DNA from: Chitinophagales bacterium
GTDB lineage: Bacteria; Bacteroidota; Bacteroidia; Chitinophagales; BACL12
Assembly: GCA_035439505.1 (NCBI GenBank)
Contig: DAORKJ010000002.1
Location: 20,735 to 84,734 of the forward strand
Length of the DNA: 64,000 nucleotides
Reading direction: 5' to 3'
Positions 1 to 64,000 of the stretch are shown here, one piece after another (the stretch's first letter is position 1; each line of letters starts with the position of its first letter). The position numbers and the translations under genes are program-made. The notes under the pieces are model-generated. The model had not been told where the DNA came from and made no database searches. It was given only the letters and a program-made list of their open reading frames with translations.

Positions 1-117
1 ACCAATAGCTGTATAATTGTTGTAAAAGTATTCCTTTACCCGGGTAAACATGATAAGCCCGGTAAGTATTGCCATTCCATCAAACAGCAAGCCGCTTTGT
101 TTGTTGGGGTTCAACAT
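1..117 (-). CDS. 5' end of an unidentified CDS running off the left edge (MLNPNKQSGLLFDGMAILTGLIMF...)
   Basis: The ATG is at 117-115, 4 nt after the stop of the upstream DUF4249-like gene. The frame stays open to position 1 (39 codons) and includes a hydrophobic stretch. It is too short to assign. Confidence 0.3.
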   Translation of the reverse strand, partial: MLNPNKQSGLLFDGMAILTGLIMFTRVKEYFYNNYTAIG

Positions 118-121
118 GCAC

Positions 122-1072
122 TTATAACTCTATTATTGCTTTAGACAATGTGCTACCGGCAAATATGCCAAAACCGTTTTCAATATTCGAATAAATAATT
201 ACAGGTTCTCCAAATGGGTTACCTTCATTTTCTAATTGCTTTTCTGTTGTCGTATAATATTGGAAATATTCTTTACTCACGTGTTTTAACGAAAATTCAA
301 ATCGAGGATCGGCTATGCCTATAGTGTTAATGGCATAAATACTTAATTCAACAGTTTTGGTTGTTCCGTTAAAGGTAACATCAGTAAACATTACTTCATC
401 ACAAAATGTAGCAGCACCCGCCTGATTTTCTGCACCAAAATTATATTCACCACTAACTGTAAATATTGGATCATTAGTACTTACACAGGCAAATGATTCG
501 TTGAAGATATCCTTATACATTACCGCTAGAGAGTAATAATCCTCAGTTCCCGGATCGGTAAAAGTAATTGCCATTTTGAAATAGGGAACTAATGTATCAA
601 TATAAATTACATTGCCATAGGGGTCAATACTGCTATAAGAAATTTCAATTAAAAAGGTATCTATGATAGCTGCTGAAGTTATAGGGATTAGCGATGGTAT
701 TGTAGTGCTTGCAGTTACGGTTTCTTTTCCCGGAGCACTTACCGTTAATTCAAATTCATCATTTGGCTCAGCATGCAATAAATCGTTTTCAATATAATAA
801 TCGCCATTAAATTCATGCGTAAAATTGCCGATAAATGAACCGTTTTTACTTATGGCGATGGTGGCATCACTCACTCGCTCACTTTCAAATCCAATTGCCA
901 ATGGGTCAACACTCAACGAAACTACTGCGCGATTAGTGCTATCAGGTTGTAAAAATGAATTCACTACTAAACGATTTTCTTTTGTTTCTACATCAAAGTA
1001 AACCGTTTTTTCACAAGCGGCTAAAAACACCAAACCTGAAATGGCAACTATTGTTATGATATTATTTTTCAT
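122..1072 (-). CDS. DUF4249-like outer-membrane lipoprotein
   Basis: The signal peptide ends in the lipobox FLAAC. The gene lies 25 nt downstream of the TonB-dependent receptor on the same strand, the usual partner arrangement. The family call is from size and N-terminal pattern only. Confidence 0.55.
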   Translation of the reverse strand: MKNNIITIVAISGLVFLAACEKTVYFDVETKENRLVVNSFLQPDSTNRAVVSLSVDPLAIGFESERVSDATIAISKNGSFIGNFTHEFNGDYYIENDLLHAEPNDEFELTVSAPGKETVTASTTIPSLIPITSAAIIDTFLIEISYSSIDPYGNVIYIDTLVPYFKMAITFTDPGTEDYYSLAVMYKDIFNESFACVSTNDPIFTVSGEYNFGAENQAGAATFCDEVMFTDVTFNGTTKTVELSIYAINTIGIADPRFEFSLKHVSKEYFQYYTTTEKQLENEGNPFGEPVIIYSNIENGFGIFAGSTLSKAIIEL

Positions 1073-1097
1073 GCGCTATATTTAATGCAATCTATAA

Positions 1098-3443
1098 TTA
1101 AAAAGTAAATTCGTAAGATACACTCGGAATGATTGGAAATAAACTAACTTGTCGATAGTTGTTAGTATTTGTTTTGTAATCATATGCCTGATAAATGAAA
1201 AATGGATTTAGTCGGCTATAGGCATTATATACACCAAAATTCCAGGTTCTTGTCCAATACTTTTTTTCTTTCGACAATGCAACATTGGCATCTAATCGGT
1301 GATAGGCATTCATCCTGTAACCATTTCTTCCTTCGTAAGCATATAATGTTTGACCACCGGCACCTTCGTATTTTGCAATTGGCAAACTCACCGGTTGTCC
1401 CGATGTATAAATCCAGGTAGCGGACAGTTCAATATGGTCATTGATTTTATAAATTCCTGCAATTTCAAAATCGTGTCTGCGGTCATATTTATACGGGAAT
1501 TTTTCGCCTAGATTAATTGTAGCGAATTGCCGGTTGCTCCATGATAACGTATATCCAATCCAGCCACTTAATTTACCTGTACGTTTTTGAATAAAAAACT
1601 CTGCACCATAGGCCCAGGCTTCACCACTTTCTACTTTATCTTCCCAGTTTTCAAGCCCATCGAAAAAATAATTAGCACCATCTTTATATTCAATAATGTC
1701 ATTCATTTTTTTGTAATACCCTTCAATACTGAATTCATATTGATTGTTTAATGTGTAAGCAACACCCAAAGCTGGTTGAATTGCTGACTGAGGCGGAACG
1801 CTATCGGTAGCAGGTACCCATAAGTCTGTTGGCAATCCTATTCCGGAATTGGTTAGCAGGTGAATATACTGCGTCATGGTACTAAATGAAGCCTTAATTG
1901 AAAGATTTGGATTTACTAAATACCTTGAACTTATTCGTGGTTGTAACGATTTATAAAATAGGCCATTTACTAAAAAACCACTGGCATGTAATCCGCCGTT
2001 AATTTTTAATTTATTGGTTACTTCCCAATCATCTTCGATATAAACATCAAACTCACTGGCATATACTTTTTCTGAACCAAACGAAAAAGCATCTTCAAAT
2101 TCCTGAATGTTTTCCGATTCAAATTGTGTTGCTCCCGGTTCAAACGTATGATAGGTAACACCTGCTCCGAATTTAATATAATGTTTTGGATTTGGCACAT
2201 AATCTATATCGTACTTTAAACTCCAATCGTAAATGCCCGAAAAATAATCAAACCCAAAATAGGTATCCGGGTCGTCAGTTTTTATTTCTGTTACGGTACT
2301 ATATATGTCAAATTTATAATCTGTAAATGTTGTTGTTAAATTGCTGAAAATTTTATTGCTGAACATGTGATTCCATCTTGCTACAGCAGTTGCATTCCCC
2401 CAATAAATTCCATTATCTTCAACACGTTGAGTGGTTTCATCATATTGATAATCGTAATTAAAATAAGCTTTATCGCGACCAAAATAACCGCTTACATACA
2501 AACGGTCTTTATCTGAAAATTTATGATTAATTTTTGCATTTAAATCATAAAAATAATAGCCCGATACACCTTCTTCATCCTGCTGCGATTTCATAATGGG
2601 CCTGGTAATTAAGTCCAGATAGGTCCTTCTACCTGACACAATGAAAGATGTTTTATCCTTAATAATTGGTCCTTCTATAGTTAACCTTGATGCAATAACG
2701 CCAATAGAACCTTCTCCGTGATAACTATTCATATTACCTTCTTTCATTCTAATATCAACAACACTCGATAACCTTCCTCCATATCGCGCAGGAAATCCTC
2801 CTTTAACCAATGTCACTTTATTAATTGCATCAGAATTAAACACACTGAAAAATCCAAATAAATGCGATGCATTGTAAACCGGCACACCATCTAATAAAAT
2901 TAAATTCTGATCAGGTGAACCGCCGCGGACAAATAAACCACTTGAACCTTCTGATCCACCATTCACACCCGGTAATAATTGTAACGCTTTTAAAACATCT
3001 ACTTCTCCTAAAAATGCAGGCAATGCTTTAATTTGTTCAATGGGAATTTCAATGGTGCTCATTTGTGTCTTTTCCTGAAATTGCTCATCACTTTTTGTAC
3101 CTTCAATAACCACTTCTTTTAATTCATTGGATTGCTCTAATGCGATATTAAGCACGGTATCTTTTTTTAATACAAACTTTTTTTGTTGTGTAATGTAACC
3201 AATATAGGAGTAATTAATTATTACTGAATCTCCCGGTAAGGTTAAACTGTAAAAACCGTAATCGTTGGTTGAAGTCCCACTAAAATTTTTGCTGTTAAAA
3301 ACGGTTGCGCTTAATAACTTTTCACCAGAACCTTTTTCTGTTACATAACCACTAATAGTATAGGATTGTGCAAATAAATTGTTGCCGGACAATACGATAA
3401 AAAATATAAGGCAACTAAATTGTGCAAAGCGCTTGATATTCAT
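1098..3443 (-). CDS. TonB-dependent receptor with N-terminal CarboxypepD_reg-like domain
   Basis: It has a signal peptide, a YTISGYVTEKGSGEKLLSATVF carboxypeptidase-regulatory-like segment, a plug region, a long beta-barrel and a C-terminal aromatic end (SYEFTF). Confidence 0.85.
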   Translation of the reverse strand: MNIKRFAQFSCLIFFIVLSGNNLFAQSYTISGYVTEKGSGEKLLSATVFNSKNFSGTSTNDYGFYSLTLPGDSVIINYSYIGYITQQKKFVLKKDTVLNIALEQSNELKEVVIEGTKSDEQFQEKTQMSTIEIPIEQIKALPAFLGEVDVLKALQLLPGVNGGSEGSSGLFVRGGSPDQNLILLDGVPVYNASHLFGFFSVFNSDAINKVTLVKGGFPARYGGRLSSVVDIRMKEGNMNSYHGEGSIGVIASRLTIEGPIIKDKTSFIVSGRRTYLDLITRPIMKSQQDEEGVSGYYFYDLNAKINHKFSDKDRLYVSGYFGRDKAYFNYDYQYDETTQRVEDNGIYWGNATAVARWNHMFSNKIFSNLTTTFTDYKFDIYSTVTEIKTDDPDTYFGFDYFSGIYDWSLKYDIDYVPNPKHYIKFGAGVTYHTFEPGATQFESENIQEFEDAFSFGSEKVYASEFDVYIEDDWEVTNKLKINGGLHASGFLVNGLFYKSLQPRISSRYLVNPNLSIKASFSTMTQYIHLLTNSGIGLPTDLWVPATDSVPPQSAIQPALGVAYTLNNQYEFSIEGYYKKMNDIIEYKDGANYFFDGLENWEDKVESGEAWAYGAEFFIQKRTGKLSGWIGYTLSWSNRQFATINLGEKFPYKYDRRHDFEIAGIYKINDHIELSATWIYTSGQPVSLPIAKYEGAGGQTLYAYEGRNGYRMNAYHRLDANVALSKEKKYWTRTWNFGVYNAYSRLNPFFIYQAYDYKTNTNNYRQVSLFPIIPSVSYEFTF

Positions 3444-3523
3444 AGGTCAAAGGTAAGATTTTGGCAAAACTGCTTCGGTTAAGATTTATTAAAATGGGAT
3501 AATGATACAATTCTGTGACAAAA

Positions 3524-3546
3524 AAAACCGGCTGTTAACCGGTTTT
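3524..3546 (-). terminator. Intrinsic terminator hairpin after the 3550-4725 gene
   Basis: AAAACCGG-ctgttaa-CCGGTTTT forms a perfect 8-bp stem flanked by A and T tracts. Confidence 0.5.
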
Positions 3547-3549
3547 ATC

Positions 3550-4725
3550 TTATAAGTTCAAATATTCGTCGTTGTTGGCATTGGTTATAGACCTCACCTC
3601 ATTTTCTAACAGATTCACTGCATCTATCAACATCTGGTCATCGTATGGAAAGGGTAGTGGTTTACCACCTAATTTTTCCTTCGACTGCGGAGTAAGCGCT
3701 TCGGCATAACCGGTAGCTGCAGCATAATAGTTTTTGAAAACAGCATCTGCACGAACAGGAAACGAACGTATCACTTCACCGTTTTTGTTCAAATAAACAA
3801 CCTCTCCACTTACAGTTGCTACTTTTTCCTGCCAGGTTTCAGATACATAAGCAGTAACGGTTTTATAATCCGGTTCTTTGATTGGATTACCTAAACTGTC
3901 TTTTACAATATTGCCCTGATTGTCGTAAACGTATTCGTATCCGTCAATAATTTGTTTTGACTCCTCATACTGGTTGGTACTCACTTTTTCAGGGTAAGCT
4001 TCAATCTTGCGAATATTTAACTGAATGGTCATCTCAACACCTTTTTCAAATACACTGCTATGTACAATATACCAGCTGCCACTTGATTTTGGTATGTTAA
4101 TTTGGTTGATAGCCTTTGTAACATCGTAGTTTAAGCTGGCATTCGCCATGTTTTCTACTTTAAATACAACATCGTTAGTGCCAATTTCTTTGGCTTTTTT
4201 CATTAAATCGTCAGCGTCTTTGTAATCATTGTAAAAACGTTCAATTTTTTGAAGTTCATAATAAGCTTCACGTGCTTTGTAAACGTCGTTACTTTTCAAT
4301 TTGAGACTGGCATCAGCATACCAATAGGCAGCTGCGTTCTTTTTAGCTGTATTCATCCCGTCTAAAGCATCGGCAAATTTGAATTCGGCGTCGCGCTCTT
4401 CAGTTCCTACGTACAACGGTAGCAATCTTTTTATTTTGAGCTGACGGCCATATATTTTCTCGTAAACGTTATAAATTTCCTCCCAGCGGTCTGGACTACC
4501 GTCTGTGTTTAAGGCTTTTATATAGTCGAGATCCTCACCATTTGCTCTCACAAACGCTTCCTCTAATAACAAAATATACTCAACCTTATCAGGGTTGTCG
4601 ATTAGTTTTTTTATACAGATGTTTATGGCTTCATCATAATTGCCTTCCCTAAATTCTTTTTCGGCTACCTTACATCCGGAACTAATCACTAATAATAACA
4701 TTGAAGCGTAAACCAATTTTTTCAT
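3550..4725 (-). CDS. Hypothetical lipoprotein (helical N-terminal half, beta-rich C-terminal half)
   Basis: This is a 391-aa ORF with a signal peptide and lipobox (ISSGC). I recognise no catalytic motif. Confidence 0.6.
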   Translation of the reverse strand: MKKLVYASMLLLVISSGCKVAEKEFREGNYDEAINICIKKLIDNPDKVEYILLLEEAFVRANGEDLDYIKALNTDGSPDRWEEIYNVYEKIYGRQLKIKRLLPLYVGTEERDAEFKFADALDGMNTAKKNAAAYWYADASLKLKSNDVYKAREAYYELQKIERFYNDYKDADDLMKKAKEIGTNDVVFKVENMANASLNYDVTKAINQINIPKSSGSWYIVHSSVFEKGVEMTIQLNIRKIEAYPEKVSTNQYEESKQIIDGYEYVYDNQGNIVKDSLGNPIKEPDYKTVTAYVSETWQEKVATVSGEVVYLNKNGEVIRSFPVRADAVFKNYYAAATGYAEALTPQSKEKLGGKPLPFPYDDQMLIDAVNLLENEVRSITNANNDEYLNL

Positions 4726-4952
4726 AATTTCCTCCTGTTTAATCTTTTATAAATACAAAACTATGCCAGTTAATGCATCGAAACGGATATAAAAGTGTGA
4801 TAACCATGTGAATAAATATGATTTTTAATTTAGAATGCGTCTAAACAGCGAATTATTATGCGATGAAACATTACTCCCAATTGAGTTTGAGTATGGTTGC
4901 ATCTATTGAAAATTTTTTTAAAAGATTTGTTAAACTTTTCATGTTTGGTGTT

Positions 4953-4979
4953 TAGTTTTGCACGGGTTTATAAAACCCG
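4953..4979 (+). promoter_or_regulatory. Candidate ACIII operon promoter -7 box plus 5' leader hairpin
   Basis: TAGTTTTG (4953-4960) matches the Bacteroidota TAnnTTTG -7 consensus. It is followed directly by CGGGTTT-ata-AAACCCG (4963-4979). Confidence 0.4.
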
Positions 4980-5008
4980 AAATACCTTAACCAATAAAAT
5001 CAAGGATT

Positions 5009-6265
5009 GTGCAGCATAAGAAGTCGACGACCATCACACGTTTCCTGAGCATTATTTTACTACTCGCATTGTCATTTACAGCAAATAACGTATTTGCGGG
5101 TGAAGCTGAAGGGAAAGTACTTTTTCAATCCAAATGTCAAAGATGTCACTTAGTGGACAAAAAATTGACCGGACCCGCATTGCAAAATGTGCGTACACGT
5201 TGGGCTGATAGCACTAATTTATACGCTTGGATAAAAAACTCACAAAGTTTTTTAGGCACCGGCGATAAATATGCTAACGACTTATATAAAGAATATAACA
5301 GCATCATGCCGGCATTCCCTGAATTGTCGGATGCTGACATTGCTGATATGCTCGTTTATATTGATGCAGAAGCAAAACGCAAACAGGAATTAGCTGCGGC
5401 ACCCGGCCCAGGCGGTGTTGTAACCGAAACAAAAAAGGATAATTCTACATTATACTGGATTTTAATTGTTGCATTATTATTTATAGCGGTAATACTTGGA
5501 CGCGCTGTTAAATACCTTGACGGATTAGTTCGTCAAAAATTTGATGACCCTACACCTGATACAACACCTTTTTACAAGCAACGTAAATACCGCCCGCTTG
5601 TTGGCTTTTTAGCTTTATTGTTTTTATCATTATTAAGTGTTGCCATGTGGAACAGTGCTACTTCACTTGGTCGTCAGCAAGGTTACGCTCCAGAACAACC
5701 AATTGCATTTTCACATAAAGTACACGCAGGTATCAATAAAATTGATTGTAAATACTGTCACGTAGGCGCTGAACGCGGTAAAGCTGCGGTTATCCCTTCA
5801 TTAAGCGTGTGTATGAACTGTCACTATAACATTCAGGGTGTTACAGGGACCGACCCTAACTATCCTAAGGCAGTTTATGATAAGGAAATTGCTAAAATTT
5901 ATAGCTATATCGGATTCAATACTGAATCTATGAAATATGAAAGTGAACCTAAACCAATCGAATGGACTAAAATTCACAATTTACCTGACCACGTTTATTT
6001 CAATCACTCACAACACGTAAAAGTTGCCGGATTGGAATGCCAAACTTGTCATGGTCAAATCCAGGAAATGGACGTAGTTCAACAAATGGAAAACCTTTCA
6101 ATGGGATGGTGCGTGAATTGTCACCGCAATACAAATGTCAACTTTACTACTAACGAGTTTTATAAACCATACGAAGTGTTGCATGAAAAAATTAAAAATG
6201 GTGAGATGGAATCAGTAAAAGCTGAAGACATCGGTGCAACAGAATGTCAAAAATGTCACTATTAA
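5009..6265 (+). CDS. actA: Alternative Complex III subunit ActA, multiheme cytochrome c (six CxxCH)
   Basis: It uses a GTG start and has a signal/anchor helix. The CxxCH motifs are CQRCH, CKYCH, CMNCH, CQTCH, CVNCH and CQKCH. It is the first gene of an actABCDEF-ordered cluster. Confidence 0.85.
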   Translation: MQHKKSTTITRFLSIILLLALSFTANNVFAGEAEGKVLFQSKCQRCHLVDKKLTGPALQNVRTRWADSTNLYAWIKNSQSFLGTGDKYANDLYKEYNSIMPAFPELSDADIADMLVYIDAEAKRKQELAAAPGPGGVVTETKKDNSTLYWILIVALLFIAVILGRAVKYLDGLVRQKFDDPTPDTTPFYKQRKYRPLVGFLALLFLSLLSVAMWNSATSLGRQQGYAPEQPIAFSHKVHAGINKIDCKYCHVGAERGKAAVIPSLSVCMNCHYNIQGVTGTDPNYPKAVYDKEIAKIYSYIGFNTESMKYESEPKPIEWTKIHNLPDHVYFNHSQHVKVAGLECQTCHGQIQEMDVVQQMENLSMGWCVNCHRNTNVNFTTNEFYKPYEVLHEKIKNGEMESVKAEDIGATECQKCHY

Positions 6266-6306
6266 TTTTTTAACAAAGCATCACTTAAACTTCTAACCAT
6301 AACCAA

Positions 6307-9300
6307 ATGGCAGAGAAAAAATACTGGAAAGGCCTTGAAGAATTAAATCAGGCACCGGAATCAGCTCAACTCACACAACCCGAGTTTGGCGAGGAAATTC
6401 CTGTTGAGTTTTTTGACAGCAGCAACGATGGCTTGCATTCAAACCGACGTGATTTCCTTAAAATGATGGGATTTAGCCTAACTGCAGCTACTGTTGCTGC
6501 CGGTTGCGAAATTCCTGTAAAAAAGGTTGCGCCTTACATTTTTAAACCTGAAGATGTAATTCCCGGTATTGCTACCTGGTATGCATCTACATTTTATAAT
6601 GGTGGCGACTACTGTAGTATAATTGTTAAAACACGCGAGGGTCGCCCGATTAAAATTGAAGGTAACCGCGATTCAAAAGTGACTAAAGGTGGAACTTCTG
6701 CACGCGTTCAGGCCAGTGTTTTAAGTTTATACGATACTGCACGTTTGCGCAATCCAATGGTAAAAGGTAAACGCGGTCATGACAATGCATCGTGGGCAGA
6801 TATCGACAAAGCCATTGCCGGTAAACTTGCGGCAAACCCAAATGCTAATATCAGAATTGTTTCTTCAACTGTAATTAGCCCTTCTACTAAAAAAGTATTC
6901 GCAGCATTCGCTGAGAAATATCCTAATACTAAAGTTTATACTTACGATGCCTTATCCTATAGCGGCATGCTAATGGCTAATATGGCTTCAAAAGGAAAAT
7001 CTGAAATTCCTGATTATCACTTCGAAAAAGCAAAAGTAATTGTGAGTATCGATGCCGATTTCTTAGGAACCTGGATTTCTCCAATAGAATTTACAAAAGG
7101 ATATGTGGCAACAAGAAAGGTTACTAAAGAGAAACCTGAAATGAGCCGTCACTATCATTTTGAAAGCAGAATGTCGTTAACCGGTTCTAACGCCGATTAT
7201 CGCGTGGCTGTTGCTCCTTCTGAATTAGGTGTTGTAGCACTTAATTTATTAGATGCTATCACCGGTTCCTCAACTGCTGGTGGCGCTAAATTGAAAGATG
7301 AAGCAAAACAGGCTAGATTAAAAGAAGCTGCTGAATGGTTGAAAAAACACCGTGGCGAATCTTTAGTAGTGAGTGGCTGCAACGACGAAAATGTACAATT
7401 GGTTGTAAATGCAATCAACGACGCATTAAATAATTATGGCAATACCATTACTTGGGATAGTGCAAATATGTTACGCCAGGGTTCTGATGCAAGTATCAAA
7501 ACTTTAATCGGCGAATTAAAGGGCGGTCAGGTAAATATCTTAATGGTAAATGACTGTAACCCTGTTTTTGATCATCCAATGGGCGACCAGTTAGCTGAAG
7601 CAATGACCAAAGCTGAAATGTCTGTTTCATTTGCAGGTAGCATGAATGAAACTGCTGCAAATTGCACCTACATTTGCCCTGATCATCATTTCCTTGAGGC
7701 TTGGAACGATGCTGAACCTAAACGAGGTTTATATTCATTGTCCCAACCAACAATCAAAAATTTATTCGACACCCGTCAAATGCAGGATTCTCTATTAACC
7801 TGGAGCGGAAATGCTATGACCTACCATGATTTCATGGTGCAAAACTGGGTTACCGGTCCTTTAGCAGGTAAAGCAGATGCGATGGGTGCTTTTAATAATG
7901 CATTACAAATTGGTTTATATCAACCTGAAAACGGTAATGTTATCGAAGCTGTTGTTGCTACTTTAACTGCTGCTACGGAAATGGCTCCGGCAACAACCGA
8001 TGTTTCAAGCGCTGCTGCAAATATTTTGGGCATGGCTAAAAAAGCAAGTGGTGTTGAAATCCAGTTTTATGAATCTATAGCTATTGGTGATGGTCGTTAT
8101 GCTGATAACCCTTGGTTACACGAATTACCGGATCCTGTATCTAAAATTACTTGGGATAATTACTTAAACGTTTCTCCTGCTTACGCACGTGAAAATAAAA
8201 TTGAACACGGTGATGTTGTAACAGTTAGCGTTAACGGTAAAGAAGTTAAATTACCTGTTGCCATTCAGCCTGGTCAGGCCAACAATACCGTTTCTGTTGC
8301 CGTAGGTTATGGCCGCACAATGGTAGGTAAAGGTGGTGCCGGTGTTGGTGTTAATGTATATCATCTTTTAGATGCATCAGGAGCTTGTGTAAATTACATG
8401 GCTGCCAATGTAACTATTACTAATACAGGTGAAAATGTTAAACTGGCTCAAACTCAAACGCATTTCAGTTTAAATGACGGATTAGGTCAACGCCGTATTG
8501 TAAAAGAAACAACTTTAGCAGAATATAAGAAAAGCCCTAACGCGGGTAACGAAGACCGTGCTGAAGCGCTTGCCTGGAAAGACATTACTTTTTATCCTGA
8601 TTATTTTGGTAAAAAGAATGGCTTTAACTGGAGTATGGCAATCGACTTAAACTCATGTGTTGGTTGCGGAGCTTGTGTTATTTCTTGTAACGCAGAAAAT
8701 AATATTCCTATAGTTGGTAAAAATGAAGTTATCCGTTCACGTGAAATGCATTGGATGCGTATCGACCGCTACTATGCAGGAACGGAAGAAAATCCGGAAG
8801 TTGTTTACCAACCTATGCTTTGTCAGCATTGCGAAAACGCACCTTGCGAAAACGTTTGTCCGGTAGGTGCTACCAATCATAGCTCTGAAGGCTTTAACCA
8901 AATGGCTTATAACCGTTGTATCGGTACTCGTTATTGCGCAAATAACTGTCCTTATAAAGTGCGTCGTTTCAATTGGTTCGATTACGGTGGAGCTGATACT
9001 TTTGGAACTATGAACGATGCTAAAGAAACTGAAAACAGAGGTTTATTAGAGGACTTAACCCGTATGGTGTTAAATCCGGATGTAACCGTTCGTTCAAGAG
9101 GCGTTATCGAAAAATGTTCATTCTGTGTTCAGCGTATTCAGGAAGCAAAACTTGGCGCGAAAAAAGAAAACCGTGAATTGAAAGACGGTGAATTCAGAGT
9201 AGCATGTCAAAGTGCTTGTCCTGCTGATGCCATTACATTTGGTAACAGCTACGACGATACTAGCGCCGTAGTTAGTGAAGCAAAAGATGAACGTACATTT

Positions 9301-9426
9301 GGAATTTTAGAAGAATTCCACTGGGTGCCTTCTGTGTTCTATAAAACTAAAGTTAGAAATAAAGACAAGGCTGATCATAAGAATGAGGAAGCATTGGATA
9401 TCATGGATTTATATAATTATAAATAA
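6307..9426 (+). CDS. actB: ACIII subunit ActB (molybdopterin-oxidoreductase-like domain fused to a 4-cluster Fe-S domain)
   Basis: It has a twin-arginine signal (NRRDFLKMMG). The C-terminal half carries ferredoxin-type motifs (CVGCGACVISC, CQHCENAPCENVCP, CIGTRYCANNCP). Confidence 0.9.
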   Translation: MAEKKYWKGLEELNQAPESAQLTQPEFGEEIPVEFFDSSNDGLHSNRRDFLKMMGFSLTAATVAAGCEIPVKKVAPYIFKPEDVIPGIATWYASTFYNGGDYCSIIVKTREGRPIKIEGNRDSKVTKGGTSARVQASVLSLYDTARLRNPMVKGKRGHDNASWADIDKAIAGKLAANPNANIRIVSSTVISPSTKKVFAAFAEKYPNTKVYTYDALSYSGMLMANMASKGKSEIPDYHFEKAKVIVSIDADFLGTWISPIEFTKGYVATRKVTKEKPEMSRHYHFESRMSLTGSNADYRVAVAPSELGVVALNLLDAITGSSTAGGAKLKDEAKQARLKEAAEWLKKHRGESLVVSGCNDENVQLVVNAINDALNNYGNTITWDSANMLRQGSDASIKTLIGELKGGQVNILMVNDCNPVFDHPMGDQLAEAMTKAEMSVSFAGSMNETAANCTYICPDHHFLEAWNDAEPKRGLYSLSQPTIKNLFDTRQMQDSLLTWSGNAMTYHDFMVQNWVTGPLAGKADAMGAFNNALQIGLYQPENGNVIEAVVATLTAATEMAPATTDVSSAAANILGMAKKASGVEIQFYESIAIGDGRYADNPWLHELPDPVSKITWDNYLNVSPAYARENKIEHGDVVTVSVNGKEVKLPVAIQPGQANNTVSVAVGYGRTMVGKGGAGVGVNVYHLLDASGACVNYMAANVTITNTGENVKLAQTQTHFSLNDGLGQRRIVKETTLAEYKKSPNAGNEDRAEALAWKDITFYPDYFGKKNGFNWSMAIDLNSCVGCGACVISCNAENNIPIVGKNEVIRSREMHWMRIDRYYAGTEENPEVVYQPMLCQHCENAPCENVCPVGATNHSSEGFNQMAYNRCIGTRYCANNCPYKVRRFNWFDYGGADTFGTMNDAKETENRGLLEDLTRMVLNPDVTVRSRGVIEKCSFCVQRIQEAKLGAKKENRELKDGEFRVACQSACPADAITFGNSYDDTSAVVSEAKDERTFGILEEFHWVPSVFYKTKVRNKDKADHKNEEALDIMDLYNYK

Positions 9427-9436
9427 TTAAATAATT

Positions 9437-10837
9437 ATGTTCGTATCACCTTTAAGGGAACCATTAATACAGGGTCATAAAACCTACAAACAAATATCAG
9501 ATGATATTTGTGCACCAGTAGAAGCCGCACCTAGCAAGGCATGGATGATTGCTGTAACATTGTCAGGATTACTGGCGCTCACCGGTTTTACAATGATCGG
9601 CATCACAATTACCTACGGTATAGGTATGTGGGGTTTGAACAAAACTGTCGGTTGGGCCTGGGATATTACCAACTTCGTTTGGTGGATTGGTATTGGTCAC
9701 GCAGGAACCCTGATTTCTGCCATCCTTTTACTTTTCCGTCAGAAGTGGAGAACCGGTGTAAACCGCTCTGCTGAGGCGATGACCATCTTCGCGGTTATTT
9801 GTGCGGGTTTATTCCCGATTATTCACATGGGTCGCGTATGGCTGGCATTCTTCATTTTCCCTTATCCAAATACACGTGGTCCTGTTTGGGTTAACTTTAA
9901 CTCTCCACTTTTATGGGACGTATTTGCGATTTCGACTTACTTTACGGTATCATTAGTATTCTGGTATACAGGTTTAATTCCGGATTTGGCTTTAGTTCGC
10001 GATAGAACAACTTCAGCATTCAAAAAAAGAATGTATAATATTTTCAGCTTCGGTTGGAAAGGAACAGCTAAAAACTGGCAGCGATTTGAATCAATATCAT
10101 TGGTGTTAGCAGGTTTATCTACACCACTCGTATTATCGGTTCACACCATCGTATCCTTCGACTTCGCTACCTCAGTAATTCCGGGATGGCACACTACCAT
10201 CTTCCCTCCATATTTCGTTGCCGGTGCTATCTTCTCCGGTTTCGCAATGGTGTTAACCTTGATGTTGGTGGTTCGAAAAGTATTTAATTTACAAGAATAT
10301 ATTACACTCGCACATATCGAATCGATGAACAAGGTTATTATCCTAACCGGTTCTATCGTTGGTGTGGCTTATATCACCGAGTTATTTACTGCGTGGTACT
10401 CAGGTAATCAATATGAGCAGTATGCTTTCCTCAACAGAAGTACCGGTCCTTACTGGTGGAGTTATTGGGGTATGATGACTTGTAACGTGGTTTCTCCGCA
10501 GTTATTCTGGATTAAAAAATTACGTCGCAATATTGTGTTCACATTCTTTATGTCGATTTTCATCAACGTGGGTATGTGGTTCGAACGTTTCGTTATCATC
10601 GTTACTTCAACACACCGCGACTTTATACCTTCAAGCTGGACAATGTATTACCCAACCATAGTGGAAATATTTATTTATTTGGGAACAATCGGATTCTTTA
10701 TGACACTGTTCCTCATTTTCGCAAAGGTTGCACCGGTAATTGCAGTGGCAGAGGTGAAATCAATTTTGAAAACATCAGGCGACCAATATACCGGGCCGGA
10801 TGCTATTCATCATCACGATGATCACCATAAACATTAA
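9437..10837 (+). CDS. actC: ACIII subunit ActC (NrfD/PsrC-like quinol-binding membrane subunit)
   Basis: This is a polytopic membrane protein sitting directly after actB. The C-terminus is His-rich (IHHHDDHHKH). Confidence 0.9.
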   Translation: MFVSPLREPLIQGHKTYKQISDDICAPVEAAPSKAWMIAVTLSGLLALTGFTMIGITITYGIGMWGLNKTVGWAWDITNFVWWIGIGHAGTLISAILLLFRQKWRTGVNRSAEAMTIFAVICAGLFPIIHMGRVWLAFFIFPYPNTRGPVWVNFNSPLLWDVFAISTYFTVSLVFWYTGLIPDLALVRDRTTSAFKKRMYNIFSFGWKGTAKNWQRFESISLVLAGLSTPLVLSVHTIVSFDFATSVIPGWHTTIFPPYFVAGAIFSGFAMVLTLMLVVRKVFNLQEYITLAHIESMNKVIILTGSIVGVAYITELFTAWYSGNQYEQYAFLNRSTGPYWWSYWGMMTCNVVSPQLFWIKKLRRNIVFTFFMSIFINVGMWFERFVIIVTSTHRDFIPSSWTMYYPTIVEIFIYLGTIGFFMTLFLIFAKVAPVIAVAEVKSILKTSGDQYTGPDAIHHHDDHHKH

Positions 10838-10866
10838 CCTTAACCAAGTATAAATAGCATTTGCAC

Positions 10867-11394
10867 ATGGCAAATAAAAAAATAATATACGGTTTATATG
10901 ACGATGAAGTCATCTTAATCGATGCAGTAAAAAAAGTACGTGCAGAAGGATTGAAAATTCATGACTGTTATACACCTTTTCCGGTTCACGGATTAGATGA
11001 TGCCATGGGTTTACGTATGACCAAACTGCATTCCGCCGGTTTTATTTTCGGTGCGACTGGAACATTAACTGCACTTACGTTTATTTTATGGGTAACTACA
11101 AACAACTATCCAATTAACTATGGTGGTAAACCTTATTTATCACTACCTGCTTGGATACCAATCACATTTGAGTTAACCGTATTATTTGCGTCGGTTGGTA
11201 TGTTTTTAACTTATTTGTATTTAAACAGATTAGCACCCGGTGTAAAAGCTGAAATAGTTGATGAACGCACAACGAGCCATTTGTTTGCAATGACATTTGA
11301 GTTGGATGAGCATACTTCTGACAGCAAAAAAGAAGAAATCAGAAAAGTACTTGCTGCAAGCGGCGCAGTGGAAATTCATGAAAAAGAATTATAA
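10867..11394 (+). CDS. actD: ACIII subunit ActD (DUF3341-like)
   Basis: Size, position in the cluster, a soluble N-terminal domain and two TM helices support the call. I prefer the ATG at 10867 to the TTG at 10861. Confidence 0.8.
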   Translation: MANKKIIYGLYDDEVILIDAVKKVRAEGLKIHDCYTPFPVHGLDDAMGLRMTKLHSAGFIFGATGTLTALTFILWVTTNNYPINYGGKPYLSLPAWIPITFELTVLFASVGMFLTYLYLNRLAPGVKAEIVDERTTSHLFAMTFELDEHTSDSKKEEIRKVLAASGAVEIHEKEL

Positions 11395-11409
11395 TACCAT
11401 AAACAATAA

Positions 11410-12090
11410 ATGAAAATGGTTGCATCAAAATATATTAAAACAGCGGTTGTAATAACAGCACTCCCGCTTGTATTTGCATCTTGTAAAAAAGCAGGTGGTG
11501 ATTATGCCGGTGATTCTTACACATGGGATATGAACTATTCACGTGCTTATGAAACATATAGCATGATGCCTGAAATGCCAAACGGTATGAGCGCAGTTAC
11601 ACCGGTGGATGGTACAGTTCCTTATGTAGGAAATGCAATTGCCGGAGTAAAATCTGATAGCCTTACTATGGCATTAAACTTACCTTATCAATTACCGAAT
11701 ACACCTGAGGGTTATAGCAGGGCTGCATTAGAAGTGAAAAATCCTTTCAACATCAACGATAAAGAAGTTGTAGCAGAAGGAAAACATTTTTACGATATCT
11801 ATTGCGCTGTTTGTCATGGTGCAGCAGGCGATGGTAAAGGATTTATTGTTACAGAAGGAAAATATACTGCTATGCCACCAAATTATTTTGACCCGGTTTA
11901 TATGGCAATGACAGAAGGTACTATGTTTCATTCAGTAACTTATGGAAGAAATGCTATGCAGCCTTATTCTTATGCTTTGTCAAAAGAAGAACGCTGGAAA
12001 GTGGTTACTTATGTAAAACATTTGCAGGCAGAATATGCTGCAAAACAAGCACCATCAGCAGCATCAGATACAACAGCATCAATTAAATAA
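11410..12090 (+). CDS. actE: ACIII subunit ActE, monoheme cytochrome c lipoprotein
   Basis: It has a lipobox (FASC), a single CAVCH motif and the right position in the cluster. Confidence 0.8.
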   Translation: MKMVASKYIKTAVVITALPLVFASCKKAGGDYAGDSYTWDMNYSRAYETYSMMPEMPNGMSAVTPVDGTVPYVGNAIAGVKSDSLTMALNLPYQLPNTPEGYSRAALEVKNPFNINDKEVVAEGKHFYDIYCAVCHGAAGDGKGFIVTEGKYTAMPPNYFDPVYMAMTEGTMFHSVTYGRNAMQPYSYALSKEERWKVVTYVKHLQAEYAAKQAPSAASDTTASIK

Positions 12091-12135
12091 TTAGTAAAAA
12101 CGCTTTCGAATTAATACTAAGCAAATAACAAAAGC

Positions 12136-13536
12136 ATGAACGGCTCAAACAAATTCGAATATAATTCAAAACTGAAAACCAGATTCCTGGGATTACTTAT
12201 CGTAGGAATTGTACTTACAGTTGTTGGCATGGCTACAGGGGCTTCAATGGATCGCTTCTGGTCAAATTACTTGTTGGATACCATCTTATTCCTTGGCATC
12301 TCGGTGCTGGCAATTTTCTTTTTAACGGCACACCAAATTGCAATGTCAGGCTGGCATATCATGGTTAAACGTGTTCCTGAAGCAATGAGCCAATTCTCGA
12401 AGGTTGGAGCAATCTTCATGCTTGTGATTATTGTTGGTCTTTGGGCAGGTTATCATAATTTGTATGCACATTGGGATAATCCATTTGTGAAAGAAAAAAT
12501 GGTAACATTAGAAGAATTAGAACATTACGAAACCGAACATGCTGATCATCTTGGTGGTCATGAAAAAGATTATTCACGTGTATGGCAGGAGTTCCAATAT
12601 GATGGTAAAGCAGAAGTTGAAGCACATCATGGTGATGAACATCACGCACCGGAACATAAAGTTGAATTAGTTGCGAATGATCAGGGTCAGGTTGTAAATC
12701 CACACTATGACAGATTAATAGCTGAGAAACATGGTTATTTAAATAAATCATTTTGGACCATCCGTTCTATTGCTTATTTATTATTATGGGTTGGTGTTGC
12801 CATTACCCTGCGCAAGTTTTCACTTAAAGAGGATTTAGAAGGAACTACAAAATGGTTTTTACGCACTAAATTCTGGTCAGCAATATTTTTAATTATTTGG
12901 GCTGTAACAAGTTCTACAATGGCTTGGGACTGGGTTATGTCGTTAGATCCACACTGGTATAGCACCTTGTTTGGATGGTATAACTTCGTTTCACTTTGGA
13001 TCGCTTGTTTGTGCACCATCGTTTTAATCCTTATTTATTTAAAACGCAATGGTTACCTTGCCGAATTAAATGAAAATCACTTACACGATTTAGGTAAATA
13101 TATTTTTGGTTTTAGTGTATTTTGGACTTACTTATGGTTTAGCCAATTTATGTTATACTGGTATGGAAATATTCCTGAAGAAACACGTTGGTGGTTAGAT
13201 CGCGCGAGAACTAATTATAAAGGTATATTTTATGCAAACCTTATCATTAATTTCTTGTTCCCATTCCTGACACTATTACGTCGCGATGCAAAACGAAATT
13301 TAAATGTTTTAACTATTGTGGCAAGTGTATTAATACTTTCACATTGGTTAGATTTCTTCCTGATGATTATGCCTCCAACAGTTGGCGATCATTGGGGAAT
13401 AGGATTCCTTGAAGTAGGTTTATTCATGACCTTCGCAGGATTATTCCTTTATCTAGTTTTTGGTGAGCTCGCTAAAGCGTCACTGGTGCCTGAAAAGCAT
13501 CCTTTATACAGAGAAAGTCTTGATCATCACATATAA
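12136..13536 (+). CDS. actF: ACIII subunit ActF (second NrfD-like membrane subunit)
   Basis: It is a polytopic membrane protein following actE. One loop is His/Glu-rich (about residues 128-175). Confidence 0.8.
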   Translation: MNGSNKFEYNSKLKTRFLGLLIVGIVLTVVGMATGASMDRFWSNYLLDTILFLGISVLAIFFLTAHQIAMSGWHIMVKRVPEAMSQFSKVGAIFMLVIIVGLWAGYHNLYAHWDNPFVKEKMVTLEELEHYETEHADHLGGHEKDYSRVWQEFQYDGKAEVEAHHGDEHHAPEHKVELVANDQGQVVNPHYDRLIAEKHGYLNKSFWTIRSIAYLLLWVGVAITLRKFSLKEDLEGTTKWFLRTKFWSAIFLIIWAVTSSTMAWDWVMSLDPHWYSTLFGWYNFVSLWIACLCTIVLILIYLKRNGYLAELNENHLHDLGKYIFGFSVFWTYLWFSQFMLYWYGNIPEETRWWLDRARTNYKGIFYANLIINFLFPFLTLLRRDAKRNLNVLTIVASVLILSHWLDFFLMIMPPTVGDHWGIGFLEVGLFMTFAGLFLYLVFGELAKASLVPEKHPLYRESLDHHI

Positions 13537-13545
13537 ATTTATACA

Positions 13546-14976
13546 ATGGCTACCGGTTGGTTGATATTTATTGCAATAGTTATGATTGTTGTGGTCTTGT
13601 TCCAGGTAACAAGAACACTCGACCTTGTTGGACAATTACGAGGCGGCGAACGCACAACAGTGGAAATGACCAAATTTCACGCTATACTAGGGATCATTTT
13701 TATGGTTCTGGGTATGATTGGATTTTTCTGGTCATTTGGACATTATGCCGACAGAATGGTAGATCACCATTCATCGGATAATGGAAAAATGATTCACAAA
13801 ATGTTTGTCGTTACACTTTGGGTAACCGGAATTGTTTTCGTTATTACTAATGTGCTATTATTTGTTTTCGCATACATGTATAGAAATCGTCCGGGTAACG
13901 AAGCAGTGCACTTTGCGCATAGCAATAAGCTCGAATTTATTTGGACAATCGTTCCAACTATCGTGTTAACCGGATTAGTGGTTTTCGGATTACAGGCTTG
14001 GACAGATATTATGGGTGACCCAGAAGAAGATGCGATAACGATTGAAGTTACCGGTCAACAGTTTTTCTGGAGCAGCCGTTATACAGGCCCGGACGGGAAA
14101 TTGGGACCGCGTGATAATGACTTAATATGCCCTGAAAATCCACTTGGAATTGTTACCAGAGAATGGATTGAACATAGAATTGTTTCCTTAAAAGGAAGTG
14201 AAAAATTGAACCAAAAAGGTGAGATTGTTAAATTACAAGAACGCGAAAAAGAAATCAATGCGCAATTGGCTATTTATTATGATATTGTAAATAATTCGCC
14301 AAATAAATATCGCGTTGCTGTTGTGAAAGATTCAGTTGATTTATTGGAGACTGAATTGAATAAAATCCCGAAAAAAATCGACATCCGTGAAAAAGCTTTT
14401 ACGCGCATTACAACTAAATATACAGAAGAATATATAGCAGCAAATGCAGATGAATTTACCTGGGGTTATGATGACCCTATGCCAAGTGAAATTCATGTTC
14501 CTGTAAATAATCAGGTGTATGTAAAAATTACAGCACTCGATGTATTACACAATTTTTATATCCCTCATATGGATGTTAAAATGGATGCTGTTCCGGGTAT
14601 GCCAACATCATTTACTTTCACTCCATTAATAACTACGGCCGACAAACGTATCGAAATGTCAGAAAACGATGCATGGAAAGTTATTGAAGAAGGTGATGAT
14701 ATGCCAAGATGGCAAAAATTCAATTACGAAATTGCTTGTGCCGAATTATGCGGAACAGGACATAGCTCAATGAAATATACTTTGGTTGTTGATAGCCCGG
14801 AAGATTATGATAAATGGCTTGCAGAACAACCTAGCAAATGGAGTCAGGTATATGCATCATTATATTTAGAAAACGGTGTTTCAAAATATGCACCTAAAAT
14901 TGCAGCTCCGGCAGCAGCAGCTGATACAGTTACAATTGCAAATACAGATGTTACTGTAGTAGTTAACAAAAATTAA
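13546..14976 (+). CDS. coxB: Cytochrome c oxidase subunit II (CuA), no fused cytochrome c domain
   Basis: Two N-terminal TM helices and the CuA ligands HNFYIPHM...CAELCGTGHSSM are present. There is a long charged insertion in the cupredoxin domain. No CxxCH motif is present. Confidence 0.9.
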   Translation: MATGWLIFIAIVMIVVVLFQVTRTLDLVGQLRGGERTTVEMTKFHAILGIIFMVLGMIGFFWSFGHYADRMVDHHSSDNGKMIHKMFVVTLWVTGIVFVITNVLLFVFAYMYRNRPGNEAVHFAHSNKLEFIWTIVPTIVLTGLVVFGLQAWTDIMGDPEEDAITIEVTGQQFFWSSRYTGPDGKLGPRDNDLICPENPLGIVTREWIEHRIVSLKGSEKLNQKGEIVKLQEREKEINAQLAIYYDIVNNSPNKYRVAVVKDSVDLLETELNKIPKKIDIREKAFTRITTKYTEEYIAANADEFTWGYDDPMPSEIHVPVNNQVYVKITALDVLHNFYIPHMDVKMDAVPGMPTSFTFTPLITTADKRIEMSENDAWKVIEEGDDMPRWQKFNYEIACAELCGTGHSSMKYTLVVDSPEDYDKWLAEQPSKWSQVYASLYLENGVSKYAPKIAAPAAAADTVTIANTDVTVVVNKN

Positions 14977-15000
14977 TTGGTGGAACGTAAATAGAAAGAT

Positions 15001-16866
15001 ATGTCAGTACAAACTTCAACTCATACAGCGCATGCAGATACACATGGTCATGATCATCACCACGATGACCATCACCATCATCAAAGCTTCATTCGCAAAT
15101 ATATTTTTAGTGAAGACCATAAAACAATTGCAAAACAATTTTTAGTTACCGGTATTTTCTGGGCAATTGTTGGAGCTTTATTATCTGTTTTATTCCGTAT
15201 TCAGCTCGGTTATCCGGATGCTGACTTAACATGGATGAAACCATTTTTAGGTAAATGGATAACTGAAGAAGGACAAATTGCGCCGGAATTTTATAATGCA
15301 TTAATTACCATGCACGGTACTATTTTGGTATTCTTTGTATTAACTGCCGGTTTGAGTGGAACGTTCTCCAACTTTCTAATTCCACTTATGATTGGAGCAC
15401 GCGATATGGCTTCTGGATTTATCAATATGTTGTCTTATTGGTTCTTCTTTATTTCCGGCGCTGTCATGTTTGTATCATTCTTTTTGGCAACAGGTCCTGC
15501 ATCAGGTGGTTGGACGGCATATCCACCATTGAATGCATTAAAAGATGCATCATCGGGAAGTGTTGTTGGGGTCGATTACTGGTTGATTTCTATGGCACTC
15601 TTTATTGTTTCAGCATTATTAGGGGGCTTAAACTATATTACTACTATTATTAATTTACGTACTAAAGGCATGAAGATGTTCAGATTGCCTTTACCAATAT
15701 GGGCGTTTTTATTGACTGCTGTTATCGGGGTATTGTCATTCCCGGTATTATTATCTGCGGCAGTATTATTATTATTTGACCGTAATTTAGGTACTAGCTT
15801 TTATTTAGATGCGATTAATCTTGGTGGTGAACCACTCGCTAACTCAGGTGGTAGCCCTATTTTATATCAGCATTTATTCTGGTTCCTCGGCCACCCCGAA
15901 GTGTATATTATCATTATCCCGGCAATGGGTATTGTATCGGAAGTATTGTCAGTGCATTCGCGTAAACCAATTTTTGGGTATACAGCAATGATTTATTCAA
16001 TCCTTGCCATTACGGTATTATCCTTTATTGTTTGGGCTCACCACATGTTTATGACAGGATTGAATCCATTTATCGGTTCAATTTTCGTAATATTTACGTT
16101 AATTATTGCGGTGCCATCTGCGATCAAAGTATTTAACTGGCTTACCACATTATGGAAAGGGGATATTCGGTTAAATCCGCAAATGTTGTTCGCAATTGGC
16201 TTCGTTTCACTGTTCATTTCCGGAGGGTTAACAGGTATTTTCTTAGGTAACTCTTCTATTGATATTCGTTTACACGATACCTATTTCGTTGTTGCTCACT
16301 TCCACTTAGTAATGGGTGTGGCAGCATTTTTCGGAATGTTTGCAGGCGTTTACCACTGGTTCCCTAAAATGTTTGGTCGCTATATGAACCAAACTTTAGG
16401 TTATATTCATTTCTGGGGAACAATCGTATCTGCTTATTTGATATTCTATCCAATGCACTTTGAAATTGCATTACCACGTCGTTATTATACCCACTCAGGT
16501 TTTGAAACATTTAGTGGTTTCGAATCTTTGAACATGTTTATTTCGACAGTGGCAATTATTTCATTTGCATTACAATTGTTATTTGTATTCAATTTCTTCT
16601 ATAGTATTTGGTATGGTAGAAAAATGCGTGATAAAAATCCTTACAACGCAAATACATTAGAATGGACAACACCTTTGCGTCCGGGACATGGTAACTGGGA
16701 AGGAGATATTCCTGAAGTTCACCGTTGGCCTTATGACTATAACAAACACGGAAGAGAATTTATTCCTCAAACTGAACCGTTAAGTCAATACGAAATTGAA
16801 CATGGTGAACATGGTGATGAAATGGACGGCGACCATATTATTGATGATAAAGATTTAAAATCATAA
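15001..16866 (+). CDS. coxA: Cytochrome c oxidase subunit I
   Basis: Heme-copper oxidase motifs are present (WFFGHPEVY-like LFWFLGHPEVY, WAHHMFMTG, HFHLVMG). The N-terminus is His-rich. Confidence 0.95.
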   Translation: MSVQTSTHTAHADTHGHDHHHDDHHHHQSFIRKYIFSEDHKTIAKQFLVTGIFWAIVGALLSVLFRIQLGYPDADLTWMKPFLGKWITEEGQIAPEFYNALITMHGTILVFFVLTAGLSGTFSNFLIPLMIGARDMASGFINMLSYWFFFISGAVMFVSFFLATGPASGGWTAYPPLNALKDASSGSVVGVDYWLISMALFIVSALLGGLNYITTIINLRTKGMKMFRLPLPIWAFLLTAVIGVLSFPVLLSAAVLLLFDRNLGTSFYLDAINLGGEPLANSGGSPILYQHLFWFLGHPEVYIIIIPAMGIVSEVLSVHSRKPIFGYTAMIYSILAITVLSFIVWAHHMFMTGLNPFIGSIFVIFTLIIAVPSAIKVFNWLTTLWKGDIRLNPQMLFAIGFVSLFISGGLTGIFLGNSSIDIRLHDTYFVVAHFHLVMGVAAFFGMFAGVYHWFPKMFGRYMNQTLGYIHFWGTIVSAYLIFYPMHFEIALPRRYYTHSGFETFSGFESLNMFISTVAIISFALQLLFVFNFFYSIWYGRKMRDKNPYNANTLEWTTPLRPGHGNWEGDIPEVHRWPYDYNKHGREFIPQTEPLSQYEIEHGEHGDEMDGDHIIDDKDLKS

Positions 16867-16885
16867 TTAGCTTTTTCATAATTAC

Positions 16886-17779
16886 ATGAGCAAAGAAACT
16901 TCTATATCTAAACAAGGCATAGGCAAAACAATTGCAGCCAAACTGAAAGATTACCACATGCTGGTAAAATTCAGATTGAGTTTCATTGTTGTGTTCAGTG
17001 CAGGTATAGGATATTTATTTGCCGGTGGCGAACAATCATCGTTCTTTTTATTTTTAGCAGGTGGATTTTTGATTACAGCAGCATCAAATGCTATTAATCA
17101 GATAATTGAATCTGATACGGATAAATTAATGACGCGCACCGCTGATCGACCTTTAGCTGCCGGAAGAATGCAGTCAACGGAAGCTATAATTGCTGCCGGG
17201 CTGATGGCAGTTTCGGGTATTGCTATTTTATGGGTTTGGTTTAATACCTTAAGTGCATTACTTGGAGCTTTATCACTCATTAGTTATGCCTTTTTGTATA
17301 CACCAATGAAAAAGGTTTCACCAATTGCTGTTTTTATTGGCGCATTTCCCGGTGCAATGCCACCACTTATTGGTTGTGCAGCAGCAGCAGGTGGAATTAA
17401 CGATTTAGCTATATTGTTATTTTCAGTGCAGTTTGTATGGCAGTTTCCTCATTTTTGGTCTATTGCCTGGGTTGCAGCTGATGATTACGCAAAAGGCGGA
17501 TTTCATTTATTGCCTTCTGTAAAAGGACGTTCTAAGACATCAGCTTTATATATTGTTATTTATACCATCTTATTGATACCTGTAAGTTTGCTTATGTATT
17601 TATTAGGTTACACAGGGTGGATATCAGCATTAATTGTTTTTATAACCGGAATATTATTTTTATTACAAACTGTTAAACTGTATCGCAGCAGTGAAATTAA
17701 AGATGCACGCAGTTTAATGTTTGGTTCGTTTTTATATTTACCAATCGTGCTTATTGCATTGTTGGTAGATCAAATTTAA
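16886..17779 (+). CDS. cyoE: Protoheme IX farnesyltransferase (heme O synthase)
   Basis: It is a UbiA-family polytopic protein with an Asp-rich motif (ESDTDKLMTRTADRPL), embedded in the oxidase cluster. Confidence 0.9.
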   Translation: MSKETSISKQGIGKTIAAKLKDYHMLVKFRLSFIVVFSAGIGYLFAGGEQSSFFLFLAGGFLITAASNAINQIIESDTDKLMTRTADRPLAAGRMQSTEAIIAAGLMAVSGIAILWVWFNTLSALLGALSLISYAFLYTPMKKVSPIAVFIGAFPGAMPPLIGCAAAAGGINDLAILLFSVQFVWQFPHFWSIAWVAADDYAKGGFHLLPSVKGRSKTSALYIVIYTILLIPVSLLMYLLGYTGWISALIVFITGILFLLQTVKLYRSSEIKDARSLMFGSFLYLPIVLIALLVDQI

Positions 17780-17783
17780 AAAT

Positions 17784-18368
17784 ATGGCATCATCAATACA
17801 TAAAAGGTATATCGTACATCCCTACAAGTTTAACTTGTGGATTGGCATCGTGTCGATGGTGATGATATTCGCTGCATTTACCAGCGCCTATGTTGTAAAA
17901 AAAGGAGATACACGCACTTGGGAACATATCCATTTGCCATCCATTTTTACAACGGCAACAATTGTAATAGTGATTAGCAGTCTTTTTATGCATGCCGCTT
18001 ATTTGGCGTTTAAAAAAGGTGCTTTAAATTTATATAGAGGGTTTATTGTAACAGCATTCATTTTAGGTGCTGGTTTTTTAGCCCTTCAAATTCAAGGATG
18101 GAATACTTTGGTTAATGAAGGTTACGGATTAACCGAAAATGTTGCAGGTTCTTTTATTTATGTTATTTCCGGCGCGCATTTTTTGCATGTTGCCGGTGGT
18201 GTAATTGCATTAATGGTGTTTGCTGTTCGTGCTTTTACCAGATTAAAAACAACCGAATCGGATTTAATGAAGACAAATACTATTAATATCGAAGTAATGG
18301 CAACTTATTGGCATTTTGTCGATTTTTTATGGGTTTATCTTTATTTTTTCTTTTTATTGAACAGATAA
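17784..18368 (+). CDS. Heme-copper oxidase subunit III family protein (short form)
   Basis: It is a 5-TM protein with a C-terminal YWHFVDFLWVYLY motif typical of subunit III. Confidence 0.8.
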   Translation: MASSIHKRYIVHPYKFNLWIGIVSMVMIFAAFTSAYVVKKGDTRTWEHIHLPSIFTTATIVIVISSLFMHAAYLAFKKGALNLYRGFIVTAFILGAGFLALQIQGWNTLVNEGYGLTENVAGSFIYVISGAHFLHVAGGVIALMVFAVRAFTRLKTTESDLMKTNTINIEVMATYWHFVDFLWVYLYFFFLLNR

Positions 18369-18380
18369 AATTTTAGAATT

Positions 18381-19058
18381 TTGGAAGCAGTTGCTAAAAC
18401 GAACGCAAAAGAACTTTGGGACGGTGGAGATTCCCCGTTTAGAGTTAGCTATGGCAAGGTGATGATGTGGTATTTCCTCATCAGCGATACTTTTACTTTT
18501 GCCGGCTTATTAATTTCTTATGGAGCTATCAGAATGAGCCATCCTGCTCATGAAGAAGGTAACATGATGAGTTGGCCGGATCCTAACGAAGTATTTAACG
18601 CCATTCCATTTACACATGCGCATCTACCTTTGGCATTTGTTACGTTCATGACCTTTACGCTGATTTTCAGCTCGGTTACCATGGTTCGTGCCGTGCAGGA
18701 AGGACATGAAATGAACAGAAAAGGTGTTTTATTCTGGATGTTCCTGACTATTCTTGGTGGTTTAACCTTTGTTGGTAGTCAGTATCTTGAATGGACCCAC
18801 TTAATTCATGAAGGTCAAACTTTAACCCATAACCCTTTTGGAGCAGCATCGTTTGGTGCTTTGTTCTTCCTCATTACCGGTTTCCACGGATTCCACGTGA
18901 GTGTTGGGGTGTGTTTAAATACCTGGGCATTTATTCAAACTTACAGAGGGGTTTTCCACCGTCGTGGACATTATGAAATGATTGAAAAATTAGGTTTATA
19001 CTGGCACTTTGTAGATTTAGTTTGGGTTTTTGTATTCTTAGCATTCTATTTATTATAA
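18381..19058 (+). CDS. Heme-copper oxidase subunit III family protein
   Basis: It uses a TTG start and carries the LYWHFVDLVWVFVF motif. It is the second subunit-III paralog in tandem. Confidence 0.8.
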   Translation: MEAVAKTNAKELWDGGDSPFRVSYGKVMMWYFLISDTFTFAGLLISYGAIRMSHPAHEEGNMMSWPDPNEVFNAIPFTHAHLPLAFVTFMTFTLIFSSVTMVRAVQEGHEMNRKGVLFWMFLTILGGLTFVGSQYLEWTHLIHEGQTLTHNPFGAASFGALFFLITGFHGFHVSVGVCLNTWAFIQTYRGVFHRRGHYEMIEKLGLYWHFVDLVWVFVFLAFYLL

Positions 19059-19076
19059 AAAATTTAACTGAAAGAT

Positions 19077-19412
19077 ATGTCACACGGTACTCATGCAGAA
19101 AAAATAAAAAAAGTATGGACAATTTGCGGTGTTCTTGCAATTGTAACTGCTTTTGAAATTGCAGCGGCGCTTATTCACTGGAAGTATATGCCGGAAAGCC
19201 CAAGATGGTGGCTTAACTTACTCTTCATTATTTTGAGTGCGGCTAAAGCGTATTATATCATGAGCGAATTTATGCACTTAAAATATGAACTTAAAGCAAT
19301 GGCCGTAAGTATATTAGCACCGTTCCTGTTTTTGGTATGGGGTATAATTGCATTCCTTTGGGAAGGTGGTTACTGGTTGAGTTTAAAAGAATCGTGGGAG
19401 ATTCTTAAATAA
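19077..19412 (+). CDS. Cytochrome c oxidase subunit IV-like small membrane protein
   Basis: It is 111 aa with three predicted TM segments and sits right after the subunit III genes. Confidence 0.7.
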   Translation: MSHGTHAEKIKKVWTICGVLAIVTAFEIAAALIHWKYMPESPRWWLNLLFIILSAAKAYYIMSEFMHLKYELKAMAVSILAPFLFLVWGIIAFLWEGGYWLSLKESWEILK

Positions 19413-19414
19413 CG

Positions 19415-20071
19415 ATGGCAAACAAACGGGGGCGGGTATGGGCAATTGTAATGCTCACAATTATAGTTGTGCTCCCGCTTATTTCAGTTATTTTTCTAAA
19501 GGAAGGCTTCAAAATCAGAGAAGAAGCACCTGCAAGCAGCAGGATGATTATTGATAATCCACCTCAAATTCCTGATTATTTTACTGTTTCTCATAGAGGA
19601 GATACCATTACCAAAAAACGTATGCTTAACAAGGTATGTGTGATGGATTTTTCTACCTACAGCTGCGGTACTACTAATGATGCCCGCGAGCGGAAATTAT
19701 TTGAGATTCAGGAAGACTATTATGGGAAAACAAAAGCATTGCGTCTAATCTCACATACGCTTAACCCTGAGCTTGACCAAACAACCCAGTTAGTGTCTAT
19801 GGCTGAGCGGTACTCAGCCCGTGAAATTTGGCACTTTGTTAGAACGGATGACAGCTCCTCATTCAAATTTCACGACTTCAGTAAAAATATTTTCGAAAAA
19901 ACAGGTGCTATTGAAACTGATACGCTTTGTCCACAGTTAGTATATCTTGTGGATGGGGATGGATTTCTCCGCGGCGCTTACGACCCTTTGATTGAATCCC
20001 AATTCCACGATTTATATAACGATATTCTGTTTCTGATAAATAAACTGGATCTGGATGAACAAGAGAAATAA
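19415..20071 (+). CDS. SCO1/SenC-like thioredoxin-fold protein lacking the CxxxC copper site
   Basis: It has an N-terminal anchor and shares length and layout with the next gene. The CxxxC position reads YSCGTTND, and the LVD-G-LRG region has no His. Confidence 0.6.
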   Translation: MANKRGRVWAIVMLTIIVVLPLISVIFLKEGFKIREEAPASSRMIIDNPPQIPDYFTVSHRGDTITKKRMLNKVCVMDFSTYSCGTTNDARERKLFEIQEDYYGKTKALRLISHTLNPELDQTTQLVSMAERYSAREIWHFVRTDDSSSFKFHDFSKNIFEKTGAIETDTLCPQLVYLVDGDGFLRGAYDPLIESQFHDLYNDILFLINKLDLDEQEK

Positions 20072-20708
20072 TATAATAATTGCCGGTGTTGTCGGAGTTG
20101 CTTTTATTCTCTTTGTGATTTTTGTGTATTTGCCTTATGCCGACAAGCAGGAAAACCTGAATAAGGTAAAACAATCGTATCAACATTCTTCTTTTTTACG
20201 CGACTCGCTTAATCATATTCCTAATTTTACCTGCGTAGACCAAAATGGAAAAACCTTTACCAATAAGGATGTTGAAGAAACAGTATTCGTAGCGGAATTT
20301 TTTTATACCGAATGTGATGCCTATTGTCCGGTTACATCAAAACATCTTGCACAAGTACAGCAATCGTTAAACAACGCCATAAATTTTAAAATTCTTTCTT
20401 TTAGCCTCAACCCTGAAACAGATTCAGTGCCGGTTTTAAGAAAATATGCTGATGCGTATAAAGCCAAAGATAATATGTGGCATTTTTTACGTGGAGAACA
20501 ATCCGATATTTTTGATTTGGGTGAACAAGGTTTCTTTACCGTTGTTAAAGGAGCGGATGGCTCGTTTAAAGGGCATTCGGATAAGTTTACGCTTGTCGAT
20601 AAAAATGGTAATATCAGAGGATTTTATAAAGGAACCGACTCAATTCAAATGCAAGCTTTAATTCAGGATATCAATTATCTCGTGTTTAAAAATGAAGTCA
20701 ATGAATGA
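20055..20708 (+). CDS. SCO1/SenC family copper chaperone
   Basis: It has an N-terminal anchor, the FFYTECDAYCP (CxxxC) motif and the downstream GHSDKFTLVDKNGNIRG segment. Confidence 0.8.
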   Translation: MNKRNNIIIAGVVGVAFILFVIFVYLPYADKQENLNKVKQSYQHSSFLRDSLNHIPNFTCVDQNGKTFTNKDVEETVFVAEFFYTECDAYCPVTSKHLAQVQQSLNNAINFKILSFSLNPETDSVPVLRKYADAYKAKDNMWHFLRGEQSDIFDLGEQGFFTVVKGADGSFKGHSDKFTLVDKNGNIRGFYKGTDSIQMQALIQDINYLVFKNEVNE

Positions 20709-21264
20709 AAAATCAACCAATAGAATAATTTTTGCAATATCGGTGGCCGTGCCGGTTTTAGTTGCAGTATTATTTTATACACCTGCATTGAACCTAAATA
20801 TCAATGTTTCATTTTTACCAAAATTACATGCCATATTAAATTCTACCGTTGCCATTTTATTATTAATCGGTTTGTATTTTATAAAAACGAAAAATATCAA
20901 GGCGCATAAATTAACTATGTTGGGAGCATTTTCAACCTCAGCATTGTTTTTAATATCTTATGTGATTTATCATTCAGCCTCTGAGTCAACATTATTTGGC
21001 GATAGCAATTTTGATGGAACAGTTAGCGCGGAGGAAAGTGCTGCAGTGAGCAGTATAAAAATGGTGTATTATATCATTTTACTATCGCACATTATTCTGG
21101 CTGCTGTTATCATGCCGTTTATTTTAATTACTGTTTCCCATGGGTTGTCTGCAAGGTTCGATAAACACCGGAAAATTGCCAAAATAACCTGGCCTTTATG
21201 GTTTTATGTTGCCGTAACAGGCGTGGTGGTATATTTTATGATTGCACCCTATTATCCGCATTAA
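20692..21264 (+). CDS. DUF420 family membrane protein (CtaM-like oxidase accessory factor)
   Basis: It is a roughly 190-aa four-to-five TM protein at the end of an oxidase cluster. The family call is by recollection of this arrangement. Confidence 0.65.
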   Translation: MKSMNEKSTNRIIFAISVAVPVLVAVLFYTPALNLNINVSFLPKLHAILNSTVAILLLIGLYFIKTKNIKAHKLTMLGAFSTSALFLISYVIYHSASESTLFGDSNFDGTVSAEESAAVSSIKMVYYIILLSHIILAAVIMPFILITVSHGLSARFDKHRKIAKITWPLWFYVAVTGVVVYFMIAPYYPH

Positions 21265-21280
21265 TGCTTAAATTTGTACT

Positions 21281-21535
21281 ATGAAACTCCGTATCGTAAT
21301 TGCGTTTGTGGCGTTTTTTCTGCTAACTAGCCTCAGCACAGAATTGAGTGCACAATGTGCTATGTGTAAAGCCGCTGCCGAAGAAGGTGCTAAAGATGGC
21401 AACCTCCAAAGTGCATCGTTAAATACCGGAATAGCTTATTTATTGGTGATGCCTTATTTGGCATTTATGGTAGTAGGTTACCTTTGGTATAGAAATTACA
21501 AGAAAAAGAAAGCCGAAGGCACTTATATCAACTAA
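21281..21535 (+). CDS. Small exported CxxC protein with C-terminal TM anchor
   Basis: The 84-aa product has a signal peptide, then QCAMCKAAAEEG, one TM helix and a Lys-rich tail. It starts 16 nt after the DUF420 gene. Confidence 0.55.
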   Translation: MKLRIVIAFVAFFLLTSLSTELSAQCAMCKAAAEEGAKDGNLQSASLNTGIAYLLVMPYLAFMVVGYLWYRNYKKKKAEGTYIN

Positions 21536-21538
21536 GAG

Positions 21539-22240
21539 TTAAATATCACCTTCCATAGGTCGTATTAGTATTTCTTCCACAACAGTTCTGTCTGAAACCT
21601 CCCAGGCTTGGTAAATGAGTTTGGCAACATCGTCAACATTAATAAATCTGGATTCAGGTAATTGTGTGCCGTTCCACGAATCGGTTAAAACTGCTCCGGG
21701 CAATACAGCTGTAACTCTAACCTTATACTGTTTGAGTTCATGGCGGAGGTTTTGAGAAAAACCGTATAATGCAAACTTCGAAATGGCATAAGAGCCACCA
21801 GCGTCATAAGCGTTTTTACTGGCTACGGAACAAATGTTAAAAATATGACCATGTTGGTGTTTAATCATATTGGGAACTAGGGCACGTGTCAGATGATAAG
21901 CAGAATAAAGATTAGTATCGATGAGCTGCTCCAATATGCCTTCCGGTTCATTATGAATATTGCCGGGTATAAAAACACCTGCATTGTTAATCAGGACATC
22001 AATTTTGTTAAATGCAGATTTACAGGTTGCTGCAAATTGAATTACCTGTTCCTTTTTTGATACATCACAAACTTGTGTAACAATTGTAGCAGATGGGTGT
22101 ATTGCTATGAGTTCACCCTTAAGTGTGTCTAAATCGGCTTGAGTGCGAGCGCACGCGGCGATATTAAAACCGTGTTTTGCAAATAATAGCGCAATTGCTT
22201 TGCCTATTCCTTTAGTGGCACCGGTAACTACAATGTTCAT
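21539..22240 (-). CDS. Short-chain dehydrogenase/reductase (SDR)
   Basis: It has TGATKGIGKA near the N-terminus and a YAISK (YxxxK) active site. I prefer the start at MNIVVTG (22240). Confidence 0.85.
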   Translation of the reverse strand: MNIVVTGATKGIGKAIALLFAKHGFNIAACARTQADLDTLKGELIAIHPSATIVTQVCDVSKKEQVIQFAATCKSAFNKIDVLINNAGVFIPGNIHNEPEGILEQLIDTNLYSAYHLTRALVPNMIKHQHGHIFNICSVASKNAYDAGGSYAISKFALYGFSQNLRHELKQYKVRVTAVLPGAVLTDSWNGTQLPESRFINVDDVAKLIYQAWEVSDRTVVEEILIRPMEGDI

Positions 22241-22293
22241 CGTTAAGTGATTTAATTTAAATAGTTTTACAAAATAAAACAATTTACCCCGCA

Positions 22294-24741
22294 ATGAATA
22301 ACTTGTTTGCTGATGTGATTTTGCCGTTTGCGTTGGAAAAGAACTACACCTATGCAGTTCCGGATGAGTTTGGTGCGGCGCTTACTCCGGGTATGCGTGT
22401 AGAAGTGCCTTTCAGAAATAAAAGTTATACAGGTATTGTTGCTAAAATTCATACAAACATTCCCGCCGGTTATCAGCCAAAAGCGATATTAGCTTTGCCC
22501 GATCATTTGCATATTGTAAATAAGGTTCAATTAGAATTTTGGAAATGGATGGCAGGTTATTATATGTGTTCAACAGGTGATGTGATGAATGCTGCATTAC
22601 CTGCACCTTACAAACTCAGCAGCGAAACAATTATTGTGTTGAAGGCGGATGTAAATATAGATGCTGCTTTATTGGAAGATAAAGAATTTTTAATTGCAGA
22701 AGCATTAACTATTCAGAAAGAACTGAAGTTAAAAGATATTCAACTTATACTTCAACAAAAAACAATTCAACCCACCATAAAATCGCTGATAGAAAAGGGA
22801 ATTGTTTATGTAAAGGAAGAGTTGACAGAAGTATATACACCAAAAACTGAAAAGTTTATTGTATTAAATAAAAAGTACACCGATGAAGCGGCATTACAAC
22901 AACTGTTTGAACAATTGCAACGCCATGAAAAGCAGTTAAATATTTTAATGGTGTATTATCAGCATTCCCAAAATAATAATAAGATTAAAAAATCATTTTT
23001 ATTAAGAAAATCGGGAGCATCGGCAGCTGTGCTTAAAACGCTTATAAAAAATAATATTTTTGAAGAAATAGATGAACAGGTCAGCAGATTACAATTGTAT
23101 GGTGATGACCAGATGGATGATTTTGTTTTAAATGCAGAACAGGAAAGAGCAATTAATGAAACAAGGAATTTTTTAAAAGAAAAAAGTACTGTATTAATTC
23201 ATGGTGTTACCGGTAGTGGTAAAACGGAAGTGTATATTGAGCTCATAAAAGAATATATTCAATCTGGCAAACAAGTATTGTATTTGTTGCCGGAAATTGC
23301 ATTAACCACACAAATTATTTCACGACTTAAAAAACGTTTTGGCAATCAGATTGGTGTTTACCATTCTAAGTTTAATCAAAACGAAAGAATTGAAATTTGG
23401 CAGCGTGTTTTAAATAATGAATATAGAATTATTTTAGGGGCGCGGTCTTCGTTGTTTTTGCCTTTTAATGATTTGGGTTTGATAATTATTGATGAGGAGC
23501 ATGATTATTCGTATAAACAACACGAACCTGCACCGCGTTATCATGCCCGCGATGCAGCAATTTATCTGGCTTATTTACATAACGCCAAAACAGTATTGGG
23601 AACAGCAACACCATGTATTGAAACTTATTTTCAGGCAGTGCATGGGAAATTCGGATTGGTGAAAATGCTAAAACGATATGCCGATATGGCAATGCCGGAA
23701 ATCCGTATTGCTGATGTAAAGGAAGAAGAAAAAAATAAAACCATGCATTCGCATTTTACTTCTGCTTTGGTGGGAAGAATGAAATATGCATTGGATTTAA
23801 AAGAACAAATTATTTTGTTTCAAAATAGAAGGGGATATGCGCCATTTCTCATTTGTGAAGCTTGTGGGTGGACACCCAGATGTATTAATTGTGATGTAAA
23901 CCTAGTTTACCATAAGTTCAGTAATGAATTGAGATGTCATTATTGTAATTATACAAATAATACTTATACCGTATGCCCGGCATGTGGAAGCTCGCGAATT
24001 ATAATTAAAGGTTTTGGAACAGAAAAAATTGATGATGAATTGCAATATTTATTTCCTGAAGCAAAAACAGGCAGGTTAGATTTGGATACCGTAAAATCGA
24101 AACATGGGCATGAAAAAATATTACGTGCATTTGAGTCGGGCGATATTGATATTTTAACCGGTACACAAATGGTTACTAAGGGACTGGATTTTGACAATGT
24201 AAATCTGGTTGGCATTTTAAGTGCGGATCAGATTTTAAATTTTTCTGATTTCAGAGCAGCAGAAAGAGCATTCCAAATGATAACACAGGTAAGTGGGAGA
24301 GCCGGCCGGAAAAACAAAAAGGGCCTTGTAATGATTCAGGCCATTCAGGTAAATCATCCTGTATTACATTATGTCATGCAAAATGATTATGCCGGATTTT
24401 ACACCAAAGAAATTGCCGAGCGGCAGCAATTTGGTTATCCGCCATTTATGCGTTTAATTAGAATTACGTTGAGACATAATAAGGTTGAAACTGTAAACAA
24501 AACAGCATCCTGGCTGGGGTCAGAGCTCAAAAATCAATTGGGCGAACGTGTGTTGGGACCTGCAATTCCGGGAATTCCGCGTATTCGTAATAAATATTTG
24601 TCGGAAATCATGATTAAATTCCCAAACAACAGGGTAAGCGGCGAATATGTGAAACAAATTGTGAAATTAGAAGTGGAAAAGTTGCAGCTAAATCCATCCC
24701 ACAAACGGGTTGAAATTGTGATAGATGTTGACCCAATGTAG
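22294..24741 (+). CDS. priA: Primosomal protein N' (replication restart helicase PriA)
   Basis: It has Walker A (GVTGSGKTEVY), DEEHD and the Cys-rich zinc region (CEACGW...CINCD...CHYCN...CPACGS). Confidence 0.95.
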   Translation: MNNLFADVILPFALEKNYTYAVPDEFGAALTPGMRVEVPFRNKSYTGIVAKIHTNIPAGYQPKAILALPDHLHIVNKVQLEFWKWMAGYYMCSTGDVMNAALPAPYKLSSETIIVLKADVNIDAALLEDKEFLIAEALTIQKELKLKDIQLILQQKTIQPTIKSLIEKGIVYVKEELTEVYTPKTEKFIVLNKKYTDEAALQQLFEQLQRHEKQLNILMVYYQHSQNNNKIKKSFLLRKSGASAAVLKTLIKNNIFEEIDEQVSRLQLYGDDQMDDFVLNAEQERAINETRNFLKEKSTVLIHGVTGSGKTEVYIELIKEYIQSGKQVLYLLPEIALTTQIISRLKKRFGNQIGVYHSKFNQNERIEIWQRVLNNEYRIILGARSSLFLPFNDLGLIIIDEEHDYSYKQHEPAPRYHARDAAIYLAYLHNAKTVLGTATPCIETYFQAVHGKFGLVKMLKRYADMAMPEIRIADVKEEEKNKTMHSHFTSALVGRMKYALDLKEQIILFQNRRGYAPFLICEACGWTPRCINCDVNLVYHKFSNELRCHYCNYTNNTYTVCPACGSSRIIIKGFGTEKIDDELQYLFPEAKTGRLDLDTVKSKHGHEKILRAFESGDIDILTGTQMVTKGLDFDNVNLVGILSADQILNFSDFRAAERAFQMITQVSGRAGRKNKKGLVMIQAIQVNHPVLHYVMQNDYAGFYTKEIAERQQFGYPPFMRLIRITLRHNKVETVNKTASWLGSELKNQLGERVLGPAIPGIPRIRNKYLSEIMIKFPNNRVSGEYVKQIVKLEVEKLQLNPSHKRVEIVIDVDPM

Positions 24742-24761
24742 TATCTTTGCCGCATAAACCT

Positions 24762-25202
24762 ATGTTATCTAAAAAAGCCAAATACGGACTAAAAGCTATG
24801 TTTTACCTGGGTAAACAATATGGCAAAGGCCCGGTACTCATTTCTGATTTAGCAGAAGAGGAAAACATACCCAAAAAGTTTCTCGAACTGATTTTACTTG
24901 AGCTGAAAAAAAATGGTTTATTACACAGCAAAATGGGCAAAGGCGGTGGGTATAGCCTAAGTAAATCGCCTGATGAAATTACTGTAGGACAGGTAGTGCG
25001 AATATTAGATGGCCCCTTAGCTCCAATACCATGCGTTAGTAAAACCGCCTATATGAAATGTGCAGAATGTGATAACGAAAAAACCTGTGAGATTAGGAAA
25101 ATAATGATGCAGGTTCGCGACGCATCAGCAGCCATTTTAGACCATACCAGTTTATTGGAGGCACCTAAAGCCTTGTTTACCGTAAATCGAAAATCAAAAT
25201 AA
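24762..25202 (+). CDS. Rrf2 family transcriptional regulator
   Basis: The MLSKKAKYGLKAM N-terminus is typical of Rrf2 wHTH proteins. A C-terminal Cys cluster is present (C-x8-C-x2-C-x6-C). I prefer the ATG at 24762. Confidence 0.8.
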   Translation: MLSKKAKYGLKAMFYLGKQYGKGPVLISDLAEEENIPKKFLELILLELKKNGLLHSKMGKGGGYSLSKSPDEITVGQVVRILDGPLAPIPCVSKTAYMKCAECDNEKTCEIRKIMMQVRDASAAILDHTSLLEAPKALFTVNRKSK

Positions 25203-25207
25203 ATACC

Positions 25208-25227
25208 AGCATTTACAAGCATTTATA
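25208..25227 (+). promoter_or_regulatory. 10-bp tandem direct repeat AGCATTTACA/AGCATTTATA upstream of the porin gene
   Basis: This is seen directly. It contains a TTTACA half-site, and a third degenerate copy (AGCATGTATT) lies at 25241-25250. Confidence 0.3.
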
Positions 25228-25256
25228 TATTAAAAAAATAAGCATGTATTAATATA

Positions 25257-25275
25257 TTCTACTAATTCGATAGAA
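25257..25275 (+). promoter_or_regulatory. Degenerate copy of the CTAT-N7-ATAG element
   Basis: TTCTACTAATTCGATAGAA matches the 33444 copy at 14 of 19 positions. It lies 36 nt upstream of the porin ATG. Confidence 0.3.
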
Positions 25276-25310
25276 TATATAGATATTTGTGCGCACAAAA
25301 AATATTATTT

Positions 25311-26354
25311 ATGAAATCAACAGTTTTACTTTTAGTAGTTATGTTAAGTTTGTCGGTTGGGATGTATGCTCAGTCGGCTACACAGGTGGAGACCTATAAT
25401 GTAAAAGTTTCGCAGAAAATTGAATTACGCGGATTAACTCATGTTCGTTATCAGTTGTTTGAAGATTCAACCAAGTTTGATGCATTTGATTTACGTCGTG
25501 CTCGTTTAGATTTTAGAGGCGATATTGCACCTAAAGTTGGATATCGCTTACATACTGAACTTGCAGGTACACCTAAAATTTTGGATGCCACTTTTGTTTA
25601 CAAACCATATGAATGGTTAAACGTAAACGTAGGGCAAAGTAAATATCCGGTTTGTTATGATAACTTATACTCACCTTGGAATTTATTAACGATAAGCCGA
25701 ACACAAATAGATAATAGTTTATCGTTTCGTGAAAGTGATTTGTATGGCAACCAAAACGGTCGTGATATCGGTTTATGGTTAAGTGGAAAATATAGTATTG
25801 GCAGTGAAGAAGCTAAGCGTCCATTATTAGACTATACCCTTGGTATATATAATGGTTCAGGAATAAACGTAGCAGACAATAATCAGGATAAAGATATTTC
25901 TGCAGCATTGGGTATATCACCAATCAAAGATTTATGGATTTTTGGTCGATTTTTAAACGGTATAGGCAGAACAACCGTACAACCAACAGTAGATGCAGAC
26001 AGAACTCGTTTTGGTGGAAATATTTCCTATAAATATAAAAGTTTTATTGTTGAAGGAGAATATTTAGCTGCTTCAGATGAAAGCGATAGCTTAGCATTGC
26101 TGGAACGCAGTGGTTATTATGTAACTTTAGGTTATACACCAATTAAAGATAAATTACAAATCATTGCCCGATTAGATAATTATGATCCTAATACCGCTAC
26201 TGAAGACAATATTACCAATAAATATATTCTGGCTGCCAGTTATTTCTTTACTAAAAATACACGTATTCAATTAGAATATAATTTAGTATTAGAAGAAGCT
26301 GAGACACAAAAAGAAAATAATTTATTTGCAATACAATTCCAGGCAGCGTTTTAA
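25311..26354 (+). CDS. Phosphate-selective porin O/P family outer-membrane protein
   Basis: It has a signal peptide, the FDLRRARLDFRGD segment, beta-barrel periodicity and a terminal FQAAF. It lies directly upstream of the pst genes. Confidence 0.7.
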   Translation: MKSTVLLLVVMLSLSVGMYAQSATQVETYNVKVSQKIELRGLTHVRYQLFEDSTKFDAFDLRRARLDFRGDIAPKVGYRLHTELAGTPKILDATFVYKPYEWLNVNVGQSKYPVCYDNLYSPWNLLTISRTQIDNSLSFRESDLYGNQNGRDIGLWLSGKYSIGSEEAKRPLLDYTLGIYNGSGINVADNNQDKDISAALGISPIKDLWIFGRFLNGIGRTTVQPTVDADRTRFGGNISYKYKSFIVEGEYLAASDESDSLALLERSGYYVTLGYTPIKDKLQIIARLDNYDPNTATEDNITNKYILAASYFFTKNTRIQLEYNLVLEEAETQKENNLFAIQFQAAF

Positions 26355-26366
26355 ATTGCCTGTTTT

Positions 26367-26400
26367 AAATGGTTATTCTATTGGAATAGCCATTTATTTT
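26367..26400 (+). terminator. Intrinsic terminator after the porin gene
   Basis: AAATGGTTATTC-tattg-GAATAGCCATTT forms a stem with one G-U pair and is followed by a T-rich tract. Confidence 0.55.
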
Positions 26401-26409
26401 TATTTATTA

Positions 26410-26428
26410 TACTATAAAATCTATAGAA
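26410..26428 (+). promoter_or_regulatory. CTAT-N7-ATAG element copy upstream of pstS-1a
   Basis: TACTATAAAATCTATAGAA ends 22 nt before the ATG. Confidence 0.45.
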
Positions 26429-26450
26429 CAAATAGAATAAAATAAAATTT

Positions 26451-27428
26451 ATGAAAAAACTTATCATGTTGCCCATTATGTTTGGGCTAATAATTTTACA
26501 CGGAAGTTTTACCAATCCCAATGAAAAACCAATAAAGGTTGAAACACCTGCCGAGTTGGAAGGTAAAATTTCTTTAAGTGGAGCATTTGCTTTATACCCT
26601 TTAGTGGTAAAGTGGGGCGAAGAATTTAAAAAGTTGCATCCTAAAGTGCAGTTTGATATTCAAGGTGGAGGAGCAGGAAAAGGTATGACTGATGTTTTAA
26701 GTAACACAGTGGAACTTGGAATGGTTAGTAGAGAAATTACTCCTGATGAAGCGAAAAAAGGTGCAATAGGTTATGCTGTTGCAAAAGATGCTGTAGTGGC
26801 AACCATTAATATCAATAATCCTTATTATGCAAAAATTTATGAAAAAGGAATTACCAAAAAACAGTTTTATGATATTTGGGTAAACCGTGGTGTAGTGAGT
26901 TGGGGCGATTTATTAAAAAATGGGGCAAAAGAGAAAATGACGGTTTATACCAGAAGTGATGCATGTGGTGCTGCTGATGCCTGGGCGAAATATTTAGGCA
27001 ATAAAAAACAGGATGATTTAGAAGGAGTAGGTGTATTTGGTGATCCTGGTATTGCTAAAGCTGTAACTGCCGATAAATTTGGTATAGGATATAATAATGT
27101 TGCTTACGCATATGACTTCAAAACTAAAAAACCAAATCCCGGTATTGGCATAGTGCCTATCGATGTTAATGAAAATGGTAAACTGGACCCGGAAGAAAAC
27201 TTTTACAGCACTTCTGATAAATTAAACATGGCTATATTGGCAGGCAAATATCCTTCGCCACCTGCGCGTCAATTGTATTTGGTTTCTAATGGAACCATAG
27301 ATGACAAAGTAACACTGGCATTTTTGAATTGGGTATTAACCGATGGACAAAAGTATGTAGCCGAATCAGGATTTGTTGAATTACCAACTGAGGTAATCAA
27401 GGAACAAATCGCTAAACTTCCTAAATAA
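26451..27428 (+). CDS. pstS: Phosphate ABC transporter substrate-binding protein (PstS family), copy 1a
   Basis: It has a signal peptide and the SGAFALYPL...IQGGGAGKGMTDV motifs, and it sits upstream of pstCAB. Confidence 0.85.
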   Translation: MKKLIMLPIMFGLIILHGSFTNPNEKPIKVETPAELEGKISLSGAFALYPLVVKWGEEFKKLHPKVQFDIQGGGAGKGMTDVLSNTVELGMVSREITPDEAKKGAIGYAVAKDAVVATININNPYYAKIYEKGITKKQFYDIWVNRGVVSWGDLLKNGAKEKMTVYTRSDACGAADAWAKYLGNKKQDDLEGVGVFGDPGIAKAVTADKFGIGYNNVAYAYDFKTKKPNPGIGIVPIDVNENGKLDPEENFYSTSDKLNMAILAGKYPSPPARQLYLVSNGTIDDKVTLAFLNWVLTDGQKYVAESGFVELPTEVIKEQIAKLPK

Positions 27429-27438
27429 TCATGACCTT

Positions 27439-27474
27439 CCGTGGAGCACCTCCTTGGGCTCCATGGATTTTTTT
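27439..27474 (+). terminator. Intrinsic terminator between the two pstS copies
   Basis: CCGTGGAGC...GCTCCATGG forms the stem and is followed by ATTTTTTT. Confidence 0.6.
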
Positions 27475-27482
27475 CCGTACTA

Positions 27483-27501
27483 ATCTATCAAAACTATAGG
27501 A
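27483..27501 (+). promoter_or_regulatory. CTAT-N7-ATAG element copy upstream of pstS-1b
   Basis: ATCTATCAAAACTATAGGA lies 18 nt upstream of a TAnnTTTG box. Confidence 0.45.
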
Positions 27502-27519
27502 TATATCGAATAAGTAGAA

Positions 27520-27527
27520 TATATTTG
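27520..27527 (+). promoter_or_regulatory. -7 promoter box for pstS-1b/pstCAB
   Basis: TATATTTG matches TAnnTTTG, and the ATG follows 15 nt later. Confidence 0.45.
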
Positions 27528-27542
27528 CACAAAAAATATAAT

Positions 27543-28535
27543 ATGAGATATTTCCAATTACTAGTGTTGGTTGCTACAACCACGATTTTAGCAACTTCTT
27601 GTTCAAATGACAAGTCAGATAAAAATACCTCCTCAACAGAGTTAGAGGGGAAAATTACCATGAGCGGTGCTTTTGCACTTTATCCAATGGCAGTACAATG
27701 GGGCGAAGAATTTAAAGCTTTACATCCCAAGGTGCAATTTGATATTCAGGGTGGTGGAGCCGGCAAAGGCATGACAGACGTGCTTTCAGGAAGCACAAAT
27801 TTAGGTATGGTTTCGCGAGATGTGAATGCTGAAGAAATCAGCAAAGGTGCGTTTGATATTAGTGTTTGCAAGGATGCTGTTTTACCTACAATTAATGCGG
27901 AAAATCCATACAAAGATTTAATCTATCAAAAAGGGATAACTAACCAGCAATTTATTGATATCTGGGTTACCGGTAAAATTGTAACATGGGGCGATTTGTT
28001 GGGCAATGGCTCTAAAGAAAAAATTGAAGTATATACCAGAAGCGATGCAGCAGGTGCAGCCGAATCATGGGCAAAATATTTAGGTGGTAAGAAGCAGGAA
28101 GATTTAATAGGTGTTGGTGTAATGGGTGATCCCGGTTTAGCTCAGGCTGTTGTTAAAAGCAAATTTGCAGTTGGATTTAATAATGTAAGTTTTGCTTATG
28201 ATAATGTTACAAAAATAAATAACCCCGGTATTGCTGTATTGCCAATTGACATCAATGGAAATGGAACATTAGAACCGGAAGAAAATTTTTATAATAATAT
28301 GGATGATGTGAACGCTGCTATATTATCAGGCAAATATCCTTCACCTCCTGCTCGTCCATTATTATTTGTATCAAAAGGTGCACCTACAGACCCGCTGGTA
28401 ATTGCATTTTTACAATATGTATTATCTGAAGGTCAAAAAGGACTTTCGGATGCAGGTTATGTTACATTACCACAGGATATTATTCAACAGCAATTAGCCA
28501 AATTACCTGCTGCTGAAGTAGCTGAAAAAAAATAA
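27543..28535 (+). CDS. pstS: Phosphate ABC transporter substrate-binding lipoprotein (PstS family), copy 1b
   Basis: It starts MRYFQLL and has the lipobox LATSC. It is roughly two-thirds identical by eye to copy 1a. The track ORF start at 27441 runs through the terminator and promoter. Confidence 0.85.
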   Translation: MRYFQLLVLVATTTILATSCSNDKSDKNTSSTELEGKITMSGAFALYPMAVQWGEEFKALHPKVQFDIQGGGAGKGMTDVLSGSTNLGMVSRDVNAEEISKGAFDISVCKDAVLPTINAENPYKDLIYQKGITNQQFIDIWVTGKIVTWGDLLGNGSKEKIEVYTRSDAAGAAESWAKYLGGKKQEDLIGVGVMGDPGLAQAVVKSKFAVGFNNVSFAYDNVTKINNPGIAVLPIDINGNGTLEPEENFYNNMDDVNAAILSGKYPSPPARPLLFVSKGAPTDPLVIAFLQYVLSEGQKGLSDAGYVTLPQDIIQQQLAKLPAAEVAEKK

Positions 28536-28570
28536 ATATTATACCATCTAAATAATCTAATAACGGACGT

Positions 28571-29605
28571 ATGAATAAATTTTTTAAAAGAAAATTGCTA
28601 TCTGCTATGCCGTTTAGGTTAAGTAAAACTGAAACGGAAATGTTAAATGATATGCAAATTAAAGATATCCTATCTGAGCCCGACACACACAAAAAAAATA
28701 ATACAGGTTCGAACCCGTATAGGGTTATTTTAGATGGGTTTATGGGGAAGGTGGTTAGGCTAATGACCATCTTCTCCCTTTTATTACTTGTATTTATAAT
28801 AATTGGCCTTGTTTATAAGTCATTGCCTGTATTAGGTGCAAATAGTTTAAAAGATTTATTATTTTCTTCACAATGGAGCCCATTTAAAGGGGAATTTGGT
28901 TTTTTACCATTCATTTTAAGTACTGTTTATGTCACCGTTATAGCGGCTGTCATTAGTATTCCGCTTAGTATATTAACAGCAATTTATTTGAGCGAGTATG
29001 CCAACAAAAGATTTCTAAAAGTTGCTGCACCAATGTTAGATATTCTGGCTGGAATTCCATCCGTTATTTATGGTATTTGGGGTGTTTTAATTATTGTACC
29101 TTTTATACGTAATGATGTTGCAGGTTGGTTTGGTGTTGAAGACTCAAGTGGATATTCTTTACTTGCAGGAGGAATTGTATTATCGGTAATGGTTTTTCCC
29201 GTTGTTGTTCAAATTGTATATGAAGTACTTAAAATTGTACCAGTTACATTGCGAGAAGCAACGCTTTCACTTGGTGCTACAAAATGGGAAACAATTAAAA
29301 AAGTAGTAATTAAAAAAGCCTCACCTGGTATATTGGCTGCTTGTATTTTAGGGTTTTCTCGTGCATTTGGTGAAACAATAGCTGTTTTAATGGTGGTTGG
29401 GAATGTTGTACAGGTACCGAAAGGAATTTTCGATGAGGGTTATCCAATTCCATCATTAATAGCAAACAATTACGGTGAAATGATGAGCATACCCATGTAT
29501 GATTCTGCGCTCATGTTTGCCGCATTAATTTTATTATTAATCATTCTGGTTTTTAATATTTATGCCCGTTGGGTGTTGAACAGAATGGAGAAAAAAATCG
29601 CATGA
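28571..29605 (+). CDS. pstC: Phosphate ABC transporter permease PstC
   Basis: It is a polytopic permease with an EAA-like loop (REATLSLGATKWETIKKV). Confidence 0.85.
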   Translation: MNKFFKRKLLSAMPFRLSKTETEMLNDMQIKDILSEPDTHKKNNTGSNPYRVILDGFMGKVVRLMTIFSLLLLVFIIIGLVYKSLPVLGANSLKDLLFSSQWSPFKGEFGFLPFILSTVYVTVIAAVISIPLSILTAIYLSEYANKRFLKVAAPMLDILAGIPSVIYGIWGVLIIVPFIRNDVAGWFGVEDSSGYSLLAGGIVLSVMVFPVVVQIVYEVLKIVPVTLREATLSLGATKWETIKKVVIKKASPGILAACILGFSRAFGETIAVLMVVGNVVQVPKGIFDEGYPIPSLIANNYGEMMSIPMYDSALMFAALILLLIILVFNIYARWVLNRMEKKIA

Positions 29606-30456
29606 TTATGAATAAGAGAAAACTGGAAGAGAAAATATTTAACATCATAATGCGCATAGCAGCTTTCATCATATTTGGAAGCCTCATTGCTATTTCAATT
29701 ACTATTCTTATTGAGGGTATTCCTTCCATGAATATGGATATGATTACTAAAACTCCGCAAGGTGGTTTCTACCTGGGTAAAGAAGGTGGGATTTTAAATG
29801 CAATTGCGGGATCGTTTTATCTTGCAATTGGTGCTACGCTATTTGCATTAATTATTTGTTTACCTACTGTAATTTATATCAACATTTATGCACCTAAGAA
29901 TTCCAAATTTGCCAATCTTACACGTTTATGTTTAGATGTATTATACGGCATTCCTAGTATTGTATTTGGTGCATTTGGATTTGTACTAATGTTGCTGATT
30001 GGTATGAAAGTAAGTTTGTTAGCAGGTATTATTACCGTTGGGTTATTAATAGTACCCATTATAGCCCGAACCATGGATGAAGTTATAAGACAAGTTCCGG
30101 GAGAGTTGCAGGAAGCCGCATTTAGTTTAGGCGCAACACGCTGGGAAACCGCAATAAAAGTTGTTTTAAAACAGGGATTACCCGGATTAGCAACTGCGGC
30201 ATTACTTGGATTTGGACGTGCAATTGGAGACGCCGCATCGGTAATGTTCACAACAGGGTTTACCGACAATATACCACATTCTATAAATGACCCTGCGGCA
30301 ACTTTACCATTAGCAATATTCTTTCAATTAAGTTCTCCAATTGCTGAAGTGAGAGAAAGAGCTTATGCTGCAGCATTAATATTAACTGTAATCATTTTCG
30401 CAATAAGTTTACTTAGCCGACTTTTAATTAAAAGATTTTCTAAAAATACCATCTGA
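29602..30456 (+). CDS. pstA: Phosphate ABC transporter permease PstA
   Basis: It has the EAAFSLGATRWETAIKV loop. Its ATG overlaps the pstC stop (ATGA). Confidence 0.85.
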   Translation: MIMNKRKLEEKIFNIIMRIAAFIIFGSLIAISITILIEGIPSMNMDMITKTPQGGFYLGKEGGILNAIAGSFYLAIGATLFALIICLPTVIYINIYAPKNSKFANLTRLCLDVLYGIPSIVFGAFGFVLMLLIGMKVSLLAGIITVGLLIVPIIARTMDEVIRQVPGELQEAAFSLGATRWETAIKVVLKQGLPGLATAALLGFGRAIGDAASVMFTTGFTDNIPHSINDPAATLPLAIFFQLSSPIAEVRERAYAAALILTVIIFAISLLSRLLIKRFSKNTI

Positions 30457-30469
30457 AATAAATTATTTT

Positions 30470-31237
30470 ATGACAACAACTGTAAAATCGCATATCAGTA
30501 TCCGCAATCTCAATATGATGTACGGATCTAACCATGCTTTAAAAAATATAAATATTGATATCCCTGATAAAAAATTAACCGCCATAATTGGCCCTAGTGG
30601 ATGCGGTAAAACTACCTTACTTAAAACATTTAATCGTTTGATAGAAGGAGTAGATGGCACCAAAATTACTGGTGAAGTATTGGTTGATGGAGAAAATATT
30701 TATGCCAAAACTGCTGATGTAACAAATATTCGTAAGAAAATGGGTTTGCTAAATCAACGACCTACACCATTGCCAATGAGTATTTTCGATAACATCGCAT
30801 TTGGTATGCGTATTCATGGTGAAAAAAATAAACGCTTGTTGCAAGATCGCGTACAACATTATTTACAAGTTGCGAGTTTGTGGGATGAAGTAAAGGACAG
30901 GTTACATACACCGGCAGCAAGATTGTCTATTGGCCAGCAACAACGTTTATGTTTAGCAAGAGGCCTTGCTGTTGAACCTGAAATTATCTTAGGAGATGAA
31001 CCTACAAGTGCTTTAGACCCAATTTCAACTAAACATATTGAAAATAAATTTTCAGAATTAAAAGAGCAATACACCATTGTAATGGTGACACATATTTTAC
31101 GCCAGGCAAGAAGAATTGCTGATTATGTGATTTTCATGTATTTAGGCGAAATAATAGAACATGGTCCGACAGAGCAGGTTTTAACCAACCCGCAACACCA
31201 ATTAACAAAGGACTATGTTGGCGGAACGATAAGCTGA
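30470..31237 (+). CDS. pstB: Phosphate ABC transporter ATP-binding protein PstB
   Basis: It has Walker A (GPSGCGKTT), the signature LSIGQQQRL and Walker B (ILGDEPTSALD). Confidence 0.95.
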   Translation: MTTTVKSHISIRNLNMMYGSNHALKNINIDIPDKKLTAIIGPSGCGKTTLLKTFNRLIEGVDGTKITGEVLVDGENIYAKTADVTNIRKKMGLLNQRPTPLPMSIFDNIAFGMRIHGEKNKRLLQDRVQHYLQVASLWDEVKDRLHTPAARLSIGQQQRLCLARGLAVEPEIILGDEPTSALDPISTKHIENKFSELKEQYTIVMVTHILRQARRIADYVIFMYLGEIIEHGPTEQVLTNPQHQLTKDYVGGTIS

Positions 31238-31268
31238 CAAGCAGTTTTTCATAAATCGGTTAGGTTGA

Positions 31269-31304
31269 GAACCCTGTGAGTTATGGCGCAGGGTTCGCTG
31301 TTTA
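31269..31304 (+). terminator. Candidate terminator after pstB
   Basis: GAACCCTG...CAGGGTTC forms the stem, but the downstream T tract is weak. Confidence 0.4.
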
Positions 31305-31332
31305 ATAAAAATGCCCGCCAATTGGCAGGCAT
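31303..31332 (-). terminator. Candidate terminator after the flavoprotein gene
   Basis: ATGCCCGCC-aatt-GGCAGGCAT forms a stem with one mismatch. On the minus strand a T5 tract follows. Confidence 0.5.
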
Positions 31333-31365
31333 TTGCACTTTACACATCCAACTATTCTATTTCAA

Positions 31366-32784
31366 TTAATCAATAATCCAATCAAAAAACGATTTTCTAC
31401 GTGTTTCCATAAACGATTGACTAATTTGTTTGGCGATATCATTTGCTTGTAACCGTATTTCTCTAATTGCTACACTTTCAAATTCTTTCCCCCTTCTAAG
31501 ATTACCAATTACAAAAATGTTTTTATCCGGTAATCCTGATTTATTAATAATATTGCCTTTGCTTGTGCAAGCAACACCTAAATCAAAATAATCAGTATCT
31601 GCCATCTCTCCTTCAAATAAATTTTGCCACAAACGATGTTTTGATTTTTTCAGGTTTGTCAATGGGCCGATACAGTTTATTAGATACTGAACATCGAATG
31701 ATATATTTTCCGAAGTCTTACGCAATTGAATAGCTGCAGCAATTCCATTTTGATTGGCAGCAAGCGACTTAATTTTACCTCCATAAATGGCAACTCCGCC
31801 CGACTGAATTTCATTTTGTAAATAGGCATAAGTTGATGCAGGTATTCGGTGTCGGTGAATTTCCCAATAGGGCTTCATATGCTCCATTAATCTGATGCGG
31901 TCGTTTAAACTCAGGCTGTTCCACCATTGCGGTAAATAAGGTCTGATAGCATCCATAACACTTTGCCAACCTATATTTTTGGCAGCAGCTAATTTCACCT
32001 CTGACTTTATATATTTTATTAAAGATGTTACGGAAATTTTTTCCGGGATTTTGTTTTGTAAATCCCAATGTTCACCCATTTTATGTGGTAATGGTATTAA
32101 CCCATGACGTGAAACAATATGTAATTTTCCCTTGTGACCATTTTTTCTTAAATTAATTAATACATCTACCATTGTTAAACCACAACCAACTATTAATATT
32201 GGAGCTTCATTCGGTATATTATTGAGTACTGCAGGTTGCCAGGGATTAGTAATAACATTGCCGTTTATATAAATGGAATTTGTTATTGGATATGGAAAAT
32301 GATTGTCCTGATTACCACTTGCTATTACAACCTTATCGCAACTAATTGTTTTGCCGGAATCAAGGGATATTGAGTATACATCTTTTTCCTGTTGAATATT
32401 AATTACCTCATCATGTACAATCGCAATTTCAGCATTACAATTTTGCAGTTGCGTATTAAGGTTTTCAGTTAAATAAGTTCCGAATAGCTGACGTGGTGCA
32501 AAATAATCAGGTGTAATATCAGATTGCTCAATACCTGCCTTTGGGCCATTGGCTTGTAACCAATTGTAAAAATGGTTGGGTTCATTAATATACAAACTCA
32601 TGCCAGAAGCCGGAACATTTAGTGGCTGCACCTGTAAGTCAGAAGCATATGCCAATCCTTTAAATAATTGAGATGGCGATTTTTCAATAATAACTATTTG
32701 AAAATTATCCATTTTTTGTTGGCATAAATAAAGTGCAGTTAATGACCCGCTCAGTCCGCCACCAATAATTACAATGCGCTTCAT
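31366..32784 (-). CDS. FAD/NAD(P)-binding flavoprotein (YdhS/COG4529-like)
   Basis: It has an N-terminal VIIGGGLSGS dinucleotide fold and a second Rossmann-like ILIVGCGLTMVD segment. It has no CxxC motif. Confidence 0.7.
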   Translation of the reverse strand: MKRIVIIGGGLSGSLTALYLCQQKMDNFQIVIIEKSPSQLFKGLAYASDLQVQPLNVPASGMSLYINEPNHFYNWLQANGPKAGIEQSDITPDYFAPRQLFGTYLTENLNTQLQNCNAEIAIVHDEVINIQQEKDVYSISLDSGKTISCDKVVIASGNQDNHFPYPITNSIYINGNVITNPWQPAVLNNIPNEAPILIVGCGLTMVDVLINLRKNGHKGKLHIVSRHGLIPLPHKMGEHWDLQNKIPEKISVTSLIKYIKSEVKLAAAKNIGWQSVMDAIRPYLPQWWNSLSLNDRIRLMEHMKPYWEIHRHRIPASTYAYLQNEIQSGGVAIYGGKIKSLAANQNGIAAAIQLRKTSENISFDVQYLINCIGPLTNLKKSKHRLWQNLFEGEMADTDYFDLGVACTSKGNIINKSGLPDKNIFVIGNLRRGKEFESVAIREIRLQANDIAKQISQSFMETRRKSFFDWIID

Positions 32785-32789
32785 ATCAT

Positions 32790-33425
32790 TTATTTATTCG
32801 GTTGTGGAGTAATACGCAAGTAAGGAGTAACACTGTGATATCCTTTTGGAAATTTGCTGGCAATTTCTTCATCTTGAATGGAAGGAATAATAATTACATC
32901 TTCACCATCTTTCCAGTTTGCAGGGGTTGACACACTGAAATTAGCTGTCAGTTGCAAGCTGTCTATGACTCTTAACAACTCATCGAAATTTCTTCCTGTA
33001 GACGCCGGGTAAGCTATGGTGAGTTTCACTTTTTTGTCAGGACTAATAACATACACAGTTCTGACGGTGGTGCTGTCACTGGCATTTGGATGAATCATGT
33101 CGTATAATAATGCAATTTTTTTCTCAGGGTCTGCGATAAGCGGATAATCGATGGTTGTTTGTTGCGTAGTTTCAATATCCGATATCCAGGCCATGTGCTT
33201 TTCAATAGGGTCAACACTGAGTGCTATAATTTTAACGTTCCTGGCACTGAAAGCTGCTTTGTACCTACCTGCCAAGCCTAGTTCTGTAGTACATACCGGT
33301 GTGAAATCGGCAGGATGACTGAACAAAACAACCCAGCTGCTTCCAGCCCAGTCATAAAAATGGATATTACCCATAGTTGTCTGGGCAATAAAGTCGGGAG
33401 CGGTGTCGCCTAATCGAATACTCAT
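32790..33425 (-). CDS. 1-Cys peroxiredoxin (Prx6 subfamily)
   Basis: MSIRLGDTAPDF and PVCTTE are present, and that is the only Cys in the protein. I prefer the ATG at 33425 to the TTG at 33443. Confidence 0.9.
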   Translation of the reverse strand: MSIRLGDTAPDFIAQTTMGNIHFYDWAGSSWVVLFSHPADFTPVCTTELGLAGRYKAAFSARNVKIIALSVDPIEKHMAWISDIETTQQTTIDYPLIADPEKKIALLYDMIHPNASDSTTVRTVYVISPDKKVKLTIAYPASTGRNFDELLRVIDSLQLTANFSVSTPANWKDGEDVIIIPSIQDEEIASKFPKGYHSVTPYLRITPQPNK

Positions 33426-33440
33426 AACATTTATTTTTTG

Positions 33441-33462
33441 CAAATCTATAAAATCTATAGAA
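33441..33462. promoter_or_regulatory. CTAT-N7-ATAG element overlapping the minus-strand -7 box of the prx operon
   Basis: The element is ATCTATAAAATCTATAGAA (33444-33462). CAAATCTA (33441-33448) reads TAGATTTG on the minus strand, 15 nt before the prx ATG. Confidence 0.45.
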
Positions 33463-33488
33463 TAAGCAGTATATTAAATTTGATAAAA

Positions 33489-33531
33489 ATCTATCAAATC
33501 TATAGTATATATAGAAAAAGTAGTATTTTTG
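33489..33531 (+). promoter_or_regulatory. CTAT-N7-ATAG element plus -7 box for the SLC13 transporter gene
   Basis: The element is ATCTATCAAATCTATAGTA (33489-33507). TATTTTTG follows at 33524-33531. Confidence 0.45.
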
Positions 33532-33553
33532 CGCACCATCTAAAATTACTCTT

Positions 33554-35317
33554 ATGGAAATTGCAATTGTACTAGCCCTGCTAGTATTGGCTATTATTGC
33601 CTTTTCTACCGAAAAAATATCGGTAGATATTGTCACGATGACCGCAGTATTGCTGCTGGTTTTGACAGGAATTCTCGACTACAAGGAAGCGTTCGCCCCT
33701 TTCGGCAGCGATTTTATCATCATGTTGGCATCCATTTTTATTGTCACTTCGGCAATTGATTCCTCTGGGGTGCTGGAACATTGGACTTCCAAACTCATGC
33801 ACCGTTCGGGAGGTAGTCAAATGAAACTGATAATGCCTATGATTACTATTACCAGTGCTTTTTCGGCTTTTATGAATAATACTACCGTAACGGCATTGAT
33901 GATTAATCCCGCTATGGCTATTGCTAAAAAATCGGGAATTAACTTTTCTAAAATATTACTGCCCCTCGCTTTTGCCTCAATTGTAGGTGGAACTTGTACT
34001 TTAATTGGTACTTCTACTAACGTGGCTGTGAATGCCTATTTGAGCAAAAATGGCTATGAAGCATTTGGTATGTGGGACTTTACTTTAATTGGTATTATTA
34101 TGGTAATTGTTACACTGGTGTACATGGCAACGGTTGGAGTAAGAATGTTACCGAACAGACACAATGGTGACCTCACTGCAGAATATGGCGTAAGAGAATA
34201 TTTGAGCGAAATTAAAATATTAGCCGGTTCAACTTTAATTGGTCAGGTAATTCACGACTCGGAAATAAGCCGCATGGGTTTTAATGTTCTGGCTGTAATA
34301 AGAGGAGACAGACAATTTGCACCCGGACCTAATATTTCTTTCCGCGAAGGGGATATTGTTTTAGTAAAAGGTGCAATGCAACAATTACTGCAAGTAAAAA
34401 ATACAAAAGGAATTGATATTGTTGCGGATACTTTAGATTTTTATCAACCAAATGATAAGGCGCTTAAATTAACCGAAGTGGTTGTGCCGGGACGTTCAGA
34501 TTTAGCCGGTTCAACAATTGCCGAAATCGATTTTAGAAGAAAATACGGTATGGTGATAGTGGCTATTAACCGTGAAGGAAAAAATATTACAGAGCAATTA
34601 AACAATATTGTTATTGAAGTTGGTGATATGTTGCTTGTACAAGGTACTGATGATGCTTTTAATAAATTAAAAAATCACCACGACCTGGTTGTATTATCTG
34701 CACATATTCCACCGGTTAAAAATTTGTGGAAAGGTTATTTCGCATTGGGCTTCTTCTGTTTGGCAATAATTATAAGCTCTATTAAATTTTTTAACGTGCA
34801 CGTTTCTGTGGCGTTTTTAGCAAGCGCAGTTTTAAGTATGTTGGTTGGTGCAGTTAAACCGGATGATGCCTATAAAAGTATAGAATGGAAATTATTGGTG
34901 CTTATTGCAGGTATGACAGCATTCGGAACCGCAATGGGTAATTCAGGCGCCGATAAATATTTAGCAGAATTAATAGTCAGCTGGTTTGGTGGTTTTGGGC
35001 CTACCGGTATCATGTTGGGTTTTATGGTATTAACAGTGTTACTTACTCAACCTATGAGCAACGCGGCTGCGGCATTAGTAGTATTGCCTGTAGCATTGGA
35101 AGCGGCAAATACCTTGCATGTTAATCCATTAAGTTATGCAATTGCTGTAATGCTTTCTGCATCAGTTTCTTTAATAACTCCATTTGAGCCATCATGTATT
35201 TTAGTATATGGGCCGGGTAAATATAAATTTATCGATTTTGTAAAAGTGGGAGGTATATTAACTGCCATATTGGTTGGTATTATATATTTTGCAGTGCCTA
35301 TCATGTGGCCGCTATAA
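33554..35317 (+). CDS. SLC13/DASS-type anion permease with two central TrkA-C (RCK_C) domains
   Basis: It is a polytopic protein with two soluble repeats resembling TrkA-C (…LSEIKILAGSTLIGQ…, …LTEVVVPGRSDLAGSTIAE…). Confidence 0.8.
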   Translation: MEIAIVLALLVLAIIAFSTEKISVDIVTMTAVLLLVLTGILDYKEAFAPFGSDFIIMLASIFIVTSAIDSSGVLEHWTSKLMHRSGGSQMKLIMPMITITSAFSAFMNNTTVTALMINPAMAIAKKSGINFSKILLPLAFASIVGGTCTLIGTSTNVAVNAYLSKNGYEAFGMWDFTLIGIIMVIVTLVYMATVGVRMLPNRHNGDLTAEYGVREYLSEIKILAGSTLIGQVIHDSEISRMGFNVLAVIRGDRQFAPGPNISFREGDIVLVKGAMQQLLQVKNTKGIDIVADTLDFYQPNDKALKLTEVVVPGRSDLAGSTIAEIDFRRKYGMVIVAINREGKNITEQLNNIVIEVGDMLLVQGTDDAFNKLKNHHDLVVLSAHIPPVKNLWKGYFALGFFCLAIIISSIKFFNVHVSVAFLASAVLSMLVGAVKPDDAYKSIEWKLLVLIAGMTAFGTAMGNSGADKYLAELIVSWFGGFGPTGIMLGFMVLTVLLTQPMSNAAAALVVLPVALEAANTLHVNPLSYAIAVMLSASVSLITPFEPSCILVYGPGKYKFIDFVKVGGILTAILVGIIYFAVPIMWPL

Positions 35318-35340
35318 TGGTGCCATTAAACGAAATTATT

Positions 35341-35370
35341 TGCGGCTTATTTATAAGCCGCATTTTTTTT
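35341..35370 (+). terminator. Intrinsic terminator for the SLC13 gene, embedded in the 3' end of the convergent ATPase gene
   Basis: TGCGGCTTAT-tt-ATAAGCCGCA forms the stem and is followed by T8. Confidence 0.6.
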
Positions 35371-37842
35371 GCGCAAAATATATTTATATAATTCAATCCA
35401 AAGTACTGCTAACATACTCACCCCAAAACAGGCTAAAATTTCAACAATACTTAATGCACTAAATTGAAATAAATTACGAACCGGTTCGAGATAAATGGAA
35501 AGTAAAAGTACAGTTGTTGATATACATAAAATAATTGGAACCAAAGGGTTTTTATAGCGTAAGGTATGCAAAATTGAATAATAAAATGAACGATTTACCA
35601 GCGTTAATAAAATATTACTAAAAATTAAAATGGTATAAATTATAGTTCGGATGAATTGTTCATTGTAGCCTTGTATCATCAGGAAATATGCAGGGGTTAA
35701 ACATCCTGCAGTTATTACCAGCCCCTGAACTATACTCATATTTAATTCCTTTATGGAAAAAAATCGATTCGACATTTTTCGGGGTGATTTATCCATTGAA
35801 TCTGCATCTGCAGGTTCGTTTTCAAAAATAATGGAACAGGTAGGCCCCATAATTAATTCCAGCATAATTACGTGAATGGGGTTGAAGAAATCGGTAAAGT
35901 CCCAAAAAAATAATAGAGGTATTGTAACTATCAGAATAATGGGAATATGAATGCTGATAATATAACGAATGGCTTTTTTAAGATTTTCATATATTCTTCT
36001 ACCCAAAGCTACGGCCTCAACCATATGTTGAAGATTATCATCGGTTAGAATTAATGAGGCAGCTTGCTTGGCAATTTCAGTTCCTCGCTGCCCCATCGCA
36101 ATACCAATATGCGCTGCTTTTAATGCAGGGCCATCGTTTACGCCATCTCCTGTCATGGCTACAATTTCCCCGTTGCGTTTATATGCTTCCACCACTTTTA
36201 ATTTCGCTTCGGGAAACATGCGTGCATACACATCTACATCACGAACTTTTTGCGCAATTGTTTCGTCGCTCATCTCCATTATTTCATTTCCAGTTAAAAC
36301 TGTAGCATGATTTTTTAAACCAATTTGCTGAGCAATGGCGACTGCTGTTGGAGCATAATCGCCGGTTATCATTTTTACCCCAATACCGGCTTTATAAAAT
36401 GATTGAACAATGGATGCAGTATTTTTTTTAGGAGGATCGTTAAATGCAATTAATCCTAAAAATGTAAATGTTAATTCAGATTGTGCTAGCGGGAAAGTTG
36501 TATAATTATTGGCTGATTTAGCTACTGCTAAAACACGATATCCTTGTGATGATAATTGTTGAGTTGTTGAAATAACCTTTGCTTTTTGTTGTTCGGTTAA
36601 GGTTGACTGGCGTATTATACTTTCAACACCACCTTTCGCAGCTATTATAATATCGTTAGCTGCATTTCGAAAAACATGTGTCATAATTGGTGGTGTACCC
36701 GCAAGTGGATATTCATGCACCATTTTGTATTCTAATCGTTGATCGGTTGTATATGAATTAGTATATAAAACATGAATTGATTTTTCCATCGGGTCGAAAG
36801 GTGAAACCTCCGATGACCACATGGCATATTCTAAAACAATATTTGGTTGTGCAGGATTATCGATATAAGAATAATAACTGTCGCTTTCTAAAATATAAAC
36901 GCCGGCAACCTGCATACTATTTTCAGTTAATGTGCCGGTTTTATCTGCGCATATTATTGTAGCAGCACCTAAAGCCTCAACAGTTTGTGGTGTGCGAGCA
37001 ATCACATTTTTTTTAATTAAACGAAATGCGCCTAATGCTAAAAACGTGCTGAATGCAACAGGAATTTCTTCAGGTAAAACCGACATGGCCATGGTTAATC
37101 CGTGTAATAAGCCGTGTAATAGACTACCGGTTGTATAATAATTAATTCCCCACACTATAAAAAAGGCAATAACACCGGCAATTACCATGTGTAATACAAA
37201 TGCGCTTATTTGTATTTGCAAAGGTGTTTTGCTGGTTTCAATTGCAGATAAACTTTTTCCTATTTTACCCATTTCGGTTTGCACACCAACACGCGTTACT
37301 TTTGCTATACATGAACCTGTTGCCACTAATGTTCCCTTAAATATCAAAACAGGGTCACCTCCCGGTGCTTTAAATACAGGAACCGACTCACCTGTCAACA
37401 TGCTTTCATTCACCGAAAAATCATGTGCTTCTAATAATTCAGCATCTGCAGGAACAATATTGCCATCCTCACAAAAAATGATATCATTCACCACAATATC
37501 ATTTGTAGGAACTATTATTGTTTTTCCTGAGCGAGCAACTTTAGCCCCACTATCTGTTAATTGTTTGAGAGCTTCTACCGCATTACTGCTTCTGTTTTCC
37601 TGATATATGGAAATACCGGCTACAAAAAATAAAGCCGCTAACATAATAAATCCTTCAGCCGATTCGCCTAAAATAAAATAAATAATAGCTGCAATTACTA
37701 AAATAATAAACATAGGCTCTGCTACTACGCCTAAAAGTAAATGCCATAATTTATTTTGACGTTTACCTGTGATGCCGTTAGCGCCAAACTGCTGGCGCAC
37801 AGCAATTACTTCTTTTTCGGATAAACCTGGTGGGATATTCAT
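35347..37842 (-). CDS. Cation-translocating P-type ATPase (type II-like, Ca2+/Mg2+ class)
   Basis: It has ICADKTGTLTEN, MITGDY, TGDGVNDGPALK and about 10 TM segments. Confidence 0.9.
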   Translation of the reverse strand: MNIPPGLSEKEVIAVRQQFGANGITGKRQNKLWHLLLGVVAEPMFIILVIAAIIYFILGESAEGFIMLAALFFVAGISIYQENRSSNAVEALKQLTDSGAKVARSGKTIIVPTNDIVVNDIIFCEDGNIVPADAELLEAHDFSVNESMLTGESVPVFKAPGGDPVLIFKGTLVATGSCIAKVTRVGVQTEMGKIGKSLSAIETSKTPLQIQISAFVLHMVIAGVIAFFIVWGINYYTTGSLLHGLLHGLTMAMSVLPEEIPVAFSTFLALGAFRLIKKNVIARTPQTVEALGAATIICADKTGTLTENSMQVAGVYILESDSYYSYIDNPAQPNIVLEYAMWSSEVSPFDPMEKSIHVLYTNSYTTDQRLEYKMVHEYPLAGTPPIMTHVFRNAANDIIIAAKGGVESIIRQSTLTEQQKAKVISTTQQLSSQGYRVLAVAKSANNYTTFPLAQSELTFTFLGLIAFNDPPKKNTASIVQSFYKAGIGVKMITGDYAPTAVAIAQQIGLKNHATVLTGNEIMEMSDETIAQKVRDVDVYARMFPEAKLKVVEAYKRNGEIVAMTGDGVNDGPALKAAHIGIAMGQRGTEIAKQAASLILTDDNLQHMVEAVALGRRIYENLKKAIRYIISIHIPIILIVTIPLLFFWDFTDFFNPIHVIMLELIMGPTCSIIFENEPADADSMDKSPRKMSNRFFSIKELNMSIVQGLVITAGCLTPAYFLMIQGYNEQFIRTIIYTILIFSNILLTLVNRSFYYSILHTLRYKNPLVPIILCISTTVLLLSIYLEPVRNLFQFSALSIVEILACFGVSMLAVLWIELYKYILRKKNAAYK

Positions 37843-37925
37843 TGTTAATGCCTAAATTAAGCATTATAAAGGTAATACCTGATACGCAGTAGTAAGATGA
37901 TTAAAATCAGCAAAAATTTGGGCAG

Positions 37926-39350
37926 TTATTTACCTTTTCCCTGGAAAATGATGAGCACTGTATAAATCATAATTTTAAAATCAATAGCCAGACTCATGTT
38001 TTCGATATATAATAAATCGTATTTCATACGTTGTACCATTTGGTCAACATTACTGGCATAACCAAACTTTACCATACCCCAACTGGTTAAGCCGGGTTTT
38101 ACTTTTTGAAGATGTTTATAGGAAGGGGCAATTTTGGTTATTTGGTCTATATAAAATTGTCGTTCAGGTCGCGGCCCAACTAAACTCATTTCGCCTTTAA
38201 GGATATTAAATATTTGAGGTAATTCATCAAATCGCCATTTGCGCATTACCTTACCCCAGGTTGTAATCCGTTCATCATTTTCACTGCTTAAGGCTGGTCC
38301 GTTATCTTCAGCAGTTACATACATAGACCTGAATTTTATGATGGTGAATGGTTTGCTATTAATACCTACTCGCTGTTGATAATAAAATATTGGTCCTTTG
38401 GATGAGAATTTGACTTTTATAGCTATAAACAAATACAAAGGCCATAATATAAGTATAACAAAAATGGCAACTGCGATATCGATTCCACGTTTAATAATCC
38501 GCTGCCAACGTGGCATCAGGTCAGGATAAATTTCGATTAATACTGCCCCTAATACATTACCCATTTTTACACTTCCTGATAATATATCATACATATCAGG
38601 TACAATTTTAATCACGATATTACCTTTTTCTGCCAGTTTATCAATTATTTCATTTAATAAATGGTGTTCAGAAGTTTCTATCGCAATAATAACTTCATCA
38701 ATATTGCGGGCATTTATAATTTCATTTAATTGCGATAAATTACCTAAACAAGGCATAAATTTATCTAAATCAGAACCATGGTTGCCATTTGCTTCGATGT
38801 AACCTACAAATGCATAACCTAATGATTTTTTGTAATGGGTTATTTCCTGGTGTATAGACGATGCGCGTAAATCACTCCCAATTATAATGGTATTATAAGC
38901 CACTACACCTTTTTGCAATTGACGTTTTGCTCTGGTTAATATGATAATCCGAAACAATACGGTTAAAAGAAATTGCCCGAAAAACAATAAAAAGAATATT
39001 TGATAATAGTCGCGGTAGTCGCTAATATAATCATCAAGCAGCAATGCAAAGAAAATAATTAATACACCTATAAATGAAACAACAAAGGTGCGTGTTAATT
39101 CTGCTAAACGCGATTTACGGTAAATGTCGGTATAGGTTCCGCCAATAAAATGTAACACTATCCAAATAATAGGAATGGCAAAAATGCCGTAGAAAAAATT
39201 TTTATCGTTAAGTACTTTATTGGTAATATCAAAAGGTAAATCTTCAATAACAAATTTGCGATAGAAAAATAACCCAGCCCATACCAGCATTGCCGCGAAA
39301 TAATCGAGCAGGATATAGGTAAGGATGCCAATTTTCTTTTTAAATCGCAT
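37926..39350 (-). CDS. Polyprenyl-phosphate sugar phosphotransferase (WbaP-like initiating transferase)
   Basis: The N-terminal TM bundle is followed by the bacterial sugar transferase domain (DELPQIFNILKGEMSLVGPRPE). Confidence 0.85.
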   Translation of the reverse strand: MRFKKKIGILTYILLDYFAAMLVWAGLFFYRKFVIEDLPFDITNKVLNDKNFFYGIFAIPIIWIVLHFIGGTYTDIYRKSRLAELTRTFVVSFIGVLIIFFALLLDDYISDYRDYYQIFFLLFFGQFLLTVLFRIIILTRAKRQLQKGVVAYNTIIIGSDLRASSIHQEITHYKKSLGYAFVGYIEANGNHGSDLDKFMPCLGNLSQLNEIINARNIDEVIIAIETSEHHLLNEIIDKLAEKGNIVIKIVPDMYDILSGSVKMGNVLGAVLIEIYPDLMPRWQRIIKRGIDIAVAIFVILILWPLYLFIAIKVKFSSKGPIFYYQQRVGINSKPFTIIKFRSMYVTAEDNGPALSSENDERITTWGKVMRKWRFDELPQIFNILKGEMSLVGPRPERQFYIDQITKIAPSYKHLQKVKPGLTSWGMVKFGYASNVDQMVQRMKYDLLYIENMSLAIDFKIMIYTVLIIFQGKGK

Positions 39351-40231
39351 TATTTTGATTGTATAATTTTAATATTATCAAACATAATTGTTGCTGTGTC
39401 CAGCGTGTTAATAGCTCTGAATTCTAAATGATAAGACTCCGGTTGGTATGCTGCAAAATATTGCAAAGTGGCATTTAAATTCACATATATCTTATTCCAG
39501 TTTTCTTTAGATGTAATGGTAAGCACCTCATCATATAAAGCTGATCCGGTTGCTGTATTACATTTTACCCAGATATTGAAAGGAATATCGCATTTATAAT
39601 CTAACTCTAAAAATAACTGATGGTCAATAGCCGGAAAAAATAATGGGTCGCTGGTTTGAACATAAAATGTATCAATTGCACCTGTCATAGTGCTTATAGC
39701 TGAGCGATTGCCCTCAAACACCAACGATTCGTCAGAAGTAGTAGTTAGTATAGCATCTTCAATTACACTATAAAACGGGTTGCTGCTTTCAAACCGTTCT
39801 ATCATAAGAAATGTGATTGCAGCAGAATTTTTATAGGTTGTTGCAGGCGATATAGTATCTGTAGCTCCTGCAATTAAATTTCTTGTTATGGTATAAGGAT
39901 TATAAAATGGATAAATCATTCCAGTTCCTGATATTCCATTTTCCTTTATTCCGGGGTAAACAATTATTTCTGTTTCACCATCGGCAAGAATTGGAACGGT
40001 AGCAGGTAATTCAAATGCCCCAATAAATTCGTTATTCGCATACACCCAGGCATCAGGTAATTTTGATGAAGCATAACCCTGAATATCTAAACTGGTTGTA
40101 AACGAAAATTCGTTAATGTAAACATAAGATGGAATTTTTTCTTCGGGGTTGATAATTTCGCAACCCTGCATAAATAGCACCCCACTACAGCCAATTATGA
40201 TATTTTTTAATGTATTTCCCAGCTTCATCAA
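39350..40231 (-). CDS. Hypothetical lipoprotein
   Basis: It has a lipobox (FMQGC) and a beta-rich sequence. Its stop overlaps the transferase start (TAATG). Confidence 0.6.
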   Translation of the reverse strand: MMKLGNTLKNIIIGCSGVLFMQGCEIINPEEKIPSYVYINEFSFTTSLDIQGYASSKLPDAWVYANNEFIGAFELPATVPILADGETEIIVYPGIKENGISGTGMIYPFYNPYTITRNLIAGATDTISPATTYKNSAAITFLMIERFESSNPFYSVIEDAILTTTSDESLVFEGNRSAISTMTGAIDTFYVQTSDPLFFPAIDHQLFLELDYKCDIPFNIWVKCNTATGSALYDEVLTITSKENWNKIYVNLNATLQYFAAYQPESYHLEFRAINTLDTATIMFDNIKIIQSK

Positions 40232-40256
40232 TAATTAATTTTTAAATGCTTTTCGA

Positions 40257-41240
40257 TTATCGATAAGCAACATTTTTTTCAATTTTATGCAGAATCATAT
40301 GGGCAACTTGTAAAGCGCGATAACCATCTTCAATAGTAACCGGTGTGTCGGTATCGTTGATAATAGCTTTGGCAAATTGTTCTAATTCCATCTTTATCGC
40401 ATTAACAGGAGTAATAATAGGTTTATCCATTTTAATTACCCGTTTTTTAGACGCATCACCGGTGTTAATCTCTATAGTAAACGCATCTTCATCAGGATTA
40501 GCATCACTCATCGTTAATATTTCAGTCATATTTTCCCCAAAATCTACTGCAATATAGGCATCGCGTTGAAAAAGACGCATTTTACGCATTTTTTTCATGG
40601 AAATACGACTTGCAGTAAGATTAGCAACACAACCGTTGTCAAATTCAAGACGGGCATTAGCTATATCAGGTTGGTTACTCAATACTTTCACACCACTTGC
40701 ACTTACTTTTTTGACATTAGAATGAACAAGATGTAACACAATATCGATATCGTGAATCATCAGGTCCAATACCACCGAAACATCTGTTCCTCTTGGATTA
40801 AATGTAGAAAGACGGTGCGACTCAATAAACATGGGCTGAATATCAAGGTCCTTGATGGCTAAAAAAGCTGGATTGAAGCGCTCCACATGCCCCACTTGTG
40901 CCTTTACATTGGCTTCATGAGCAAGCGACATGATGTATTTGGCCTCGCTAACCGTATTGGCTAGTGGTTTTTCAATAAAAATGTGTTTGGCCTTTTTTAA
41001 TGCTGCTCTGGCGCAATCGTAATGTGAAATGGTGGGTGTCACAATATCAACGGCATCGCATACCTCAATAAGTTTGTGAATGCTGTTGAAACGCGGAATC
41101 TGGAATGTTTCTGCCGCATACTTCGCATTTGTTTCGTCCGGGTCGTAAAAGCCAACAAGCTCAAAGTCAGGAATTTCCTTCAGTAACTTCAAATGGATTT
41201 TCCCCAAATGTCCGGCACCTAATACACCAATTCTAACCAT
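40257..41240 (-). CDS. Gfo/Idh/MocA family NAD(P)-dependent oxidoreductase
   Basis: It has the N-terminal Rossmann fold MVRIGVLGAGHLGKIH and the EKP motif (IFIEKPL). Confidence 0.85.
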   Translation of the reverse strand: MVRIGVLGAGHLGKIHLKLLKEIPDFELVGFYDPDETNAKYAAETFQIPRFNSIHKLIEVCDAVDIVTPTISHYDCARAALKKAKHIFIEKPLANTVSEAKYIMSLAHEANVKAQVGHVERFNPAFLAIKDLDIQPMFIESHRLSTFNPRGTDVSVVLDLMIHDIDIVLHLVHSNVKKVSASGVKVLSNQPDIANARLEFDNGCVANLTASRISMKKMRKMRLFQRDAYIAVDFGENMTEILTMSDANPDEDAFTIEINTGDASKKRVIKMDKPIITPVNAIKMELEQFAKAIINDTDTPVTIEDGYRALQVAHMILHKIEKNVAYR

Positions 41241-41321
41241 ACATGGATTTGTGGCAAATTTAATTTATTCACCTTGAGCGTTATATAAAATGAAGATATA
41301 AATGTCCACGTTTTATACAAT

Positions 41322-43046
41322 ATGTATATCAACCAACACAGTTTACCAAAATCTGACATGAAAAATGCTTTATCTTCACCTCGAAATTCAGGTATGACAA
41401 AAAGTAGTTTTTCTTTACCACTGGTATTACTACCCTTGCTTTCAGGTTTATTGCTCTGGGCTGCCTGGCCGCCTTTACCTTATACGTTTTTGGTTTTTAT
41501 CGGGTTTGTTCCACTGCTTCTGGGTGCAAAAATGGTTAATGACAGGTTTGTAAAATTTACTTCTTTCAAGGTTTGGTTAAGCCTGTATTTTGGCTTGTTG
41601 CTTTGGAATCTGCTCACCACTTGGTGGGTAAGTAATGCAAGTGTAGCAGGAGGTTTGTTTGCCAATATGGCCAACCCGATTTTAATGACCGTGCCGCTTA
41701 TGCTTGCTCGAAATACCGGGAAACGTCTTGGTGAAAATGCAGGCTTGTTGGCATTTATTGTTTACTGGATGAGTTTTGAGTTTATCCATCTCCGCTGGGA
41801 ATTAACCTGGCCATGGTTGTCGCTGGGAAATGTATTTGCACTTAATCATACATTGATTCAATGGTACGAATACACGGGTGTTTTTGGTGGTACTTTATGG
41901 GTATTAGTAGCCAATGTGCTGATATATAAAATTGTGTCTAAGTTTATTTTTACCCAAACTGAAAACAATCAACAAAAGAAAAAAACATCCTTAATGTACG
42001 GAACAATTTTCCTCCTTTGGATTATTATTCCGATTGTAATTTCTAAAAACATTTATAACCATTATGTAGAAAAAGGAACATCAACTAATGTTACTGTTGT
42101 ACAACCAAATTTCGACCCATATACAGAAAAATTTACTATTCCCTACAGTATTCAAATGGATAAAATGTTATCGCTTTCGCTAGATGGCATTACCGATTCA
42201 ACATCATTTTTGGTGTGGCCGGAAACGGCAATTCAAACTGAAATTTGGTTAGATAAACTGCCTTATGAAAAACCGGTAAGAGATATTCAAAAAGCAATTG
42301 ACAGTTTCCCGAATTTAACTGCTGTTGTCGGGATAAATGGATTTGAACGATATTACGATAAAAGTAAAGTTTCACCAACCGCTAGAACATTTGTAACGCA
42401 TAATTCAAAACGTGATACAATTATTTACGACATTTATAATACAGCACTTGCCATAAATGGTAACGGACCTCAGGGTTATTATCATAAATCTAAATTAGTG
42501 CCCGGTGTTGAACGAATGCCATATCCCGGTTTTTTTGCATTTATAGGGTCATGGGCAATTGAACTCGGCGGAATTTCCGGAAGTTTAGGTATTCAAAAAG
42601 AACGCACAGTGTTTTTTAATAAAGACAGTATTGGGGTTGCTCCTGTAATTTGTTATGAAAGTATTTTTGGAGAATATGTTTCTGACTACGTGAATAAAGG
42701 TGCGGGTTTAATTTTTATTATTACTAACGATGGTTGGTGGGGAAAAACAAATGGATATTTACAACATAACGAATATGCCAAATTGCGCAGCATCGAAACA
42801 AGAAGAAGTATTGCCCGCTCTGCAAATACCGGTACATCATGTTTTATTAACCAACGTGGAGATATTTCACAGGCAACGGAATGGCGAGAAGATGCTGTAA
42901 TAAATCAATCTTTAAAAGTTAATACTACAATCACTTTTTACACTAAACATGGCGACTATCTAGCCCGTATTGCTTTAATTATTTCCGGATTATTAGCTAT
43001 TACAGCATTAGTGAACAGGGTTAGATCAAAAATTAAATCAAATTAA
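41322..43046 (+). CDS. lnt: Apolipoprotein N-acyltransferase
   Basis: The multi-TM N-terminal half is followed by a CN-hydrolase domain with the catalytic VICYESIF. The true start may be an internal Met (41358 or 41394). Confidence 0.85.
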   Translation: MYINQHSLPKSDMKNALSSPRNSGMTKSSFSLPLVLLPLLSGLLLWAAWPPLPYTFLVFIGFVPLLLGAKMVNDRFVKFTSFKVWLSLYFGLLLWNLLTTWWVSNASVAGGLFANMANPILMTVPLMLARNTGKRLGENAGLLAFIVYWMSFEFIHLRWELTWPWLSLGNVFALNHTLIQWYEYTGVFGGTLWVLVANVLIYKIVSKFIFTQTENNQQKKKTSLMYGTIFLLWIIIPIVISKNIYNHYVEKGTSTNVTVVQPNFDPYTEKFTIPYSIQMDKMLSLSLDGITDSTSFLVWPETAIQTEIWLDKLPYEKPVRDIQKAIDSFPNLTAVVGINGFERYYDKSKVSPTARTFVTHNSKRDTIIYDIYNTALAINGNGPQGYYHKSKLVPGVERMPYPGFFAFIGSWAIELGGISGSLGIQKERTVFFNKDSIGVAPVICYESIFGEYVSDYVNKGAGLIFIITNDGWWGKTNGYLQHNEYAKLRSIETRRSIARSANTGTSCFINQRGDISQATEWREDAVINQSLKVNTTITFYTKHGDYLARIALIISGLLAITALVNRVRSKIKSN

Positions 43047-43054
43047 ATTAAATT

Positions 43055-43858
43055 ATGATGATGGATTATGTGCAGCTTGAACAATTGTGTTCGTCAGTAA
43101 GGGATGTTGTAAAACAGGTTGGGCTTGACATCGCCATATCCAGAAAACGAATTGATGAAATTGTAATTGAAAAAAAAGGGGTACGCGATTTTGTAACTGA
43201 AGTGGACAGACAGGCAGAACAAACTTTAGTAAAACACTTACAAAATTTATTACCTGAGGCAGGATTTGTAACGGAAGAAAAAACAATCGCCCAATCTGAT
43301 AAACCTTATAATTGGATAATTGACCCATTAGATGGAACTATGAATTTTGTGCACGGAATTCCTGCATATAGTGTAAGTATAGGACTGGAATTTCAACACG
43401 AAATAATATTAGGTGTAGTATATGAAATTGTGCACGATGAAATGTTTTATTCCTGGAAAAATGCACCTTCTTTTTGTAATAATAAAATAATTCACATTTC
43501 TGATTGTAAACAATTACAAGATGCATTAATTGCAACAGGTTTTCCATATATTAGAAATGATGAGCGAACAACAAAAATTTCGGCAACACTAAAATATTTT
43601 TTAGACAATGGTCGTGATATACGCAGAATAGGTACAGCAGCAACCGATTTATGTTATGTTGCGTGTGGCAGAATGGATGTTTATTACGAAGGATTTTTAA
43701 ATATTTGGGATGTTGCAGGTGGTATTATCATTGTACAAAATGCAGGTGGATTTGTTTCGGATTTTTCAGGAGGGAATAATTTTAGTAAAGGTGAAATTGT
43801 AGCCTGCAGTCCTGTAATAAAAGATGTTGTTTTAACAGGTGTTGCCTTAATGCCATAA
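43055..43858 (+). CDS. Inositol monophosphatase family protein
   Basis: It has the WIIDPLDGTMNF and ATGFPY motifs. Confidence 0.85.
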   Translation: MMMDYVQLEQLCSSVRDVVKQVGLDIAISRKRIDEIVIEKKGVRDFVTEVDRQAEQTLVKHLQNLLPEAGFVTEEKTIAQSDKPYNWIIDPLDGTMNFVHGIPAYSVSIGLEFQHEIILGVVYEIVHDEMFYSWKNAPSFCNNKIIHISDCKQLQDALIATGFPYIRNDERTTKISATLKYFLDNGRDIRRIGTAATDLCYVACGRMDVYYEGFLNIWDVAGGIIIVQNAGGFVSDFSGGNNFSKGEIVACSPVIKDVVLTGVALMP

Positions 43859-43860
43859 AA

Positions 43861-43889
43861 AAACGCAACCGTTAAACGATTGCGTTTTA
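43861..43889. terminator. Bidirectional terminator between convergent genes
   Basis: AAAACGCAA...TTGCGTTTT forms a stem with flanking A and T tracts. Confidence 0.55.
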
Positions 43890-43909
43890 CAAATTATATT
43901 GATTTTCGT

Positions 43910-44929
43910 TTATACAAAAAATGAAACGATATAATAAATTAATCCGCTCATAATCATTGCTGCAGGAATAGTTAAAATCCAAGCCCACATAATTTTAGTT
44001 ACTACCGACCAACGAACAGCACTAACACGTTTAGCTGCCCCAACTCCCATAATTGAACCGGTAATAGTATGTGTAGTAGATGCTGGAATTCCCATTGCTG
44101 CAGTACCAAATAAAGTAATGGCACCGGCAGTTTCTGCACAAAAACCACCCATAGGTTTTAATGGCGTTAAATTGTGTCCCATTGTTTTTACAACTTTCCA
44201 TCCTCCTATTAAAGTACCCAATCCGATTACTGTATAACAGGCATAAAATACCCATTGCGGTGGGGCATCGATACTAGCATGCCCTGCAGATGCGAGAAGT
44301 AAAATAATAATTCCCGCTGTTTTTTGAGCATCGTTACTACCATGACCTAAACTAAATGCAGCTGAAGAAACTAATTGCATTACCTGAAAAAATCCATCTA
44401 CTTTTCCGGGACGTGTTCTTCTGAAAATCCAAAGTGTAATAATTTGTAAGGTATAAGCGGTAAATAAACCGATAATTGGCGCTAATAAAATGAATATCCC
44501 AATCCAGCCAATACCTTTATGATCTGGTTCAAACCACAACAATGCATCAGGTCCGGCTTTTACTAATGCGGGTCCAATTAATCCTCCAATTAAGGTGTGT
44601 GAAATACTAATTGGCAAACCAAATCGGGTGCAAATCCATCCCCAAATAATTGCACCAACAAGTGAGCAAAAAATAAAATAATTATCACCATCAACTACGG
44701 AGGCATCAATTACTCCTTTACTCATTGTTTTGGAAACTTCAGTACTTTGAAAAATCCATAATGCAGCAAAATTGAAAAATGCGGCCCATACTACAGCTTT
44801 AGCCGGACTTAACACCCTAGTTGCTACAATAGTGGAAATAGAGTTGGCAGCATCATTGGCTCCATTTATGAAGTCGAAAATGAGTGCAAGCACAACGGTT
44901 ATTATAATAATAGGTGCAATACCATCCAT
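43910..44929 (-). CDS. Inorganic phosphate transporter, PiT family
   Basis: Duplicated GANDAANS and GSNDAQKT signatures are present in a polytopic protein. Confidence 0.9.
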   Translation of the reverse strand: MDGIAPIIIITVVLALIFDFINGANDAANSISTIVATRVLSPAKAVVWAAFFNFAALWIFQSTEVSKTMSKGVIDASVVDGDNYFIFCSLVGAIIWGWICTRFGLPISISHTLIGGLIGPALVKAGPDALLWFEPDHKGIGWIGIFILLAPIIGLFTAYTLQIITLWIFRRTRPGKVDGFFQVMQLVSSAAFSLGHGSNDAQKTAGIIILLLASAGHASIDAPPQWVFYACYTVIGLGTLIGGWKVVKTMGHNLTPLKPMGGFCAETAGAITLFGTAAMGIPASTTHTITGSIMGVGAAKRVSAVRWSVVTKIMWAWILTIPAAMIMSGLIYYIVSFFV

Positions 44930-44931
44930 AA

Positions 44932-45579
44932 TTAAGTAGTTTTTACGATGATAGACTCTATTACATTAGCGATGTCTTCACAACGGTCGCTGGCACTTTC
45001 CATTTTAGCAATGATATCCTTAATCTTAATAATTTCGATTGGATCTTTTTCATTGGCAAATAGGTCGGTTAATGCTAATTCGAAAATAGCATCACTTTGA
45101 TTTTCTACATTGTTGATTTCGATTATCATTTTACGCAATTTCTCAATATTGCGCATATCGCGTAATTCTTCAATAGCTGCTTTTACTTTTACAGCACCTT
45201 CGCTGATTAATTCTGCCATTTTGATAACTGCTGATGGCACATTATTCGGTTTGTACAATTTAATGCGCAATGCAGCATCCTTCACATGGTCGGCAACATC
45301 ATCAATGGTAGAAGCCAGGTAATGAATGTCTTCCCTGTCGAACGGTGTGATAAATACCGTATTCAGGTTATTCATAATTTCATGTGTTATTTCATCACCA
45401 ATATGCTCGGCATGTTCAATTTCTTTGATAATGGCCTCGCGCTTGTCTGTGTCGCTTTCTTTTACACAGTGTAAAAGCAGGTTTGAAATGTGTACAATGT
45501 TGTCGGCAGCCTTGCCAAACAGCGGGTAAAATGTCTTGTCCTTCGGTTGGAAGAATTTAAGTACTTTGTCGATTGACAT
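44932..45579 (-). CDS. DUF47 (PhoU-like) phosphate transport regulator partner of PiT
   Basis: It is a helical roughly 215-aa protein 2 nt upstream of the PiT gene, the classical DUF47-PiT pair. Confidence 0.85.
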   Translation of the reverse strand: MSIDKVLKFFQPKDKTFYPLFGKAADNIVHISNLLLHCVKESDTDKREAIIKEIEHAEHIGDEITHEIMNNLNTVFITPFDREDIHYLASTIDDVADHVKDAALRIKLYKPNNVPSAVIKMAELISEGAVKVKAAIEELRDMRNIEKLRKMIIEINNVENQSDAIFELALTDLFANEKDPIEIIKIKDIIAKMESASDRCEDIANVIESIIVKTT

Positions 45580-45590
45580 ACGTTCGTTGT

Positions 45591-45794
45591 TTAAGTTAAT
45601 GTTAACAGGAGCTAAATTAATTGTTAAATAAAAGATTTTTTAACACAAAAGTCATTCTTCATATAAATATTACGTTGAATTAACATTGGCTTAATATTGC
45701 GGAAACCATTGCTGCGCCTCAATAGTGCCTGTTTCTAAATTAACAAATCTTTATGTGAGTATAAAATAAACAATGGCTTAATAATTACTTAACA
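45591..45794 (+). promoter_or_regulatory. Pho-box-like direct repeats in the PiT/Pst-2 divergent region
   Basis: TTAACA occurs five times in one orientation (45602, 45640, 45680, 45740, 45789). Three 11-bp-phased pairs are present: TTAAGT-N5-TTAACA, TTAACA-N5-TTAATA and TTAATA-N5-TTAACA. Confidence 0.35.
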
Positions 45795-45830
45795 TAGCCA
45801 AAATACCTTCGCAGTAACAATTTTAAAGCT

Positions 45831-46790
45831 ATGTTAAAACAAATCACATTCGTAGTGCTCGCAGCTGTAGGTTTAGCCTCATGCGGTGGCGGCAAATCTG
45901 AAGAAGCCGGATCAACTGAAATTGCCGGTAATATCTCAATTGACGGTTCTAGCACCGTTTTCCCTTTAAGCGAGGCTATGGCTGAGGAGTTTGGCCTTAA
46001 AAATCCAAAAGCACGTGTTACCGTTGGTGAATCCGGAACAGGTGGCGGTTTTAAGAAATTTGGTCGTGGTGAAATCGATATTTGTGGTGCTTCACGCCCG
46101 ATTAAGGATAGCGAAAAAGAAATTTGCGATTCAGCAGGCATCAAATATTTGGAGTTAGAAGTTGCTTATGATGGTCTTGCCGTTGTTGTAAATAAAGAAA
46201 ATACTTGGGTTGACAAACTCACAACTGCTGAGTTAAAAACCATGTGGGAAACTGCAGCACAAGGAAAAGTTACTTCTTGGAAACAAGTAAGAGCTTCATT
46301 CCCTGACGAACCACTCCATTTATATGGTGCAGGTACTGCCAGTGGAACTTTTGATTATTTTACAGAAGAAATTTGCGGTAAAAAAGGTGAAAGTCGTGGT
46401 GATTATACAGCTAGTGAAAATGACAATACTTTAGTAACCGGTGTTGCCGGCGATAAAGGTGGTTTGGCTTATTTTGGTATGGCTTATTATGAAAATAATA
46501 AAGAACAGCTTAAAATAGTACCTATCGACAATGGCAGCGGAACAGGTGTTATTCCAACACAGGAAACTGTTCTTAACAAATCATATGCTCCACTTTCACG
46601 TCCATTATATATATATGTAAGTGAAAAAGCATTAGCTCGTCCTGAAGTGCAGGCTTTTATTACTTTCTTTATTGATAATGCTCCTGAATTAAGTAAAGAA
46701 GTTGGTTATGTGCCATGTGAAGCAAGCATTTATGAAACCCAAAAAGGTTTATTAAAAGCTAGCATGGAAAAAAATGCACCGGCTAAATAA
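45831..46790 (+). CDS. pstS: Phosphate ABC transporter substrate-binding lipoprotein (PstS family), system 2
   Basis: It has the lipobox LASC and the [16 protein letters not shown]...ESGTGGGF motifs. Confidence 0.85.
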
Positions 46791-46845
46791 TTAATTATAT
46801 ACCTGTTCAGGCAGTGAAATAACTGCCTGAACAATTTTTTGTATT

Positions 46846-47724
46846 GTGAAGAAACGGAACGAGAAAATAATAGAATTTTTTTTAGCACTTAGCGGTGCTA
46901 TTACTGTTTTAACAACTATCGGAATTTTATGGGTGTTGTTGTATGAATCGGTATTGTTCTTTAAAGAAGTATCGGTTGTTGAGTTTTTTACCGACACACA
47001 ATGGACACCACTATTTTCGGATAAACATTTTGGTATTTTACCACTTATTAGTGGAACCATTTTAACTTCATTTATTGCCATATTAGTGGCATTGCCAATC
47101 GGTTTAAGTATTGCTGTTTATTTAAATGAATATGCACATCCAAAAATCAGGCAAACTATTAAACCTGTTTTAGAAATATTAGCTGCTATCCCAACAGTAG
47201 TTTATGGCTTTTTTGCCTTAACCGTAGTCACACCATTTTTACAAACACTTATTCCATCACTCGCCGGCTTTAACGCATTATCGCCAGGTATCGTGATGGG
47301 CATTATGATTATCCCTTTAATATCTTCATTAAGTGAAGATGCCTTATATGCTGTTCCAAAATCGTTGCGAGAAGCAAGTTATGGATTGGGAGCAACACAA
47401 TTTCAAACATCATTTAAAGTATTAGTTCCGGCTGCATCATCAGGAATTATTGTTTCAGTTATCCTCGCCATTTCACGTGCATTTGGTGAAACAATGATTG
47501 TTGCCGTAGCTGCCGGTTTAGAACCGCGATTAACTTTAGACCCAACTGTGCCTATTGCCACCATTACTACCTATATTGTTCAGGTTTCGATGGGCGATGT
47601 ACCGCAAGGTTCATTGGAATTTAAAACCATATTTTCTGCGGGTATGATGTTATTTGTATTTACGTTTATTCTAAATACAATTTCAGCAAGAGTAAAAAAG
47701 AAATTTTATCATAAATACGAATAA
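46846..47724 (+). CDS. pstC: Phosphate ABC transporter permease PstC, system 2
   Basis: It uses a GTG start and has the EASYGLGATQFQTSFKV loop. Confidence 0.85.
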   Translation: MKKRNEKIIEFFLALSGAITVLTTIGILWVLLYESVLFFKEVSVVEFFTDTQWTPLFSDKHFGILPLISGTILTSFIAILVALPIGLSIAVYLNEYAHPKIRQTIKPVLEILAAIPTVVYGFFALTVVTPFLQTLIPSLAGFNALSPGIVMGIMIIPLISSLSEDALYAVPKSLREASYGLGATQFQTSFKVLVPAASSGIIVSVILAISRAFGETMIVAVAAGLEPRLTLDPTVPIATITTYIVQVSMGDVPQGSLEFKTIFSAGMMLFVFTFILNTISARVKKKFYHKYE

Positions 47725-47738
47725 ATAAGCGCACAAGC

Positions 47739-48584
47739 ATGAATAACAGATTAAAAAATAACCTTTTCAAATACTGGGCAATTACCTGCACCTTGTTTGG
47801 AATTGCTATGCTGCTTATTTTTTTAATTAATATTGTAATTGATGGTGTAGGCAGATTAGATTGGAATTTTATTACCGATTTGCCTTCACGTAAACCTGAA
47901 TTAGCCGGTATTTATACTGCTATTATGGGAACAGTTTGGATTTTGGGATTAACTGCAATAATTGCTATTCCAATTGGTGTTGCTGCAGGAATATATCTTG
48001 AAGAATATGGCAAAAAATCACGTTTTGCCAATATTCTGGAAATTAATATTACCAACCTCGCCGGTATACCTTCTATTATTTATGGTATTTTAGGTTTAGA
48101 AGTATTTGTGCGCATGTTTGGATTAGGCAATAGTGTAATAGCCGGCGCATTAACTTTATCACTTTTAATTTTACCCATAATTATTGTTGCTACCCGCGAA
48201 GCAATTAAGGCCGTACCGAAAACAATTCGAGAAGCTAGTTTTGCATTAGGTGCAACAAAATGGCAAACCATATCGCAACAAATTTTACCCGCAGCCGGGG
48301 GAGGAGTTGTTACAGGTGTAATTCTTGCATTGTCCAGAGCAATTGGAGAAACTGCACCTTTGATTGTAGTTGGTGCATTAACCTATGTGCCGTTTGTGCC
48401 TCAATCGCCAATGGACCAGTATTCTGTTTTGCCGATGCAAATTTTTAACTGGATAAGCAGACCTGAAAAGGAATTTGCAACCAATGCAGCGGCTGCAATT
48501 ATTGTGTTATTATTAATCACATTTATAATGAATGGCTTCGCGATTTATTTGCGTAATCGCTGGCAAAAAAAGGTTAAGTGGTAA
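47739..48584 (+). CDS. pstA: Phosphate ABC transporter permease PstA, system 2
   Basis: It has the [17 protein letters not shown] loop. Confidence 0.85.
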
Positions 48585-48588
48585 TTAT

Positions 48589-49344
48589 ATGAGCTATAAA
48601 TTAACAGCAGATCATGTAAATGTTTGGTATGGTAATTTCCATGCTTTAAAAGATATTTCTATTCGAATCAGACCTAATACGGTAACTGCTTTTATTGGAC
48701 CCAGTGGTTGCGGTAAGTCTACGTTTTTACGCTTGATTAATCGCATGAACGATTACATCGATGGCTTTAGAATGGAAGGGCATATTTTAATAGATGAAAA
48801 AAATATTTACGCCAAAAGAGTACGCGTTGAAGAGTTGAGGAAAGAAGTAGGTATGGTTTTCCAAAAACCCAATCCTTTTCCAAAAACAATTTTTGATAAT
48901 GTGGTTTACGGATTAACCATTCGCGGTGTAAAAGATAAACATACCCTGGAAGAAGCATGTGAAAGCTCTCTGCGCCAGGCTGCTTTGTGGGATGAGGTAA
49001 AAGATAATCTCAAAAAATCGGCATTGGCATTAAGTGGTGGTCAACAACAACGTTTGTGTATTGCACGCACCCTTGCTGTTAAACCAACTGTAATATTAAT
49101 GGATGAACCGGCATCGGCTTTGGACCCGATTTCAACAGCTAAAATTGAAGACCTGATTGCTGAATTAAAACAGCATTACACGATAATTATTGTTACACAT
49201 AATATGCAACAGGCTGCGCGTATCAGCGACAGGACTGCATTCTTTTATTTGGGTGAATTAGTGGAATTTGATACTACAGTAAATATATTTACAGCACCTA
49301 AGGAAGAAAAAACACAAAGTTATATTACCGGCCGTTTTGGTTGA
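48589..49344 (+). CDS. pstB: Phosphate ABC transporter ATP-binding protein PstB, system 2
   Basis: It has [18 protein letters not shown] and [11 protein letters not shown] prefer the ATG at 48589 to the overlapping upstream start. Confidence 0.95.
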
Positions 49345-49373
49345 TTTTAAATTCATTCAAATTTTTTAAAAAG

Positions 49374-50036
49374 ATGTCACAAATAGATAATCCTGTTCAC
49401 AATCTCAAAGAAGAATTGGGACAAATGTTTCAGTTAGTTTCTACGCAATTAACAAAAGCGAAAGAAGCATTGACAAAATTTGACAAAGATTTAGCGCGTG
49501 AAGTAATTCAAATTGAAAAACGTGTAAACGGGCAGGAGCTACAAATTGACAGAATTGCTGAAAATTTCATCGCACTGTATTCACCGGTTGCAATTGATTT
49601 ACGATTTGTGTTGGCAGTTTTAAAAATCAACAATAACCTCGAACGTATTGGCGATATTGCTGAAGGTATTTCCAAATATATTATCGAATCGAATGGCCCG
49701 CTCGATCAAAAACTCATGGAGGAAAGTAATGTAATACCAATGTATGAAGCGGCAGTGAGAATGTTGGAGGAAACTAAAGTTGCATTTGAATCGGAAGATA
49801 CACTTATCGCTAGAAAAATATTTAAGAGCGACGATTACTTAGACCATATTAATATTGAAGCCATTCAGAATTTAACTGAAGGTATGAAAAGCGACCCTTC
49901 AAAAATAACCGACGCTTTATATATTATTTCCATTATCCGCAAGTTGGAACGTATTGGAGACCAATTAAAAAATATTGCGGAAGAAATAATTTTCTACATT
50001 GAAGCGAAAGTGTTGAAACACGCGAAGCTTAAATAA
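49374..50036 (+). CDS. phoU: Phosphate signaling complex protein PhoU
   Basis: It has two helical repeats, each ending in an ERIGD motif. It lies directly after pstB, and I prefer the ATG at 49374. Confidence 0.9.
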   Translation: MSQIDNPVHNLKEELGQMFQLVSTQLTKAKEALTKFDKDLAREVIQIEKRVNGQELQIDRIAENFIALYSPVAIDLRFVLAVLKINNNLERIGDIAEGISKYIIESNGPLDQKLMEESNVIPMYEAAVRMLEETKVAFESEDTLIARKIFKSDDYLDHINIEAIQNLTEGMKSDPSKITDALYIISIIRKLERIGDQLKNIAEEIIFYIEAKVLKHAKLK

Positions 50037-50250
50037 TACCTATTATAAGTCTATTCTCTGTTAGGTTAATTACCTAAATGTTATTCGCCATCTGAATTGC
50101 TGTTAGCTGCTATTGCTATTTCAAATATTTACAGTATTTGATTGCACTTACCTGATTAGTGCTTGTTATGTTTTTTGTTTACCGAAAACCGGCTGCTATG
50201 TATCCTCGTATATAGCTTCAAACAATTTATTCAAACAAAAAAACATAACA

Positions 50251-50802
50251 ATGAAAAAAGTAACTAAATTATTTGCAGTAGCTGCAATAGCGTTTGTGTC
50301 GAATGTAAGTATTGCGCAAACCGTAACAGTAGGAGGCGAAGCCATGTATCCTAAAAAAGATATTATTGACAATGCTGTTAATTCAAAAGACCATACAACC
50401 TTAGTAGCAGCAGTTCAAGCAGCGGGATTGGTAGAAACTTTAAAAACAGCCGGTCCTTTTACCGTTTTTGCACCGGTTAACGATGCATTTGAAAATTTGC
50501 CTGAAGGAACTGTTACCACTTTATTAAAACCTGAGAATAAAGCAACCTTATCTACAGTGTTAACTTATCACGTTGTTGCAGGAAAATTGGACTTTAATGC
50601 CATAGCAAAATTGATAAAAGAAAATAAAGGTGTAGCTACATTAACCACTGTAAGCGGTGGAAAATTAATGGCGATGATGAACGGCGAACATAATATTCAG
50701 TTGAAAGACGAAAACGGCTCCCTCATCAATATTACTACTTACGATGTTTACCAAAGTAACGGTGTAATACATGTAATTGACAGGGTTGCTTTACCAAAAT
50801 AA
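50251..50802 (+). CDS. Fasciclin (FAS1) domain secreted protein
   Basis: It has a signal peptide from MKKVTKLF and the FTVFAPVNDAF and VIHVIDRVALP motifs. Confidence 0.85.
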   Translation: MKKVTKLFAVAAIAFVSNVSIAQTVTVGGEAMYPKKDIIDNAVNSKDHTTLVAAVQAAGLVETLKTAGPFTVFAPVNDAFENLPEGTVTTLLKPENKATLSTVLTYHVVAGKLDFNAIAKLIKENKGVATLTTVSGGKLMAMMNGEHNIQLKDENGSLINITTYDVYQSNGVIHVIDRVALPK

Positions 50803-50823
50803 GTGTGGTTGCCTAACAAATAG

Positions 50824-50852
50824 AAGGGTTCCGGTTTCCGGGGCCCTTTTTT
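50824..50852 (+). terminator. Intrinsic terminator after the fasciclin gene
   Basis: AAGGGTTCCGG-ttt-CCGGGGCCCTT forms a stem with two G-U pairs and is followed by T6. Confidence 0.65.
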
Positions 50853-50896
50853 GGTTAAATGATGATTTATATCATAAACTGTTTGCCAATGTTCCT

Positions 50897-50904
50897 TACC
50901 TTTG
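50897..50904 (+). promoter_or_regulatory. -7 promoter box for the 50919-52657 three-gene module
   Basis: TACCTTTG matches TAnnTTTG, and the ATG follows 14 nt later. The same spacing is seen at pstS-1b and prx. Confidence 0.4.
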
Positions 50905-50918
50905 CAGTGGATTAGTGT

Positions 50919-51296
50919 ATGAAAAGGACATTTGCCATTTTTATTACCTTTTGTTACCTCTCTGGTGTGTTTGCGCCCTTTTATACCTATGCCGGCTACT
51001 TTTTGAATAAAGATTTCATTATCGAAAACTTTTGTATCAATAAAAACAAACCAGAGCTGGAATGTGATGGTAAGTGTTATCTCAACAAACAAATAGCCGA
51101 ACAAACTCAAAAAACAGCCGATGCTCAAACACCGGTTAACGAAAATATGAAATCACTAACTGCACATGAAATAGTGAGTGATAATCAAATAACTTTTTTC
51201 CCTTCAAAGTTGCTGCTGAAACAATCCCTGCCTTTAAAAACAGCATCCTTCAACGGTGTTCCGGCCGTTTACTCGCCTCCCGAAATTTTAGCGTAA
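50919..51296 (+). CDS. Small membrane-anchored protein with a C-x9-C-x3-C motif
   Basis: It has an N-terminal hydrophobic helix followed by FCINKNKPELECDGKCYL. A promoter box lies upstream. I prefer it to the antisense ORF at 50748-51128. Confidence 0.55.
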   Translation: MKRTFAIFITFCYLSGVFAPFYTYAGYFLNKDFIIENFCINKNKPELECDGKCYLNKQIAEQTQKTADAQTPVNENMKSLTAHEIVSDNQITFFPSKLLLKQSLPLKTASFNGVPAVYSPPEILA

Positions 51297-51350
51297 AACA
51301 ACATGTTTATCCCGTTGTACTAATTTATTTACGTTTAAAATTTTAACAAA

Positions 51351-51755
51351 ATGAAAAATTATATTTTGGCTATTGCCACTATTGCTGCTATTACATTTAC
51401 TGCATGTAAAAATGATGATGATCCAATCGATGAACCGGAAGTTTACGATGTAACGTTTACAATTGTTGAACCAGAAGATGGTGCTGTGTTTACCTCAGGT
51501 GATGAGTTGCATATGGAAGTTGATTTCGAAGGAACTTTAGCATTAGGAAATGTTGAAATTCTTGCAATTAATCATACTACTGACGATACTATTGCACATA
51601 TAACTGCAACTACTACTGAAACATTTTATATGATTCACGAACATGCTGATTTATCAGTAACTGAAGTTTCTGAATGTCATTTTATTGTTTCAGCATGGCA
51701 AACAAATTATGCTGACCGCATTAGCGAAGAGATTGATTTCACTATTAATCCTTAA
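51351..51755 (+). CDS. Small acidic lipoprotein (probable beta-sandwich)
   Basis: It has the lipobox FTAC, an acidic beta-rich sequence and an HEH triad (MIHEHADL). Confidence 0.65.
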   Translation: MKNYILAIATIAAITFTACKNDDDPIDEPEVYDVTFTIVEPEDGAVFTSGDELHMEVDFEGTLALGNVEILAINHTTDDTIAHITATTTETFYMIHEHADLSVTEVSECHFIVSAWQTNYADRISEEIDFTINP

Positions 51756-51757
51756 TT

Positions 51758-52657
51758 ATGAAACGACTAACAATTGTAATTTTGATACTTATTGTCAAAA
51801 TTACAATAAGTCCGCTTAGCGCCTGCGACCAATGTGGATGTTCTGTTGCCGGGTCGTATAATAATGTGACAGCCTATGCGCATAATAATTATATGATGTT
51901 TAAGGCAGGTTATTATAAGTTTAGCACCGGAACAGCAACCAGCAAACTGCATAGCGAAATGTTTTCGGTTGATGCTATTGTCGGATATAACATAACCAAT
52001 CGTTTACATGTTTTGGCATTTGTGCCTTACCGATTAAATCAATTTTCGGGTGAGGATAATACCTATACAGTAAATGGTTTTGGCGATATGGGATTACTGG
52101 GGAATTATGTTGTGGCAACTAATCGCGACAACATGATGGCTAAGTACACTTATAGTTTAACAGTAAAAGCCGGTGTGGAATTACCAACCGGAAAATTTAT
52201 AGATGATTATCGCGCTTTAGGTGTTCCGGCTAATTTATCGGCAGGGTCTAAAACCTTTGATGGCATTACAGGCTTGCGATATATTTATAAAAGAAAAAGT
52301 ACCACTTTAATTGGTGATTATACATTTAAATACAATCCGGAAAACGAAGCAAATTATCGTTTTGGGAATCAACATACTGCAACAATTTTGGCTGCTCAAC
52401 GATTTATGCAATCAAAAACAGTTTTAACTCCTTATGTTGGTGTTACCGGCGAATTAGACGGTACGGATTTGTATCACGAAATCGAACAACATGGTACTAA
52501 AGGTGAAACGTTATTATTAAACAGTGGAATTGAATTGGGTTTCGGTGATTACATTGCCGGAATTACTGCAGATTTTCCTTTATATGCCAACTTTGGCGAA
52601 GAAGCGAAATCATCTCCACGTTACTCTTTGCGTTTTGCTTATATGTTAAATAACTGA
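51758..52657 (+). CDS. Outer-membrane beta-barrel of the MetA-pathway/transporter-like family with an N-terminal CDQCGC motif
   Basis: The signal peptide ends in LSAC (lipobox-like). Alternating beta-strand pattern, a GFGDMG motif and a C-terminal aromatic-rich strand are present. It starts 2 nt after the previous gene. Confidence 0.7.
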   Translation: MKRLTIVILILIVKITISPLSACDQCGCSVAGSYNNVTAYAHNNYMMFKAGYYKFSTGTATSKLHSEMFSVDAIVGYNITNRLHVLAFVPYRLNQFSGEDNTYTVNGFGDMGLLGNYVVATNRDNMMAKYTYSLTVKAGVELPTGKFIDDYRALGVPANLSAGSKTFDGITGLRYIYKRKSTTLIGDYTFKYNPENEANYRFGNQHTATILAAQRFMQSKTVLTPYVGVTGELDGTDLYHEIEQHGTKGETLLLNSGIELGFGDYIAGITADFPLYANFGEEAKSSPRYSLRFAYMLNN

Positions 52658-52676
52658 CACGTATCCATTAATAAAG

Positions 52677-52708
52677 AAGGTCCTTCGTTGTTGGGGGGCC
52701 TTTTTTGT
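52677..52708 (+). terminator. Intrinsic terminator after the three-gene module
   Basis: AAGGTCC...GGGCCTT forms a stem with one G-U pair and is followed by TTTTTTGTTTTT. Confidence 0.6.
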
Positions 52709-52894
52709 TTTTCGGATGGATGGTATCTTTTAATTTGTTGTTGGCAACATCATTAAAACAATAATACTATTTTCTGTAAATGATATTATTAATAATTAAT
52801 GACCTGCATTTATTAAAATGATTATTTAGTAATAATTAAATGATAAAGATGGGGAAGTATGTACGGTTAGCCCGGATGGAAGCGGAAACTAACT

Positions 52895-52934
52895 AATGTG
52901 TTAATGTGTTGATGTACCGATGTACCAATGTGAA
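52895..52934. repeat. Five-unit 8-bp tandem array (AATGTGTT x2, GATGTACC x2, AATGTGAA)
   Basis: I read this directly from the sequence. ATGT recurs with an exact 8-bp period five times. Confidence 0.7.
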
Positions 52935-53093
52935 ACAGCCGGTGAGAAGGGGGAATTTAATTTTTAAGACGAATGGGAAGGCGGAGGTAGTTTGAGGCGG
53001 AAAATTTAATGCGTAGTTGTGTTAGTTGCAGCGGACAGCCGGTTCGGATTGTTTTGATAAGGAGGATGTTGATGCTCCAAAAAATAATACCAT

Positions 53094-53124
53094 AAAAAAA
53101 GGCCTCCGTGTGGAGACCTTTTTA
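53094..53124 (-). terminator. Intrinsic terminator after rny (hairpin usable on both strands)
   Basis: AGGCCTCC-gtgt-GGAGACCT forms the stem, flanked by A7 and T5. Confidence 0.6.
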
Positions 53125-53140
53125 TGATTTTCTGTTTAAT

Positions 53141-54736
53141 TTATTTTGCAAAAGAAATTGCACGTTTTTCGCGAATAACAGTCACTTTGATATGACCCGG
53201 ATATTGCATTTCGTCCTGAATTTTTTGCGCGATACTGAATGATAATTCTTCAGCAACTTTATCGCTCACTTTTTCAGCTTCAACAATAACACGTAATTCG
53301 CGACCGGCTTGAATGGCGTATGCTTTTTCAACACCATCGTTTGCCAATGCAAGATTTTCCATTTCTTTAATACGTTTTAAATAACTCTCGAGAATTTCTC
53401 TACGAGCACCCGGACGGGCACCGCTAATAGCATCACAAGCCTGCACGATAGGAGAAATTACATATTGCATTTCAATCTCATCGTGGTGAGCACCAACTGC
53501 GTTTACGATAGCTGCATGCTCGCCGTATTTTTCACATAATTTAGCACCTAACAATGCGTGACTTAATTCTGATTCCTCCTCAGGTACTTTACCAATATCG
53601 TGGAGTAAACCTGCCCGTTTGGCGAGTTTTGGATTTAAGCCTAATTCTGCTGCCATTACAGCGCAAAGGTTAGCAACCTCGCGACTATGTTGTAATAAAT
53701 TTTGACCATAAGAAGAACGGAAGCGCATGCGGCCAACCATTCTGATTAATTCAGGATGCACACCGGTAACACCTAATTCGATAACTGTACGTTCGCCAAT
53801 TTCGTTGATGTGCTCTTCCATTTGTTTTTTGGTTTTAGCCACCACTTCTTCGATACGAGCAGGGTGAATACGACCGTCGGCAACAAGACGTTGCAAACTC
53901 AAACGGGCAACTTCACGGCGAACCGGGTCAAAACCACTTATAATAATTGTTTCAGGTGTATCATCAACAATAAATTCAACTCCTGTTGCAGCTTCCAATG
54001 CGCGAATATTTCGTCCTTCACGCCCGATAATCTGCCCTTTTTGGTCGTCGCTGTCGAGGTTAAATACCGATACTGAATTTTCGATTGCTTGCTCGGCTGC
54101 GGTGCGTTGAATAGTTTGAAGAATAATTTTTTTAGCTTCTTTATTGGCTTTGAGTTTAGCCTCTTCCACAATTTCTTTAATGTGCGACATCGCCTTGTTG
54201 CGGGCTTCGTCTTTTAATGCTTCCATTAACTCGGTGCGCGCCTGATCGGCTGTTAATTTGGCAACATCTTCCAGTTTGCGAATATGTGTTTCGTAAGCTT
54301 TGTCTAATTCGCCTTTTTTCAAATTTACCACCTCAAGCTGTTTCGCTAAATTATCTTTCAGGGTATTGAGTTCGGCTTCTTTTTTACTGTATTGTTGTTG
54401 TTGTTGACCAAGTTGCGACTCTTTTTGTTTCATGCGCATTTCCTGCTCTTCCAACTTCAGCACTTTTTGCTGGCGTTCTTTTTCTACCTCGGCTTTTTGC
54501 TGAATCATCTGGTCTTTAATTTCCAGTGATTTCTCTTTTTTGTAAGCGTCAGCGTCGTTTTTACTTTTTTGAATAATGAGTTCGGCCTCTTTTTTTGCAG
54601 CTGAAATCGTTTCTTCAGCCTCTCTTTCGGCGAATTGTTTCTGATTTTTCGATTGGCCGAAAATCAGTCGCCCTACAATAATTCCCGCTATCAAGGCTAC
54701 TGCGCCGATGATAACGTACATCAAAGTGTCGTTCAT
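53141..54736 (-). CDS. rny: Ribonuclease Y
   Basis: It has an N-terminal TM helix, a long coiled coil, a KH domain ([15 protein letters not shown]) and an HD domain (LLHDIGK). Confidence 0.95.
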
Positions 54737-54804
54737 ATATATGGTTTTATGATGAAGGACCTTACTGACTAAAAACCAAGCTGAACCGGCGATTTGGGAG
54801 AAGA

Positions 54805-55119
54805 TTAAGGATGCAAAGCTTTGCTTATCTGCTGATTGAGCTGCTCTAACTCGGCCGAAAAATCGGTTTCCGCTATAATCGGTTCCGGTTGTTTTTGCTC
54901 GGCCCCCAATTGCTCTACCATCATGGTGAGCACCGTCATTGCCAGATAATCCTGCTTGTCGTTACCGGCATGCTGCATCTGGAGGTCCTTTATTTTTTCA
55001 GCGATAATTCTTGCTGCTTTTCTTACAATTTCTTCTTCCTCAGGCTTTACTTTAAGCCTGTATGGCCTGTCGCAAATCGTAACATGAATATTTAACAATT
55101 TGCTTTCTTCAGTATCCAT
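54805..55119 (-). CDS. zapA: Cell division protein ZapA
   Basis: It is about 100 aa with an N-terminal beta region ([14 protein letters not shown]) and a C-terminal helix. The position upstream of rny is conserved. Confidence 0.85.
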
Positions 55120-55207
55120 TGGTTTTTATGGTATTCAGTTTGTCCAATTGGGACTAAAGTTAACCAAAGATTACGAAAATGCTAATTGGGGTAAGGTAAG
55201 TTTTGGC

Positions 55208-55516
55208 TCAGTCGTTGAGCATAGCGATGCAGTTGTCTACTTCTTTAATCAGTTCGTTGATTCGTTTTTTCACCTCTGCTTTGTCCTCGGGTAATTCGCT
55301 ACTGTTGCTGGAAATTGCGATGGATTGGGCGGTTTTGACGATTTCGAACTGCTTTTCAAGCTCTTCTATCTTCCGGTTTTTATCGGCTAAACCCCTTCGC
55401 TGAGCGTCTACCTGCTGTTTCAGGATTTCATTTTCTCCCTTTACAGCCTGGTAACTTCTCAACAACCGGTCTAAATTGGTCCGAAGTGCCTGTAATTGTT
55501 CTTGCGTAGCGCTCAT
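55208..55516 (-). CDS. Small coiled-coil protein
   Basis: The 102-aa product has heptad-like, Gln/Glu/Lys-rich sequence throughout. It sits between pheT and zapA. Confidence 0.6.
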   Translation of the reverse strand: MSATQEQLQALRTNLDRLLRSYQAVKGENEILKQQVDAQRRGLADKNRKIEELEKQFEIVKTAQSIAISSNSSELPEDKAEVKKRINELIKEVDNCIAMLND

Positions 55517-55539
55517 TGGTGGTTAAAAGTAAACATTTT

Positions 55540-57984
55540 TTATTTTCTTATCAGGGCGCCGAGTTCAGATTCGCAACGCGTCATCAATTTTTTCATAACA
55601 CCATCTACATCCGAATCGGTTAAAGTCCGTTCGTCGTTGCTAAAGGTTAATCCAATAGCATAACTTTTTTTGCCTTCCAGTTTTTCGCCTTCGTAAACGT
55701 CAAACAGAATCAAATCTTTTAATATCGGTTTGCCCTCTTTTTTAGCGATGGCGGCAATAGCATCGTAGTTAACCGATTTGTCGATTACCAATGCTAAATC
55801 GCGGCGAACTTCCGGAAATTTAGTTATTTCTTTAAAGGTCACTTTTCTGGATGCCATTTTTTCCAGCATCATATTCCAATCCAGTTCGGCAAAATAAACA
55901 GGTTGTTTAATATCAAAATCGGCGAGTATTTGTTTTTTAATACTACCGCAGCAGCCTATTACTTTTCCACCCACTGAAATTGTTGCACCTTGCTCAAAAA
56001 GTGGTGATAAATCATTTTGATTATCATTGCCAATTGGTGACCAATCACCTTTACAATTCATTTTATTTAATAAAGCATCAACAGCTGCTTTAATATCGTA
56101 AAAGTCCGTTTTGCGATTGATTATTTTCCAATTTTCGAGATATTTATTACCTGAAATAAACATGCCTATTTTTTCAGCTTCCTGATAAGTTTCCGATTTA
56201 CTGTATACTCTGCCAAATTCAAATAAAGCTAAATCAGTTTGTTTGTGATTGCTATTATATCCAATTACTTCAAGTCCGGTAAATGCCATGGTTAATCGCA
56301 TGCTATCCAATTCAGCATTTAAAGAATTTAATAAGTTTACCTGTTTTGGTGCAAATTCTGGTAAATAATTTTGAGCATATTTAGAACGTGAAATGGCATT
56401 GGTAAATATTTCATAAAAACCAGTGCTCACTAAATAATTAATTGTTTCCAGTTTCACTTTTTCTTTATCCGGTTTAGGACTTACCAGATAAGGAGTTTTT
56501 ATGGTTGCCGGAACTTGAATATTATTAAATCCATGCATGCGCAATATTTCTTCAATAATGTCTATTTCACGAATTACATCATTTTTATATGTAGGCACTT
56601 TCAATTGTAAAACATCATCTGTTTGTTGAGCTACAGTAATATTCAGTGCTTCCAGAATGGTAATGATGTTTGCTGTAGGTAATTGTAATGTGCTTATTTT
56701 AGCTAAACGACTTAAGCGCAGGTTTACCTGGTATTCAGGCATTTTATTTGGGTAGATGTCAACAATGTCTCCGGCAATTTCACCACCACAAATTGATTGA
56801 ATTAATGATATAGCATGTTGCAATGCGACAACAGTTGATTCGATATCTGTTCCTTTTGCGAAACGTGCAGAAGCATCAGTTTTTAATCCATGCACCGATT
56901 CAGTCCTTCTGATATACGAAGGATTAAAATAAGCACTTTCTAAAAAAACTTGTTGTGTTGTAGTTGTTACACCGGAATGTAAACCGCCATAAACACCTGC
57001 AATACACATACCGCCATTGGCATCACAAATCATTAAATCTTGTTCACTTAATTTTCTTTCTTTACCATCAAGTGTAATAAATGTTGTGTTTTGTGGAACA
57101 GTTTTTACAATGATGGTATTACCTTCAATTTTATCTGCGTCAAATGCATGTAATGGTTGACCGTAGAGTTGTAAAATATAATTAGTAATATCTACAACAT
57201 TATTAATTGGACGCATACCAATTGCACGCAATTTATTTTGCAACCATTTTGGTGATTCACCAACAACAATATTTTTTAATAATACACCCGAATATCGAGG
57301 ACATGCTGCAGTATTTTCAACCTGAACCTTTATAGCAGCAGGAAGTGAATTTACAGAGATATTATTTTGTTGTGTAGATATTAATTCCGGTTTACCTAAA
57401 CCACGTGAGATTAATGCAGCACGCAATTCTCTTGCGGTACCGGTATGTGAATTGGCATCAGCATGATTGGCAGTTAATCCAATTTCGATTATTGTATCAT
57501 TGTAAACGTCAAATAAAGTTTTAACGGCTGTTCCTGGAGTGGAATTTTCCGGTAAAATTTTTAAACCATCGTGACTTTCGCCAATACCAATTTCATCTTC
57601 GGCACATAACATACCGCTGCTTTCAACACCGCGTATTTTTGCTTTTTTTATAGTAAATGGCTCTCCTTTAATTGGGTAAATGGTAGTTCCGGGAATGGCA
57701 ACAATTACTTTTTGTCCGACAGCAACGTTTGGTGCACCGCAAACAATTTGTAGTAATTCATCTGTACCAATATTTACCCTAGTTACTTTTAATTTATCGG
57801 CATCTGCGTGTTTTTCGCAGCTCATTACTTCGCCAACAACTAGTCCTTCAAGGCCTCCGTTAATAGTTGAAAATGGATATACACCTTCTACTTCTAATCC
57901 GATATCAGTTAACAGAACGGCAGCTTCATTTGCTGTCATGCTGAGTGGTAATAATTCATTGAGCCAGTTCCAGGATATTTTCAT
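55540..57984 (-). CDS. pheT: Phenylalanine--tRNA ligase beta subunit
   Basis: The MKISWNWLNELL N-terminus, the tRNA-binding domain, the B3/4 and B5 regions and the length (about 814 aa) all fit. Confidence 0.95.
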   Translation of the reverse strand: MKISWNWLNELLPLSMTANEAAVLLTDIGLEVEGVYPFSTINGGLEGLVVGEVMSCEKHADADKLKVTRVNIGTDELLQIVCGAPNVAVGQKVIVAIPGTTIYPIKGEPFTIKKAKIRGVESSGMLCAEDEIGIGESHDGLKILPENSTPGTAVKTLFDVYNDTIIEIGLTANHADANSHTGTARELRAALISRGLGKPELISTQQNNISVNSLPAAIKVQVENTAACPRYSGVLLKNIVVGESPKWLQNKLRAIGMRPINNVVDITNYILQLYGQPLHAFDADKIEGNTIIVKTVPQNTTFITLDGKERKLSEQDLMICDANGGMCIAGVYGGLHSGVTTTTQQVFLESAYFNPSYIRRTESVHGLKTDASARFAKGTDIESTVVALQHAISLIQSICGGEIAGDIVDIYPNKMPEYQVNLRLSRLAKISTLQLPTANIITILEALNITVAQQTDDVLQLKVPTYKNDVIREIDIIEEILRMHGFNNIQVPATIKTPYLVSPKPDKEKVKLETINYLVSTGFYEIFTNAISRSKYAQNYLPEFAPKQVNLLNSLNAELDSMRLTMAFTGLEVIGYNSNHKQTDLALFEFGRVYSKSETYQEAEKIGMFISGNKYLENWKIINRKTDFYDIKAAVDALLNKMNCKGDWSPIGNDNQNDLSPLFEQGATISVGGKVIGCCGSIKKQILADFDIKQPVYFAELDWNMMLEKMASRKVTFKEITKFPEVRRDLALVIDKSVNYDAIAAIAKKEGKPILKDLILFDVYEGEKLEGKKSYAIGLTFSNDERTLTDSDVDGVMKKLMTRCESELGALIRK

Positions 57985-58056
57985 ATCCCGCAAATTTAAT
58001 AACAGTTGCGTTAAGGCTATATAATTTGGAAGATAATAGGAGCAGCTGACTTAAAA

Positions 58057-58422
58057 TTATCGCCAGGTTTTGGCAAAATAGGGTATCTGGTCGTGCGACT
58101 CAGTATCCTTTTGCTGCCAGTAGGCCATAGTTACCACTTTACCGGTGCGCGTGCGTAGTAGCCTGCCGTAAATGGCATTGGTAGGATTAAAAGTGGCATC
58201 CGAAACACCAACGGTCCAGGATGTTGGGGGAGGAGGTACTTCACCTTCAGCAGGCACTGGAGCGCCTTTTGCCGGTGGTGTAGGTACTACTACAACGGTA
58301 AACCCGTTAAAAGTTAGTAAGTCTTTTAAAAAATCTACACGTTCTTTAGCAGCGTTTTTTTCTACAATAGCGCATTTTATACCATCCAGATCGTCGAAGG
58401 TGTGATTTTGATTAATTGCCAT
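58057..58422 (-). CDS. Hypothetical 121-aa protein with a central Pro-rich linker
   Basis: The ORF starts 11 nt after the nuoN stop. The linker reads PTPPAKGAPVPAEGEVPPPPTS. I do not recognise the family. Confidence 0.55.
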   Translation of the reverse strand: MAINQNHTFDDLDGIKCAIVEKNAAKERVDFLKDLLTFNGFTVVVVPTPPAKGAPVPAEGEVPPPPTSWTVGVSDATFNPTNAIYGRLLRTRTGKVVTMAYWQQKDTESHDQIPYFAKTWR

Positions 58423-58433
58423 TTACTTACTAT

Positions 58434-59843
58434 TTATAAATGAATGATTGAAAAAATATATTCGTAACAACCGCCAAATAAACCGGTGATTAATAACCCA
58501 GCCATACAAATTGCAAAAGCGAGACCTGCTTGAAATCCGGTATTCACTTTAGGAATTGCCATTTCGTTGCTATCCATAAACATGGCTTTAACTACTTTGA
58601 GATAATAATACAATGAAACAATCATATTGAGTGCTGCTATTACGATGAGTGCCGTATTGTTTTGTGCAGCACCCGACATGAGTAAAAAGAATTTTCCGAA
58701 AAATCCGGCTGTAGGTGGAATACCTGCAAGTGAAAATAATGACAACGCTAAAATCCATGCTAACAAAGGATTGGTTTTATGAAACCCTTTATAATCCGAA
58801 ATATTTTCTTTTCCTGTTTTAGCACTTACCAATGAAATAACACCAAACGCACCTAAATTGGAAAATAAATAAATCAGAATAAAAAATATGGTAGCTGCTG
58901 CACCTTCTGCAGAATTACCTGTAATACCGATTAAAATAAATCCAACCTGAGCAATTGATGAAAAGGCTAAAAATCGTTTAATATTGTTTTGCCTTAATGC
59001 AAATAAATTACCTGTAATCATAGTGAGCACACTTATCAAAAACAGGAAATTATACCAGGAAATAAAAATATGTTCGAATGCAGTATATAACACACTAAAG
59101 AATACAAAAATGACTGCGCCTTTAGAAACTACACTTAAATAGGCAGTTACTGCCACAGGTGCTCCTTCGTAAACATCTGCCGTCCATAAGTGGAAAGGAA
59201 CAGCACTCATTTTAAATGCAAAGCCTGCTAATATCATTACAAAGGCTAATATGAGTAACGGCTGACCACTCATGGTAGCTGCTATACCTTCATAACTTAA
59301 AGTACCAAGCGCACCGTAAAGTAATGAGATGCCAAATAATAATATACCTGATGAAAATGCCGATGAAATAATAAACTTCATTGCAGCTTCACCTGATTTG
59401 CGTTTTGCTAAATCGAAGTTGGCTAATGCTGCAAGTGGAATGGTTGATAGTTCCAGCCCTAAATAAAACATAAACATATTTTGGGCAGAAATCATAAAAA
59501 ACATTCCTGACAAAGAAGCTAATAAAATAACATAAAACTCATGGATGTGTTTATGTGAACTGAGCCATTCACGAGATTGCAATGAAATAACTAAAACGGC
59601 TAAGTTGAGAATGTTTTTTTCGAGGTGGATTAATTGGGTGCTATGAAACATGCTGCCAAATGCATCACCGACTGTATTGCTGAAAAATCCGGCAATAAAA
59701 TTTACAGCGAGTAATATATTCACAAGGTTGAGTAATGTAGATGTGGCCATTACATTTTTACCTAACCTTAATAGTAAAATAATGAACAGGATGATGGTAA
59801 CCATCAACTCAAATTTCATTAGTAGTAGTAATTCACTCGTCAT
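58434..59843 (-). CDS. nuoN: NADH-quinone oxidoreductase subunit N
   Basis: It is an Mrp-antiporter-like polytopic subunit and the last of the L-M-N series. Confidence 0.9.
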   Translation of the reverse strand: MTSELLLLMKFELMVTIILFIILLLRLGKNVMATSTLLNLVNILLAVNFIAGFFSNTVGDAFGSMFHSTQLIHLEKNILNLAVLVISLQSREWLSSHKHIHEFYVILLASLSGMFFMISAQNMFMFYLGLELSTIPLAALANFDLAKRKSGEAAMKFIISSAFSSGILLFGISLLYGALGTLSYEGIAATMSGQPLLILAFVMILAGFAFKMSAVPFHLWTADVYEGAPVAVTAYLSVVSKGAVIFVFFSVLYTAFEHIFISWYNFLFLISVLTMITGNLFALRQNNIKRFLAFSSIAQVGFILIGITGNSAEGAAATIFFILIYLFSNLGAFGVISLVSAKTGKENISDYKGFHKTNPLLAWILALSLFSLAGIPPTAGFFGKFFLLMSGAAQNNTALIVIAALNMIVSLYYYLKVVKAMFMDSNEMAIPKVNTGFQAGLAFAICMAGLLITGLFGGCYEYIFSIIHL

Positions 59844-59896
59844 ATGTTTTCTGTTTCGACATCAGTAAATGTCATGCTGATTGAATGCTATTTTAT

Positions 59897-61378
59897 TTAT
59901 TGATGTACTATTATTTTTTGCATCATAACTTCCGTTCCCGGATAAATAATATCAGTAACCACAAATGGGGCAATACCCATAATTAAAATTGCAGCTAATA
60001 ATACTATGGCAGCTAAACGTTCGTTCCAGGCGGCATCTGTAAAACTTAAATGTTCCTGATTAACAATTGGACCAAACATTGTTTTGCCTGCGGCGCGTAA
60101 AATATAAACTGCTGTCACCACTATACTTGCACAAGCTAAAATTGTTGCTACCCGATATAAGGTTTCCGGATTTTGCCAGCTACCCATAAATACGGTCATT
60201 TCTGCTACAAACCCACTTAAACCAGGCAAGCCTAATGAACATAAACCTGCAAGAATAAATACGGTAGCAATAAATGGCATTACTTTTAATAAACCACCAA
60301 TATCTTTTACCATTCTGGTATGTGTGCGGTCGTAAACCATTCCGATAGCAGCAAAGAAAAGGGCTGTCATTAAACCGTGTGATACCATTTGTAACACTGC
60401 ACCATTAATTGCTGTTTGATTCAACATGCCTATTCCTAATAACACAAAACCACAATGTGAAACGGATGAATATGCATTGATATATTTTAAATCGGTTTGC
60501 ATTAACGTAGCAAATGCGCCGTAAATAATGGCAATGGCAGATAATATAATAATAACCGGTTGGTAATATGCAGCAGCCTCCGGCATTAAATACACAGCAG
60601 CGCGTAAACAACCATAACCACCTAGTTTCATCGAAATACCTGCTAAAAACATGGATGCTGCAGTAGGTGCAGATGAGTGTCCGTCAGGAACCCAGGTATG
60701 AAATGGAAATAAAGCTGTGAATATGCCAAAACCCACAAATAAAAATGGGAAAAATATACGTTGTGTTTCTTCTGCAATTGATGATTGTGCATTGGTGATT
60801 AAATCCAGACTGTTGGTGCCTGAAAAATATACACCAATCATACCCACAAACACTAAAGCACTTCCACCCATTAACATCAAAGCGAGTTTCATAGCTGAAT
60901 ATTCCTTTTTACCGCTGCCCCAAATACCTATCAATAAAAATTTAGGAATTACTGCAACTTCAAGGAAGAAGAATAAGGTGAATAAATCTAAAGCAATAAA
61001 ATAACCATATGCACCGGCACTTAATACGGTGAGCAATAAAAAGAATTCTTTGCTGAGTTTTTCCTGACGCCATGAAACTAAAACACCTGCCAATACAACA
61101 AAGGCTGTCAGTAAAATCATGGCTATTGAAATACCATCAACTCCGATATGGTAATTGATATTTATAGATGGGAACCAGTTATAAGTTGCCTGGAAAATAA
61201 ATTGCTCGTTATTACCTGCATTTCGCTCCTGTTGAAATAAAAATAACAACACAAAACTTAATACCAATTGAATTAAAGCACCGGCAAATGCGACAAAACG
61301 CACCTGTTTCAATCCACTGGTGAACACAATCCCCAAAGCGGTAATTGCAGGAATTATTATAAGTAAATTTAAATTCAT
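59897..61378 (-). CDS. nuoM: NADH-quinone oxidoreductase subunit M
   Basis: It is an antiporter-like subunit located between nuoL and nuoN. Confidence 0.9.
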   Translation of the reverse strand: MNLNLLIIIPAITALGIVFTSGLKQVRFVAFAGALIQLVLSFVLLFLFQQERNAGNNEQFIFQATYNWFPSININYHIGVDGISIAMILLTAFVVLAGVLVSWRQEKLSKEFFLLLTVLSAGAYGYFIALDLFTLFFFLEVAVIPKFLLIGIWGSGKKEYSAMKLALMLMGGSALVFVGMIGVYFSGTNSLDLITNAQSSIAEETQRIFFPFLFVGFGIFTALFPFHTWVPDGHSSAPTAASMFLAGISMKLGGYGCLRAAVYLMPEAAAYYQPVIIILSAIAIIYGAFATLMQTDLKYINAYSSVSHCGFVLLGIGMLNQTAINGAVLQMVSHGLMTALFFAAIGMVYDRTHTRMVKDIGGLLKVMPFIATVFILAGLCSLGLPGLSGFVAEMTVFMGSWQNPETLYRVATILACASIVVTAVYILRAAGKTMFGPIVNQEHLSFTDAAWNERLAAIVLLAAILIMGIAPFVVTDIIYPGTEVMMQKIIVHQ

Positions 61379-61429
61379 ATTACTTCATCTTAATAAAATC
61401 ATTATTTGTAACCTGTTGGAGACAAATAA

Positions 61430-63343
61430 TTACATCCATAAATAAATACCTATCAAACTCAACCCAATAACACCTGCAATAAAATATAATGCATATTCCT
61501 GCACTTTACCCGACTGCATGTCCTTAAGTGAAGCTGAAAAAGATACTGTTGTATTGCCAAGGGCATTCATGAAACCATCCACAATATTTCTATCGATCCA
61601 GGCTGCAGGTCTGCCAATTAAATTAAAAATTACTTTTTTAGTGATAAATAGGTAAACTTCATCAATATAAAATTTGCGATATGCTGCTTTATATAATCCA
61701 TTTAACTGTGTAGCAACTTTGTCGGCTTTTTCATTTTGTGATTTATAAAATAAGGTCGCTAATACAATTCCGACAACACCAATAAGAACCGGTGCAATTG
61801 AAAACATCAAATCAAGATGCATTTCACCAGGTTTCCCTGTTGGTGTGATGTAGTGTGCAAATGGAATAAATCCAACTACAATTGATAAGGTACCTAAAAT
61901 GATTAAAGGTAATTTCATGCTTATCGGACCTTCACCATGAAAATCGTGTAAATGCGCATCTTGTTTGTTCCAAAATATATTGTAATACAAACGGAACATA
62001 TAAAATGCAGTAATACCGGAAGTAATTAATGCGATATAATAAATGCCGGGATGTGATTCGTATGCAGCATGTAAAATGCCTTCCTTACTAAAGAATCCCG
62101 CAAACGGCGGAATACCTGCAATAGCTAAACACGCTATTAAAAATGTGATATGGGTAATAGGTAAATATTTTTTTAATCCACCCATGTCTTTCATTTCGTT
62201 GCTATGCACTGCATGTATAACAGCACCTGCTCCTAAGAATAATAATGATTTAAAAAATGCGTGGGTAAACAAATGAAACATACTGGACGTAAAACCTGCA
62301 CCGTGCTCATAATCACTAACACCAAGTGCAAACATCATATACCCGATTTGACTCATGGTTGAGTATGCCAATACTCGTTTAATATCTGTTTGTGTACAGG
62401 CAATTACAGCGGCAAAAGCGGCGGAAAAAATACCTACATAAGCTACAATTTCCAATGCTCCTGAATCGGTAACTGCAAAAACAGGAAATAAACGTGCAAC
62501 TAAAAATACACCTGCAACAACCATGGTAGCAGCGTGAATTAATGCAGAAACAGGTGTTGGACCTTCCATGGCATCCGGCAACCAAATGTGCAGTGGGAAC
62601 ATAGCAGATTTTCCGGCTCCACCAATAAATATTAATACTAATGCCCAGGTTAAAACGCTAAAGCCTAAAAATGTTGCTCCAAATCTAAAGTTTTCGGATG
62701 TCAGCGTTGATATAATGGTATTAAAATCAAATGAGTTGGCAGTTAAGCCCATTATCAAAATACCAATCAGGAAAAATAAATCTGCAAAGCGGGTTACAAT
62801 AAATGCTTTTTTGCTGGCTGCTACTGCAGATGGTTTATCGTAATAATAACCGATTAATAAAAATGACGAAACGCCCACTAATTCCCAAAACATGTATATC
62901 TGAAACAAATTGCTGGATATTACTAACCCCAACATACTAAAAGTAAATAATTGTAAATGGGAATAATATGTAGCAAAACGTTTTTCGCCGTGCATATACC
63001 CTAAACTAAAAATATGCACCATTAATGAGATGAACGTAACAACAACAAGCATCATTACGGAAATAGGATCCAGCGTAATTCCCATGTCGATAGACAAGGT
63101 AGATGTAAATTGCAACCAGGTTATTTTAACCGGCTCAAGATGCGGATAAACACCATTTATTGCGCCATCAACAATAAAATACTGATAGGCAGTGGTGAGC
63201 GATAATACTGCTGCAATTCCTATAAATAACACTCCAATAAAGCCTGAAAGTTTTTCCGGTAATCTTTTTCCGAGTAACCCTAACAGCAAAAAGCCTATAA
63301 AAGGTAAAATCGGAATGAGTGATATATAATTATAGCTGTTCAT
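61430..63343 (-). CDS. nuoL: NADH-quinone oxidoreductase subunit L
   Basis: It is a 637-aa antiporter-like subunit with a C-terminal extension (lateral helix region). Confidence 0.9.
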   Translation of the reverse strand: MNSYNYISLIPILPFIGFLLLGLLGKRLPEKLSGFIGVLFIGIAAVLSLTTAYQYFIVDGAINGVYPHLEPVKITWLQFTSTLSIDMGITLDPISVMMLVVVTFISLMVHIFSLGYMHGEKRFATYYSHLQLFTFSMLGLVISSNLFQIYMFWELVGVSSFLLIGYYYDKPSAVAASKKAFIVTRFADLFFLIGILIMGLTANSFDFNTIISTLTSENFRFGATFLGFSVLTWALVLIFIGGAGKSAMFPLHIWLPDAMEGPTPVSALIHAATMVVAGVFLVARLFPVFAVTDSGALEIVAYVGIFSAAFAAVIACTQTDIKRVLAYSTMSQIGYMMFALGVSDYEHGAGFTSSMFHLFTHAFFKSLLFLGAGAVIHAVHSNEMKDMGGLKKYLPITHITFLIACLAIAGIPPFAGFFSKEGILHAAYESHPGIYYIALITSGITAFYMFRLYYNIFWNKQDAHLHDFHGEGPISMKLPLIILGTLSIVVGFIPFAHYITPTGKPGEMHLDLMFSIAPVLIGVVGIVLATLFYKSQNEKADKVATQLNGLYKAAYRKFYIDEVYLFITKKVIFNLIGRPAAWIDRNIVDGFMNALGNTTVSFSASLKDMQSGKVQEYALYFIAGVIGLSLIGIYLWM

Positions 63344-63350
63344 GTTGTTA

Positions 63351-63665
63351 TTAGTATTTCATTTCTTCATTGTCTTCCACATCAATAGAATGATGGTTTC
63401 TATAAATATGGATTATAATAGCAATAGCCACAGCAGCTTCAGCGGCAGCAATGGCAATAATAAATATCGTAAAAAATAATCCGTCAAGATTATCAGGATA
63501 CAAGTATTTGTTAAACGCAACAAAGTTGATATTTACGCTATTGAGAATTAACTCAACTGCCATAAGCATGGTAATCATGTTGCGACGTGTAAGCAGGCCA
63601 TAAACGCCGATAAAAAACAGCGCTGTGCTTAAAAATAAAATCTCAGTGATACTTATTTCGTTCAT
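63351..63665 (-). CDS. nuoK: NADH-quinone oxidoreductase subunit K
   Basis: It is 104 aa with three TM helices and a conserved Glu in a TM helix. It overlaps nuoJ by 4 nt. Confidence 0.9.
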   Translation of the reverse strand: MNEISITEILFLSTALFFIGVYGLLTRRNMITMLMAVELILNSVNINFVAFNKYLYPDNLDGLFFTIFIIAIAAAEAAVAIAIIIHIYRNHHSIDVEDNEEMKY

Positions 63666-64000
63666 GATTCTTCAACTTTAGATTTCATGGCAATAACTAT
63701 TGCGCCAATCATAGCAGCCAATAATAGAATACTGATTACTTCAAATGGTAATGCAAATCCAACATCTTCATAATCCAGCATTTGAGTTCCTATGTTTTGA
63801 ACAGAATCGTCCAATACGGCATCAGGATTATTGGTAAAACCATATTGACTTATTAATAAACCTGTTAAGCCGGCACCACATAGTGCAGCGATTCCTGAAA
63901 ATATTTTTCTTTGTAATGTGGCTTTAGGCATTTCTAAGCCTGATTGCTGAGTAAGGAAAATAGAAAAAATTATCAGCACCACAATACCACCTACATAAAC
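63662..64000 (-). CDS. nuoJ: NADH-quinone oxidoreductase subunit J, 3' part (5' end beyond the window)
   Basis: The frame stays open to position 64000 (…VYVGGIVVLIIF…), so the true start lies outside the window. Confidence 0.8.
   Translation of the reverse strand, partial: VYVGGIVVLIIFSIFLTQQSGLEMPKATLQRKIFSGIAALCGAGLTGLLISQYGFTNNPDAVLDDSVQNIGTQMLDYEDVGFALPFEVISILLLAAMIGAIVIAMKSKVEES

Follow-up and report, generated by a model that had tools for sequence, protein, structure and literature searches.

The palindromic element that recurs in front of the porin, Pst-1, peroxiredoxin and permease genes is probably the operator of the adjacent four-cysteine Rrf2-family regulator, and the genes behind it would make up a sulfur-acquisition or sulfur-starvation regulon rather than a phosphate one.

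The element and its promoters

Each of the five copies listed in the initial annotation was recovered, sequence and coordinates alike, in the window, i.e., the whole 64-kb stretch of DNA that was analysed. Their identities to the copy at 33444 were also reproduced, with 17, 16 and 17 of 19 positions matching in the three strong copies and, by direct reading, 14 of 19 in the copy before the porin gene. CTAT-N7-ATAG occurs seven times in the window against 0.98 expected, a count reached in 0 of 100 shuffles, and the 19-mer with at most three mismatches gives six full-length matches against 0.06 expected. The inverted repeat had been described in this CTAT-N7-ATAG form; its core is symmetric as claimed, but the description was too short, the conserved core being the 17-bp palindrome TCTAy-N7-rTAGA. 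At 26420 and 33499, and more weakly at other sites, an additional copy follows in register at a downstream offset of 9 bp. Matches of at least 14 bits to a 23-bp position weight matrix (PWM) are confined to four intergenic regions of a window that is 94% coding, a scan that is partly circular because the PWM itself includes these sites. The porin copy, initially taken for a weaker one, is in fact the closest to the cross-species consensus and has the top PWM score in the window (Table 1). Count enrichment and the tracking of the Rrf2 gene across species, described below, support the earlier claim of a genuine, dyad-symmetric cis-element common to several promoters. Alternatively, the copies might be left over from duplication of promoter modules, or be similar by chance in AT-rich DNA, with no dedicated binding protein; pstS-1a and pstS-1b are tandem paralogs with 60% identity, and the flanks of the sites are also alike. 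Such an origin is extremely improbable, being contradicted by a palindrome kept before non-homologous genes in about 50 species and by matches 100-fold above the shuffled expectation.

TAnnTTTG boxes were used for promoter geometry in place of a sigma-70 scan, which returned 10 matches against 11.9 expected, the expected outcome for Bacteroidota promoters. As first described, 18 nt separate the 19-mer from the box at pstS-1b, and 16 nt at the permease gene. For pstS-1b, the -7 box TATATTTG (27520-27527) lies 28 bp downstream of the operator centre; for the permease, the -7 box TATTTTTG (33524-33531) lies 26 bp downstream of the centre of the primary core of operator 'b' and 17 bp downstream of that of the overlapping core. 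The operator overlaps the -33 region of both promoters. The reported overlap of the 33444 copy, within operator 'a', with the minus-strand prx -7 box TAGATTTG (33441-33448) holds as well. Positions over -7 or -33 promoter elements suggest repression but, taken alone, do not prove it; activation is also known from Rrf2 proteins, IscR among them.

The scan of the window found no copy upstream of the second pst operon, in agreement with the initial annotation. One alternative is that the element belongs to the Pho regulon as an operator, where PhoB or some other phosphate-responsive factor would bind it and couple Pst-1, prx and the permease under phosphate limitation; a Porin_O_P gene and a Pst-family ABC transporter do stand behind it, in a window rich in phosphate genes. 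A Pho box, however, was defined by at least two 7-bp direct repeats that recur every 11 bp in place of the -35 region, whereas the element is a palindrome with copies offset by 9 bp. The canonical pstSCAB-phoU and PhoU_div-Pit promoters do not have it and carry instead TTAAYA-N5-TTAAYA direct repeats, found nowhere else in the window, and in other lineages the same element stands before cysHDN, sbp, cobA and TauE. A Pho operator is thus highly improbable, and PhoB, which had been raised as a binder, is very unlikely, given a palindromic site and a pst-phoU cluster that bears different, Pho-box-like 11-bp repeats.

Table 1. Operators, genes and terminators of the proposed regulon (coordinates within the window)
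Feature	Coordinates	Strand	Details
Rrf2-family transcription factor, proposed binder	24762..25202	+	146 aa; TIGR00738
Operator before porin gene	25255..25277	none	Core TCTACTAATTCGATAGA at 25258-25274; 26.4 bits
Porin_O_P family anion porin	25311..26354	+	Pfam PF07396
Intrinsic terminator after porin gene	26366..26396	+	-14.9 kcal/mol, z -4.3, then T-run
Operator before pstS-1a	26408..26439	none	Two overlapping copies 9 bp apart; cores 26411-26427 and 26420-26436; 23.1 and 17.9 bits (PWM)
PstS-like binding protein 1a, variant ligand-loop subfamily	26451..27428	+	TIGR02136, 101.6 bits
Intrinsic terminator after pstS-1a	27438..27467	+	-21.3 kcal/mol, z -4.6, then T7 run
Operator before pstS-1b	27481..27503	none	Core 27484-27500; 22.8 bits
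pstS-1b-pstCAB unit	27543..31237	+	pstS-1b 27543-28535, pstC 28571-29605, pstA 29569/29602-30456, pstB 30470-31237
FAD-NAD(P)-binding protein (NAD_binding_9), second gene of prx unit	31366..32784	-	PF13454
1-Cys peroxiredoxin	32790..33425	-	AhpC-TSA + 1-cysPrx_C
Operator 'a' (prx side)	33442..33464	none	Core 33445-33461; 24.0 bits
Operator 'b' (permease side)	33487..33518	none	Cores 33490-33506 and 33499-33515; 23.2 and 14.9 bits
CitMHS / IT-superfamily anion permease, two TrkA_C domains	33554..35317	+	Pfam

Co-occurrence of the element with the Rrf2 gene

Orthologs of the Rrf2 gene could be found in about 80 species of several phyla. In relatives the gene keeps the permease and porin genes as neighbours, at 83, 75 and 69% identity, also in the absence of the Pst and prx genes, and the element precedes both of these neighbours there. 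In L007-L009, as in many Chitinophagales loci, the operator beside Rrf2 is followed by a permease ortholog, porin orthologs adjoin Rrf2 and the permease in relatives, and homologs of the FAD-NAD(P)-binding protein, which has no PDB relative by sequence, stand directly behind the operator in L059, L100 and L118. When intergenic and coding hit rates of the PWM were compared, as the initial annotation had proposed, 83 related loci gave 75 intergenic and 2 coding matches, with intergenic DNA making up only 11%. In species and loci outside the PWM set, the intergenic DNA flanking Rrf2 contained 47 matches in 23.2 kb versus 0.46 after shuffling, and almost all of the 21 matches elsewhere in such loci lay before further genes of the same clusters. 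An orthologous site follows Rrf2 in 18 of 20 Chitinophagales loci, and in five non-Bacteroidota loci the site lies upstream of the Rrf2 gene itself, a pattern of autoregulation. The association extends beyond Bacteroidota to loci labelled Acidobacteriota, Nitrospirota, Deinococcota and Alphaproteobacteria.

The adjacent Rrf2 protein, one of the binders first suggested, is therefore the best candidate, as the element tracks its gene across about 80 species; from this co-localisation, binding by Rrf2 is most likely. A regulator encoded elsewhere, e.g., a LysR-type, CysB-like protein with a T-N11-A motif, might bind the palindrome with Rrf2 as a mere neighbour: the core does contain a T-N11-A pattern, and Rrf2 is only a candidate binder. 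Nevertheless, the element follows Rrf2 across phyla and also occurs upstream of Rrf2 itself, and among the loci examined with called genes none lists a LysR gene, which leaves this alternative quite improbable. The initial statement that no Bacteroidota operator of this form had been described agrees with the literature searched, in which none was found; the literature searched on Rrf2, with results partly dominated by plant and taxonomy papers, yielded nothing on a Bacteroidota sulfur regulator.

The regulator

The protein scored 112.1 bits against the Rrf2 superfamily model TIGR00738 (cutoff 73.3), and PF02082 is recorded for all of its homologs. It fell below the cutoffs of the CymR model NF047409 (83.6 bits, cutoff 195) and the IscR model TIGR02010 (63.7 bits, cutoff 207.6), and likewise of the RirA and NsrR models, and its closest PDB entries are 4CIC and then B. 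subtilis CymR 2Y75 (75 bits). Four cysteines, C91, C100, C103 and C109 (C-x8-C-x2-C-x5-C), are invariant in 82 of 82 orthologs, in place of the IscR ligand pattern C92/C98/C104/H107, and conservation reaches 90% or more over the recognition-helix region IPKKFLExILL. The protein thus has the three or more conserved cysteines after the winged helix-turn-helix domain that mark the general Fe-S-binding class of Rrf2 proteins, the cluster itself being only putative. The regulator is assigned to an experimentally uncharacterised, widely conserved Rrf2 subfamily with these four cysteines, closest to CymR but distinct from it.

Genes behind the operator

The initial annotation had proposed a regulon centred on phosphate uptake. 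The shared regulon stands, with the porin, pstS-1a, pstS-1b-pstCAB, prx-flavoprotein and TrkA_C permease units tied by the element; its phosphate-centred framing is unsupported, because in other lineages the orthologous Rrf2 gene and the same operator adjoin sulfur genes. The genes behind the operator differ by lineage: cysH-cysD-cysN, as in the Rrf2-operator-cysH-cysD-cysN order of Flavobacteriaceae; sbp and ABC transporter genes; cobA and homoserine sulfhydrylase; TonB receptor, DUF2490 and TauE; and, in Chitinophagales, Porin_O_P, CitMHS/TrkA_C permease and the Pst-type ABC system. Operator-linked genes scored 426 bits for CysD, 442 for CysN, 258 for PAPS/APS reductase, 552 for the sulfate-binding protein and 244 for CobA/CysG, with a homoserine sulfhydrylase-like enzyme and TauE/SafE also behind the operator. 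A metagenome scan with the operator alone found a regulon-type neighbour in 11 of 48 loci with intergenic matches versus 0 of 32 with coding matches (p = 0.002), and according to Pfam the metagenome copies adjoin a sulfatase, two sulfotransferases and two SsuA/NMT1-like binding proteins, which argues further against the phosphate framing. The analysis covered the 64-kb window and 20-kb loci, and for this genome the sulfur link is suggested by orthology. Cys plus Met content did not differ significantly between the nine operator-controlled proteins and the 47 others of the window (2.98% vs 3.49%, p = 0.18).

The regulator might instead be a redox or oxidative-stress sensor like RsrR, SaiR and HypR, with an antioxidant regulon in which the transporters are secondary. 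Redox sensing is known for several Rrf2 proteins (PMC9218516), all four cysteines of this regulator are invariant, and the regulon includes a flavoprotein and a peroxiredoxin of the 1-Cys type, with both domains, a single cysteine in the motif PVCTTE and no resolving cysteine. The peroxiredoxin is lineage-specific, however, whereas the neighbours shared across phyla are genes for sulfate activation, reduction and uptake, so that a redox role appears unlikely. The peroxiredoxin would also fit a sulfur regulon, because sulfur-starvation responses are documented to include antioxidant genes; LsfA, the 1-Cys peroxiredoxin of P. aeruginosa, is induced more than 45-fold under sulfur starvation (PMC12581299; PMC4199769). 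As for the permease, the initial SLC13-type assignment could not be sustained: Pfam gives CitMHS with two TrkA_C domains and no Na_sulph_symp domain, the PROSITE PS01271 Na+:sulfate signature was not found, though this is weak evidence, and the protein is not a demonstrated SLC13 sulfate symporter. In algae, SLC13-like permeases that carry TrkA-C domains serve as Na+/sulfate transporters (PMC8780407).

The Pst-1 transporter

By homology, Pst-1 is a Pst-family transporter: PstC, PstA and PstB exceed the NCBIfam equivalog cutoffs (281.4/196.5, 207.7/193.5 and 355.9/343.2 bits, respectively), while PstS-1a and PstS-1b stay below that of TIGR02136 (101.6 and 114.7 bits, cutoff 206.6). The hydroxyl phosphate ligands of E. 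coli PstS (S38, S139 and T141) correspond to A, C and A in PstS-1a and to A, A and A in PstS-1b, and both proteins have variant loops; PstS-2 and C. perfringens PstS 4GD5 keep S/T there. The initial assignment of Pst-1 to high-affinity phosphate uptake is doubtful, since these three conserved ligands are missing from its binding proteins. The change is kept in the 120 best homologs. The conclusion that variant PstS is not a phosphate binder cannot be extended to the whole subfamily, because the loci L090 (Bacteroidales) and L091 and the P0210 contig carry variant pstSCAB without Rrf2; a constant linkage of variant PstS to Rrf2 was accordingly rejected, and L090 and L091 have no operator. The membrane subunits of Pst-1 are richer in Met than their Pst-2 paralogs.

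It is conceivable, though rather less likely than its converse, that Pst-1 is a Pst-family ABC system recruited for a sulfur oxyanion (sulfate, thiosulfate) or another non-phosphate anion and that, jointly, the four-cysteine Rrf2 senses sulfur supply directly. In its binding proteins Ala, Gly and Phe have replaced the hydroxyl phosphate ligands, Pst-1 would take the place held by sbp and ABC genes beside Rrf2 in other phyla, and sensing would depend on whether an Fe-S or metal centre is assembled or lost. If so, Bacteroidota, which have no CysB, would have their long-missing sulfur regulator in this Rrf2, and a PstS variant binding a sulfur oxyanion would add a specificity new to the Pst family.

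Proposed regulation and significance

The sites, their enrichment, the co-occurrence with Rrf2 and the sulfur genes together argue that the element is the operator of this Rrf2 subfamily. We infer that an Rrf2 dimer may bind the 17-bp palindrome, which lies over the core of the five promoters (porin, pstS-1a, pstS-1b-pstCAB, prx-flavoprotein and TrkA_C permease). When sulfur is sufficient, Rrf2 would repress them, and when sulfur is scarce, it would most likely release them; the signal would be sulfur status, which the four cysteines possibly read through an Fe-S or metal centre.

The literature searched contains essentially no description of sulfur sensing and the response to sulfur supply in Bacteroidota. 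Offered here are a candidate four-cysteine regulator, an operator consensus and a first regulon reconstruction reaching several other phyla. The annotation of a 'phosphate porin + PstSCAB' cluster in activated-sludge Chitinophagales would be corrected from phosphate-type to sulfur-type control, which bears on how nutrient-limitation signals are read in metagenomes and metatranscriptomes.

Comparison with known systems

CymR is the nearest relative among known systems: it belongs to the Rrf2 family, its model is the best-scoring NCBIfam equivalog for the protein studied here, and it controls sulfur and cysteine acquisition genes as a repressor, a role that the operator positions suggest here as well. 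However, the four invariant cysteines are absent from that region of the aligned CymR structure sequence, and the phyletic range here comprises Bacteroidota and several Gram-negative phyla. CymR needs CysK for DNA binding, and its operator is different and longer. With IscR, NsrR, RirA and RsrR the regulator shares the winged-helix Rrf2 fold, a Cys-rich segment after the DNA-binding domain and promoter-overlapping palindromic operators, but its probable targets lie in sulfur assimilation, not in Fe-S biogenesis, NO or iron. Its C-x8-C-x2-C-x5-C spacing is also unlike the cluster ligands of NsrR (D8, C93, C98, C105) and RsrR (E8, H12, C90, C110) (PMC9218516). An annotation label linking Rrf2 to cysDN expresses the same idea as the Flavobacteriaceae arrangement, but it is a label only, which in the literature searched occurs in a single paper on a Rhodococcus protein, with no operator, regulon or mechanism described. 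The CysB/Cbl sulfate-starvation regulon of Proteobacteria has comparable content, with its sulfate-binding protein and ABC transporter, organosulfur uptake and starvation-induced 1-Cys peroxiredoxin (LsfA); nevertheless, CysB is a LysR-type activator, whereas the regulator here is a non-homologous Rrf2 protein and probably a repressor.

Operator copies and transcription units in the window

The five intergenic copies of the element reported in the initial annotation were all found at their positions, and enrichment over chance confirms a real repeated element. The CTAT-N7-ATAG core occurs 7 times in the 64 kb against 0.98 expected, a count reached in 0 of 100 shuffles, and with at most 3 mismatches allowed, the 19-mer gives 6 matches against 0.06 expected. 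Core and 19-mer searches also returned extra copies 9 bp downstream of reported ones (26421 and 33498/33500), plus one on the reverse strand at 25266, and the element regions, set in a 9-bp register, comprise three or four units. The element is best described as a palindrome of 17 bp, TCTAy-N7-rTAGA, behind which a second, overlapping copy often lies. A symmetrised 23-bp PWM was built from ten sites including those of the window, which makes the window scan partly circular; all its matches of at least 14 bits fell within the four intergenic regions already flagged, although the window is 94% coding, and the porin copy, earlier called weak, has the top score (26.4 bits). At 26408-26439 and 33487-33518, the second copy overlaps the first at a 9-bp offset with the central TCTATAGA common to both, and such overlapping copies recur elsewhere in Chitinophagales (loci L010 11642/11651, L013 11690/11699, and L014 3844/3853); with this spacing, two dimers would sit on almost the same face of the helix.

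A strong hairpin with a T-run behind it lies 3′ of the porin gene and another 3′ of pstS-1a, indicating that porin, pstS-1a, and pstS-1b-pstCAB are separate transcription units, and each of the three has its own operator. The upstream neighbour of the cluster is priA. The Rrf2 gene starts 20 bp past it (24741-24762) with no operator upstream, as in most Chitinophagales loci.

Features of the window and of related loci (L numbers, related genomes or metagenome contigs)
Feature	Location	Strand	Basis or remark
Rrf2 regulator	24762-25202	+	TIGR00738, 112 bits; best equivalog CymR, 83.6, far below cutoff 195
Porin_O_P porin	25311-26354		Pfam PF07396
Two PstS-like proteins (PstS-1a, PstS-1b)	26451-27428, 27543-28535		PstS cutoffs not reached
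PstC, PstA, PstB	28571-31237		Scores above cutoffs
FAD-NAD(P)-binding protein and 1-Cys peroxiredoxin	31366-33425	-	Pfam
CitMHS permease with two TrkA_C domains	33554-35317		Pfam
PhoU_div-Pit, divergent from pstSCAB-phoU	43910-50036		Second phosphate cluster
Direct repeats TTAACATTGGCTTAATA and TTAATAATTACTTAACA	45680-45696 and 45778-45794		PhoU_div-Pit/pstS-2 intergenic region
FAD-NAD(P)-binding protein, window copy	31366-32784	-	
FAD-NAD(P)-binding protein, other copies	L059 10579-11940; L100 7150-8733; L118 927-1748		
4-Cys Rrf2 between pstB and Na_H_Exchanger gene	L092 11903-14022; L213 10639-12646; L214 10746-12711		

Conservation of the element with the Rrf2 regulator

The source, an uncultured Chitinophagales bacterium, recurs in many metagenome assemblies, activated sludge among them. 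Next to Rrf2 orthologs at 83, 75, and 69% identity, the permease and/or porin genes are still found, Pst genes are present or absent, and there is no peroxiredoxin; the element precedes the permease/porin genes in each of these loci. A protein-guided scan with one genome per species gave 80 Rrf2 loci. Among them are loci from Chitinophagales, Cytophagales, Flavobacteriales, and Sphingobacteriales, and the others bear the labels Acidobacteriota, Manganitrophaceae, Trueperaceae, “delta proteobacterium”, and Alphaproteobacteria (Methylocystis among these). At a PWM threshold of at least 13 bits, the suggested comparison of intergenic with coding DNA over loci L007-L089 yielded 75 matches in 162 kb against 2 in 1,279 kb. 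Among loci outside the PWM set, Rrf2-flanking intergenic DNA held 47 matches in 23.2 kb (46 of 113 regions) versus 0.46 in shuffled DNA, and the remaining intergenic DNA held 21 in 129.7 kb, nearly all preceding additional genes of the same clusters. This concentration beside the Rrf2 gene supports both the shared regulon and the candidacy of Rrf2 as its binder. The consensus is tAttCTActAAattGATAGAtTA in Chitinophagales (18 of 20 loci) and TAaTCTAcTaAtTCgATAGAcTA in Flavobacteriales (16 of 21), and Cytophagales sites have lower PWM scores with copies evident; the site-less loci mostly have Rrf2 neighbours outside sulfur-gene clusters. A site lies 5′ of the Rrf2 gene itself in five non-Bacteroidota loci; unlike these orthologs, the window gene probably shares a transcript with priA and lacks autoregulation.

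The nearest solved structures to the regulator are an IscR-like Rrf2 protein (4CIC) and Bacillus subtilis CymR (2Y75). Among 82 orthologs, C91, C100, C103, and C109 are invariant, and conservation reaches at least 90% in IPKKFLExILL, the probable recognition helix, in keeping with the conserved operator.

Sulfur genes behind the operator

Neighbouring ORFs were clustered and their representatives scored with curated models. Behind the operator lie a PAPS-reductase-like protein, CysD (426 bits), and CysN (442 bits) in Flavobacteriaceae; an APS/PAPS reductase (258 bits) in Flavobacterium; a CobA/CysG methyltransferase (244 bits) and an O-succinylhomoserine sulfhydrylase-like enzyme in Olivibacter/Pedobacter; a TonB-dependent receptor, DUF2490, and a TauE/SafE permease in Cytophaga; and, in Acidobacteriota, Hydrogenedentota, “delta”, and Methylocystis loci, a sulfate-binding protein (552 bits), with ABC permease and ATPase genes next in several. 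One Flavobacteriales MAG has a homolog of the FAD-NAD(P) protein, then a TonB receptor.

An unbiased search of metagenome contigs for exact copies of TCTACTAANNNGATAGA gave 82 matches in 80 loci, 50 of them intergenic. Neighbours of the intergenic matches included Sbp (three), CysH|CysD, TauE (three), the FAD-NAD(P) protein (two), TonB receptors, and Rrf2, and by Pfam also a sulfatase, two NMT1/SsuA-like binding proteins, a GST, and two sulfotransferases flanking one site. A regulon-type neighbour was present in 11 of 48 intergenic-match loci versus 0 of 32 coding-match loci (p = 0.002). On two metagenome contigs (L128 and L160), a PBP-like protein with 23–27% identity to the PstS cluster, the L160 copy being without a Pfam match, stands beside a TonB-dependent receptor, adjoining an operator 5′ of a TauE gene; the arrangement hints at a TonB-dependent uptake system for sulfur compounds. 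A short metagenome contig with only small ORFs, L116, has at its end three exact matches to the operator pattern, spread over roughly 100 bp (3785-3891).

In four unrelated genomes, the gene right behind the operator encodes the FAD-NAD(P)-binding protein (NAD_binding_9). Sequence comparison gives no solved homolog, and the protein is predicted to be an uncharacterised flavoenzyme of the sulfur regulon.

Given the sulfur genes behind the operator elsewhere, the phosphate framing of the initial annotation is not borne out, and the second phosphate cluster points the same way. Its pst operon had been described as free of the element, and the PhoU_div-Pit/pstS-2 intergenic region indeed holds no CTAT element. 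This region carries TTAAYA-N5-TTAAYA direct repeats with an 11-bp period and 7-bp units, the only 2 matches in the window (0.27 expected). Such a period is the architecture expected for PhoB-type boxes, and the repeats are candidate Pho boxes of the Chitinophagales lineage.

The variant Pst system

PstS-1a and PstS-1b score about half of the PstS cutoff. They were aligned with E. coli PstS, C. perfringens PstS 4GD5, and the window PstS-2. At the positions of the E. coli phosphate ligands S38, S139, and T141, they have A, C/A, and A, and their first loop reads AFA versus STS or SST in the compared proteins. The motifs SGAFALYP, GGAGKG, and TRSDAAGAA are kept in 11 of 11 copies linked to Rrf2 and in the 120 top-ranking database homologs. 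Judged by sequence, the variant PstS, with its hydroxyl phosphate ligands replaced, is a large Bacteroidota subfamily (the window pair and homologs P0121-P0240). NCBI names the homologs “substrate-binding domain-containing protein” or “PstS family”.

Three Chitinophagales-type loci (L092, L213, and L214) contain porin, variant pstS, and pstCAB, directly followed by a 4-Cys Rrf2 gene and a Na/H exchanger, and L092 and L214 have an additional 4-Cys Rrf2 gene just 5′ of the porin. Operators precede porin, pstS, and exchanger, the exchanger's own operator-like site scoring 11.8–16.2 bits, and the cation/proton antiporter may be a further regulon member. Three other sampled variant-Pst contexts have no neighbouring Rrf2 gene, and in the two of them with available DNA, L090 and L091, the operator is absent as well. 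These contexts with and without regulator and operator indicate that variant Pst in this regulon is a Chitinophagales feature.

The variant system could carry either a sulfur oxyanion or phosphate. It takes the Rrf2-adjacent place held in other phyla by sbp and ABC transporter genes, which favours the oxyanion, but its membrane and ATPase subunits are Pst equivalogs and a sulfur-economy test was negative.

Proposed mechanism and comparison with known regulators

The −7 box of prx (TAGATTTG, 20 bp 5′ of the start codon) is overlapped by the operator at 33445-33461. The pstS-1b operator is centred 28 bp upstream of its TAnnTTTG box. For the permease the distance is 26 bp, and 17 bp for the overlapping second copy, so that the −33 and spacer region is covered. 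Operators over the −7 box or the −33/spacer region fit promoter occlusion by a repressor, as in CymR and NsrR, and from these positions the Rrf2 regulator would be such a repressor. The regulon content suggests that the signal would be sulfur status; hypothetically, the four cysteines could bind a metal or Fe-S centre, and sulfur supply could be read through its occupancy.

The window permease lacks the Na+:sulfate signature. In green algae, Na+/sulfate transport is the function of SLC13-like permeases that carry TrkA-C domains, and bacterial homologs exist (PMC8780407); the window permease differs in being CitMHS by Pfam. The peroxiredoxin fits the sulfur reading, since the P. aeruginosa 1-Cys Prx gene lsfA is induced more than 45-fold on sulfur starvation, together with organosulfur uptake genes (PMC12581299, PMC4199769).

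Taken together, and as read from sequence and gene neighbourhood, the element is most likely the operator of a 4-Cys Rrf2 regulator that is uncharacterised, spans several phyla, and governs sulfur acquisition and assimilation. The finding would be weightier if the Pst-type system carries a sulfur anion or a metal or Fe-S centre lets the regulator sense sulfur. Several large clusters of the Rrf2 superfamily are still uncharacterised (PMC9218516), and an annotation label linking Rrf2 to cysDN has been applied to a Rhodococcus protein (PMC8557817). The cysteines of the window regulator differ in spacing from the NsrR and RsrR ligand sets given in PMC9218516, and CymR is without these four cysteines. 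Rrf2 sulfur regulation here would be a new form of the CymR-type theme.

Follow-up and report, generated by a model that had tools for sequence, protein, structure and literature searches.

A conserved Bacteroidota operon encoding a probable CutF/CruR-like leader protein and a predicted outer-membrane barrel, with a likely role in copper handling

We identified a conserved three-gene Bacteroidota operon, P1-P2-P3, in a 64-kb window (the whole stretch of DNA that was analysed). On balance, we consider it likely that the operon serves the acquisition or handling of copper across the outer membrane, with P1 acting as a CutF/CruR-type leader protein and P2 and P3 as the effectors. Copper passage of the outer membrane is known for few systems (OprC/NosA-type TonB-dependent transporters, porins and methanobactin uptake), and to our knowledge it is essentially uncharted in Bacteroidota.

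All features of the operon lie on the forward (+) strand. Its 5′ boundary is the intrinsic terminator of an upstream gene with a fasciclin domain (E = 2e-29); this terminator occupies 50822..50852, where nucleotides 50822-50850 fold with -20.9 kcal/mol (z = -3.1) and are followed by a U-run. An exact match to the Bacteroidota-type -7 promoter box TAnnTTTG (TACCTTTG, 50897..50904) is found 14 nt before the ATG of P1, implying that the mRNA leader is very short or missing. P1 (50919..51296, 125 aa) is separated by 54 nt from P2 (51351..51755, 134 aa), which in turn is separated by 2 nt from P3 (51758..52657, 299 aa). The operon ends at a strong intrinsic terminator (approximately 52670..52709; -25.4 kcal/mol, z = -6.3, with a U-run after it), and none of 200 shuffled sequences was as stable. 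The three ORFs, both gaps, the box and both terminators are thus present as described in the original prediction. Across the whole 64-kb window the TAnnTTTG motif is not enriched (65 matches vs. 103 expected). At the unique P1 loci in genomes, an exact box lies 124-144 nt 5′ of the first Cys codon, and 4-14 nt ahead of the P1 ATG, in 53 out of 65 cases, and a box can be found at the equivalent position in 74 of 120 metagenome P1 loci. None of 72 P3, 46 P2 and 37 MbnP genes carries the motif within the 100 nt upstream. This distribution bears out the proposed co-transcription of the three genes. Together with the short intergenic gaps and the flanking terminators, it indicates that P1-P2-P3 is most likely transcribed as one operon, starting at the box at 50897 and ending with the terminator at approximately 52709.

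The same gene association recurs in other genomes. A P1 homolog precedes P3 in 66 of the 73 unique loci found by way of P3, where P3 is joined by a P2 homolog and/or by MbnP/MbnH, YHS or SCO1, all of them linked to copper. The commonest layouts at these 73 loci are P1-P3-MbnP-MbnH (15 loci), P1-P3-P2 (13) and P1-P2-P3 (6), and the variants include YHS and SCO1. Co-occurrence of the three families elsewhere and retention of the Cys motifs in homologs had both been named as tests of the original prediction; the families share dozens of loci, and the motifs are kept, including in a set of homologs that was not motif-selected. The idea that three genes lie side by side by chance, and that their Cys/His motifs are coincidental, has nothing in its favour besides the missing annotation, and we regard it as refuted, since both adjacency and motifs recur over dozens of distant loci with P3 identities down to 22-36%. 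Other recurrent genes (pyrH, tsf, rpsI, xth and an ECF sigma factor) were rejected as functional neighbours because they recur by lineage synteny. One homologous operon is carried by the cultured species Vaginella massiliensis, which makes the predictions set out below directly testable.

In about half of the homologous loci, MbnPH genes occur in the same operons as P1-P3. Pfam matches of the neighbouring genes correspond to MbnP (9e-47), CCP_MauG (2e-48), YHS (7e-12) and SCO1 (1e-26). MbnP is a copper-binding protein that is matured by MbnH (PMC11951088). The placement of the P1-P3 pair within operons for MbnP, MbnH, YHS and SCO1 supports the thiophilic metal handling that had been proposed, and points to copper specifically; the handling of sulfur compounds, offered at the same time, gained no support. 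Within the window, tblastn returned no match to MbnP (PF20243), MbnH (CCP_MauG) or YHS anywhere in the 64 kb, and SCO1 matched only at 20202-20684, approximately 30 kb from the operon. As the window operon is without diagnostic copper genes, its link to copper rests on the homologs.

The partners at homologous loci (MbnP/MbnH, SCO1, YHS, YtkA-like proteins and TonB-dependent receptors) are proteins of copper acquisition or cuproenzyme assembly, the surroundings of P1 and P3 showed no efflux genes of the RND, CusF or P-type ATPase kinds, and tri-Cys and CxxC motifs favour Cu(I). These observations make it unlikely that the same architecture performs another job, namely metal efflux or detoxification, or the handling of Zn, Ni, Co or Cd instead of copper uptake, even though the window operon lacks MbnPH, YHS and SCO1 and the His-rich P2 family would also suit Zn or Ni. 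That alternative further draws on the known leaders, since CutF controls a detoxifying oxidase, some CutF-like leaders precede Ni/Co genes, and copper specificity is not common to all of them (PMC9973294). We infer copper as the ligand and uptake as the direction of transport.

P1 contains FCINKNKPELECDGKC, and its Cys motif, C39-x9-C49-x3-C53 (51033-51077), includes a CxxxC (C49-D-G-K-C53). The N-terminus, consisting of MKR and a hydrophobic stretch of about 23 residues (about residues 5-27) with no obvious cleavage site, reads as an N-in anchor. The C-terminal motif is V-Y-S-P-P, in which PP occupies residues 120-121 of 125 (51276-51281), four residues before the stop, and a poorly conserved spacer of 66 residues connects the Cys motif to PP. 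In an alignment of 54 diverse homologs, C39, C49, C53, P120 and P121 are invariant, and 113 of 122 metagenome homologs, chosen by the Cys motif alone, have PP. Averaged over pairs of homologs, identity reaches 44% in the Cys region, drops to 16% along the spacer and rises to 60% over the five residues that end with PP. The homologs are mostly 121-150 aa long (start codons corrected), with 61-78 residues (mostly 64-70) from Cys to PP and PP located 1-9 residues from the stop. The family tail is Φ-x-P-P, typically Φ-[RKHQ]-P-P, with FHPP, FRPP and FQPP as the commonest forms and YSPP in the window. Judging from these alignments, P1 conserves three things only, which are the CxxxC-containing Cys motif, a spacer of near-fixed length and Φ-x-P-P before the stop. 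P1 has no match in Pfam or NCBIfam.

Copper-sensing leader proteins have been described in Rhodobacter capsulatus (CutF; PMC9973294; bioRxiv 10.1101/2025.02.05.636593) and in Bordetella pertussis (CruR, DUF2946), the latter with TBDT, PepSY_TM, Sco and MbnPH as partners (PMC9426467). CutF-like proteins are defined by rule as having fewer than 150 aa, PP among the last 15 residues, an export signal and a gene downstream on the same strand, and Bacteroidota account for 19% of the published list (PMC9973294). The export signal of this definition is a Sec signal peptide that SignalP predicts as SPI or SPII, and a putative metal motif rich in Cys or His (CxxxC in CutF) goes with it. P1 has the length (125 aa), the C-terminal PP, the CxxxC and the same-strand downstream gene, the latter following after 54 nt in the window and after a median of 110 nt across loci. 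By sequence, P1 would fit the operational definition of CutF/CruR-like copper-sensing, ribosome-stalling leader proteins. Membership in DUF2946 (PF11162) was ruled out, as none of the 54 P1 homologs matched this profile at E <= 10. The CruR/DUF2946 definition asks for CXXC and, at a distance of 45 ± 2 residues, for RAPP, itself three residues from the C-terminus (PMC9426467), whereas P1 has C-x9-C-x3-C, Φ-x-P-P and a spacing of 61-78 residues. CruR is further marked by a copper-dependent control of the genes after it, exerted post-transcriptionally by translation arrest. A survey of RAPP/RGPP leaders upstream of copper genes did not find them in Bacteroidota (PMC12992588). The original prediction recognised no characterised system in the three genes; this holds for the P3 channel family, but not for the regulatory logic, which would be that of CutF/CruR.

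A scan for P1-led loci, in which the Cys motif served as query in the form of a degenerate DNA pattern, yielded 72 loci with sufficient downstream sequence. The gene after P1 encodes a TonB-dependent receptor in 24 of these, MbnP in 20, a YtkA-like protein in 10, P3 in six, YHS in three and PepSY_TM in one. P1 homologs can therefore also head operons without P3, comprising TonB-dependent receptors, MbnPH, YtkA-like, YHS-SCO1 or PepSY_TM genes, which speaks against three co-equal envelope components as had been envisaged. Some loci (e.g., L103, L149 and L142) have a separate P1 copy for each sub-operon, an arrangement that suits a cis-acting leader. These unrelated partners and repeated copies, together with the weak conservation of P1 beyond its Cys motif and last five residues (16% spacer identity), leave little room for the proposal that all three proteins are structural parts of a trans-envelope metal relay, in which P1 would be an inner-membrane tri-Cys chaperone exchanging metal with the tri-Cys tail of P3, and PP would dock a partner. 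We consider such a relay doubtful, while noting that P1 directly precedes P3 at 66 of the 73 loci, that both proteins have three conserved Cys near an N-terminal targeting signal, and that structural and regulatory roles can coexist. On this analysis, P1 is probably a regulator, i.e., a leader protein, and not a structural or transport component.

We also looked for a transcription attenuator after P1. A hairpin of <= -8 kcal/mol follows the stop at 44% of P1 ends and at 30% of other gene ends (p = 0.03), a modest enrichment when three sets are compared (44% vs. 30% vs. 17%). The P1-P2 spacer of the window itself is unstructured by RNA folding (z = -0.84), with no attenuator visible. The attenuator was rejected for the window, and the hairpins after P1 count as a minor observation, outside the evidence on its operon.

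P2 has a lipobox (...ITFTAC19, followed by KNDDD) whose Cys is invariant in the clade of the window protein and conserved in a 49-member family, and by the lipobox criterion it is a predicted bacterial lipoprotein. AlphaFold2 models this acidic protein as an Ig-like beta-sandwich of eight strands (pLDDT 86), for which Foldseek returned generic Ig, FN3 and CBM folds only and no metal-protein match. H54, M55, H96, E97, H98 and C109 are invariant in the window clade. The HEH triad noted originally is indeed present at residues 96-98, although its invariance is confined to this clade; the wider family conserves “LH”, “HxH” and “DH” histidines, two of which are missing from the window P2. P2 homologs are His-rich, and tandem-duplicated versions bear HHH and Met-rich runs. 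Against DUF4625 (PF15418), P2 scores E = 1e-4 and 22.8 bits, which is below the Pfam cutoff of 27, and other family members score 17-23 bits; a homolog with 89% identity (P0171) has a precomputed PF15418 match. P2 as a truncated MbnP was considered and rejected, as hhalign and BLAST show no similarity beyond the lipoprotein signal and linker. DUF4625 lipoproteins have been proposed as “lids” of non-SusC TonB-dependent transporters in Bacteroides, and one in B. thetaiotaomicron is cofit with its outer-membrane transporter (bioRxiv 10.1101/2023.03.17.533168).

P3 (...PLSA|CDQCGCS) has a predicted mature N-terminus of C23-D-Q-C26-G-C28-S (51824-51841). Its family comprises 3,517 representatives. 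Among 147 of these, obtained with a full-length profile and not selected by motif, 123 have C-x-x-C-x-C and most others keep ACDxCG; the P3 loci from the genome scan, which used the Cys motif as query, were excluded from these motif-conservation counts. The N-terminal C-D-x-C-G(-C) is, on these family sequences, near-universal. The motif LSAC had been called lipobox-like in the original prediction, but the family pattern at positions -3 to -1 departs from the lipobox consensus: of 145 members, 129 have Ala at -1, position -3 is small or aliphatic, and position -2 is unconstrained, being frequently F, Q, K, Y, N, R or E. The site is probably of the signal-peptidase-I type, and the N-terminal Cys would then not be lipidated.

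AlphaFold2 folds P3 as a 12-stranded barrel (pLDDT 80.5, pTM 0.78), and the top Foldseek matches are FapF (E = 3e-11, TM 0.66) and the COG4313 channel 4rl8 (E = 1e-10, TM 0.62-0.68), with a marginal profile match to FapF chains (E = 0.004). P3 has no match in Pfam (E <= 1) or NCBIfam, and the homolog at locus L010 has none in Pfam at E <= 0.01. A CopB/PcoB-like barrel was tried as an assignment and dropped, as there was no Pfam CopB match and PcoB was absent from the top 50 structural matches. Could P3 conduct something other than a metal, for example a hydrophobic compound or peptide, with its Cys serving only as structural disulfides or a redox switch? The FapF and COG4313 matches would suit such a channel, as would the RefSeq name “transporter” of one P3 homolog and the N-terminal segment, which is modelled without confidence (residues 14-35, pLDDT <50, no predicted helix). 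We nevertheless regard this as very unlikely, given that approximately 74 P3 neighbourhoods contain no fap or aromatic-degradation genes and have copper proteins as their steady neighbours, that structural disulfides do not typically draw on an odd number of Cys at the very start of a mature protein, and that P3 has no match to Pfam Phenol_MetA_deg.

Under a copper-related role, the putative N-terminal anchor of P1 would direct co-translational insertion, so that the Cys motif would be exposed to the periplasm when the ribosome, some 66-70 residues later, is positioned on Φ-x-P-P. Copper bound to the nascent P1 could then alter ribosome stalling, and thereby the expression of the genes that follow. 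The effectors would be P2 and P3. P2, a lipoprotein of Ig-like fold with many His, Met, Cys and acidic residues, is probably surface-exposed, as suggested by the acidic residues after its lipidated Cys, and may capture metal as proposed for the DUF4625 “lids”. P3 would be a FapF/COG4313-type 12-stranded barrel that needs no TonB, and its free Cys-Asp-x-Cys-Gly-Cys tail may serve as a Cu(I) site at the periplasmic mouth or within it, from which the metal is handed on. More tentatively, we raise the possibility that P3 founds a very large, undescribed family of TonB-independent copper channels. The tail, in or under the barrel, would be both a mobile Cu(I) ligand and a gate, copper would move from a surface lipoprotein (P2 or MbnP) to periplasmic chaperones, and the system would be switched by P1 as a Bacteroidota-specific, nearly leaderless Φ-x-P-P arrest peptide that senses periplasmic copper.

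If these proposals are correct, a function could be given to the P3 family, whose thousands of 50%-identity clusters are covered by no Pfam or NCBIfam model, namely that of a small copper channel that needs no energy input and brings its own thiolate ligand. An outer-membrane partner of MbnP/MbnH would also become known beyond methanotrophs. Nascent-chain metal sensing of the CutF/CruR type would then include a Bacteroidota family of distinct sequence whose proline motif is not RAPP, and the P1 family would control a set of operons for TonB-dependent receptors, MbnPH, SCO1, YtkA-like proteins and P3.

Several known systems resemble parts of this operon. MbnP/MbnH and OprC-type or CruR-controlled TonB-dependent uptake are outer-membrane or periplasmic copper acquisition modules, as is proposed for P1-P3; unlike these, the window operon has no MbnP/MbnH, its P2 has no homology with the MbnP domain, and P3 is not a TonB-dependent transporter. 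P2 resembles DUF4625 lipoproteins in being small, in its Ig-like fold, in its occurrence in Bacteroidota and in the adjacency of its gene to that of an outer-membrane barrel, but its partner is a 12-stranded barrel without plug or TonB box where DUF4625 proteins have a TonB-dependent transporter. P3 shares a 12-stranded barrel of similar size with Pseudomonas putida Pput2725 (COG4313, 4rl8) and FapF (5o65), from which it differs in sequence (identity approximately 15%, no match to PF13557), in having a Cys-/Gly-rich N-terminal tail in place of their helical plug, and in its genomic context of copper proteins instead of amyloid secretion or aromatic catabolism. In CopB/PcoB, too, an outer-membrane barrel carries an N-terminal extension that binds metal; this extension is Met/His-rich, where the putative metal-binding tail of P3 is Cys-based.

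The closest parallel to P1 is with CutF and CruR. All are small proteins (<150 aa) whose gene stands first in an operon linked to copper (for P1, as judged by homologous operons), with an N-terminal export signal or, in P1, a putative anchor, PP a few residues before the stop and a conserved Cys-to-PP distance. The Cys motifs are CxxxC in CutF, CxxC in CruR and C-x9-CxxxC in P1, so that P1 differs in having three Cys at another spacing; its spacer is approximately 66-70 residues vs. 45 in CruR, and its C-terminal motif is Φ-[RKHQ]-P-P (VYSPP in the window) vs. RAPP. Unlike those of CutF and CruR, the P1 mRNA is nearly leaderless, the promoter box being so near the ATG, and the genes downstream of the window P1 encode a lipoprotein and a small barrel in place of a TonB-dependent receptor or multicopper oxidase. 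Across loci, the downstream partners of P1 and CruR form nearly equal lists, with TonB-dependent receptors, PepSY_TM, Sco and MbnPH common to both.

The module that the original prediction had outlined is present as described, with three ORFs, gaps of 54 and 2 nt, a promoter box and terminators on both sides. P1, a 125-aa Cys-motif protein (50919-51296, + strand), is followed by P2, a 134-aa acidic lipoprotein (51351-51755, +), and by P3, a 299-aa outer-membrane beta-barrel (51758-52657, +); the longer gap lies between P1 and P2. An exact TAnnTTTG box (TACCTTTG; 50897-50904, +) is located 14 nt 5′ of the P1 ATG. The operon is enclosed by an upstream hairpin (50822-50850, +; fold -20.9 kcal/mol, z -3.1) and a downstream hairpin (~52670-52709, +; fold -25.4 kcal/mol, z -6.3), each of which runs into a U-run. 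The genes on either side bear no relation to the trio: pstS-like, pstB-like, phoU and a fasciclin-domain gene that has a terminator of its own lie 5′, and RNase Y lies 3′ on the opposite strand (compare the syntenic homologous locus L001). The 430 nt (52709-53140) that separate the P3 terminator from the convergent RNase Y gene contain no ORF, and the 193-aa membrane-protein gene found there in L001 has no match within the window. A 126-aa ORF (50748-51128, −) runs antisense over the promoter and the 5′ half of P1; it was considered a shadow ORF, since the P1 frame is the conserved one. The window shares ~98% identity with JADKEK010000002.1, a Bacteroidota (Chitinophagales-like) MAG.

In 53 of 65 unique P1 loci, an exact TAnnTTTG sits 4-14 nt before the P1 ATG, at 124-144 nt 5′ of the codon for the first Cys. 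No such box occurs within 100 nt upstream of the P3, P2 or MbnP genes of the homologous loci, which places P1 next to the promoter of an operon that is nearly leaderless. Over both strands of the whole window, TAnnTTTG is under-represented (65 matches vs 103 ± 10 in 100 dinucleotide-preserving shuffles, all of which reached at least 65), as would be expected if spurious promoter boxes are avoided.

A genome scan for P3 returned 68 loci, mainly from Saprospiraceae, Lewinellaceae and Chitinophagales MAGs, which were used for gene context only because the search pattern was the Cys motif itself. Six-frame ORFs were labelled by jackhmmer, and 73 unique P3 loci were tallied. The predicted co-occurrence of the trio is borne out: 66 of these loci have a P1 homolog 5′ of P3. 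The most frequent layouts are P1-P3-MbnP-MbnH (15 loci) and, with P2 taking part, P1-P3-P2 (13), P1-P3-MbnP-MbnH-P2 (six) and P1-P2-P3, the window type (six). Other variants contain YHS and SCO1, both copper-associated families. Pfam matches agreed with the labels (MbnP 9e-47, CCP_MauG 2e-48, YHS 7e-12, SCO1 1e-26). The first copper clue was a P3 homolog (27% identical; named 'transporter' in RefSeq) in Vaginella massiliensis, a cultured Flavobacteriales species with the operon P1-YHS-SCO1-MbnP-MbnH-P3 (L005, LT593745.1, 2570-6978), which would make it a practical experimental model. MbnP binds copper through a kynurenine ligand made by MbnH (PMC11951088). The thiophilic metal of the original prediction can thus be narrowed to a putative link with copper specifically, through the MbnP, MbnH, YHS and SCO1 neighbours of homologs; this is guilt by association, yet consistent and copper-specific, and the window operon itself encodes no protein of proven copper function.

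Other genes were observed in these neighbourhoods. In 14 P3-scan loci (L010 9740-11689; also e.g. L012, L016, L018 and L022), the copper operon includes, between YHS and MbnH, the gene for an M1-family peptidase whose C-terminal sorting domain is of the type IX secretion kind. An ECF-type sigma factor gene is located on the opposite strand upstream of P1 in eight loci (L010 5510-6115, −, and seven others), with a small adjoining ORF in six of the eight, and may reflect lineage synteny or an additional regulatory layer. The window also carries a cytochrome c oxidase assembly cluster (16886-21264, +), a plausible copper client in the same genome. One of its ORFs resembles heme O synthase, others resemble CoxIII, and two neighbouring ones (19415-20071 and 20055-20708, +) are SCO1/SenC-like (tblastn vs SCO1, 1e-25); a membrane ORF (20692-21264, +) stands at its end. 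Apart from SCO1, these names were assigned by reading the translations.

P3 has no match in Pfam or NCBIfam. Its AlphaFold2 model (12-sequence alignment) is a beta-barrel (pLDDT 80.5, pTM 0.78) with disordered N-terminal residues 14-35, and its top solved structures are the 12-stranded FapF (E 3e-11, TM 0.66) and the 12-stranded COG4313 channel 4rl8 (E 1e-10, TM 0.62-0.68); the match to the FapF profile is marginal. The family is large and unnamed, because a full-length profile search gave 3,517 representative clusters at E <= 1e-3 (774 at E <= 1e-30), and source annotations read 'hypothetical protein' with one 'transporter'. Among the best 147 representatives, which were not selected by motif, 123 carry C-x-x-C-x-C and nearly all the remainder keep ACDxCG. 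The residue preceding the first Cys is Ala in 129 of 145 family members, with a small or aliphatic residue at -3 and no restriction at -2. This is the signal-peptidase-I rule, which argues against the 'lipobox-like LSAC' first proposed and indicates that mature P3 most likely starts with a free, unlipidated Cys in the sequence Cys-Asp-x-Cys-Gly-Cys.

The lipobox of P2 (FTAC19) is followed by KNDDD. Acidic residues after the lipidated Cys point to surface exposure in Bacteroidota lipoprotein export signals, which suggests that P2 is putatively surface-exposed. Its AlphaFold2 model is an Ig-like sandwich of eight strands (pLDDT 86) with generic structural neighbours only, and its score against DUF4625 (22.8 bits) falls below the threshold of 27. 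For DUF4625 lipoproteins, a role as lids of outer-membrane transporters has been proposed in Bacteroides, and one of them is cofit with its transporter (bioRxiv 10.1101/2023.03.17.533168). Residues H54, M55, H96, E97, H98 and C109 are invariant in P2's own clade, and the wider family (49 members) conserves 'LH', 'HxH' and 'DH' histidines; tandem-duplicated relatives with HHH and Met-rich runs exist. The proposed Cys/His signature holds in homologs for the Cys motifs of P1 and P3; the window P2 lacks two of its family's His positions. P2 was also considered as an MbnP-domain homolog and rejected, the similarity being confined to the lipoprotein signal region.

P1, likewise without a family match, conserves only a few positions across 54-69 homologs: C39, N41, P45, C49, G51, K52, C53 and a C-terminal PP. 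Mean pairwise identity is 26% in the N-terminal anchor, 44% in the Cys region, 16% in the spacer and 60% in the five residues ending in PP. The PP lies 61-78 residues (mostly 64-70) from the last Cys and 1-9 residues before the stop, in the motif [IVL]-[FL]-[RKHQ]-P-P (V-Y-S-P-P in the window P1). A metagenome search with a degenerate DNA pattern built on nothing but the Cys motif gave 120 matches, of which 117 were P1 homologs. Among 122 distinct Cys-motif P1 sequences, 113 have the distal PP at the same spacing, which independently confirms the tail motif. In 72 metagenome loci with enough downstream sequence, the gene after P1 encodes a TonB-dependent receptor (24), MbnP (20), a YtkA-like protein (10), P3 (six), YHS and then SCO1 (three), PepSY_TM, MbnH or a second P1 (one each), or other or none (six). 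The ~281-aa YtkA-like proteins (C-terminal domain, E 2e-8; L093 721-1566, L104 6898-7752 and eight further loci) are a further candidate member of the P1 regulon. Paired adjacent P1-headed sub-operons, such as P1-YHS-SCO1 followed by P1-MbnP-MbnH-P3, occur on metagenome contigs L103, L149, L142 and L092. Tandem P1 copies were seen in L070, L091 and L187, with an AraC-family regulator 3′ of one P1 in L091. Because its partners are unrelated and only the Cys motif, spacer length and terminal PP are conserved, P1 appears to behave like a cis-acting leader and not like a stoichiometric subunit. The original interpretation thus retains its metal link and co-occurrence, but P1 as a structural envelope part gives way to a leader of known kind.

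The analysis establishes how the operon is laid out, which folds its products model as, that the motifs are conserved, that the genes co-occur and where the promoter sits. We have moderate confidence in a predicted copper-handling operon with P1 as leader and P2 and P3 as effectors. P1 would be inserted co-translationally, and its tri-Cys motif would sample periplasmic copper while the ribosome is at the C-terminal Φ-x-P-P, setting P2 and P3 expression. P2, probably surface-placed, would capture copper; P3 would provide TonB-independent passage, with its N-terminal Cys-rich tail as a Cu(I) ligand on the periplasmic side. Between uptake and efflux, uptake is the favoured putative role, because the recurrent partners are acquisition or assembly proteins (MbnPH, SCO1, YtkA-like, TonB-dependent receptors) and genes for RND, CusF or P-type ATPase proteins were not seen among them.

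In its architecture, P1 matches two copper-sensing leader proteins, B. pertussis CruR and R. capsulatus CutF. CruR, a DUF2946 protein encoded at the head of a TonB-dependent receptor operon, has CXXC 45 residues before a RAPP placed three residues from its C-terminus; homologs of CruR adjoin PepSY_TM, Sco, PCuAC, YcnI, CopC and MbnPH genes (PMC9426467). CutF combines a CXXXC motif and a C-terminal proline motif with co-translational export and periplasmic copper sensing (PMC9973294; bioRxiv 10.1101/2025.02.05.636593). Like the 'CutF-like proteins', a class defined by rules, of which Bacteroidota contribute 19% of 5,334 (PMC9973294), P1 has fewer than 150 aa, PP within its 15 C-terminal residues, a Cys motif and a same-strand downstream gene. 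Unlike CruR, P1 contains neither RAPP nor RGPP and is not detectable as a DUF2946 member by profile search; a RAPP/RGPP survey did not turn up any leaders linked to copper in Bacteroidota (PMC12992588). The most fitting label for P1 is a putative Bacteroidota branch or analog, distinct in sequence, of a regulatory class that is already known. Hairpins directly 3′ of the P1 stop (<= -8 kcal/mol) are somewhat enriched across loci (44% vs 30% of other gene ends and 17% of shuffles; p = 0.03), and the window's own P1-P2 spacer has no significant RNA structure (z -0.84); Rho, translational coupling or RNA structure may act in the regulatory step that follows. What is new is the P3 channel family together with its pairing with P2 or MbnP, and the P1 branch adds at most one more member to the CutF/CruR class.
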